From positions 1 through 34,255 of the IMG/VR virus record IMGVR_UViG_3300043391_000745: a stretch of 34,255 nt of DNA. The stretch is one strand, 5' to 3'. The translations under genes and the position numbers were made by a program. This DNA comes from a virus. Taxonomy: Duplodnaviria; Caudoviricetes. The notes beneath the pieces are model-generated. The model was given only the letters and a program-made list of their open reading frames with translations, did no database searches and was not told the origin of the DNA. Position 1 is the first letter of the stretch, and the number at the start of each line of letters is the position of its first letter. Below are positions 1 through 34,255 of the stretch, piece after piece.

Positions 1-2
1 CT

Positions 3-197
3 TCTTGTGGCTATAATAAATATCCAGATGTTCTTGAATTTCATCATAGAGATGCAGAAACAAAAGAATTTGATTGGAAAAAACTTCGTCAGATGTCTTG
101 GGATAAGGTAACAAAAGAATTAGATAAGTGCGATATGCTCTGCGCTAACTGCCATAGAGAGCGACATTACGAAATATTTTCTCTAAATAAAAAATAG
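3..197 (+). CDS. HNH endonuclease, 5'-truncated by window edge
   Basis: Manual translation SCGYNKYPDVLEFHHRD...ELDKCDMLCANCHRERH ending at TAG 195-197; HH...LCxNCH signature of HNH nucleases. Confidence 0.85.
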   Translation, partial: SCGYNKYPDVLEFHHRDAETKEFDWKKLRQMSWDKVTKELDKCDMLCANCHRERHYEIFSLNKK

Positions 198-213
198 AAT
201 GTATTCTATCTAT

Positions 214-330
214 GTGAGAAATATTTTTGAGAAATTCGGCGTGGAGTTTTTTATTTTATGTTTAATGTTAATGATTTGTTGGAGCGGGGCACAAGAATTG
301 GTCAAAATAGTAATTACACATTTAAAATAA
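214..330 (+). CDS. small membrane protein (38 aa; alternative ATG at 199)
   Basis: Manual ORF MRNIFEKFGVEFFILCLMLMICWSGAQELVKIVITHLK with one hydrophobic stretch. Confidence 0.45.
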   Translation: MRNIFEKFGVEFFILCLMLMICWSGAQELVKIVITHLK

Positions 331-400
331 TTTTTTTTTAAAATCATATTTTTGTAAATAATAATTGAAATATCTAAAGTTCTAATGTAAAATACTATAG

Positions 401-562
401 ATGAAAAATGAAAATAGAATCAGCAAGATTTTAGAGAAAAGAGTTCTTAAAGACGAAGATCCTAAAACTATAGCTCAAATAGATAAGTTTTTAAATAATC
501 TAGAAGTCGTTTTCGTTAAATGGGCTAAAGCTCATCCCAATTGGAAAGAATCAGAAGAATAA
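401..562 (+). CDS. hypothetical protein (53 aa)
   Basis: Manual ORF MKNENRISKILEKRVLKDEDPK...HPNWKESEE; ATGTAA late-type motif at 385-390. Confidence 0.6.
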   Translation: MKNENRISKILEKRVLKDEDPKTIAQIDKFLNNLEVVFVKWAKAHPNWKESEE

Positions 563-571
563 TTAATTACT

Positions 572-646
572 GTAACTGGTTTAGTATCAAGTAGTTACAA
601 AAGATCCCTCCCTGCCGTCGTAAGTCGTTGACCATCAATGAGATTT
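572..646. repeat. 75-bp double-palindrome element, copy 1
   Basis: GTAACTGGTTTA-GTA-TCAAGTAGTTAC (572-598), 21-bp core AAAAGATCCCTCCCTGCCGTC, GTAAGTCGTTGA-CCA-TCAATGAGATTT (620-646). Confidence 0.9.
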
Positions 647-661
647 AACTAAAGATTTTTC

Positions 662-689
662 TTGTGAAAAAGCAAAGGTATGGTATATT
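662..689 (+). promoter_or_regulatory. sigma70-type early promoter, likely leaderless transcript
   Basis: TTGTGA-16 bp-(TGG)TATATT, ATG 6 nt downstream at 696. Confidence 0.7.
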
Positions 690-695
690 TAACCT

Positions 696-962
696 ATGAA
701 CAAAATCAAAAACGCAGTTATATACTTAACCTCATATCTGAAACACTTCGTCCTTTTCCTTTTTGGGCAAAGGTATTTAATCGAATACAAACCTTACGGC
801 AAGGATGATGTTTATACTTACATCATCAGCAAGCCTTCGTCCCACACGATTAGCAAGGCTGGCAACAAACTCTTTACGAGTTTTTGCTTCTCTGGTCGTA
901 TGGATTCTGGCGTGAAGCAATTCCGCTATGATAGAATTACTGGCGGTCTCTCACCAGTATAA
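696..962 (+). CDS. hypothetical early protein
   Basis: 88-aa ORF directly behind the promoter and followed by hairpins. Confidence 0.7.
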   Translation: MNKIKNAVIYLTSYLKHFVLFLFGQRYLIEYKPYGKDDVYTYIISKPSSHTISKAGNKLFTSFCFSGRMDSGVKQFRYDRITGGLSPV

Positions 963-1014
963 CAACAGAGAGATTAGAGGGTTTATTATTCTGTTCCCTC
1001 TATTCTTCATATAG

Positions 1015-1047
1015 AAAGGGCGAGACCTAAAAAATCTCGTCTTTTTT
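1015..1047 (+). terminator. intrinsic terminator
   Basis: AAAGGGCGAGA-loop-TCTCGTCTTTTTT hairpin with U-tract. Confidence 0.7.
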
Positions 1048-1048
1048 A

Positions 1049-1076
1049 TTGCACATAAACAAAGTTATGTTAAGAT
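1049..1076 (+). promoter_or_regulatory. sigma70-type promoter with no downstream ORF
   Basis: TTGCAC-16 bp-(TGT)TAAGAT, same geometry as the other early promoters. Confidence 0.6.
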
Positions 1077-1083
1077 AGTTTTA

Positions 1084-1210
1084 GTTCTTTTCCGCAAGGT
1101 GTGGAGTGACTAACCCATTAACGCCCTTGAAACCCCAATGCCCAGAGTCTGAGGCAAGTAGATGTGGGTATATATTCTCTTTGATTCTAGAGCAGAGAGA
1201 GCGGAAAGAA
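1084..1210 (+). ncRNA. candidate structured small RNA (~125 nt)
   Basis: Own promoter; 5' TTCTTTTCCGC pairs with 3' GCGGAAAGAA; internal stems ACCCAT/GTGGGT, TGCCCAG/CTGAGGCA, TCTCTTTG/CAGAGAGA; only a 4-codon ATG ORF inside. Confidence 0.5.
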
Positions 1211-1387
1211 TTATTTATTACGCCACTTTTCTCTGTGATAGCAAACCCAACTTAATAAAGCTTTTTCAAAACCAATATCTTGACCAGCTTTTTCGCTTTC
1301 AATCCATTTATGTTTTAATATCTCTTCTCGTTCTTGGATAAATTTTTTGTAAAGAGCAGATGATTCGACCAAGCCAGATACTTTCAT
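1211..1387 (-). CDS. DUF4032-like small protein (58 aa, not in ORF track)
   Basis: Manual translation MKVSGLVESSALYKKFIQEREEILKHKWIESEKAGQDIGFEKALLSWVCYHREKWRNK; motif EILxHKWxxSEKAGxDIGFExAxxxW recognised from memory; GTGTAA 9 nt upstream. Confidence 0.75.
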   Translation of the reverse strand: MKVSGLVESSALYKKFIQEREEILKHKWIESEKAGQDIGFEKALLSWVCYHREKWRNK

Positions 1388-1426
1388 TAATTTATATTAC
1401 ACTATATTGCTTTTAAATCAAGATTT

Positions 1427-1501
1427 TTATCTCTCTTATAGTCAAAGACTTACAACGCAAGGGCCCCTGCCTTTATAAGTTGTTGATGGTGAATGAGATT
1501 T
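1427..1501. repeat. 75-bp double-palindrome element, copy 2
   Basis: TTATCTCTCTTA-TAG-TCAAAGACTTAC, core AACGCAAGGGCCCCTGCCTTT, ATAAGTTGTTGA-TGG-TGAATGAGATTT. Confidence 0.9.
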
Positions 1502-1506
1502 ATTAG

Positions 1507-1534
1507 TAGACAAAAAGATAATTTCTGATATATT
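1507..1534 (+). promoter_or_regulatory. early promoter, likely leaderless
   Basis: TAGACA-16 bp-(TGA)TATATT, ATG 6 nt downstream at 1541. Confidence 0.7.
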
Positions 1535-1540
1535 TAAGCT

Positions 1541-2377
1541 ATGAAAGTAAACGAAATTATCACTGAAAAATTCATCGAAGCCCTCAACAAAGGAGTCATC
1601 CCTTGGCAGAAGCCTTGGAAAGTTTTTGACCTCTGCAATGGAGTTTCCAAAAAAGGTTATAGGGGCATCAATCAATTCTTACTTCGCATGGTAGCTTCTG
1701 ATGATTTCTTTTTTACATTCAATCAGATTAAAGAACTTGGCGGAAGAATCAAAAAAGGTGCTAAGTCCCATATGGTAGTTTATTACAAACTATTAAAGAA
1801 GAAAGATGATGAGTCGGGTGGCTTTCCTCTTATGAGATTCTATAAAGTTTTTGGTTTGAGTGATATTGAGGGCATGAAGTGGAAACAGCCCGAAGTTAAG
1901 AAGTTGGATTTTTCACCAGTAGAAGAAGCAGAAAAGTTAATCAACAAGTGCGTGATTCAGATTAAGTATGGTGGCAGTCGTGCCTGTTACTATCCAGAAG
2001 ATCATAAGATTGATTTGCCTCCAAAAGAAAATTTCAACAGCGTTGAGGAGTATTACTCCACAGCATTTCATGAGATCGGCCACGCTATGCATAAAAGCAC
2101 AGGCGATAATGTTAAGAATGGTTTTGGTTCTCAGAATTATAGCAAAGAAGAATTGACCGCAGAGATTTTTGCGAGCCTCTGTCTTAACTTCTGCGGAATT
2201 GATTCTGAAAAATGTTTTAACAATTCTGCCAGCTATCTTTCTAGTTGGTTAGAAGTATTAAAAAAAGATACAAACTTTATCATCTCAGCTTCTAGCAAAG
2301 CACAAAAAAGATTTGACGCTTTTATTGATAGAAAAGAAAGCGAAGAGATTCAAGAAGAAGAAGCTGTAACTGCTTAA
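1541..2377 (+). CDS. ardC: ArdC-like antirestriction protein (ssDNA-binding N-domain plus zincin-like metallopeptidase domain)
   Basis: IPWQKPW, YRGIN, TFNQIKELGGRIKKG, ACYYP, YYSTAFHEIGH (HExxH) and YSKEELTAE motifs typical of ArdC. Confidence 0.88.
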   Translation: MKVNEIITEKFIEALNKGVIPWQKPWKVFDLCNGVSKKGYRGINQFLLRMVASDDFFFTFNQIKELGGRIKKGAKSHMVVYYKLLKKKDDESGGFPLMRFYKVFGLSDIEGMKWKQPEVKKLDFSPVEEAEKLINKCVIQIKYGGSRACYYPEDHKIDLPPKENFNSVEEYYSTAFHEIGHAMHKSTGDNVKNGFGSQNYSKEELTAEIFASLCLNFCGIDSEKCFNNSASYLSSWLEVLKKDTNFIISASSKAQKRFDAFIDRKESEEIQEEEAVTA

Positions 2378-2440
2378 GTATTAACTACTTACGCAAGCGG
2401 GGTCCCTGCCTTCGTAAGTCATTGATAGTCAATGAGATTT
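2366..2440. repeat. 75-bp double-palindrome element, copy 3 (overlaps ArdC stop codon)
   Basis: GTAACTGCTTAA-GTA-TTAACTACTTAC, core GCAAGCGGGGTCCCTGCCTTC, GTAAGTCATTGA-TAG-TCAATGAGATTT. Confidence 0.9.
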
Positions 2441-2455
2441 AACTGTAAAAAAAAC

Positions 2456-2483
2456 TTGTCACAAGAAAAAAAAGTGTTAATCT
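2456..2483 (+). promoter_or_regulatory. early promoter, likely leaderless
   Basis: TTGTCA-16 bp-(TGT)TAATCT, ATG 6 nt downstream at 2490. Confidence 0.75.
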
Positions 2484-2489
2484 AATTCT

Positions 2490-3125
2490 ATGTTCAAAAA
2501 CAAAAAACAAGCCGAAGAGATTGTTGGCACACTCTCAAAACCCTCGAAGATGCCTGGATATGCTTATTCAACTCCTGCCAAGCGTTGTCTTATCGGGCAG
2601 AAAATGCGGAATGTTGTAGGAAGCATTTGTGCTTTTTGCTACGCTCTTAAAGGGCGTTATGTTTTCCCCAATGTTCAAAAAGCTATGGAAAAGCGTTTCG
2701 CTTCTCTTACTAACGATTTGTGGGTAGATGCTATGACTTATTTGATTGGCAAGGTTAAGAATCCACATTTCAGGTGGCACGATTCAGGAGACTTGCAAGG
2801 TGTGTGGCATATTGAAAAGATTGTGAAGATTGCAAAGAATCTTCCGCATATTTCCTTTTGGTTGCCCACAAGAGAGTATGCTTTTGTCTCAACCTATATT
2901 GAAAAAGGTGGAGAAGTGCCAAGCAATCTTACCATTCGTTTGTCTGCTCTGATGATGGATGGCCCCGCACCCGTAGGAATTGCACAACGCCTTGGCTTAT
3001 GCGTTAGCGGTGCGAGCAAGTTAGGAAACTTTAACTGCCCAAGCTCTAAACAAGGTAACAAGTGCGGTGATTGTCGCAAGTGTTGGGATAAAAATGAGTT
3101 TGCAATCGACTATAAAAAGCATTAA
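2490..3125 (+). CDS. Gp88-like Cys-rich phage protein
   Basis: LSKPSKMPG, C-x13-CxxCYA, FRWHDSGD, FWLPTRE and C-terminal CPxxxxxxxCGDCRKCW match the phage 'gene product 88' family. Confidence 0.75.
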   Translation: MFKNKKQAEEIVGTLSKPSKMPGYAYSTPAKRCLIGQKMRNVVGSICAFCYALKGRYVFPNVQKAMEKRFASLTNDLWVDAMTYLIGKVKNPHFRWHDSGDLQGVWHIEKIVKIAKNLPHISFWLPTREYAFVSTYIEKGGEVPSNLTIRLSALMMDGPAPVGIAQRLGLCVSGASKLGNFNCPSSKQGNKCGDCRKCWDKNEFAIDYKKH

Positions 3126-3186
3126 GATGTATAGGTGACATTAATATTAATTTGTATAGGCTTATTATTATCATTCTTAATCTAAA

Positions 3187-3339
3187 ATGAAAATTGAAAA
3201 ATTATTAAACGAAAACTTAGAATCTTTTTATCCTTGGAGCGACAACGATAATCCTCCACTCGATACGAATAAAAAAACCTTTGTAGAAAAAGAAAAAGAA
3301 ACTCTAGAAGATTTTGAGGGTTGGCGAGCTTGTATGTAA
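3187..3339 (+). CDS. hypothetical protein (50 aa)
   Basis: Manual ORF MKIEKLLNENLESFYPWSDND...EDFEGWRACM, ending 13 bp before repeat copy 4. Confidence 0.55.
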   Translation: MKIEKLLNENLESFYPWSDNDNPPLDTNKKTFVEKEKETLEDFEGWRACM

Positions 3340-3352
3340 AAAACTCTCTGTT

Positions 3353-3427
3353 GTAAGTCGTTGACCATTAACGATTTACAGCCGCAGGGAGGTTGCCGCT
3401 GTAAGTCGTTGATACTCAGAGACTTAG
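3353..3427. repeat. 75-bp double-palindrome element, copy 4 (core inverted)
   Basis: GTAAGTCGTTGA-CCA-TTAACGATTTAC, core AGCCGCAGGGAGGTTGCCGCT (GCAGGG is the reverse complement of CCCTGC), GTAAGTCGTTGA-TAC-TCAGAGACTTAG. Confidence 0.92.
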
Positions 3428-3519
3428 CGACGCTCTATAATTGATTTTATCAAAGCATAAATTAATTGCACAAAAACCAAACCAAAGTATGCCCAAACAC
3501 AAGTTAAAAAGATTTCCAT
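3424..3519 (-). CDS. small single-TM protein (31 aa)
   Basis: MEIFLTCVWAYFGLVFVQLIYALIKSIIERR; GGAG SD upstream; stop codon inside the repeat arm. Confidence 0.55.
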   Translation of the reverse strand: MEIFLTCVWAYFGLVFVQLIYALIKSIIERR

Positions 3520-3521
3520 AA

Positions 3522-3806
3522 TTATTCTCCACAAATTTCTGGATCACCGAAGTAACCATAGTCCTCATCTGTGCCGTGGCCAGCAGAAGCCATAGCAGAA
3601 TCATGGTCACCATCCATCGACTCATCAGGTTCACAAGATGATTCTGAAGAGCCAATGATAAGAGGATCACTTTGCTCAGAGTAAGACCGATGCACAAGAT
3701 TGTTAGCCATATTCTCCTCACGAATATCTTTCAAGATATCACGCACATCTAACACGCCCAGCATATGCTGGCTCATCCAATCTTTGAGAGAGGCTTTGTA
3801 GTCCAT
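3522..3806 (-). CDS. acidic hypothetical protein (likely start MDYKASLK at 3806)
   Basis: GGAGG SD upstream of ATG 3806; C-terminal DESMDGDHDSAMASAGHGTDEDYG. Confidence 0.7.
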   Translation of the reverse strand: MDYKASLKDWMSQHMLGVLDVRDILKDIREENMANNLVHRSYSEQSDPLIIGSSESSCEPDESMDGDHDSAMASAGHGTDEDYGYFGDPEICGE

Positions 3807-3807
3807 A

Positions 3808-3972
3808 TTATTTGACCTCCACAAGAGTTTCGTTGGAGTCATAGACTCCAGACAACGCATCGAGCATCGAGTTAACTACATCATTGGAATTGATGTAGTC
3901 AAAGAACGCATTAGCGTCCACATAGGCTTCCTCGCAGGTTTCCGTCGCTAGGTGTTGGATTTCATTTGTCAT
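3808..3972 (-). CDS. acidic hypothetical protein (54 aa)
   Basis: Manual ORF MTNEIQHLATETCEEAYVDANAFFDYINSND...LVEVK, ATG 6 nt after the -10 box. Confidence 0.7.
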   Translation of the reverse strand: MTNEIQHLATETCEEAYVDANAFFDYINSNDVVNSMLDALSGVYDSNETLVEVK

Positions 3973-3978
3973 AAGTTA

Positions 3979-4006
3979 AATGTATCACAGATTATTTTTA
4001 GATCAA
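3979..4006 (-). promoter_or_regulatory. early promoter, likely leaderless
   Basis: TTGATC-16 bp-(TGA)TACATT on the minus strand. Confidence 0.7.
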
Positions 4007-4122
4007 CATTTATTTTCAAAAAAATTGAATAGAAGAACCTCTAATAGTAAATAGGAAATAGGTTAATAGTAAATAGCACGATCTTTCGCTTTCATTCAGT
4101 TTTATGTTGAAAATCATCATTT

Positions 4123-4197
4123 GTAAGTCATTGATAGTCAAGCACTTAGGCGGGGCGCCTCCCTGCGCTTGCAAGTCGTTGATACTCAGGCTCTTAC
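4123..4197. repeat. 75-bp double-palindrome element, copy 5
   Basis: GTAAGTCATTGA-TAG-TCAAGCACTTAG, core GCGGGGCGCCTCCCTGCGCTT, GCAAGTCGTTGA-TAC-TCAGGCTCTTAC. Confidence 0.92.
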
Positions 4198-4331
4198 AAG
4201 AGGTCTCTGAGATTCAAACAACTCGCAGAAAGATAGTAGAAAAATCTCTCTCGTAAAAAGTTTTTCTGTTCACCATTTTTCACGGCGAGTCTATAAGTTT
4301 TTTTATTTATTTTGAAAAGTATTTTTTTCAT
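4194..4331 (-). CDS. small basic protein (45 aa)
   Basis: MKKILFKINKKTYRLAVKNGEQKNFLRERFFYYLSASCLNLRDLL; TAATG coupling to the upstream gene, GGAG SD, stop inside the repeat arm. Confidence 0.55.
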   Translation of the reverse strand: MKKILFKINKKTYRLAVKNGEQKNFLRERFFYYLSASCLNLRDLL

Positions 4332-4753
4332 TAGTCTCCTTTGTATTGTCCACCGCTATTATATGCTTCAGAGATTCCAGCAGAGATTCTTTTAGTTGAT
4401 TTTACTTTTTCTAAAAGTTCTTCAGTTGATTCAACTTTTTTGATGTCGAAGTATTCTCCAACGCTTGTCAAAAGTTCGTATCCACCCGAAAGAGTCCAAA
4501 GCATTAGATTCTTTAAGAAAGGTAAGTTTGGATAATGGCTATGTTCGGTAGCATCAGCATACCAGATTTCGGTTTCAGTAGTTTCACCACCGATTCTCCA
4601 AAACGATTTGTAGGAAACTTGTATAAAGTCTCCTGCTTTGATGTTAAGTGAACGGAAAGCCTCAAGTGCTTCGTTTTCTTTGCGAGCATTTTCAGCTCTG
4701 CGATTTTGCATTTCTTCTCTGAATTGTTTCATTTGTTCTTTATTTCTTTTCAT
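4331..4753 (-). CDS. hypothetical early protein
   Basis: 140-aa ORF directly behind a TTGACA promoter. Confidence 0.75.
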   Translation of the reverse strand: MKRNKEQMKQFREEMQNRRAENARKENEALEAFRSLNIKAGDFIQVSYKSFWRIGGETTETEIWYADATEHSHYPNLPFLKNLMLWTLSGGYELLTSVGEYFDIKKVESTEELLEKVKSTKRISAGISEAYNSGGQYKGD

Positions 4754-4759
4754 ATCTTT

Positions 4760-4787
4760 AATCTATCACACTTTCCTATTTTGTCAA
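4760..4787 (-). promoter_or_regulatory. early promoter, likely leaderless
   Basis: TTGACA-16 bp-(TGA)TAGATT, ATG 6 nt downstream at 4753. Confidence 0.8.
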
Positions 4788-4792
4788 ACTTT

Positions 4793-4819
4793 TTTTCTCT
4801 TTGATTATTAACGATTTAG
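4793..4819. repeat. lone degenerate 27-bp half-element
   Basis: TTTTCTCTTTGA-TTA-TTAACGATTTAG; abuts the -35 box and contains the stop of 4816..5034. Confidence 0.6.
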
Positions 4820-5034
4820 CGATACCATACAAGAGAATCTGTATCGACATTATACAATCCGCTACGAAGATAAATGGTTGTCCATTTACCTTTATCCTCA
4901 CCTTCGAGGATTTCAGCAGTTGCAGTCATAGTTTTCCAACCGATTGTAGAAGGGAAAACCTTTACGAGTAGTCTTTCGTGACCATATCGAAAAGTATTTT
5001 CATCTGTAGTTAGTTCTTTATTTATTGTTATCAT
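4816..5034 (-). CDS. hypothetical protein, paralog of 5035..5304
   Basis: Shares LVKV...TAxxxxLEGxDKxKxxTIxL with the neighbouring ORF. Confidence 0.7.
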   Translation of the reverse strand: MITINKELTTDENTFRYGHERLLVKVFPSTIGWKTMTATAEILEGEDKGKWTTIYLRSGLYNVDTDSLVWYR

Positions 5035-5304
5035 TTATTTATTTTCCTTTACTAGTTTAGCATTGTTGAGGTTGATTGTTCCAACCTTATCTTTATCTTT
5101 ACCTTCTAGGAAGGTTACAACCGCAGTATTTGCAGAAGTTTTATAAGAAACTTTTACTAAAGTTCCTTCGTATAGGTAAACATCACCGAAGTATGTTGGT
5201 GTGTTGTTAGAGTTAGTTATGATGGATTCAGTAGTATCCATATTTTTACGCATATTTTCACGCATTTGTCTGCGGTGAAAATTCCAATTTATCATTTTAT
5301 TCAT
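5035..5304 (-). CDS. hypothetical protein, paralog of 4816..5034
   Basis: LVKVSYKTSANTAVVTFLEGKDKDKVGTINL; promoter TTGACT-16 bp-(TGG)TAAACT at 5355-5382. Confidence 0.7.
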   Translation of the reverse strand: MNKMINWNFHRRQMRENMRKNMDTTESIITNSNNTPTYFGDVYLYEGTLVKVSYKTSANTAVVTFLEGKDKDKVGTINLNNAKLVKENK

Positions 5305-5378
5305 TTTATTTATTTTCTTTCTTTGTTATTTGTTATCTTTTATCTTATGTATATAGTTTACCACAATTCGTCCAAAAG

Positions 5379-5567
5379 TCAAATTATTTCTTCAATTTGT
5401 TTTTCGTTGATTATCATAGAGTTATGATGAGCAACTTCAACTTTGTGTTCATATTTTGCGAAACTTTCATCGAGTCTCTTTTGGGATTCTTCAACGGCTT
5501 TTTTGAGGTCAGCCGAAGCTTTGTCTAAATTTCCGAGGAGGATTTCTAATTTTGTTTTTCTTTTCAT
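5379..5567 (-). CDS. small coiled-coil-like protein, paralog of 6608..6760
   Basis: MKRKTKLEILLGNLDKASADLKKA...HKVEVAH; promoter TTGCAA-16 bp-(TGA)TAAATT at 5574-5601, ATG 6 nt after. Confidence 0.75.
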   Translation of the reverse strand: MKRKTKLEILLGNLDKASADLKKAVEESQKRLDESFAKYEHKVEVAHHNSMIINEKQIEEII

Positions 5568-5616
5568 ACTCTTAATTTATCACATTTTGGAAATTTTGCA
5601 AGATATTTCTTCATTT

Positions 5617-5691
5617 AAATCTCGTTCACCATCAACGAGTTACGACGCAAGGGACCCTGCCGCCGCAAGTGATTGATATTCAACTACTTAC
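5617..5691. repeat. 75-bp double-palindrome element, copy 6
   Basis: AAATCTCGTTCA-CCA-TCAACGAGTTAC, core GACGCAAGGGACCCTGCCGCC, GCAAGTGATTGA-TAT-TCAACTACTTAC. Confidence 0.92.
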
Positions 5692-6065
5692 AACTTGTAA
5701 AACTTGTGATTGCGTATTGTAGCCACTAGCCTTGCGTCCCTAGCCCACTTAGGAGCAACGCTGATGGCGTGGTAATGGTTTGCACCCTTTACAATGTCTG
5801 GCATCTGTTTATGGATGACTAGATCAGCAAGGTATAGAGCGTTCTTACCTTGTGCTGTTGCCAGTAGCTTCTTCTTGGTGGCTTCACTTACTCCACCATT
5901 CCAGAAGCTGAATTGCTTAGGCGATAGGCATACTTGCCTAGGCGTTTGCTTACGCTCTATAGTGCGTGTCTGTATGACACTAGCAACACCTGCCATACCC
6001 TCAAAGGTCTCGCCCCTAGCTTCGCCTAGTATTGTGAGTGCTACAATGAATAGTTCTGCTGTCAT
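5688..6065 (-). CDS. SleB/CwlJ-like cell wall hydrolase (Hydrolase_2); likely start MTAELF at 6065
   Basis: LTILGEARGE, VASVIQTR, QFSFWN, GANHYH, PKWA and IRNHKFY motifs. Confidence 0.88.
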   Translation of the reverse strand: MTAELFIVALTILGEARGETFEGMAGVASVIQTRTIERKQTPRQVCLSPKQFSFWNGGVSEATKKKLLATAQGKNALYLADLVIHKQMPDIVKGANHYHAISVAPKWARDARLVATIRNHKFYKL

Positions 6066-6069
6066 AGTA

Positions 6070-6489
6070 TTAGTCCCTTCCGTTGCTAACTGCACCACAG
6101 TAATCACTAGGCTTCTCTGCACTGATAGTGCCGAGGCTATACCCTTCGGAGCTACTCGCACCCCATAGGAAGCAGGTCTGACCCATAGCATCCACTATGC
6201 TCTGTGCCTTGGCCTTGGCAAGGTCAAGTAGTCCACCTTTACGCCCCTTGGCGTTGATCTTATTGATCAAGCTATGTAACGCAACCTTGGTGAGAGCGTG
6301 CATCACATCATCTGGATGAGCGTAGAAGTAGAATGCTTTGCCGTTGCCCATATCGTGCAATTTGCCGTTAGTCCCTTCCCAATTATAGATGCTATTGAAG
6401 AAGTGATTGATTTGTTTGATGTTTCCTTCGAGGAGGTAAGCATTGTTTTCGCCGAAGGTTTGGTAACTGATTTTGAGGTTTTGTTTCAT
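6070..6489 (-). CDS. hypothetical early protein
   Basis: 139-aa ORF; TTGACA (6519-6524)-17 bp-CAATAT, ATG 6 nt downstream. Confidence 0.75.
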   Translation of the reverse strand: MKQNLKISYQTFGENNAYLLEGNIKQINHFFNSIYNWEGTNGKLHDMGNGKAFYFYAHPDDVMHALTKVALHSLINKINAKGRKGGLLDLAKAKAQSIVDAMGQTCFLWGASSSEGYSLGTISAEKPSDYCGAVSNGRD

Positions 6490-6527
6490 TGGTCTATATT
6501 GCCTTTCTGTTTATGTTTTGTCAACTA

Positions 6528-6611
6528 TTATTTTTTAGCTGTTGCCATACCATAGATGCCGAGGATAAGGCACCCAATGGTAAGAGCGAAGATGATTTCT
6601 ATTTGATTCAT
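6528..6611 (-). CDS. small single-TM protein (27 aa)
   Basis: MNQIEIIFALTIGCLILGIYGMATAKK; ATGA overlap with the upstream stop. Confidence 0.55.
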   Translation of the reverse strand: MNQIEIIFALTIGCLILGIYGMATAKK

Positions 6612-6760
6612 TTAGTCATCGCTTCCTGATGGATAGCTTCCACCTTCTCTGCGTGAGCTTCAAGGGTAGCGATAGCCCTTGTAGAGGCATCCTTAAGCTC
6701 TTGGCTAGTCTTGTTGAGGTTGGCAATTAGTTGTTCGTACTTACTTAGTTTTTTCTTCAT
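6608..6760 (-). CDS. small coiled-coil-like protein (50 aa), paralog of 5379..5567
   Basis: MKKKLSKYEQLIANLNKTSQELKDASTRAIATLEAHAEKVEAIHQEAMTK; promoter TTGCGA-16 bp-(TGA)TAGATT at 6767-6794. Confidence 0.75.
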   Translation of the reverse strand: MKKKLSKYEQLIANLNKTSQELKDASTRAIATLEAHAEKVEAIHQEAMTK

Positions 6761-6809
6761 AGAGTTAATCTATCACAGAATAACAATATCGCAAGATATT
6801 TCTTCAGTT

Positions 6810-6836
6810 AAATTTCATTGATAGTCAACGACTTAC
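6810..6836. repeat. lone 27-bp half-element at the right edge of the array
   Basis: AAATTTCATTGA-TAG-TCAACGACTTAC followed by a degenerate GC core (CCCGCC at core positions 12-17), no second palindrome. Confidence 0.85.
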
Positions 6837-7201
6837 AAAGAGGCTAACCCGCCCCATGTTATTTTTCTTTCATTTTTAGTCTTAATTCTTTTGTTCGTTT
6901 TTTCTGTGAACGATTTTGCTCTTATCATTTGGCTAATCAAACTGAATGAGAAGCATTTTAGAATTAGGCCACCCCATTTTTGAAAAAAATGAACGACTTC
7001 AATTTTGAAAACACACGAGGGGGTACTAATATCATTCTCCCCTTATTAATTAAAGTATTTATAATATACCTATACCCACCCCCTTTTTTAAAATGTATTA
7101 AAATTCATCTATAAACCATATAAAATGAAAATAAAAAAATCCACGGGGCTATTTTTATATATAACTCTTTTTATATATACTACCAGTGTAATAAATAGTA
7201 T

Positions 7202-7426
7202 ATGAATTTAAACTATAAAATAGTACTATTAGTAGTTGGATTAGGAACAGTTTTCTTTCTCTTATCACAAAAACATAAAAATCAAAATAAACCAAATCAG
7301 AAGCAAATAACAGAAGAAGCAATAATTATTGATGAAAAAAAGCCAAAAATCGCCACGCCCGAGGTTTATATTTCTAGGCCAACCCAAAATGGGCTAGGTA
7401 TATCCAATAACTGGAAAAGCAAATAA
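7202..7426 (+). CDS. small membrane-anchored protein
   Basis: N-terminal TM IVLLVVGLGTVFFLL; GTGTAA at 7186-7191. Confidence 0.65.
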   Translation: MNLNYKIVLLVVGLGTVFFLLSQKHKNQNKPNQKQITEEAIIIDEKKPKIATPEVYISRPTQNGLGISNNWKSK

Positions 7427-7429
7427 TTA

Positions 7430-7903
7430 ATGAAAATAATAGATCAAGATTTATATAAGCCATGGGAAAATAGCGGCAAATTGCCTGAAAATTTTTCAGT
7501 AGCAGATGCAGATTATTTTTGTCCGACATTAGACATATTAAACAATGAGTTATTTCCTAAATACTGGAGATGGTTAGCATCTATAAGATTAACCAAATGG
7601 ATGCATAAATGGGATTGTGATAATTTTGCAGATTCTTTTAGATTATTTTGTTGTGGATATTACCAACAAGTTATTGAAAGTGATGCAAATGGCATAGCTG
7701 CAGGAGTAATCTATTACAATGCTGTTGCTAAAGCAGAATCAGGAATATCTGGAGGTCACGCAATTAATATAGTATACATAGATGACGGCAAAAATCCAGA
7801 TGGATCAAATGCTTTTCATGCTGCTTTTATAGAACCACAAAACGGACAAATATATCAATTAACAAAAGAAGAATTCGATAGTATTTGGACAGTATATATA
7901 TAA
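7430..7903 (+). CDS. papain/transglutaminase-like cysteine protease domain protein
   Basis: WDCDNFA...GHAINI...FIEPQ gives a Cys-His-Glu triad pattern as in the MOA lectin C-terminal protease-like family. Confidence 0.65.
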   Translation: MKIIDQDLYKPWENSGKLPENFSVADADYFCPTLDILNNELFPKYWRWLASIRLTKWMHKWDCDNFADSFRLFCCGYYQQVIESDANGIAAGVIYYNAVAKAESGISGGHAINIVYIDDGKNPDGSNAFHAAFIEPQNGQIYQLTKEEFDSIWTVYI

Positions 7904-7904
7904 T

Positions 7905-8963
7905 ATGTTTAAAAAAATACTAAATTTATCAGCTTTTTTATTAGCAGGATGCGCAGCTTTCTTTTCTGTTAAAGGTATAGCGTTACTATTCTCAGCTAGT
8001 TTCTGGAGCGTTGGCATTATGGCAGGATCTCTTGAAATAGCTAAATTAGTATCTGCAAGTTATTTATATCGTTATTGGAATAATATAAATAAAATATTAA
8101 GAATTTACATGTTATCCGCTACAGTTCTTTTAATGGGAATTACTAGTCTGGGTATTTTTGGATTTCTTTCAGATGCATTTCAAAAAAACTTTTCTCAATA
8201 TAGTTTAAATATTAATAAAGTCCAAGCTTTAAAATCTCAACAAACTTTTGTAATATCTCAAGTAGACTTCAATAAAAGTAAACTTAAAGATTTAATAGAA
8301 CTTCAAAAAACATATCAAGGGTCATTAGACAACGCTGTTAAACAAGACGTAGTTATAACAAAAACTAGTAGTGGCGGATTTTTTAGTTCTGGTAAAACTG
8401 AAAAAGTAACAGATAGCAAATTATTAGATAGTAAAAATAAAATTATAGAAGGTTCTCAACAAAATATTAATAGCTTATTTAGTCAAATAGGTACTGTTTC
8501 TTCTGAGCTTCAAAATTTGGAGCAGCAAGCTTCTAAACTAGCCCAAGAAATTATGATACTAGAAAGTGATAATACTAAAGGAGAAATTGGTACATTTAAA
8601 TTCGTAGCAGAAGCATTTGGATTAAAAATAGAAACGGCAGTTAGATTATTTATTATACTTATTGTTATAGTATTTGATCCATTAGCAGTAGCTTTAGTAA
8701 TAGCTTATAATAGTTTAATTCATAAAAAAGATAATATAGCTCAAAAACCAATAGAAAAAATTGTAGAAAAACCAGTAATAAAAATTATTGAAAAGATAAT
8801 AGAAAAACCAGTAGAAAAAATATCTAAAGATTTAGATATACAAACTGATGCAGGAGAGAAAGAGCCAAATAGAGCAAATTATAGCCCTAAAATTGCAAGA
8901 AATAAATCTGGCCAAAATCTTAACGAATATTGGCGAGGAAATATAAGATACAAAAAAAGATAA
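7905..8963 (+). CDS. membrane protein with coiled-coil (conserved phage hypothetical)
   Basis: Three N-terminal TM helices (AAFFSVKG, LEIAKLVSASYLY, ITSLGIFGFLS), coiled-coil, TM with IVFDPLAV, IEK repeats. Confidence 0.75.
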   Translation: MFKKILNLSAFLLAGCAAFFSVKGIALLFSASFWSVGIMAGSLEIAKLVSASYLYRYWNNINKILRIYMLSATVLLMGITSLGIFGFLSDAFQKNFSQYSLNINKVQALKSQQTFVISQVDFNKSKLKDLIELQKTYQGSLDNAVKQDVVITKTSSGGFFSSGKTEKVTDSKLLDSKNKIIEGSQQNINSLFSQIGTVSSELQNLEQQASKLAQEIMILESDNTKGEIGTFKFVAEAFGLKIETAVRLFIILIVIVFDPLAVALVIAYNSLIHKKDNIAQKPIEKIVEKPVIKIIEKIIEKPVEKISKDLDIQTDAGEKEPNRANYSPKIARNKSGQNLNEYWRGNIRYKKR

Positions 8964-9689
8964 CTATTTTAACTCTTCAAATTTCTCAATAATATAAGCT
9001 AATATATCATTTCTCATAATATCTTCTCTACCAAATTTAAAAGTACATATCCCTTTGTCATAGCTTTTCTTATCATCAAATAAATTGAATATTTTATCAA
9101 AACCACTATTTTTAATATCAGATTGTCTAATATCTCCAATTAATATTAATTTACTAAACCTACCCATTCTAGTAGTAATAAGTAATAAATCGTGAACGCT
9201 TAAATTTTGAGCTTCATCACAGATAATATAACTAGCATTTATACTAAGCCCACGAAGAAATCCGACTGGTAAACCCTTAACTCTTTCTTGCTTTAATAGC
9301 ATTTCAACTTGCCCTTTTGGTAATAGCTCATGGAGTTTATCCATAAGTGGTTGTAAGTATGGATCAAGTTTACTATGAAGATCGCCTTTAAGAAAACCGA
9401 GATTATGAGTTGAACTTTCTACTGGATTTCTGACATAAAATATTTCGCCAATTTTTTTATGATTTATAGCGTTTAGAGCTGCATATACGCTAAGTAAGCT
9501 TTTAGCTGTTCCTGCTGGACCTTTACAAAATACCATTTTAGTATTCTTATCTTGTAATAATTGAATAAATTTCTTTTGATTATCGGTCCATTGTAATTCA
9601 CGAATATTCAAAAAACCTTCAATTTTATCTCTTTGAGGAACTATTGGGGATTTGTCTTCTTTTTGTTTATTTTTGTTTTTTTTAGACAT
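8964..9689 (-). CDS. phoH: PhoH-family ATPase
   Basis: GPAGTAKS, LGFLKG, FLRGLS, DEAQN, TRMG, GDIRQSD and DIMRN motifs. Confidence 0.93.
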   Translation of the reverse strand: MSKKNKNKQKEDKSPIVPQRDKIEGFLNIRELQWTDNQKKFIQLLQDKNTKMVFCKGPAGTAKSLLSVYAALNAINHKKIGEIFYVRNPVESSTHNLGFLKGDLHSKLDPYLQPLMDKLHELLPKGQVEMLLKQERVKGLPVGFLRGLSINASYIICDEAQNLSVHDLLLITTRMGRFSKLILIGDIRQSDIKNSGFDKIFNLFDDKKSYDKGICTFKFGREDIMRNDILAYIIEKFEELK

Positions 9690-9743
9690 TTATGATTAAT
9701 ATATATAATATTACACAAGAAAAAAAAAGTGTAATATAAATAT

Positions 9744-10418
9744 ATGATTAAGAGTTTTTTTATTAAAAAGTTAAAGGAACTTAAAAAAGAAGCTGAAAAT
9801 AATATTACAGCTTCTAGCGAAACTTCTGATATTGAATTTAATTTTGATGTCATGGTTGCGGGAGATTTAGCTCAAGCAATTCAATATATAGCTGATCAAT
9901 TGCAATTCGTATCAACTGCCTCTTCCTCAGCTAGTGGTCCTAGTAGTGGCCCTGCTGTAGCTTCTGCTGTTTCTGCTGTTGCTGCCGTTGCTTCTTCCGC
10001 TTCTGCCGCTGCCCCTTCTTCAAGTTCTTCTTCTTCACCTTCTTCAAGTTCTTCTTCAAGTTCTTCTTCAAGCTCTTCTTCAAGCTCTTCTTCAAGCTCT
10101 TCTTCGTCGTCGTCTGTTTCTGCTGCTGTTTCTGCTGCTGTTTCTGCTGCTTCTGCCGCCGCAGCCGCTCCTGCTTCTGTTTCCGCTTCTTCCGCTGCTT
10201 CTTCCGCTGCTTCTTCCGCTGCTTCTTCTGCCTCTTCTGCCGCTTCTTCTGCTGCAGCTGCTGCTTCTTCTGGTGCTGCTTCTTCTTCTGGCGCTTCTCA
10301 TCCAGAAGGGTCAACTACTGGAAGCGGAGGAGGCCAACCTCCAACACCAGGAGCATCGGCTTCATCTTCATCTTCGGCATCTGCCGTAGCTGCTAGTGGA
10401 CCAAGACCACGTCTTTAA
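9744..10418 (+). CDS. Ser/Ala-rich low-complexity protein, paralog A
   Basis: Conserved N-terminal block TSDIEFNFDVMVAGD and HPEGSTTGSGGGQPPTP shared with the next gene; GTGTAA at 9729-9734. Confidence 0.75.
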   Translation: MIKSFFIKKLKELKKEAENNITASSETSDIEFNFDVMVAGDLAQAIQYIADQLQFVSTASSSASGPSSGPAVASAVSAVAAVASSASAAAPSSSSSSSPSSSSSSSSSSSSSSSSSSSSSSSSSVSAAVSAAVSAASAAAAAPASVSASSAASSAASSAASSASSAASSAAAAASSGAASSSGASHPEGSTTGSGGGQPPTPGASASSSSSASAVAASGPRPRL

Positions 10419-10425
10419 AGAATAC

Positions 10426-10935
10426 GTGAATAAAGATAATTTTCTTAAAAGATTAAAAGAACTTAAAAAAACTGAAACTGATATTTCAATTTTCAACCAA
10501 ACTTCTGATATTGAATTTAATTTTGATGTTATGGTTGCTGGGGATATAGCTGAAGCTTTGCAATGGATCGCTAAAGAACTTCAATTTACACCTCCACCAC
10601 CTCCACCACCTCCACCACCTCCACCACCAGGAGCCACACCTCCACCACCGCCACCAGGAGCCACACCTCCACCACCGCCACCAGGAGCCACACCTCCACC
10701 ACCGCCACCACCGCCACCACCTCCGCCACCACAACCAACAACTCCTCCGCCTTCACCTCCACCTCCGCCTCCTCCTCCGCCCCCACCCCCACCACCTAAT
10801 CATCCAGAAGGATCAACTACTGGAAGCGGAGGGGGACAACCTCCAACACCACCCCCACCTTCACCTCCACCTCCGCCTCCCCCTGGACCAAGAATGCAGC
10901 CTCCAAAAGTTAGCTCTTTAAATCCAGGATTTTAA
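10426..10935 (+). CDS. Pro-rich low-complexity protein, paralog B (start GTG 10426 by alignment)
   Basis: MNKDNFLKRLKELKK aligns with MIKSFFIKKLKELKK; same conserved blocks; poly-Pro with GATPPPPPP repeats. Confidence 0.75.
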   Translation: MNKDNFLKRLKELKKTETDISIFNQTSDIEFNFDVMVAGDIAEALQWIAKELQFTPPPPPPPPPPPPPGATPPPPPPGATPPPPPPGATPPPPPPPPPPPPPQPTTPPPSPPPPPPPPPPPPPPNHPEGSTTGSGGGQPPTPPPPSPPPPPPPGPRMQPPKVSSLNPGF

Positions 10936-11372
10936 AAAATTATTAATTCAATTGAATTAAATTGTTTTTTATTTAATTTTTCAAAATTGCCTAAAGCATC
11001 AAGAAATGTATATTTTATTTTATTAGAATTATCTCTATAAAAAATTACATTTAATACATGTCCATCTTTAGAATTTATTTTATATTTATTTAAATAAACA
11101 TTACCTATCGCTATAGAATTGGCTTCAGATTTTATATATTTAGCATGATATAAATTTGCCATTACTTTATATGATTCTGAATTACTTCTACAATTCCAAA
11201 GTCTATCATTTTTTATATCAAATCCAATTATAAATTTATTTTTATGAAAAGAATTTATTTCATAAATCTCTTGTAGGGTAGGTAAATAATATTTCATTTT
11301 TGCAAACCCTAAAAATGGTTGATTTTCGTCTGTAACGAATACTTGAGCTATACGCTTTTTATGTATTAACAC
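10932..11372 (-). CDS. papain-like protein, diverged paralog of 7430..7903
   Basis: YYLPTL/YFCPTL, WNC/WDC, IKSEANSIAIG/IESDANGIAAG, GHVLNV/GHAINI, FNSI/FDSI. Confidence 0.65.
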   Translation of the reverse strand: MLIHKKRIAQVFVTDENQPFLGFAKMKYYLPTLQEIYEINSFHKNKFIIGFDIKNDRLWNCRSNSESYKVMANLYHAKYIKSEANSIAIGNVYLNKYKINSKDGHVLNVIFYRDNSNKIKYTFLDALGNFEKLNKKQFNSIELIIF

Positions 11373-11435
11373 AATATATATTACATCTTTTATATATTTA
11401 TTTTAACTTTTTTTAAATACTACATATAATATAAG

Positions 11436-11837
11436 ATGAAACAATATTGTCTTAAATGCGGAAATCCAACGGAATATTCATTAGTAAAACCCCAATTTTG
11501 CAGCAAATGTGGGCAAAATTTTACGCAGAGTATTTCAAATACAGTAAATAAAGTAGAAAATATAAAAATATCAAAAATTCATATAGAAGATGAAGATTTC
11601 GATGGATCAGATTATAATGAAATTACAAAAGTGCCAGACATAGCATCTCTTGAAATAGAAGAAATTAGCTTTCCACAAACAAAAGGCGAGACGCTAGGCT
11701 CTATTATCAATAATTCTAAATCAGAGAATAAAACGCAAACGAAAAGAAAAAAAGGTAAAAAAATATCTAAAAAAGAACAAAGTAAAATATTAGATGAGAT
11801 TCTTTCTGAAGGTAAATCATTAAGATCTAAAAAATGA
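11436..11837 (+). CDS. zinc-ribbon protein
   Basis: N-terminal CLKCG...FCSKCG; TATAAT at 11425-11430. Confidence 0.75.
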   Translation: MKQYCLKCGNPTEYSLVKPQFCSKCGQNFTQSISNTVNKVENIKISKIHIEDEDFDGSDYNEITKVPDIASLEIEEISFPQTKGETLGSIINNSKSENKTQTKRKKGKKISKKEQSKILDEILSEGKSLRSKK

Positions 11838-12508
11838 AAAAAACTAAATTTGAAGAGAGGATCTTAGAAATAGATAGAGAAATATTTAAAAGAAAACATA
11901 AGTGGAGCCTCACATCTTTAACTTGGATGGATTTTAATGATGTAGCTCAAATTCTGAGGATTCATATAAATAATAAATGGAGTCAATATGATCAAGCCCA
12001 ACCACTCGCTCCATGGGTCAACAGAATTATTACTAATCAAATTAGAAATTTAATTAGAAATCATTACGGAAATTTTTCAAGACCATGTTTAAAATGTTCA
12101 GCATTTGAAGGGGACAATTTATGCTCTGTATATGGCAAACAATCTGGTGCTTGTTCCTTATATGCTAAATGGTTAAAATCTAAAAAAAATGCATATGATA
12201 CGAAACTTCCAGTAAGCATAGAAAATCATTTGCAAGAAGTTCACAATAAACCTTCTGAAAATTTGAGCCTAGACCATAGCATTAAAGAGGTTCATCATAA
12301 ATTAAAAGATAAATTAAAACCGAATGAATGGATTTATTACAGTAAGGTATATATAGAAAATCTTTCAGAAACAGAAGCGGCAAAAGCGCTTGGATATAAA
12401 ACAACAGAAAAGAATAGAGACGCAGGATATAAGCAATTAAAAAATTTAAAGAAAAGCATTATAGCAAAAGTTAAAAAAATTATTTATAATGGAGAGATAG
12501 ATATTTAA
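11834..12508 (+). CDS. phage sigma70/ECF-like sigma factor with Cys-rich insertion
   Basis: Region-2-like DFNDVAQ...YD...WVNRIITNQIRNLIR; region-4-like HTH LSETEAAKALGY; CLKC-x7-C-x9-C between them. Confidence 0.65.
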   Translation: MKKTKFEERILEIDREIFKRKHKWSLTSLTWMDFNDVAQILRIHINNKWSQYDQAQPLAPWVNRIITNQIRNLIRNHYGNFSRPCLKCSAFEGDNLCSVYGKQSGACSLYAKWLKSKKNAYDTKLPVSIENHLQEVHNKPSENLSLDHSIKEVHHKLKDKLKPNEWIYYSKVYIENLSETEAAKALGYKTTEKNRDAGYKQLKNLKKSIIAKVKKIIYNGEIDI

Positions 12509-13602
12509 TGAGTGATGAACTCGTAATCTTAACGGAAGAGCAACAATTAAAATTATTAAATGAATGGAATAGTCGTGTAGATAACCCACCTTCATTAAAT
12601 GATTTAGTTAAATTAGCTTTCAACAGAGAGGATCTAGACGGAAGAAGCAAAGAGGGCAAAGCTGTAAAAGCATTTCTTGCATCTAGACAAATTAAACCTA
12701 AAAAGAGCCACGAATACCAAGCTAAAGGATTAATAGAATTAACTCAAGAGCAAAAAGAATATGTTAGCAATAATTGTCATACCATGACTGGATTAGAAAT
12801 GTCGAAAATTTTATTCAAAAATGATAATCTAACTAATCTATCACAAGAAACAAGAAGCGTTCTTGAATATATGAAGAATATACCAAATAATATAAAATTT
12901 AATAATACAGAAAATGAAGAAGTCGCAAATGGACTTTATAAACCACCCCGCAGCGAAGAAAGAGCTATCGCCAAAGTAAATAAATATGTTCTTGATGGAA
13001 TAGATAAGTCTAAGATAAATCACAAACAAAAAAGAGAAGTTAACTCATTGATTGGATACATGAATACTTTTAGATTTTCTCATCAAATTAACCTTTACGA
13101 TAATGAAGCGGATAGAGAATTATTTGAAAGCAGCTTTATAAGATATACTTACGATAAAAGTGACTTAACTCAAGAAGAAGTCGATCAATATATAGTTCTT
13201 TGTACCGAAGTAGTAATATCTTCCAGCATACAACAAACAATCAATGTATTGCAAAATCAAATAGATTTAGCTATTCAAGACGATGGGAAAATACCAATGG
13301 CAATAGTAGAAGCCAGCAATACAGCAAGAAAAGAATATAATGATTGCGTTAATCGTCAACAAAAATTAAATAATGATCTAAAAGTTAAAAGAAGCGACAG
13401 ATTAAGTAAACAAGTTAAAGATACTGCTTCCATAATTAATCTTGTTCAAATGTGGAAAGAAGAAGAGAGTAGAATGAAACTAATTAAAATGGCCGAAATG
13501 AGAAAGAAAAGCTTGGAAAAAGAAATTGATAGATTGTCATCTATGGATGAAATAAAATGTAAAATTTTAGGAATCTCAAAAGATGAGATTTTAAATGGAT
13601 GA
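12508..13602 (+). CDS. hypothetical protein, possible terminase small subunit
   Basis: Helical/coiled-coil protein in the translationally coupled operon upstream of TerL; function is positional inference. Confidence 0.45.
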   Translation: MSDELVILTEEQQLKLLNEWNSRVDNPPSLNDLVKLAFNREDLDGRSKEGKAVKAFLASRQIKPKKSHEYQAKGLIELTQEQKEYVSNNCHTMTGLEMSKILFKNDNLTNLSQETRSVLEYMKNIPNNIKFNNTENEEVANGLYKPPRSEERAIAKVNKYVLDGIDKSKINHKQKREVNSLIGYMNTFRFSHQINLYDNEADRELFESSFIRYTYDKSDLTQEEVDQYIVLCTEVVISSSIQQTINVLQNQIDLAIQDDGKIPMAIVEASNTARKEYNDCVNRQQKLNNDLKVKRSDRLSKQVKDTASIINLVQMWKEEESRMKLIKMAEMRKKSLEKEIDRLSSMDEIKCKILGISKDEILNG

Positions 13603-14531
13603 GCGTAATATGTAAAGTAGACGGCAAGGAGTTTAAAGATGAAAAAAGCCTTCATTTTGCTCTGAGAGGTTATGGTTTAAATAAAGAAAAATACTATCAT
13701 AAATATTTTCCTAAGAAAGACTTGCTAACTGGAGAAACTATTTTATTTAAATCTAAAGATCAGTACTTTAATAGTGATTTTAATGATAAAAATAATATGA
13801 AAAAATGGTTAAAACAACAATCCCCAGAAAAAGCTCAAGAATATTGCAAAGACCTTTTGATTAAAAGAAAAAAAGAAAAAAATATAATATATTCACCAAC
13901 TCAAATTGAACTCAGAACAATAATGAGTCCTTCTATTATTTTTTATAATAAAATTTTTGATGATTATTATGATTTATGTTCTAGCATAGGATTAGAAAAT
14001 AAATTTATTCACCCAAATAATATCACCTCTCAATTTAAAAATAAATTGACGAATAAAGATGCAATATATGTCGACACGAGAGAACAGAGTTGGCTTAAGT
14101 TTGATATTCCTTTTGAAATTAAAACTCTTCCATTCGGAGATTATACATGCAATAAAAACTCCACATGTTATGTTGAAAGAAAAAGTTTAAGTGATTTTAT
14201 CAGTACTTTAAGTGCTGGAAATTTTAATAGATTTAAAAATGAAATAGATAGAGCTCATAAAAATAATTGCAATTTAGTAGTTATTATCGAAGAAAAACTA
14301 TCACATGGTTTAAGTTTTCAATATTTGCCACATATAAGCAAAAAAATCAAAGCCACGCCAGAATATATATTTCATAATGTTAGATCATTAACTCAAGAAT
14401 ATAATAATTTACAATTCTTATTTGTAGACGGCAGAGAAGAAATGAAAAGAGTTATAGAAGCAATATTTGCTAGTGACTTTTTTTATAAAAAAATTGATCT
14501 TCAATTAGCTTATGACTTAAAACTTTTATGA
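13599..14531 (+). CDS. ERCC4/XPF-type nuclease domain protein
   Basis: VDTREQ...LPFGDY...VERKSLSDF matches the ERCC4 GDxn-ERKx3D signature. Confidence 0.8.
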   Translation: MSVICKVDGKEFKDEKSLHFALRGYGLNKEKYYHKYFPKKDLLTGETILFKSKDQYFNSDFNDKNNMKKWLKQQSPEKAQEYCKDLLIKRKKEKNIIYSPTQIELRTIMSPSIIFYNKIFDDYYDLCSSIGLENKFIHPNNITSQFKNKLTNKDAIYVDTREQSWLKFDIPFEIKTLPFGDYTCNKNSTCYVERKSLSDFISTLSAGNFNRFKNEIDRAHKNNCNLVVIIEEKLSHGLSFQYLPHISKKIKATPEYIFHNVRSLTQEYNNLQFLFVDGREEMKRVIEAIFASDFFYKKIDLQLAYDLKLL

Positions 14532-16372
14532 TTGAATGTCCACAAAAATATTTAAAAGAGATAAAAGATGTCAACGCTGAATTAGCGGAACTAAAAGGTT
14601 TCCTTAATGATAAAGAAGCTAAGATTAGTTTAGCAAAATTTTTAAGAGCTAATATAGGATTTACAACCGAATTAATAAGCGGAGTCAAACTTGCACCTTA
14701 TCAAGAACTGCATGTTAAAGCATTCTTTAATCGTAATTTTAATATGTGCGTTTTTGGTCGTGGCTGCGGAAAAAGTTTTATGGCAGCAGTATTTTGTTTT
14801 CTTCAGTGCGTATTCGAACCAAACACAAAGATTCTAATCGCAGGTCCAACTTTTAGAACAGCTCGATTTATTTTTAATAATCTAGAAAAAATAGTCAACA
14901 GTCCAGGGGCAGATTTATTATCTCAGTGTTTTGGAGCAAAAGCGAAAAGAAACGACCAATTTGAATGGCAAATAAATGGTGGGAGCATAGTTGCAATTCC
15001 ATTGAATGGTGAAAAAATTCGAGGATTTCGTGCGAACATCCTTGTTCTTGACGAATTTCTTTTGCTTCCAGAAGAAATTATTAAAAATGTATTAATGCCA
15101 TTCTTAGTTGCTCCACAAAACATTAAAGAAAGAATGGAGATTAGAGAATTTGAAGATAAATTAATTGCAGAAGGAAATATGAAAGAAGAGGATCGAATGG
15201 TTTTTGAAAATACAAGTAAAATGTTAGCTTTTTCATCTGCAAGTTACACCTTCGAAAATCTTTATAAAACTTATAATGAATGGTCAGAGAAAATTGTATC
15301 AAAAGACAAAGGAGAAGCCACGTACTTTGTAAGTCAAATGAGCTATGAAGCTCTTCCAGAAGAAATGATAGATAAAACAATTATCGAAGAAGCCCAAAAT
15401 GGCGGAGCAAGTCATAGTAGTTTCCTTAGAGAGTATTGCGCTAGATTTACAGATGGTAGCGATAGTTATTTTAATGCAAAAAAAATGGAAGATTGTACCT
15501 TAAAAATAGGTGAAAAACCCCATACATTAATGAAAGGCGACAAGGATAAAAAATATATACTTGGTATTGATCCTAATATGAGCGATAGTCCAAATGCAGA
15601 TTATTTCGCCATGGCAATAATAGAAATTGACAATGAAACGCAACACGGAACGCTTGTGCATACTTACGCTGGATTAGGAAATTTAAAGAATCACGTTAAT
15701 TATTTATATTATATATTAACAAATTTTAATATTCATCTAATTACTCTTGATAACGCTGGCGCAGATGTTTTTCTTGCTGCTTGCAATGAATCAGAGATAT
15801 TTAAAAAAGAAAAACTAGAAATAAAAATATTCGAATTTGATAGCGAAGTAGATGGGAACGATTACAATTTAATGGTTAAAAATGCTAGAAGAAAATATAA
15901 TCTAGAAGATAAAAGAATAGCTTTTAATCAAGTTTTCACTAATACTTTTATAAGAAAAGCCAATGAATATCTACAGGCTTGCATAGATTATAAAAAAATA
16001 TGGTTTGCTAGTAAGACTTGTGGCAATGATGATTTTTTTAACGAGCAATTTAATTCCAATATTAATATAGATTTAATTAAATCCCAAGATAAAAAAGAAT
16101 GGTCTATGCTCGATTTTATAGAAAATCAAGACGATTTCATTTATCAGACCAAAAAACAATGCACTCTTATAGAACATTCATCTACTGCTAGAGGTACGCA
16201 ATCTTTTGATTTACCACAACATTTAAAAAGAAGCTCTTCTGCTAATAAAGCTAGAAAAGATAATTATTCAGCACTTTTATTAGCAAATTGGGGTTTAAAG
16301 TGCTATAATGACATGATGAACCAGCCAAAAGAAGATATATCCACTGGATTTCAACCTATAATGATTAAATAA
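14528..16372 (+). CDS. terL: terminase large subunit
   Basis: LAPYQ adenine motif, Walker A GRGCGKS, IRGFRA, Walker B LVLDE, coupling motif FSSA, RNase H-like LGIDP and C-terminal KDNYSAL. Confidence 0.9.
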   Translation: MIECPQKYLKEIKDVNAELAELKGFLNDKEAKISLAKFLRANIGFTTELISGVKLAPYQELHVKAFFNRNFNMCVFGRGCGKSFMAAVFCFLQCVFEPNTKILIAGPTFRTARFIFNNLEKIVNSPGADLLSQCFGAKAKRNDQFEWQINGGSIVAIPLNGEKIRGFRANILVLDEFLLLPEEIIKNVLMPFLVAPQNIKERMEIREFEDKLIAEGNMKEEDRMVFENTSKMLAFSSASYTFENLYKTYNEWSEKIVSKDKGEATYFVSQMSYEALPEEMIDKTIIEEAQNGGASHSSFLREYCARFTDGSDSYFNAKKMEDCTLKIGEKPHTLMKGDKDKKYILGIDPNMSDSPNADYFAMAIIEIDNETQHGTLVHTYAGLGNLKNHVNYLYYILTNFNIHLITLDNAGADVFLAACNESEIFKKEKLEIKIFEFDSEVDGNDYNLMVKNARRKYNLEDKRIAFNQVFTNTFIRKANEYLQACIDYKKIWFASKTCGNDDFFNEQFNSNINIDLIKSQDKKEWSMLDFIENQDDFIYQTKKQCTLIEHSSTARGTQSFDLPQHLKRSSSANKARKDNYSALLLANWGLKCYNDMMNQPKEDISTGFQPIMIK

Positions 16373-16391
16373 GTGTAATTTTAAAGTAAAA

Positions 16392-18269
16392 ATGAGCAAA
16401 AATAACAAAAAAAATACGGAATCCATACCTTTAATGGCATATGGTTCAGAGAAACAACTCACAGCTTCAGAAATCAGAGGCTCTTCTACTTCGACTAGAA
16501 GAAACGTCGCTGGAAATATAGAAAGAACAGATAGATTCGCAAATATAGATAAAGGAATTATACCTTTTAGATATTCAAATTACGCAAATAACTTATCCAC
16601 ATTAGATGTTAGAGACGCAGTAATATTATGTCAAAAAGCATACTATAATGTAGCAATTTTTAGAAATACTATAGATTTAATGACAGAGTTTTCTAGCAGT
16701 AAAGTTTATTTAACTGGAGGAAGTCAAAAAGCTAAAGAATTTTTTCAAGCATATTTCAAAAAAATTAATCTATCTAGTTTTCAAGATCAATTTTTTCGTG
16801 AATACTATAGAAGTGGTAATGTTTTTATTTATAAATTTGACGCAGCAGTTACAGATGATCAACTTAAAAAAATTACTCAAACATTTGGAGTCAGTAAATT
16901 GTTATCAGATGCTTCAGTTAAACTACCAGTTAGATATACAATTTTAAATCCTTCAGATATTTATGCTGGCGGCGCAATTAACTTTAATTCAAGAAGATTT
17001 TATAAAATACTTACAGATTACGAATTAGAAAGACTTCGTAAACCTAAAACAGAAGAAGATCTCGAAGTATTAGATACCTTAGACCAAGAAACTAAGAAAA
17101 AAATAGAGAATAAATATAATGGTGCAGTTTTTATAAATTTAGATCCAGATAAAATGGTGGCAGTTTTTTATAAAAAACAAGATTACGAACCTTTAGCAAT
17201 ACCAATGGGGTTTCCAGTTTTAGATGACATTAATTGGAAACTTGAAATGAAAAAAATGGATATGGCTGTCACAAGAACTACGCAACAAGCAATTTTATTG
17301 GTCACTATGGGGGCAGAACCAGATAAAGGTGGAATTAATCAAAAAAATTTAGAAGCCATGCAAAAACTTTTCGAAAACCAAAGCGTTGGAAGAGTTCTTA
17401 TTGCAGATTATACTACTAAAGCTGAATTTGTAATTCCAGATATTGCAGCTTTAATTGGTCCAGAAAAATATCAAGTTGTAGATAGAGATATTCAAATAGG
17501 ATTAAATAATATTTTAATTGGAGATGAAAAATTTGCTAATCAAAGTATAAAAGTTCAAGTCTTTATTGAAAGATTAGAGCAAGCTAGACAGCATTTTATA
17601 AATGAATTTTTATTACCAGAAATTAGAAGAATTAGTAAAGATTTAGGTTTTAAAAATTTTCCAACACCTCAATTTGAACAAATTGATCTAAAAGACAACG
17701 TGCAATATGCCAGAATCTTTAATAGATTAATTGAATTAGGAGTGCTAACTGCAGAAGAAGGAATTAAAGCTATAGAGACAGGAAGATTACCAGATGAAGA
17801 AGAATCTAAATTGGCTCAAGAAAAATTCAAGCAATTAAGAGACCAAGGATATTATCAACCATTAATTGGTGGAGCACAGCAAGGAGCAGGAAGACCAGAT
17901 GGATCTACAGGAAGTCCTCAATCAACTAAAAATGTTAAACCGATTGGTACATCTAGAGCTTTTTCTGTTTTAAAAATTAAAGAAAATATCTTAGCCGTGC
18001 AAGATCTTGAAGAAGAAGTAAAATCTGCCGTAAGGAAAAAATTTAATGTTAAAAAATTAAGCAATCAACAAAAAGATCTAGCTGAAAAAATATCAGAAAT
18101 TATTGTAGCAAATGAATCTCCTACGGATTGGAAGTCTTGCATAGGAAATTACATAGATGATCCAAAAGATAAAAATCAAAAACAAATTAATGAAATTAAT
18201 GAAATTGGCGCAGAGCATCAGGTTAATTCATATCTAGCAAGTATTCTTTATCATAGTTCTACAGTGTAA
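16392..18269 (+). CDS. portal protein
   Basis: 625 aa immediately after TerL; AYYNVAIFRNTIDLM, FREYYRSGNVFIY, C-terminal GRP. Confidence 0.75.
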   Translation: MSKNNKKNTESIPLMAYGSEKQLTASEIRGSSTSTRRNVAGNIERTDRFANIDKGIIPFRYSNYANNLSTLDVRDAVILCQKAYYNVAIFRNTIDLMTEFSSSKVYLTGGSQKAKEFFQAYFKKINLSSFQDQFFREYYRSGNVFIYKFDAAVTDDQLKKITQTFGVSKLLSDASVKLPVRYTILNPSDIYAGGAINFNSRRFYKILTDYELERLRKPKTEEDLEVLDTLDQETKKKIENKYNGAVFINLDPDKMVAVFYKKQDYEPLAIPMGFPVLDDINWKLEMKKMDMAVTRTTQQAILLVTMGAEPDKGGINQKNLEAMQKLFENQSVGRVLIADYTTKAEFVIPDIAALIGPEKYQVVDRDIQIGLNNILIGDEKFANQSIKVQVFIERLEQARQHFINEFLLPEIRRISKDLGFKNFPTPQFEQIDLKDNVQYARIFNRLIELGVLTAEEGIKAIETGRLPDEEESKLAQEKFKQLRDQGYYQPLIGGAQQGAGRPDGSTGSPQSTKNVKPIGTSRAFSVLKIKENILAVQDLEEEVKSAVRKKFNVKKLSNQQKDLAEKISEIIVANESPTDWKSCIGNYIDDPKDKNQKQINEINEIGAEHQVNSYLASILYHSSTV

Positions 18270-18289
18270 TCTCTCTTGAGGTTTAAGGT

Positions 18290-19573
18290 ATGCCAATAAG
18301 AAGTAGAACATTATATAATGTACAAGGTTTATTTGTGGTTCCATTTTCTGGAAATTCTAAAAAACCATATTTAGATAACTATAAAATATTACGACCAATT
18401 ATAAATTTACAAAATATAGACTATTCTATTCGTCAACCATCTATTAATTTAATAAGTTTTGGAAATAAAAAAAGCGTTTTTAGAGGAAGCAGTGCTCCAC
18501 CAGAAGTAACATTTCAATTTACTTATTTATCCGATGGAGTAACTAACGAAAGAAGGCTTGATTTTAATGCTTATACATTTTCTGATTCTCCAAATGTTTC
18601 TATGCAAAATAATGCTTTTACAGATTTAGATGCGTCTAGCTTTAAAGATAAAAAAGATTTTTATCTAATAGTAAACAAATCTGAAGAAGATATTTATAAA
18701 AAAAATTCAATTTTAAATGATGAATTTTACTATCCATCAGGGATTAATAATATTATAGATGAAAAATCAATAAATTATGGTTTATTGCATTTTCAAAATG
18801 CTTATTTATCAAGATATAATTTTTCTTTATCTCCTACATCGATAGGGGTAGTCTCTCAAGAATATTCTGCAGAAAATATAACTTTTTATTCTAGTGGCAG
18901 TGGAATAAATTATACTAATTTGAATTTAAAATCTGGTACAACAGAAATTCAACCAGATAAAATTATAGTACCAAGATCTGTTTCTGGTTTAAGCGGAAAA
19001 AGTTTTCTATTTAGTAAAGATGCTGCGGTATCTTTTTCTAAAAACATAAATAGTGGAATTTTATTTGAGACCGATATGATTACCAGTTTAAATTTTGGAT
19101 TAGAATTTGAAAGAGAACAAACCTCATCAATCAATTACAGACTGCCAATTTCAAGGAATTTAAAATATCCTATAAAGGGGAATTTTAATGTTTCATTTAA
19201 TGTTACTGGAGAATTTACTGGATCATTTTTTGATACATTAAGTCAAAATATTGATTATACTATTTTAGTAAATTTTAATTCAGATCTAGGTAATAATTAT
19301 AAAACTCAATTTTTATTTAGTGGTTGCAGATTTAATAACATTAATTATAATAATAATATTAAAGACAATTTTAAAAATGCAACATTAAATTTTGATTTTG
19401 AACAAGATTTTGGTAATAATTTTAGAGGATTATTTTGGAGCGGTAATTCCGAATGGGGTACGGATCAAGGAAATGTCCAAGGGTCAGAGCAAGAACTGAC
19501 TTTTGAACTTTTAGGTACAGAATCTGGTATAGATCATGATCTTTATTGGGTTAATACCTATATATTAGATTAA
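18290..19573 (+). CDS. putative virion structural protein (beta-rich, possibly tail-tube-like)
   Basis: 427-aa ORF in the structural region, beta-strand pattern, GTGTAA upstream; function inferred. Confidence 0.4.
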   Translation: MPIRSRTLYNVQGLFVVPFSGNSKKPYLDNYKILRPIINLQNIDYSIRQPSINLISFGNKKSVFRGSSAPPEVTFQFTYLSDGVTNERRLDFNAYTFSDSPNVSMQNNAFTDLDASSFKDKKDFYLIVNKSEEDIYKKNSILNDEFYYPSGINNIIDEKSINYGLLHFQNAYLSRYNFSLSPTSIGVVSQEYSAENITFYSSGSGINYTNLNLKSGTTEIQPDKIIVPRSVSGLSGKSFLFSKDAAVSFSKNINSGILFETDMITSLNFGLEFEREQTSSINYRLPISRNLKYPIKGNFNVSFNVTGEFTGSFFDTLSQNIDYTILVNFNSDLGNNYKTQFLFSGCRFNNINYNNNIKDNFKNATLNFDFEQDFGNNFRGLFWSGNSEWGTDQGNVQGSEQELTFELLGTESGIDHDLYWVNTYILD

Positions 19574-19593
19574 GTATACGTGTAAAATATTAT

Positions 19594-20571
19594 ATGGCAA
19601 ATAAAAATGTAAATACTTTCCAAACAACAGGGTTCATAGATTTAAATACATCTGCTTCATTATTGGGCGTTGTAAATGGTGAGTTAAAAAGATTAAATGC
19701 AGGTAGCATTTCAATGTTAAATCTTACTGCAAGAACTGGAACTTTTTCTAATGGTTCAGTATCAGCAGTACCATTATTAAATAATCCCTTATCAGTAGTT
19801 GGTAGCGGAAATAGCTATATGCAACTTAACATTCAAAATCGCTCAAGCGGAACATTTGCTAGTGCAGATCTAGTTATAACAGCTAATAATGGAACAGATA
19901 ACGCTAATTATATTAACCTTGGCATAAATAATAGCGGATATAATGATCCAGCGTTTACTAATGGAACTGGTCTGGATGGATACTTATTTATAGATGGTGG
20001 AAATTTGGATATTGGAACAAGAACAGCTGGAAAAAGTATAGAATTTCACGCTGGAGGAACTACAGCTATAAGCACAATAGCAAGAATAAGTGAATCTGGA
20101 ATGAATATGGTAAGTGGAACATATAGAGTTAATAATGTGCCATATAATACTTTTACAATTCAATTAACTCATTCAGCGGATGGTTATAGAACTGGTTTTA
20201 ACTATTTTGCAATAAATGATCTTGGATATAGTCAGGCCGCAGCAGGTTTAAGAAGAAGAGTTCCGATTGCTGAAACTTGCCAAATTAGAAAAGCATCATG
20301 GACCCATTTCATTGGCGTAACAGGTACTCCAGCAAATACTCCTTCAACTGGATATATTATTAATACTTCAACGGTTCCGCCTCAAACAGGAATAGTAATG
20401 ACAAATTTAGATAGTTCAAGTGAAACTACACCATCTATTTATATAACAAATTTCGCTAGTCCAATTAATATAACATCTGGAGATTTAGTTGTAGCGGCTT
20501 TATATGCTAGCGGGTATACAACTTATCCTAATTTAGTAAGAGATACTATCACATTATATTGCTCTAATTAA
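19594..20571 (+). CDS. putative fibre/adhesin protein
   Basis: G/T/N/S-rich; C-terminal ~145 aa homologous to the C-terminus of 31937..34231. Confidence 0.6.
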   Translation: MANKNVNTFQTTGFIDLNTSASLLGVVNGELKRLNAGSISMLNLTARTGTFSNGSVSAVPLLNNPLSVVGSGNSYMQLNIQNRSSGTFASADLVITANNGTDNANYINLGINNSGYNDPAFTNGTGLDGYLFIDGGNLDIGTRTAGKSIEFHAGGTTAISTIARISESGMNMVSGTYRVNNVPYNTFTIQLTHSADGYRTGFNYFAINDLGYSQAAAGLRRRVPIAETCQIRKASWTHFIGVTGTPANTPSTGYIINTSTVPPQTGIVMTNLDSSSETTPSIYITNFASPINITSGDLVVAALYASGYTTYPNLVRDTITLYCSN

Positions 20572-20618
20572 TATTAGATTTTAAAAATATATAGTATTAT
20601 AATATAGTGTAATATATT

Positions 20619-20909
20619 ATGAAGACTATGCTATCTAAAATATTTGGCACTAATTGGAGATCTAGCTCATCTGGAATAGCCACAGTTGTAGCAGTTACCA
20701 CAGCAATAGCAATTCATAGCGATCCAACTTTAGTAGCTTTTCTTCCTGATAATGCGGAAGTTTATATTACAGGAATTTCAAAATTAGTTGCAGTTGTCAG
20801 TGGAATTATTTTTGCATTAACAGTAAAAGATTCAGTAGTTACTGGTGGGACAGTAGCTTCTACAGTTGAAGCAGAAGAAAGAGTACATTCACATGGAGAA
20901 AATATATGA
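20619..20909 (+). CDS. putative holin
   Basis: 96 aa, two hydrophobic segments (NWRSS..GIATVVAV; LVAVVSGIIFALTVKD), at the start of the lysis cluster. Confidence 0.5.
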   Translation: MKTMLSKIFGTNWRSSSSGIATVVAVTTAIAIHSDPTLVAFLPDNAEVYITGISKLVAVVSGIIFALTVKDSVVTGGTVASTVEAEERVHSHGENI

Positions 20910-21442
20910 ATAAATTACAATTAGGTACTGTTGCTCTTTTGAGCGTATTTCTTGGCGCTTGCGCTACAACACAAACTGGAAAAGTTGATGTTGAAACAAG
21001 TGTTTCAAATGTACTTCCTTATGTCAAACCAGCAGTTATTCTCGCATGCACGGTAGTTCTTGATCAAGCTGTTTCACCTGAAGATAGAATTGAAAAGGCT
21101 AAAATGATTAACCATGTAGCAACTATCGTAGAAGGATTAACTGTTGGAACTGCTCCAACTCCAGATCAACTTAAAAAAGCGTTAACAGATTATCTTCCAG
21201 AAGAAAAAACTCATTGGGTTAATTACGTTAATGTTATTAAAGACATTTATGCCCAACAATTTTCACGAATCGATGGAAATACAGCTTTAGCGATTAAAAT
21301 TTTAAATGCTATCGCTTCTGGATGCAAAGATGCTACTTCAAATTACGTTACGAATGGTCCAAGACCAAGACCAACAAATTCCGTAGCGTATTTTAATGGA
21401 CCGAGAGTTACAAATTGTTTAATAGCTTATAATTTTAAATAA
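20906..21442 (+). CDS. lipoprotein
   Basis: Signal peptide II with lipobox LGAC. Confidence 0.75.
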   Translation: MNKLQLGTVALLSVFLGACATTQTGKVDVETSVSNVLPYVKPAVILACTVVLDQAVSPEDRIEKAKMINHVATIVEGLTVGTAPTPDQLKKALTDYLPEEKTHWVNYVNVIKDIYAQQFSRIDGNTALAIKILNAIASGCKDATSNYVTNGPRPRPTNSVAYFNGPRVTNCLIAYNFK

Positions 21443-21443
21443 A

Positions 21444-21644
21444 ATGCCAACTGGAATAATCCAAGCTTTATTTTCTGCTATATCTGGAATATTCTCAGCA
21501 ATAAATAATGTATTTGGCGCAAAGAATACAAAAGAAATGAAAGAGCGTCAAGAAGCGCAAAAAGAAGTTAATTATCAAAGTGAAATAGAAAAAGAAGTGC
21601 AGGAGAAAAATCTTGAAGAAGTTCGTAAGCGTATTAGTTCTTAA
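21444..21644 (+). CDS. putative i-spanin-like protein
   Basis: Hydrophobic/amphipathic N-terminus then charged coiled-coil; overlaps a downstream lipoprotein gene. Confidence 0.45.
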   Translation: MPTGIIQALFSAISGIFSAINNVFGAKNTKEMKERQEAQKEVNYQSEIEKEVQEKNLEEVRKRISS

Positions 21645-22029
21645 TTCTTTTTTAATTGGTTGTGCGACAGTAACACCAGATAAAATACAAGATGAAAAAT
21701 CTTCGTATGACGGAAGTACTCCTAAACAATATGATAAAGATAATGGTGGATTAATTTCTTTTATTGGAGACGAAGCGGTTATTACAAATCAAGCCAGAGA
21801 GCGTTACAATAATTTAATTGGAATGTATAGAATCAAATTCAAAAAAGAAAAAGCAATAGATCTAAAAGAAGATTCTGGTATTAAAATTTATAAAGATAAT
21901 TTTGGAAATAATCTTTATCTAATCGATAGTGAACATCTTGTTTATTTTGGAGTTCTTAATAGTTGGTTAAAAGAAAAAGTATCTCAAGATAATATACTAG
22001 ACAAGACCATAGATAAAATAAATAACTAA
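21613..22029 (+). CDS. lipoprotein, putative o-spanin-like
   Basis: TTG start with AGGAG SD, lipobox LIGC, overlapping the upstream gene. Confidence 0.6.
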   Translation: MKKFVSVLVLNSFLIGCATVTPDKIQDEKSSYDGSTPKQYDKDNGGLISFIGDEAVITNQARERYNNLIGMYRIKFKKEKAIDLKEDSGIKIYKDNFGNNLYLIDSEHLVYFGVLNSWLKEKVSQDNILDKTIDKINN

Positions 22030-22036
22030 AAATAAA

Positions 22037-24253
22037 ATGCCCTCCACATTCTTTTTTAGTGATGGTTCAACAATTACGAGTTCTAATACAACTATTACTA
22101 GCTCTAGCTATAATAATCAAAAAAGTACATTAATTAGTGCTAACATCGGAAATGAAGCGACAGTAATTGGCAATGCTGCGTTTAGTAGTTGCACTAATTT
22201 AACAACAATAACACTTCCTAATGGACTAGGACTTATTGATTCGAGTGCTTTTTACCAGTGCACTAGTTTAAATGGCATAATTATTCCTAATAACGTTACT
22301 ATCATTAGGGGTAGTGCATTTTACGGGTGCACTAGTCTATCTACTTTGATTCTAGGCAGCAGAGTAAGTATTATTGAAAATTTTGTATTTGAAAATTGCA
22401 GTAGCTTAATTACTCTTACGATTCCAGCTAGCGTCACAAGTATTGGATCTGTAGCATTTGGAAATTGTAGTAATTTAACTACTCTGGTTATTAGCGATGG
22501 CGGTAATTTGGTCCTTTCAACATTAGTTTTTAGATATTGTACTAGTTTAACGAATATCACTATTGGTAATAGTTTAAAGATTCTATCAAACGGAACATTT
22601 CTTGGTTGCAGTAGTCTAAATACTATAAACATTCCAAACCATGTGACTAGTATTAGCACTCAAGTTTTCCAAGATTGTAGTAATCTAGCTACTGTGACTA
22701 TTGGGACTGGAGTTACTAGCATTGGTGCTTATGCATTTATTCGTTGCACCAGTTTAGTCAACATTAATATTCCTAATGGTGTGACAATTATTAACGATAA
22801 CACTTTTTATGGTTGCACAAGTTTAACCAACGTTACTATTCCTGACAGCGTAACAACTATTCAAATTTTTGCATTTGGTAATTGCTCGAGTTTAATAAAT
22901 ATAAACGTTGGTGCATCAAACGTTAATTTGTCGAGTCAAGACGGTGTACTTTTTAATAAAAATAAAACTACTATTCAAATATATCCTCCAGGAATACCTG
23001 GAAGTTACGTTATACCTAATAGCGTTACAACTATTAAGATTGCTGCATTCGCTAGTGCCAGACTTCTGACAAGTATTACTATTCCAAACAGCGTCAAGTA
23101 TATCGAAGGTAATGCATTTGGTGATTGCACAAGTTTAACCGACGTTATTATTCCCAACAGCGTGATAGGCCTTGGGTATAGTGCATTTCTTGGTTGCACA
23201 AATCTAAAAACAGTTACAGTTTCTTCTAATATTCCAGACATTCAAAATGATACATTTTCTAATTGTACTAGTTTAACTAGAGTTAATTTTCTAGGAAATG
23301 CTCCGTCTGAGGGTCAAGATGGAATCTTTAATAATGATAGCAATGATTTAAAAGTTTATAGATATTCAACAAAATCTGGCTGGAGTAGTACTTTTGGTGG
23401 TAGAACTGTTTTATTAATAGACTCACCTATTGATCAAGGATTACAAACTTTTGGATTTCCAGATACTAATTCTGGAAAAATTTCAATTAAAAAACAAAAT
23501 GCTGGTGGTGGAAAAATATCATTATATAAAGCCCCACCTAAATTTTTATATTTTGGCGTACCATTATTAGTTAGCAATTTACCATCTGACCCCAATCCTA
23601 GTTGTGATTTTTCAGTATTTAATACAACATGGATTTATTTAGGTGCCCCGAGTTTTAGATATAGACCAATAGATAATCTTAGTTATCATATAACTACTCC
23701 GCTAACTCCAGAAGGATATGGAGGAAATGGATCTTATGACATAAGAGGCTCAGATGATGTATTTTTCACAAACAGTTATAATAATAGTGATAAATTTCCA
23801 TCAGACAATTGGCAATTAGCTTATTATCTTATTAATAATTGCTCACAATATACAACTGCTCCAATATTTGTTTTGCCAAATCCTAATGCAGTTATTTTAT
23901 ATGAGTCTGGAACTGGAAATTCTTTAACATACTCTGGAGATGGATTAAGTAGTAGTCATTTTACTGGATATTTACTTGGAGGAGGACAAAACGATGGAAG
24001 CTGGACGGTAACATTTAAAATCAAAAAAGCAGGAGTACTATATTATAGTTTCAATCTAGAATCTGAGGGTGGTTATGATTACGCTTCTTCAAATGTTAAC
24101 GGCAATACTATTTTTGCAGAGCAATCTGGATACGCCCAATCAAATGGAAATATAAATGTAAATATTGATGATATAATAACAATTACTTATTTTAAAGACA
24201 GTAGTGTTTCAACAGGATTCGATGGAATTGGATTTGATTTTTATATTGTATAA
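22037..24253 (+). CDS. BspA/TpLRR-type leucine-rich repeat protein with C-terminal beta domains
   Basis: Many 23-aa repeats of consensus AFxxCxSLTxITIPxSVTxIGxx, plus DGVLFNKNKTTI and FLGNAP caps. Confidence 0.9.
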   Translation: MPSTFFFSDGSTITSSNTTITSSSYNNQKSTLISANIGNEATVIGNAAFSSCTNLTTITLPNGLGLIDSSAFYQCTSLNGIIIPNNVTIIRGSAFYGCTSLSTLILGSRVSIIENFVFENCSSLITLTIPASVTSIGSVAFGNCSNLTTLVISDGGNLVLSTLVFRYCTSLTNITIGNSLKILSNGTFLGCSSLNTINIPNHVTSISTQVFQDCSNLATVTIGTGVTSIGAYAFIRCTSLVNINIPNGVTIINDNTFYGCTSLTNVTIPDSVTTIQIFAFGNCSSLININVGASNVNLSSQDGVLFNKNKTTIQIYPPGIPGSYVIPNSVTTIKIAAFASARLLTSITIPNSVKYIEGNAFGDCTSLTDVIIPNSVIGLGYSAFLGCTNLKTVTVSSNIPDIQNDTFSNCTSLTRVNFLGNAPSEGQDGIFNNDSNDLKVYRYSTKSGWSSTFGGRTVLLIDSPIDQGLQTFGFPDTNSGKISIKKQNAGGGKISLYKAPPKFLYFGVPLLVSNLPSDPNPSCDFSVFNTTWIYLGAPSFRYRPIDNLSYHITTPLTPEGYGGNGSYDIRGSDDVFFTNSYNNSDKFPSDNWQLAYYLINNCSQYTTAPIFVLPNPNAVILYESGTGNSLTYSGDGLSSSHFTGYLLGGGQNDGSWTVTFKIKKAGVLYYSFNLESEGGYDYASSNVNGNTIFAEQSGYAQSNGNINVNIDDIITITYFKDSSVSTGFDGIGFDFYIV

Positions 24254-24258
24254 TTTTT

Positions 24259-24885
24259 ATGCTGTCAAAAAAATCCTTAAATCTTATTCTTGAATTCGAA
24301 GTTGGCGGTGGCGAAAACTATTATAATAAATTTTTAAAAAATCCAGCATGGCCAGGAGAGCAAAGCGGAGTTACAATTGGTATTGGTTATGATTTGGGCT
24401 ATGTTAATAAAAGTGAATTTAGCGAAGATTGGAAAGATCTTCCTAAACAAATTTTCGATAGATTATATAAAGTAGTTGGTATTAAAGGATACAATGCAAA
24501 GAATCTTATTAGAGGATTAAAAGATATAAATATTCCTTGGGAATTATCCTTACAAGTTTTTAATAATAAAACTGTAGTTAAATTTTGGAATTTAACAAAA
24601 CAAACTTTTCCTAATTTTGACAATCTTCCAGAAGACGCAAAGGGCGGATTAGTTAGTCTTGTATTCAACAGGGGAAATGCATTAGAAGGTGATCGTCGCC
24701 GTGAAATGAAGTTAATACGAGATGGCATGAAATTAGTTTCTAGTTTTGATCAAAAAGCTTTAACTTTTATCGCTAACCAAATTAGAAGTATGAAAAGAAT
24801 ATGGATTGGTGGAAGTATAGAAAAGGGCATGAGTAGAAGACGAGATGCAGAAGCTAAAATAATAGAAGAATCATTAAAAGTGTAA
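24259..24885 (+). CDS. endolysin, T4-lysozyme/pesticin C-terminal-like muramidase
   Basis: LILEFEVG, WPGEQSGVTIGIGYDLG, LVSLVFNRG and RRRDAEA motifs. Confidence 0.8.
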   Translation: MLSKKSLNLILEFEVGGGENYYNKFLKNPAWPGEQSGVTIGIGYDLGYVNKSEFSEDWKDLPKQIFDRLYKVVGIKGYNAKNLIRGLKDINIPWELSLQVFNNKTVVKFWNLTKQTFPNFDNLPEDAKGGLVSLVFNRGNALEGDRRREMKLIRDGMKLVSSFDQKALTFIANQIRSMKRIWIGGSIEKGMSRRRDAEAKIIEESLKV

Positions 24886-24893
24886 TACTATTT

Positions 24894-25043
24894 GTGAAAA
24901 AACTAATATTAATATTACCACTATTTTTATTAATAAGCTGCTCAGAACCAAATTTAGATAGTAGAGAATTGCCAACTAAATATCCAGAAACTCCAACAAT
25001 GGGTTCAGCAGATGATGTTACTAAAGAATTATATAAGAAGTAA
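24894..25043 (+). CDS. small lipoprotein (49 aa, not in ORF track)
   Basis: GTG start; MKKLILILPLFLLISC-SEPNLDSRELPTKYPETPTMGSADDVTKELYKK; GTGTAA 8 nt upstream. Confidence 0.7.
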   Translation: MKKLILILPLFLLISCSEPNLDSRELPTKYPETPTMGSADDVTKELYKK

Positions 25044-25084
25044 TTTTAATTAAATAAAATGCTTTATAAGTGTATAATATATAA

Positions 25085-25585
25085 ATGAGCATAGATAATT
25101 TAGATAATTTTGGCTTTGAACCAATTAATCAAAATAAGAATATTTCTAAAAATCAAAACCAAGATTTAAATACTTCAGATAAAGCTGTAGATTTTTCTAA
25201 AAAAGTTATAATAGCACTTCAAGCTAAACTAAAAGAGCACAACGCCTCCAATACCAAAAAAGTAACATTGAAACAATTAAAAAGTGTTTATAGAAGCACC
25301 TCTACAATATGCAGCGAAAATAAGGATCTAGGCGAAGTTGCCATGGCAAAAGTTAATATGTTTTTAAGAATAATGAGTGGTGCAAAGGTTAAAAATTTAG
25401 AAAATAATATTTCTAAAGCCTCCATTAATAATTATCTTGTAGAATCCACTCTTGATCCAGAGAATGTAGATTTTGATTTAGCAAAAGAAGATATTAAAAA
25501 GCATGCATTAGATTTTTTTAAGTTTTCTCATGCCGAAGAACTTTATCTAAATGATGAAGAAGATCGTATTTTTTATAAATTTTAA
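25085..25585 (+). CDS. hypothetical head-region protein
   Basis: 166-aa ORF with VTLKQLKSVYR...AMAKVNMFLR, upstream of the protease. Confidence 0.65.
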   Translation: MSIDNLDNFGFEPINQNKNISKNQNQDLNTSDKAVDFSKKVIIALQAKLKEHNASNTKKVTLKQLKSVYRSTSTICSENKDLGEVAMAKVNMFLRIMSGAKVKNLENNISKASINNYLVESTLDPENVDFDLAKEDIKKHALDFFKFSHAEELYLNDEEDRIFYKF

Positions 25586-25587
25586 TT

Positions 25588-27108
25588 ATGAACACTAAAT
25601 ATACAACTTCATTTTCTAATTTAAAAATCAAATCTATCGTATCAGAAGAAAAAGATAAATACTTATCAATAGCTTCTTTAAATGAACTTAGAAAATTTAT
25701 ACCAAATGTAGATTCTGAAAAAAATATAGATCTACTACCTATAGCTTTTGACGCTTGCGTTGTTAATAGGGTAAATAAAAATGGAGATGTTATAGACGCT
25801 TCAACAGCTAAAGATATTTTAAATAATTTTATAAATAAGCCAATAAACGTGGAACATGACAGAGGAAATGTTATTGGAGTAATACTAAATGCTAATTTTA
25901 GTAAATTTGGAACAAGTGAAAAAATAGATTTAGAAAAAGAAGAATCATTAAATCAACCATTTAATATTACTCTTGGTGGAGTAATCTGGAAGGTGGTTAA
26001 TCAAAACTTAGCTTCGTTGATAGAAGAAAGCAATGATCCATCTAGCGAAAAATACATGACCATATCCGCTTCTTGGGAATTAGGTTTTAATGAATATGAA
26101 TTAGTATTACTAGAAAATGATGAGAAAAATATAGAAAATGGTCAAATAATTTCAGACGCAAAACAAATAGAGAAATATTCACCAAAATTAAGAGCAAATG
26201 GTGGAAATGGTAAAATTGATAATAAATTTATATATAGAAAAGTTGTTGGTAACGTTATTCCATTAGGCATAGGTTTAACACTAAACCCAGCAGCAGATGT
26301 TCAAGGAGTAGCAATTAAAAATAAAGAAGACCTAAATCTTTCTAATTCTAATAATGAAGTATTAGATATAGAGTCTGATAAGGATATTATAGAAGATGAA
26401 AATAATATTTCCCAAACAGATGAAAATAATGTAAAGAATGAAGGAGTTATAAAAAGAATATTTATGAAAATAGAAAATATCAATCAAATTACAGACGAGC
26501 TTTTAAAGCAAGTCGCAGCTTCTAGCATTACTGAATTCATTGCTGACGAAATTAAGAAAGCAAGCGAATCTTTTGTAGTAGAAAAAGCTGAAAAAGACAA
26601 CGCTATTAAAGCCGCTCAAGAAAAATATGAAACACTTTCAACAGAAAGCGCAAAAGTTAAAGAAGAGCTTGAAAAAATTAAAGCTACTCTTTCAAAACTA
26701 GAAGAAGAGAAAGCTGCGAAAGAAAAAGAAGATGCATTCAATATTCGTATGGCAGCTCTTGACGAAGAATATGAACTCAACGATGAAGATCGTCAAGTTC
26801 TAGCTTCTGATATTAAAGATTTAAACGAAGAAGGCTTTGCTGCTTTCATGAAGAAAATGTCAGTTCTTATGAAAGAAAAAAATAAAGCAGCTAAGAAAGC
26901 CAAAACCGCAGCTAAAGCTTCAGAAGAAGCTAAAGAAGTTGTGGCATCAGTAGAGACTTCATCTTCTGCAACCGAAGTTGTAGAAGAAGTGATAGAAACA
27001 AGTAAGCTAGAAAAAGCTTCAATACCAAATTCTTCAACAACCACAGAGCCAACCCTAAAAGAAAAATTTAGCAAAGCTTTCAGTTTAGAAGGATTTGATA
27101 TAAAATAA
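25588..27108 (+). CDS. prohead protease fused to scaffolding domain
   Basis: NKNGD, KPINVEH (His), SASWE (Ser), GIGLTLNPA; E/K/A-rich coiled-coil C-half; upstream of decoration and MCP genes. Confidence 0.8.
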   Translation: MNTKYTTSFSNLKIKSIVSEEKDKYLSIASLNELRKFIPNVDSEKNIDLLPIAFDACVVNRVNKNGDVIDASTAKDILNNFINKPINVEHDRGNVIGVILNANFSKFGTSEKIDLEKEESLNQPFNITLGGVIWKVVNQNLASLIEESNDPSSEKYMTISASWELGFNEYELVLLENDEKNIENGQIISDAKQIEKYSPKLRANGGNGKIDNKFIYRKVVGNVIPLGIGLTLNPAADVQGVAIKNKEDLNLSNSNNEVLDIESDKDIIEDENNISQTDENNVKNEGVIKRIFMKIENINQITDELLKQVAASSITEFIADEIKKASESFVVEKAEKDNAIKAAQEKYETLSTESAKVKEELEKIKATLSKLEEEKAAKEKEDAFNIRMAALDEEYELNDEDRQVLASDIKDLNEEGFAAFMKKMSVLMKEKNKAAKKAKTAAKASEEAKEVVASVETSSSATEVVEEVIETSKLEKASIPNSSTTTEPTLKEKFSKAFSLEGFDIK

Positions 27109-27125
27109 ACTAAGGAGAAAAATAT

Positions 27126-27725
27126 ATGGCAAATTTAAAACCATTTAGAGATTATAACGAGCATGATGTTATTAACATGTTCGCTTTTGATGGTGCCCCA
27201 GACGCTAATGGCGTTATTGCCACCAAAGGCACTGTAGTTAAAATTGCAAACGCCAATGGTGTTCAACCAGTGAGCACATCAGCCCTCGGTAGCGAAGTTG
27301 TTGAACTTGACCTACCAGCAGGTAACACATATAACAATACTGTATCTTATCGTTACAGTGCAGTACCAAAAGTCGCAAAAGCAACTTATACCGATGTACC
27401 ACTCGGCATCACACTTTATGATGTTCGTGAGCTTGATGAGAATGGCGAAAAACTTTCTTACAATCCTCGCAAAGCAGCAGAAATGAATGTTGTTGTTAGT
27501 GGACAAGCAGTACCAGTTCTAACAAAAGGAATTCTCCTTTATGAAGGACTAAATACTACCTTGATTCCTACATCAGCCAGTGCTGGCGATACACTTTATG
27601 TTCACAGTACAGCAGGTGAACTTTCAACACTTGACGCAGGAAGCGCTCCAGCAGTTGGCAAATTATTGGGCAAACCAGTATCAGTCAATGGCAAAGGCGT
27701 TGCCCTAATTCAAGTTCAATTCTAA
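27126..27725 (+). CDS. capsid decoration/cement protein
   Basis: Between scaffold and MCP, strong TAAGGAG SD, PLGITL...VPVLTKG...VGKLLG pattern. Confidence 0.65.
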   Translation: MANLKPFRDYNEHDVINMFAFDGAPDANGVIATKGTVVKIANANGVQPVSTSALGSEVVELDLPAGNTYNNTVSYRYSAVPKVAKATYTDVPLGITLYDVRELDENGEKLSYNPRKAAEMNVVVSGQAVPVLTKGILLYEGLNTTLIPTSASAGDTLYVHSTAGELSTLDAGSAPAVGKLLGKPVSVNGKGVALIQVQF

Positions 27726-27746
27726 TTTTAAGGAGAAATTTAAAAA

Positions 27747-28826
27747 ATGAAAATTAAACTAAAAAATACACCAGAGCAAATTGAGCTAATCAAAGCTATG
27801 GGTAGCAGAGATAATGCTGCTGCAGCAGAAGCAACACAAGCTTTCGCAGCCTTTATTGGCCCAGTAGTTAGCAAAGTTCTAATGCAAGCTGGAACAGCAA
27901 GCGCTATTTATAGCGACGCTCCATATGATGAAGATGATAATCCAAGTATTCCTTTGGATCTTTATTATGACAAGAATCAAGATCATGTCACCGTTTGGAG
28001 TCAAAATGTAGCTGGTGGTTTACCATCTTCTACAGTAGAAGGCTTCAGCGAATTAAAAGTTTCTACCTATCGTTTAGATAGCGCAGTTAGCTTCTTAAAA
28101 CGCTATGCTCGCCGTGGTCGTCTCGATGTAGTAAGCAAAGCAGTAGAGCGCATGACAAATGAAGTTCTCGTTAAACAAGAACGTAATGCTTGGGCCGTAG
28201 TTCTAAAAGCTCTTGCAGGCGCTCGCACTGGTTCTGTTAGCAATAACGGAGTAACTGGTGGACACGTTGTTGATGCAACAGCGGAAGATGAGTTTCAACT
28301 TAGCCATTTAAATAAGCTAATGACCCTAGTTAAGAGACTAAACACCTCTTATGCTAATGGTTCAACAGCCGATGTTTATGGATTGACTGATTTGTTCGTC
28401 AGCCCAGAAGTTAAAGCTCATCTTAGAGCATTTGCTTATCAACCAATTGGTAAGAGCGATACCACAGATCTTCCTGCTAATGTTCGTGAGGAAATTTATC
28501 GTGGTGCTGGCACACAAGAAATTTATGGAGTAACAATTCATGAATTAGTTGAACTTGGAGTTGCTGGTAAGTATAGCTCATTGTTCAATGCTCTAAAAGG
28601 TGATCAAACCTTTGTAAGCGGAACAGATGAAATTTTGGTTGGTTTAGACCTATCAAAAGAATCATTCATCCGTCCAGTTGCTCGTCAATCAGAATCAGGT
28701 GGCACATTCACCGTTCTTCCTGACGATCAATTCGTTGCTCGCTCTGAGAAAACTGGATTCTATGGTTCTCTCGAAGAGGGTAGAGTTTGTATTGATGCTC
28801 GTGCTATCGTTGGAATTCGTCTCTAA
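27747..28826 (+). CDS. major capsid protein (HK97 fold, inferred)
   Basis: 359 aa, strong SD, follows protease/decoration genes, strong terminator after it, C-terminal GFYGSLEEGRVCIDARAIVGI. Confidence 0.8.
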   Translation: MKIKLKNTPEQIELIKAMGSRDNAAAAEATQAFAAFIGPVVSKVLMQAGTASAIYSDAPYDEDDNPSIPLDLYYDKNQDHVTVWSQNVAGGLPSSTVEGFSELKVSTYRLDSAVSFLKRYARRGRLDVVSKAVERMTNEVLVKQERNAWAVVLKALAGARTGSVSNNGVTGGHVVDATAEDEFQLSHLNKLMTLVKRLNTSYANGSTADVYGLTDLFVSPEVKAHLRAFAYQPIGKSDTTDLPANVREEIYRGAGTQEIYGVTIHELVELGVAGKYSSLFNALKGDQTFVSGTDEILVGLDLSKESFIRPVARQSESGGTFTVLPDDQFVARSEKTGFYGSLEEGRVCIDARAIVGIRL

Positions 28827-28843
28827 TCGATAGTTAGACTATT

Positions 28844-28886
28844 ATAAGTCGGCGGGGGTTTAAATACCTCCGCCGATTTATTTTTT
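28844..28886 (+). terminator. intrinsic terminator after MCP
   Basis: ATAAGTCGGCGGGGG-loop-CCTCCGCCGATTTAT followed by a T-run. Confidence 0.85.
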
Positions 28887-28954
28887 ATACAAATCTTTGG
28901 ATTTCACGTATAATATATATGAGTGTAACGCCATTCAAAGGAAAAAGGAGAAAT

Positions 28955-29299
28955 ATGAAGAAAAAGACTAAATTAGACAATCTTTCCCAAACGCACGGAA
29001 AAATAGAGAAATATGAATGTAAAACCTTAGATCAAATCTTAGGTGACGATGGTACATCTAAATACAAAACTTTAGATTTAGAAAAGTATAAAGAATATTT
29101 ATATGATCTTAATAAGAGTGATTTGCAGTCACATGCAAGTAAAATTGGATTACTTCCAATAGATAACAGAGAACTACTTAGCAAAAGATTAATAAAAGAA
29201 TTTGAAAAATATACTTCATCTTATAAATTACCAAAACTTGAAGCTAGAGAAATTAAATTAGATAAAAAAGCTCGAGATGTTTTAGCAGAAGGTAGATAA
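28955..29299 (+). CDS. hypothetical basic protein (likely start ATG 28955)
   Basis: AAGGAG SD before 28955 and GTGTAA at 28923-28928. Confidence 0.7.
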   Translation: MKKKTKLDNLSQTHGKIEKYECKTLDQILGDDGTSKYKTLDLEKYKEYLYDLNKSDLQSHASKIGLLPIDNRELLSKRLIKEFEKYTSSYKLPKLEAREIKLDKKARDVLAEGR

Positions 29300-29337
29300 T
29301 TTATAATTAAATTATAATTGCAGTGTAATTGTATTAT

Positions 29338-29715
29338 ATGGCTGGCTCACATCATATAAATGCAATTCAAGGCGATCATTTACAAATTAATTTAAAAGTA
29401 AGAGATAGTAATTGTAATCCAATTAATTTAAGTGGTTATGATGTTCGTGGAGAAGTGAGATATTCTTATGGATATACTGGAGCTTCTGGTTTATTACTTG
29501 ATTTAAATCCAATAGTTTATTCTGGCGTAGGTGGATCGTATTATCCTTCTGGAGTTATAATTATAAATATCGATTCTGTTACTATGGCGAAAATGCCAGT
29601 AGGAATTTTTGTTTATGATATAGAAAGATTTCCAGAATCAATGCCAACAGGAAATTCTATGAAATTATTAAAAGGTAAATTTATTGTAAATCCAGAAGTA
29701 ACAGTAAATAATTAA
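29338..29715 (+). CDS. putative virion adaptor/fibre-attachment protein
   Basis: IQGD...PINLSGY...VYDIE...[13 protein letters not shown] pattern typical of small beta proteins preceding fibres; ATG 9 nt after GTGTAA. Confidence 0.55.
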
Positions 29716-29719
29716 TTTT

Positions 29720-31891
29720 ATGTCAGATATAGAGTTAAGCCTCAAAGACCCAGAGCTTATAGATCTTGGTTGTACGAAAGTAATAGTTTCTCAAGGCCCT
29801 CAAGGTTCTATTGGTCCAACTGGGCCTACTGGACTAGGATCAAATGGTTATACTGGTCCAACTGGAGAAGGTTATACTGGTCCAACTGGAGAAGGTTATA
29901 CTGGTCCAACTGGAGAAGGTTATACTGGTCCAACTGGAGAAGGTTATACTGGTCCAACTGGAGAAGGTTATACTGGTCCAACTGGAGATGTTGGTCCGAC
30001 AGGTGAAAATGGAATTAGTGCACTTTCTTGGACATACAAAGTAAACACAAACATATTTAATGTTGACCCTGGTAATGACTACCTAAACTTTAATGCCGAA
30101 CCTTTTACTTCGTCTACACAAATTAGAGTAGATGATAACCCTTATGGACTAAACACAACTTTACATGATTTATTTTTAAGTATTCAGAGTGGTTATTTAA
30201 CTTTAACAGAACAAAGTAATCCTTCAACATATGCCACTTTTCAAATAGTTTCCTGCGTAGATGGCACAGCTACAAATGAGACTGAAGATGGAAGTTATGT
30301 AATTTTCAACGTATCTTTAGTTAGTACATATGGAGTAATAAATAACGAAGATTTTGTTACCCTATCTATCGGACTTGTTGGTTCGCAAGGTGACACAGGT
30401 CCTATTGGACCAACTGGCGAAGGTTACACTGGAGCAACAGGACCTGGAATTGAAAATATAGAAAATATTATTTATACAACTGGAAATCAAATCAAAAGTG
30501 GTCGTTTAATAATTGGCAATGATGCAGGTAGCATCGTAGATCCAAATTCTCCATATACATTAAGTCTTCAAACAAATAGCCCACAAACTTGGTTAGAAAT
30601 TTTAAATAATAGTGGTACTAATAAAGGGGTATTTTTTGGAATACAAAATAATGATTTTGAACAATATAACTGGCAAGCTGGAGATATAAAATTCTTTACT
30701 TCTGAAAATTTTTCTGATGGAATCGAAAGATTAAGAATAAAAAATGATGGTAAAGTTGGAATAGGAATTGGCGCTCCATCTGAAAAATTAGAAGTAGTTG
30801 GAAATTTAAAAGTAAGTAATAGTGGATTTTTTACTAGTGGAATTAAAGTTGGAGATAGTTCGATATATATAACAGAAAATCGCATTGATGGAGGATACGC
30901 TCAATCAAATGGAAATCTAACAGATGGATTATTAGGAATTCAATATGATGGTTATTTTGATAATGATCCAATGTGGTTTAGCACAGCTTCTATTAGACCA
31001 ATAATAACTCAAATAGGATTAGCTGGATCATCACCAGGAGTATTAAACGGAACATATACCGAAGCAGCAGAAGGCTTATCTTATTTTACGGGCGATAATG
31101 GATTCAATATTTACTATCACCGTGTAAATCCACCATATGAATCTTATTGGTACGTAAATAGTACAAACGATTATTCTTCAACTTACTATACATCATATGA
31201 TTTAGAAACATGGCAGACTGGAGCCTACGGAGAGATAGCGCCTACAGCAAATATATTACAAACTAAAAATTATGAAAACGGTATTGAATTTGGTAATAGT
31301 CGTGGTCTTATAAATGGAACTTCATCAGAATGGGTTGGATATTTTAGAGCACCTGAAACAACTAATTATAGTTTTAATTTAAACGCAGATGAAGTTGCTT
31401 ATTTTTGGACAGGAGACAAAGCTTTTAATGTCTATACTAGTGGAAATGCTGATGCTATTGCTATTGCTGGTGGTTCTTCAAGTCAAAGTACTGAGTTAAA
31501 TTCTGGAGAATATTATCCAGTTAGATTACAATGGGGACACCCAACAACTCCAACCTATTCAAATTTGAGTCTAAGTGTTAACTATAATTCAACTTCTTTT
31601 TATAATTTTAGTGGATTATTTTTTCACGGGTCGCAAGGAAAGGGTTTTAATATAGACACAATAAGTGGTGATGCATATTTTGGTGGAAATATACAAAGTA
31701 ACACTGCGACATTTAATAATCGCCCAACAGTAAATGGAACTGGAGTATTATTGAGTGGAGAAACTATTCTTGCTGCGCAAATTTCAGATTGGATATTTCC
31801 TACTACTTTACCAACAAGTAGTGATAATTTACCAAGTGGCGCTTTATGGGTAGATACATCAGCTGGAAATGTATTAAAAATTGTATTATAA
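29720..31891 (+). CDS. collagen-like fibre protein with PA14/GLEYA-like domain
   Basis: GPT/GYT repeats; [14 protein letters not shown]; [27 protein letters not shown]...[11 protein letters not shown]. Confidence 0.75.
29846..29989 (+). repeat. 24-bp tandem repeat x6 (GYTGPTGE)
   Basis: GGTTATACTGGTCCAACTGGAGAA at 29846, 29870, 29894, 29918, 29942 and 29966 (last copy ends GAT). Confidence 0.95.
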
Positions 31892-31936
31892 CTAATATTA
31901 GATTTTTAAATTATATACTTCAGTGTAATTAATCAG

Positions 31937-34231
<2,295 letters not shown>

Positions 34232-34255
34232 TATTTGAAATCATTTTATTATTTA

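Follow-up and report, generated by a model that had tools for sequence, protein, structure and literature searches.

Repeats of 75 bp partition the early-gene region of an uncultured phage from fresh water. The window, meaning the whole 34,255-nucleotide stretch that was analysed, carries these elements in an island at positions 572–6836 (Table 1), and a predicted promoter is present in most of the cassettes between them. Six 75-mers, each composed of a 27-bp site, a 21-bp core and a second 27-bp site, lie where the initial annotation had placed them, with a core GC content of 57–81%. The CCCTGC motif occupies core positions 12–17 in five of the six elements and is mirrored in copy 4, as had been noted; its letters are each conserved at 66–80% across relatives. 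A site matrix built from relatives was used to scan the window and 200 shuffles of it at a threshold of at least 8 bits. All 15 sites in the window fall within 572–6836, compared to a shuffled expectation of 0.095 sites per 7 kb, confirming that the other ~27 kb is free of copies. The 27-bp palindromes are present but looser than first described, with 6–10 of 12 pairs complementary and 2–8 mismatches to consensus. The lone half-sites at 4793 and 6810 were recovered, but that list had missed a third, at 5399. Likewise, an exact 21-bp core holds within the window but in only 48 of 63 distinct elements from relatives, where the range is 20–24 bp. The 43 ORFs scanned in the window gave no match to a recombinase family, in agreement with the initial annotation, and a tRNA search of the window found none.

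Table 1. Features of the island at positions 572–6836 of the window.
Feature	Position	Strand	Remarks
Element 1	572–646		Site 572–598, GC core 599–619, site 620–646; end 15 bp upstream of −35 box
Predicted leaderless sigma-70-type promoter (662–689) and 88-aa ORF (696–962)	662–962	+	
58-aa ORF	1211–1387	−	Left site of element 2 lies 5 bp from its predicted promoter
Element 2	1427–1501		Flanked by divergent predicted promoters, 5-bp gap on both sides
Predicted promoter (1507–1534) and ArdC anti-restriction gene (1541–2377)	1507–2377	+	
Element 3	2366–2440		Overlaps ArdC stop; end 15 bp from following −35 box
Gp88-family gene	2490–3125	+	PF17338 match
50-aa ORF	3187–3339	+	End adjoins element 4
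Element 4	3353–3427		Core mirrored; convergent genes on either side; promoter found on neither side
Two small ORFs, leftward arm	3522–3860, 3808–3972	− (3522–3972)	
Element 5	4123–4197		
140-aa ORF	4331–4753	−	Predicted leaderless promoter 4787–4760
Lone site	4793–4819		11 bits; 5 bp from −35 box
Two small ORFs, related to each other	4816–5034, 5035–5304	− (4816–5304)	
Lone site	5399–5425		12.8 bits; promoter-like site 5382–5355 downstream
62-aa ORF	5379–5567	−	Element 6 lies 15 bp from its predicted promoter
Element 6	5617–5691		Overlaps hydrolase gene stop; doublets or additional cassettes here in relatives
Cell-wall hydrolase (Hydrolase_2; 5688–6065) and 139-aa ORF (6070–6489)	5688–6489	−	
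50-aa ORF	6608–6760	−	Predicted leaderless promoter
Lone site, right end of island	6810–6836		24 bits; 15 bp from −35 box

The element class is family-wide, with 118 viral loci versus two matches in GTDB. By this DNA signature, the early, anti-defence island can be recognised in a broad family of large aquatic phages that are uncultured; bacterial genomes, with the pattern used in the search, almost lack it. Each genome carries about ten elements, ~1 kb apart, confined to an early island of ~12 kb; in G001, G002 and G004 they are restricted to one 12–16-kb region. Core length is 21–25 bp in 88 of 97 family pairs, while core sequence differs between lineages. A site spacing of 48 bp was found in 188 pairs with a seed pattern that required it, and in 48 of 63 with the spacer left free. 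At orthologous positions G003 has T/A-tract flanks in place of the palindromes, with a similar GC core between them; this variant had no match in the viral scan, made with a single anchored pattern, or in the loci of the family, where the separate pattern was too strict. Element queries against GenBank phages returned chance-level matches only, and the best terminase matches listed in the search for cultured relatives were ~25% identical. A literature search found no description of this element class.

The 27-bp sites resemble binding sites for integration host factor (IHF). The consensus WATCAANNNNTTR is used as given in PMC10380432; the motif table of PMC6907758, as extracted, places the IHF motif in the row for H-NS, and the former source is cited instead. 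Against a background of 0.33% of island 27-mers, 253 of 280 sites across the family and 10 of the window's 12 lie within one mismatch of this consensus, in a register centred on W. The family-wide rate is partly circular, since a similar pattern served to seed the matrix. Each 27-mer reads, by its sequence, as a symmetrised IHF site, in which T10, A18 and TT24–25 are invariant. The A/T-rich outer flank on the promoter side also recalls IHF sites, which are known at lambda attP, lambda pL and Mu Pe; the present sites differ from these in being mirror-symmetric, paired at 48–52 bp around a GC core and repeated ~10 times per genome.

The putative binder would come from the host. No HU/IHF gene was found in six phage records, three of them complete; these records, like those covered for recombinases, do not include L011, L017, L085, L156, L169 and L186. 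In one bacterial phylum, the putative host phylum, 6 of 121 genomes have single symmetric sites, and a reversed-pattern control gave none; the exact single site is absent from the other 115. It is also absent from all 120 genomes of a control phylum, whose genomes are much smaller. At the ten loci examined, the bacterial sites are mostly intergenic. Of five bacterial genomes that bear the site, four have a single IHF/HU gene, and the beta-type E-x-R motif is present in each of these genes. PVC/Verrucomicrobiota is a lead as host candidate. In the candidate host phylum, PF00216 is present in each of 61 genomes; among 29 best hits 13 are beta-like and 11 were not parsed. A host IHF-beta-like homodimer is the binder we infer, and it would account for the mirror symmetry of the sites. 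It is predicted that such a homodimer prefers the symmetric site.

The sites are also set at fixed helical steps from predicted promoters. Measured from the promoter-side site to the −35 box, gaps of 5–6, 15–16 or 26 bp were found in 90 of 103 family pairs, and the same gaps in 7 of the 10 predicted leaderless promoters in positions 1–7000 of the window. The sites never overlap −35 or −10 boxes. Helical phasing to promoters is a further likeness to IHF sites. Neither element 4 nor element 5 has a phased promoter, and fixed phasing was not found in the distant members G003, G004, L066 and L075 with the promoter pattern used; promoter control can thus be only part of what the pair does. Several promoters are served by a lone site, so a promoter role does not explain the second site.

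Together, these features are probably best explained, though with considerable reserve, by a host-IHF bending module for early promoters that doubles as an exchange point of the kind described for T4-type phages. Paired sites 48 bp apart around the GC-rich core would bind a host IHF-type protein, and the two bends would fold the element DNA into an S shape. The promoter-side site, in helical step, likely helps control the predicted host-type early promoter; activation is more likely than repression, and promoter output is predicted to cycle with 10-bp spacing. The arrangement suggests a way in which the first phage promoters could be coupled to a nucleoid protein of the host at a stage when no phage protein has yet been made. 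Of what the initial annotation had proposed, its alternative reading, a nucleoprotein regulatory scaffold, fits better, given the IHF match and the promoter phasing.

Palindromic sites repeated beside early promoters might instead be simple operators, at which a phage-encoded repressor shuts those promoters; a site centred 53 bp upstream of a start codon could block upstream promoter contacts. This is very unlikely, as the −35 and −10 boxes are left clear and a host consensus is matched, single sites occur in bacterial chromosomes, and elements persist between convergent genes. The persistence of promoterless elements is easier to place if the island, as a putative long terminal repeat, enters the cell first and is bound by IHF about every kilobase, a scaffold that we regard as improbable. 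As part of the same improbable reading, bound host IHF would compact the DNA, pull it in, shield it or stop a silencer from spreading. Consistent with such a scaffold are the kilobase spacing within one region noted above, genes that converge on the middle of the island, and exact-match contigs ~2-fold deeper inside than outside it in X1 and X2 (one sample) and in X3. However, run X4 showed no depth step, and depth in contigs does not measure copy number and is inflated by island DNA that strains have in common (X6, X7); strict promoter phasing would also be unnecessary for this role.

That the element acts as an RNA or single-stranded DNA hairpin, whether terminator, attC-like or REP-like, is scarcely credible. 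Taken as a whole, the element forms an imperfect inverted repeat, and a G-run and C-run like those in the stem-loops of PeSL repeats are present in some cores. Nevertheless, complementarity between the arms does not exceed that obtained when partners are shuffled (z −0.1 to −4). Double changes in the core keep a pair 8 times and break one 11 times, and single changes break one 30 times. The mean folding z is −0.57, no element received a terminator call, and an Rfam search gave no match. By eye, separate terminator-like hairpins flank elements in relatives. The element is a double-stranded site, and the hairpin is largely refuted.

Comparison of relatives shows gains and losses bounded by elements. 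Among 51 indel classes, elements lie at both ends in 11, an enrichment (p=0.002), while 28 avoid elements; the expectation that relatives' breakpoints fall exactly at elements thus holds for only part of the events. Single breakpoints at elements were not enriched versus other intergenic DNA (12/40, p=0.45). Relative L001 lacks the ArdC cassette, and a single chimeric element stands in its place. The place of element 5 is taken in several relatives by a 159–160-bp doublet, with whose spacer the left flank in the window groups, and L313 and L374 have a full element where the window has the lone site at 6810. Two cargoes were found at different elements among relatives. A promoter with a nuclease-like gene follows different elements in L017 versus L320 and L372, and a gene-less 159–162-bp unit is present at several different elements. 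Inferred crossovers map to the core in 22 of 29 comparisons, which by our count represent about nine event classes, most at element positions 30–40 (centre 38), and often where the parental elements have little sequence in common; several others map to palindromes. Identity linked to the left flank falls sharply past position 38. Concentration in the core, the least conserved part of the element, is not predicted by plain homology.

We infer that the bending module, like the PeSLs of T4, doubles as an exchange point. Now and then, recombination of the RecA type or driven by microhomology would take place in the core, which is free of protein, without a dedicated phage recombinase. These would be places where such phages swap anti-defence genes. 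PeSL exchange in T4-type phages (PMC2839356; PMC4122927) likewise involves an intergenic repeat in a variable early region beside strong sigma-70-type promoters, at which genes lost between two copies leave one chimeric copy and cargo may reappear at another. However, a PeSL is a promoter plus a terminating stem-loop, whereas the present elements are fixed-geometry IHF-type pairs without terminator or covariation and are only ~61% identical to each other.

The core-centred crossovers and the drop in identity, together with the mobile gene-less unit and nuclease-like cassette and the two-ended indels, could also reflect dedicated cassette exchange, a revised form of the idea in the initial annotation. 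Here the two IHF bends would expose the GC core to an enzyme, either of the host or an unrecognised one of the phage, that cuts and rejoins DNA close to the core centre and moves promoter-gene cassettes from element to element. In L044, 6 of 7 cores are 24 bp whereas close relatives have 21 bp, as if a trans factor gauged the spacing. We consider dedicated exchange rather unlikely. An undescribed system in which an unrecognised enzyme, of the host or a phage protein outside known families, swaps DNA at the exposed centre of the GC core in an S made by host IHF is viewed with similar doubt, as is its corollary that self-expressing anti-defence cassettes and the 160-bp empty unit may move between sites and between co-infecting phages. 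If such an enzyme does make the core-centred crossovers, the elements would belong to a recombination system not known before, one that uses a short site. Against it, selection that keeps both strong half-cores could likewise centre the junctions, some crossovers lie in palindromes, the event classes are few, and core lengths of 20–24 bp occur within a single class of orthologous sites. No homogenisation is seen among paralogous elements, which share 61% identity versus 76% between orthologues. Relatives keep essentially the same gene order and orientation, and none of 22 opposite-strand matches of at least 200 bp overlaps any of 18 islands. No match was found to the IntI-type tyrosine integrase family PF00589 in six phage records, three complete, or to PF00239 and PF07508 in the phage records searched, three complete genomes included. 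Neither a tyrosine or serine recombinase nor an HUH (Y1) nuclease, for which the initial annotation had proposed to look, was found in the complete relatives. The initial proposal of integron- or shufflon-like cassette sites survives in the element-bounded gain and loss, the chimeric single elements and the cargo at different elements, but not in the fixed order, the lack of inversions and homogenisation, or the lack of a recombinase.

Repeated sites flank small accessory genes in integron attC arrays, shufflons and pdif modules, as they do here. Integrons use the IntI integrase, promoterless cassettes and an attC single-strand hairpin, shufflons use Rci, and the Xer site is built as 11+6+11. 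The present island has neither IntI nor Rci, most of its cassettes carry a predicted promoter of their own, the elements give no folding signal, no inversions are seen, and the geometry is 12+3+12. Unlike REP/RAYT systems, the phages have no Y1 (HUH) transposase (PF01797, 0 of 5 records). In geometry only, the pair resembles the Hin recombinational enhancer, where, according to PMC3798978, two Fis sites 47 bp apart (48 bp here) produce S-shaped DNA. That enhancer uses Fis, is single-copy and serves a serine invertase, whereas the present sites are IHF-type and no invertase or inversion was found; by eye, the element consensus does not fit the Fis motif GNTYAAAWTTTRANC. In the type I-F CRISPR leader, two IHF bends fold the DNA and present neighbouring segments to an enzyme (bioRxiv 10.1101/2023.05.26.542337), but the island has no repeat array and no Cas1–Cas2, and no partner enzyme was found.

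A Chi- or KOPS-like polarity was considered and rejected, as across the family (17/11/11 and 24/7/17) the central C-versus-G skew shows no relation to the direction of the genes. Among the matches listed, which come from assembled contigs that drop rare forms, no in-register element-to-element joint pointed to minicircles such as belong to PeSL exchange. In X1 and X3, a joint running from 6821 to 609 looked like an excised circle but was rejected as such and is read as mis-mapping, because its inserted letters match a paralogous element that L007 has at 8263. Genes for RecA, endonuclease VII and RuvB are carried by G001. DUF932, an island gene common to G001, G003 and G004, was looked at as a recombinase candidate. 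Its model (pLDDT 82) had no Foldseek match at E≤0.001; the best VIA Z score was 7.2, and the C-terminal domain of T4 MotA had a Z of 5.9.

The window is part of a large tailed phage genome, encoding terminase, PhoH and tail fibres; the early island at its left carries genes for ArdC, Gp88 and a hydrolase of the cell wall. The PhoH gene (window 8964–9689) lies just beyond the island and is reversed in orientation in related loci L001 and L017. The six 75-bp elements of the initial annotation were confirmed at their stated positions, with GC-rich 21-bp cores carrying CCCTGC at core positions 12–17 (mirrored in element 4). A site matrix built from 86 elements of relatives found 15 sites in the window, compared to 0.095 per 7 kb in shuffled sequence, and all 15 lie within 572–6836, confirming that element sites are confined to this island. 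The earlier list of lone sites was incomplete, lacking a third at 5399, and the 27-mers, described as palindromes, are indeed symmetric but only loosely paired, with 6–10 of 12 pairs complementary. The element is real and apparently undescribed so far; no description was found in the open-access literature searched. We lean towards a twin-bend module in which a putative host IHF, a bacterial DNA-bending protein, would bend both sites to serve early promoters, with the elements additionally acting as exchange points.

PMC10380432 gives the IHF consensus as WATCAANNNNTTR. Read outwards from its central base, the 27-mer spells this consensus on both strands. At most one mismatch is found at 10/12 window sites and 253/280 family sites; the family figure, unlike the window figure, contains some circularity, since a similar pattern was used to seed the matrix. 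The background is 0.33% of island 27-mers. Positions T10, A18 and TT24–25 are invariant across 132 elements, and we take these columns to be the IHF kink steps and the TTR element of the 1996 structure. The phage records searched contain no HU/IHF gene. In the phylum to which G007 belongs, 6 of 121 genomes contain single symmetric sites, compared with 0 of 120 genomes from a control phylum with small genomes; at ten loci examined, they are mostly between genes. A single IHF/HU family member is present in four of five genomes with sites, each with an E-x-R motif that aligns with E. coli IHF-beta and presumably reads TTR. The mirror symmetry of the site is proposed to reflect binding by a beta-like homodimer. 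As a lead only, the putative host phylum is PVC/Verrucomicrobiota.

Sites are phased with predicted leaderless promoters. Of 103 pairs, 90 fall into three classes of distance from site to −35 box: 5–6 bp (49), 15–16 bp (37) and 26 bp (4). The 103 include orthologues and hence are not independent, but many different genes obey the rule. Within window 1–7000, 7/10 such promoters have a 5- or 15-bp gap, and lone sites also follow the spacing. Elements 4 and 5 have no phased promoter, and under the promoter pattern used the rule was not seen in related phages G003 and G004 or loci L066 and L075. DUF932 is present in the islands of the complete relative G001 (L123:4942–5799), G003 and G004, but its modelled fold was uninformative, resembling the C-terminal domain of T4 MotA only weakly and below significance (Z 5.9). 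G003 has a second element type, a T-tract, 19-bp GC core and A-tract. It alternates with palindrome-type elements and, within a duplicated part of G003:C1, takes their place at orthologous positions. A-tracts can stand in for IHF bends. A precedent for two bends 48 bp apart is the Hin enhancer, whose two Fis sites, 47 bp apart, fold the DNA into an S (PMC3798978). In the I-F CRISPR leader, a pair of IHF bends is known to present DNA to an enzyme (bioRxiv 2023.05.26.542337). Closest in working is the promoter-stem-loop cassette (PeSL) of T4 (PMC2839356, PMC4122927), although the element here has no terminator and is made of IHF-type sites. A hairpin reading was rejected: arm complementarity is at or below that of shuffled partners, changes breaking a pair exceed those that compensate, and the folding of cores is scarcely stronger than that of shuffled sequence. 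No terminator was predicted on any element, and Rfam gave no match.

Crossovers were inferred from 29 comparisons, representing about nine event classes with stand-in parents from related genomes: 22 map to the core, 4 to the left site and 3 to the right site, and identity linked to the left flank stops sharply at the element centre. A dedicated cassette system cutting at the core would account for this, but selection could also centre the junctions. Exchange driven by homology fits such centring only in part. No co-occurring recombinase, as sought in the initial annotation, was detected with PF00589 (0/6 phage records) or with PF00239, PF07508 and PF01797 (0/5), three complete genomes being included in each set. 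Many conserved phage ORFs match no family, leaving room for an unrecognised enzyme. G001 encodes RecA, a PD-(D/E)XK nuclease, endonuclease VII and RuvB (103/214 ORFs scanned; a PHROGs scan covered 111, partly the same). Assembled contigs of the runs showed no in-register element-to-element joints among the matches listed. The element fails integron and shufflon tests; a dedicated core-cutting system is considered the less likely alternative to the twin-bend module.

Exchange at the twin-bend module would be occasional. Across 22 island maps, genes keep one order and one orientation, the maps differing by genes gained or lost locally, and no inversion overlaps any of 18 islands. Among these 18, 138 inserted segments were reduced by a rough, tree-free collapse to 51 classes, of which 11 have both ends in elements (enriched, p=0.002), 12 one end and 28 neither. 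Empty sites are at elements in 12/40 cargo classes, above the elements' 10% of island DNA (p=0.0003) but with no excess over the 28% of intergenic DNA that they make up (p=0.45). Element identity is 61% for paralogues within a genome, 76% for orthologues and 60% for non-orthologues between genomes; therefore, sites are inherited by position, not homogenised. In favour of the cassette idea are a chimeric element in L001, where the ArdC cassette is absent, a gene-less unit of 159–162 bp at several different elements, and a promoter with nuclease-like gene after different elements in L017 versus L320/L372. The doublet spacer (~85 bp) is made up of two repeats of ~43 bp that contain the inverted pair AAGATC/GATCTT, and its motif occurs at 17 viral loci, mostly contigs already known to bear elements.

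Coordinates of elements and associated features
Feature	Location	Remarks
Elements 1–6 (starts)	window 572, 1427, 2366, 3353, 4123, 5617	
Repeat ORFs of low complexity, one of them proline-rich; BspA-type leucine-rich repeat protein; phage-lysozyme-like (PF16754) protein; collagen-like tail fibres	window 9744–10935, 22037–24253, 24259–24885, 29720–34231	
Sigma-70-like gene and ERCC4 nuclease, directly before terminase	window 11834–16372	block kept in G001, G003, G004
T-tract/A-tract element type	G003:C1 16034, 16071, 17476, 18570, 20090, 22865, 144461, 147236	L253, L254, L260
159–162-bp doublets	L001 8997–9230, L017, L031, L054, L057, L062, L074 (window-oriented)	flank remnant left of window 4123
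154-aa gene, own promoter	L017 4552–5016 (window-oriented); L320, L372	GIY-YIG-like motif by eye

The element class is family-wide. The window-type pattern matched 117 stretches in IMG/VR, some being chance matches with AT-rich cores, and pairs are restricted to a ~12-kb island in G001 (172 kb) and in the related record G002. With a free 15–30-bp spacer, the symmetric pattern found 118 viral loci and two matches in the GTDB collection. One of these, L133 (G006:C1), is probably a mis-binned phage: the contig, 139 kb long and binned with Saccharibacteria, has the terminase of this phage family at 39% identity and five pairs 57–58 bp apart. The other resembles an integrative element on visual inspection. 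Cores of 97 distinct viral pairs, mostly GC-rich with an AT-rich minority, measure 23 bp in 51, 21 bp in 19 and 21–25 bp in 88. The window's own group has 21-bp cores in 48/63 distinct elements. G003 (7/7 pairs) and G004 (13/13), sharing 51 and 60 mostly 25–50% identical proteins with G001, have 50-bp pair spacing throughout. Six of seven L044 elements have 24-bp cores of locus-specific sequence, while L042, ~89% identical over the stretch, has 21-bp cores. Paired sites with AT-rich 22–23-bp cores form a class in L154, L156, L168, L170, L185, L203, L218 and L245. The window contains no tRNA genes; in several relatives, the end of a tRNA gene directly abuts an element (L001 8295–8368, L045 10754–10827, L261 8348–8418 and 11545–11618).

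Exact-match contig depth in run X2, a property of assemblies that differs from copy number, was ~32x inside the island and 13–18x outside, with X1 (same sample) and X3 similar and no such difference in X4; this hints weakly at a terminal repeat. Similarity to G001 is 85.8% over the accessory island (window 1–6900) but 73.7% over the terminase–capsid block (window 11800–29400); for G002, the two values differ little (75.5 against 73.1). In runs X6 and X7, island pieces at ≥99% have high depth and the flanks are nearly absent, which suggests island exchange between strains.

Follow-up and report, generated by a model that had tools for sequence, protein, structure and literature searches.

Gene stops coinciding with a repeated, promoter-phased palindrome in a tightly packed phage gene island

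We found that several small genes in a variable early-gene island of an uncultured Caudoviricetes phage (IMG/VR record IMGVR_UViG_3300043391_000745; the window is the whole analyzed stretch of 34,255 nucleotides) share their stop codons with the outer edge of a repeated 27-bp palindrome. We regard this overlap as a probable, unremarkable by-product of gene shuffling of a kind already known in phages. The explanation that we favor, and regard as probable, is that the shared stop results from tight gene packing together with stop-to-stop joins at the TAA of the palindrome, a likely protein-docking site, with the proteins themselves unaltered. The element is a promoter-phased module that resembles the PeSLs of phage T4 and is putatively bound by protein. 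The case serves as a worked example of why a stop codon in a palindrome arm should not be taken as a sign of an integron.

Four minus-strand genes of the window have, as previously described, TAA stops (plus-strand TTA at 3424-3426, 4194-4196, 4816-4818 and 5688-5690) that form positions 24-26 of the 27-bp palindromes starting at 3401, 4171, 4793 and 5665; on the gene strand these are positions 2-4 of the palindrome, i.e., the TAA of its outer edge, a register denoted here as +2. The genes are a 31-aa hydrophobic ORF (3424..3519, minus strand; family c76, stop at +2 in 6/6), a 45-aa ORF (4194..4331, minus; family c13, +2 in 24/25), a 72-aa paralogue of family c5 (4816..5034, minus; +2 in 5 and +20 in 4) and a full-length SleB-like cell-wall hydrolase (PF07486) of 125 aa with a likely start at 6065 (5688..6065, minus). 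All four are real, full-length genes under purifying selection, with pN/pS values of 0.31 (6 unique sequences), 0.20 (22), 0.08 (4, for the 72-aa family) and 0.22 (25), respectively. The ArdC-like anti-restriction protein (1541..2377, plus strand; PF08401 and PF18818) also stops inside an arm, entering the palindrome at 2366 by three codons and ending in another register, at +10. A further ORF (6833..6928), doubtfully offered in the earlier note as the same arrangement, ends inside the last palindrome (6810..6836) and is spurious: tblastn against the other 27 loci yields no homologue (best E 0.63), and the underlying DNA shows no conservation. Counter-examples missing from that account include the gene 401..562, which stops at -11, the gene 3187..3339, which stops at -15, and a 62-aa gene (5379..5567, minus) that runs through the palindrome at 5399..5425 and stops at +45, its TGA overlapping the -35 box that follows. 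Within the window, +2 is thus used by 4/8 real gene ends facing a palindrome and by 4 of the 6 stops that enter one, the latter not being significant against a random frame (p=0.10).

The palindromes occur singly or as 75-bp double units, among genes on both strands. In the double unit 3353-3427, the outer half (3401..3427) contains the stop of the 31-aa gene and the second palindrome (3353..3379) marks the meeting point of the island's two converging halves, the gene on the plus strand there being the one that stops at -15. The unit at 4123..4197 joins palindromes at 4123 and 4171 around a 21-bp GC-rich core. Those at 5617..5691 (palindromes at 5617 and 5665), 2366..2440 and 572..646, the last with the upstream stop at -11, are placed 49 nt before the ATG at 5567, the GP88 ATG and the ATG at 696, respectively. 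No gene ends at the unit 1427..1501, which is flanked by promoters pointing away from it, with each ATG at a distance of 39 nt. Single palindromes are found at 4793..4819 (followed after 5 nt by a TTGACA -35 box and after 39 nt by the ATG at 4753), within the 62-aa ORF (5399..5425, 16 nt upstream of a -35 box) and at 6810..6836 (49 nt before the ATG at 6760). Of the promoter-side palindromes of the window, 7/9 precede an ATG by 39 or 49 nt, with the -35 and -10 boxes in between; the palindrome-to-ATG phasing is fixed at 39 or 49-50 nt, and the ATG follows the -10 box by about 6 nt, which suggests that the genes behind these promoters are likely leaderless.

The arms match the IHF binding core, given in the cited part of PMC7581858 as WATCAANNNNTTR, with at most one mismatch in 13/15 window palindromes versus 10/13,574 background 13-mers, and in an arm of 343/389 unique palindromes overall. 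The palindrome is likely to be a docking site with an IHF-like core placed before promoters. The promoter-side arm often diverges from this core (2-5 mismatches), and a search for the HU/IHF family (PF00216) gave no match in the three related phage records (G001-G003), both of which count against the explanation that we favor; a binder of this family, if any, would have to be a host protein. Table 2 of PMC6907758, where the motif stands under H-NS with rows apparently swapped, was set aside as a motif source. A strict-palindrome scan of prokaryote genomes returned four matches, two of them on phage-like contigs within MAGs and the other two as single sites in Fibrobacter, and did not point to a host.

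To place the window's stops in a wider sample, as the earlier note had proposed, stop position was tabulated against the palindrome in 28 related loci, from which 6/27 ArdC loci had been removed as near-duplicates and 2/8 pattern loci as lying on contigs already used; the overlapping loci L033 and L034 were both retained. Shadow ORF clusters were omitted from the counts, as was DUF932, whose end is separated from the unit by 69-72 nt in 13/13. Among 206 palindrome-facing gene ends, 61 stop at +2 and 145 do not. By a hand tally of palindrome-entering junction types, in which +20 stops were not pooled with +2 and an ORF shadowing tRNA-Ile was excluded, 12/20 use +2, an enrichment over both the random-frame expectation of 1/3 (p=0.013) and a simulated 0.24 (p=0.0006) in these related, non-independent loci. 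A +2 form is displayed by 11/18 families. The TAA is kept at positions 2-4 in 62/67 palindromes whose upstream gene stops earlier; TAA makes up 178/242 stops, and the modal gap between genes has a median of 2.5 nt (42 family pairs). As a control, 19 of the 61 called tRNAs have 3′ ends near a palindrome, of which 10 are flush or overlapping, 7 lie at 9-15 nt and 2 at 34-35 nt: tRNA genes pack against the same palindrome edge as gene stops.

The proposal that genes were trimmed up to the element finds no support, because C-termini are identical whether or not a spacer follows. The SleB-like protein, whose end had been suspected of being cut, terminates in HKFY[K/R]L in 67/70 loci with a stop, regardless of what follows: across 72 loci, the junction is at +2 in 27, the promoter comes next in 25, and the stop lies at -23 in 6 and at -6 in 5. 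Its match to the Pfam model extends to position 100 of 100, and 116/120 homologues, all close relatives at 66-97% identity, end two residues past HxF[YFW]; the remaining four are 23-26 residues longer, which, like the close relatedness of the sample, counts against the explanation that we favor. C-termini are likewise preserved in families c10 and c8 and in one type of c13, with c8, a 94-aa acidic ORF in the window (3522..3806, minus; start read from the sequence), ending directly on the palindrome TAA in two relatives with its C-terminus unchanged. On the SleB tree, the +2 state requires seven changes, and one clade seems to have acquired a DUF3846 module that a different clade has lost (midpoint root, recombination likely); a simple one-way deletion is therefore not demonstrated.

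We classified 26 types of gene gain or loss events, of which 7 lie inside a unit, 5 at the TAA edge and 14 elsewhere, after one "edge" class lying in the promoter region was reassigned to the last category; 12/26 therefore fall within units or on their edge, although units occupy about 7.5% of the island. The five edge junctions have 3-6 bases in common, the stop included. They include the 449-bp DUF3846 module behind SleB, flanked by six shared bases, and the 31-aa gene itself, which is gained or lost as a whole, from the upstream gene's stop to the TAA of the palindrome, and is missing from loci L009 and L014 (98-bp indel). This single slot, bounded by the stop of c8 on one side and by the palindrome on the other, is occupied alternately by the unrelated small genes c76, c6 and c38. 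Several of the 14 events elsewhere are at stop-start junctions without a palindrome, and loss of the ArdC module involved a crossover near the border of the core and the second palindrome, far from any stop, the ArdC-less locus L028 carrying a chimeric unit. The idea that the element is the cassette boundary therefore survives in part: its outer TAA edge is a real joint, yet not the sole boundary, because most event types lie elsewhere.

These observations are consistent with the following scenario. The palindrome would be a double-stranded protein site and hence not erodible at its edge, such that upstream deletions and insertions would come to end there. Joins of TAA on TAA would be aided by microhomology and neutral for the protein, and the joints, once formed, may be passed on by homologous recombination, either from phage to phage or from one repeat to another, as with PeSLs. 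In connection with such spread, we record separately a RecA-like gene in the complete relative; record G001 displays RecA, RuvB and Endonuclease VII matches. As observed, the regulatory site with its TAA collects stops and tRNA ends alike in this densely packed island.

Enrichment of +2 over a random frame and the three genes found in one slot are also what targeted insertion would produce, and in this respect they count against the explanation by packing and stop-to-stop joins. The TAA edge could be a dedicated entry point at which a so far unrecognised recombinase of the phage or its host, perhaps directed there by a bound IHF-like protein, inserts or excises whole genes; we consider this unlikely. 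The five event types exactly at the edge share merely 3-6 bases, the +2 form recurs in most families (11/18), and IHF is a cofactor of site-specific recombination according to the cited part of PMC7581858, all of which fit such an entry point. However, 14/26 event types lie elsewhere, several at stop-start junctions devoid of a palindrome, tRNAs collapse onto the same edge, and 145/206 gene ends are not at +2. Moreover, there is no tyrosine or serine recombinase in the three records, one of them 100% complete, and none among the 114/135 large ORFs scanned. A related and equally unlikely possibility is that the TAA is an integrase-free entry port, where a host IHF-like protein would focus short-homology recombination so that genes and tRNAs are added or dropped before a fixed regulatory module, the stop codon serving as the recombination anchor with an integron-like outcome but without integron chemistry. 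If the TAA edge were indeed a targeted entry point, it would constitute a new route for the acquisition of anti-defence genes by phages.

Slightly less probable still is that the unit acts as RNA, i.e., as a terminator or 3′-stabilising stem-loop selected to start at the stop codon. Its GC-rich core (65% GC) between complementary inner arms recalls the polyG/polyC stem-loop of PeSLs, and tRNAs and genes both end at the unit; however, the core folds only marginally better than shuffles (-4.0 versus -3.3 kcal/mol) and without covariation, a terminator scan calls none of the units, the single palindrome at 4793 carries a +2 stop without a core, and units are present where nothing ends (1427, 6810).

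Integron cassette ORFs often stop within the attC inverse core, and it was on this ground that the element had been likened to attC. It is very improbable that the unit works as a single-strand hairpin of the attC type in a cassette array that resembles an integron and is acted on by an IntI-type integrase: the likeness is unsupported because the units lack AAC/GTT ends and covariation and carry their own promoters, genes lie on both strands, and no integrase was detected in the three related records. A stop inside the arm beside the gene end does fit attC, as do the 75-bp length, within the 50-150 bp range of attC searches in the cited part of PMC2674596, and the end-to-end fold of one of the six window units (3353-3427; z -6.5 and -4.8 on the two strands). 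Against this, none of 157 unique 75-mers has AAC and GTT at its two ends, the four stops read TAAG, TAAG, TAAA and TAAG, never TAAC, and RYYYAAC occurs in 0/5 stop-bearing window arms. The other five units have z values of -3.0 to +0.3 with inconsistent folds, no positive covariation emerges in five pairing schemes with 81 oriented doubles, and positions 1-7400 have no Rfam match, even with E values of up to 1 allowed. The three related records (100%, 86% and 77% complete) show no PF00589 or TIGR02249 match, a search covering phage-encoded IntI, and the integrase, integron integrase and serine resolvase family searches each gave 0/3 (G001-G003).

Among known systems, integron attC arrays, as characterized in the cited portions of PMC5027507, PMC2674596 and PMC12901181, share with the phage units a dyad-symmetric repeat right behind small genes, a stop codon within the gene-proximal arm and variable gene content. 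Unlike them, the phage units lack RYYYAAC/GTTRRRY ends, a conserved single-strand fold and IntI; each has a promoter, genes occur in both orientations and crossovers are not confined to one point, whereas integron cassettes are described in PMC5027507 as mostly promoterless and co-oriented. Relative to the plain IHF core as presented in PMC7581858, whose TTR element has the stop TAA as its complement, the arrangement here differs in that two cores make up one symmetric palindrome, which in turn recurs in pairs. This twin IHF-like promoter module is a more interesting object than the stop overlap; no paper describing it was found in the literature searched, for which the motif itself was not used as a query. 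The EGeRS2 promoters of pLS20-family plasmids (the relevant part of PMC8708921) are likewise repeated, protein-controlled promoter regions before variable operons including ardC; they differ in being plasmid-borne establishment promoters controlled by a known ribbon-helix-helix repressor, and the likeness is one of description only. PeSLs (promoter-early stem-loop) of T4-type phages are repeated ~100-bp intergenic modules of a variable early region according to the cited parts of PMC2839356 and PMC4122927. Both kinds of module begin at the upstream stop, have a sigma70-type promoter (a putative early one here, by consensus match only) and bound small ORFan gains and losses through inter-copy recombination, a likeness known from sequence in a phage not established as T4-type. 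Unlike PeSLs, which end in a Shine-Dalgarno sequence, the units here likely precede leaderless genes, and conservation in them is centred on two 27-bp IHF-like palindromes with a 48-bp period, promoter-phased and without covariation. As in phage mosaicism at large (the cited section of PMC3029335), exchanges occur near gene boundaries with functions kept, by short homology or illegitimate recombination; what sets this island apart is a boundary that is used repeatedly and consists of a conserved regulatory palindrome, itself the source of a TAA.

We found the window to be a 34-kb piece of a large tailed phage (terminase, PhoH, ERCC4 nuclease), with a relative, G001 (ArdC identity 91%), whose 172-kb record is rated 100% complete. 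A small-gene island spans bases 570-6840, its left half mostly on the plus strand and its right half on the minus; it encodes ArdC, GP88 and a SleB-like hydrolase, and relatives' islands carry DUF932, L5 gp82, DUF3846 and tRNAs. All 15 profile copies of a 27-bp palindrome lie within 572-6836, three of them single and the rest forming six pairs with a 48-bp period. Shuffling 1-7400 20 times yielded at most one weak hit per shuffle, and 25 of the 28 profile hits in G001 fall within one 12-kb stretch. Many relatives also display "empty" modules of ~160 bp, two tandem double units with no gene between (e.g., locus L001 9316-9552, L008 15110-15344, L017 13454-13688), and the window lacks them at the corresponding place. 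Two Fibrobacter genomes share a single perfect palindrome in the same intergenic region (L037 and L039, both 1501-1527), and the phage-like contigs L036 and L038 feature pairs at 53-bp and 42-bp periods. Genes of G001 containing FecR, N-methyl (prepilin-type) and PATR (L043 1805-6342) are presumably typical of Verrucomicrobia/Planctomycetes, a weak hint of the host. Between the convergent genes 696..962 and 1211..1387, the region 1021-1200 holds a terminator-like hairpin (1021-1039) and a GC-richer non-coding stretch (~1090-1175) without matches in Rfam and tRNA searches. Two paralogous ORFs at 9744-10935 have N- and C-terminal blocks in common and low-complexity middles, one Ser/Ala-rich and the other Pro-rich.

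Four stop codons that an earlier note had placed within palindromes are indeed there, at gene-strand positions 2-4 (+2), the genes behind them are real by pN/pS (0.31, 0.20, 0.08 and 0.22), and the ArdC stop lies inside an arm in a different register, at +10; the ORF 6833..6928, cited as a doubtful further case, is not conserved. Three window genes omitted there stop at -11, -15 and +45, the last reading through the palindrome until its TGA overlaps the next -35 box, and +2 is seen in 4 of the 8 gene ends that face a palindrome. Simulated frames entering the element stop at +2 in 718 of 2,988 cases, about one in four, with one in three as the upper bound for a random frame. The window alone gives 4/6 entering genes at +2 (p=0.10). 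Tabulating 28 loci, made up of the window plus 21 of 27 ArdC and 6 of 8 pattern loci, yields 206 gene ends from 18 families: 61 at +2, 89 upstream and 56 elsewhere inside or reading through, with the +2 form existing in 11 families. When each family-and-offset type is hand-counted once, 12 of 20 entering types are at +2 (p=0.013 against one in three); the enrichment over random frames is real, although the 28 loci are kin.

The TAA is intrinsic to the palindrome motif, since it persists at positions 2-4 in 62 of the 67 palindromes that lie beyond the stop of their gene. The arm resembles the IHF core, WATCAANNNNTTR (PMC7581858): 13/15 window copies match it at no more than one mismatch, as do 343 of the 389 unique palindromes, against just 10 among 13,574 background positions, and the TAA stop is the complement of the TTR element in that core. 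The promoter-side palindrome stands 39 or 49-50 nt upstream of the ATG, spacings that differ by one helical turn; this holds for most families and, within the window, for 7 of 9 cases. Covariation is absent for palindromes, pair and core (81 oriented doubles, z -4.9 to 0.0). The pattern would suit a protein-binding site on double-stranded DNA that is phased with RNA polymerase. Searches of the three phage records turned up no HU/IHF gene, and therefore the candidate binding protein would be the host's. At six window promoters (620-700, 1380-1545, 2414-2492, 4750-4819, 5565-5643 and 6758-6836) the ATG lies ~6 nt past the -10 box and lacks a Shine-Dalgarno sequence, which suggests leaderless early mRNAs; the promoter-side arm at these places is consistently degenerate and AT-rich.

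We consider it likely that the stops have two sources, both involving a conserved, IHF-like promoter module: genes are packed tightly against it, and joins made there through short homology leave the stop intact. A targeted entry port at the TAA appears improbable. The island has a median modal intergene gap of 2.5 nt, TAA makes up 178 of 242 stops, and -35 boxes are likewise abutted or overlapped by stops. tRNA genes lack stops and occupy the same two edge states as protein genes do, with 10 of 19 3' sides flush with or overlapping the palindrome edge, 7 at 9-15 nt and 2 at 34-35 nt (ARAGORN ends, which may include tail positions). Such palindrome-adjoining tRNA genes within the island (e.g., tRNA-Glu, L010 8589-8662; tRNA-Ile(TAT), L017 6712-6804; tRNA-Thr, L020 14967-15038) include some that only a subset of relatives possess.

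The TAA edge is a real joint, which partly supports the boundary role that had been proposed, but it is one among several: pairwise alignments gave 26 gain/loss event types. Five of these fall on the TAA edge and share 3-6 bases, and 14 map to other places, including several stop-start junctions or paralogue pairs. The remaining 7 lie inside a unit, a count inflated because alignments run through repeats; units occupy ~7.5% of the island. At the SleB junction, the window differs from L005 in lacking a 449-bp module (promoter plus DUF3846) that has 6 shared bases on its flanks, stop included; the 31-aa gene, too, is an indel, 98 bp long and terminating on the TAA. In L028, which is without the ArdC module, a chimeric double unit (3986-4060) joins tRNA-Glu to the GP88 promoter, its crossover near the border of core and second palindrome and not at a stop. 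Window 4816-5304 holds tandem paralogues of 72 and 89 aa. Compared with L001, the window is missing a segment of two genes and a double unit, and this segment was removed between 38-bp repeated stop-start junctions and not at a palindrome. G001 encodes RecA-, RuvB- and Endonuclease VII-like proteins.

Trimming of genes up to the element, also proposed earlier, is refuted, as SleB keeps its HKFY[K/R]L end, whatever the junction, in 67 of 70 stop-bearing loci. Of 72 SleB loci (4 cut off by a contig end), 27 have the stop at +2, 6 at -23 and 5 at -6; a bare promoter comes next in 25, a gene in 3, and 2 are other. Database homologues, a comparison the note had proposed, end two residues past an HxF[YFW] motif in 116 of 120 cases and are longer in 4 (all 120 are close relatives), and the Pfam model is matched through its last position, two residues short of the stop. 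In families c10, c8 (94 aa) and one type of c13 (45 aa) the ends are the same whether or not a spacer is present, and lengths in c22, c38, c44 and c6 are constant to within one residue. On the SleB gene tree, 7 changes are required to account for the +2 state, which therefore flips repeatedly, with allele exchange probably contributing.

In published accounts of integrons (PMC5027507, PMC2674596, PMC12901181), attC sites have RYYYAAC and GTTRRRY ends and a bottom strand that folds and carries extrahelical bases, and the system also comprises IntI and mostly promoterless, co-oriented cassettes. Integron-cassette processing was not borne out: AAC and GTT ends occur in 0 of 157 units, none of the four +2 genes has TAAC at its stop, end-to-end folding is limited to 1 of the 6 window units, PF00589, TIGR02249 and PF00239 are absent from all three phage records, and, in contrast to integron cassettes, the units bear promoters; an attC array is rejected on these grounds. 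PeSL cassettes (PMC2839356, PMC4122927) likewise start at the stop codon of the gene upstream, and inter-copy recombination shuffles their ORFans. The phage unit appears to work in a similar way, but its conserved core is not that of PeSL.
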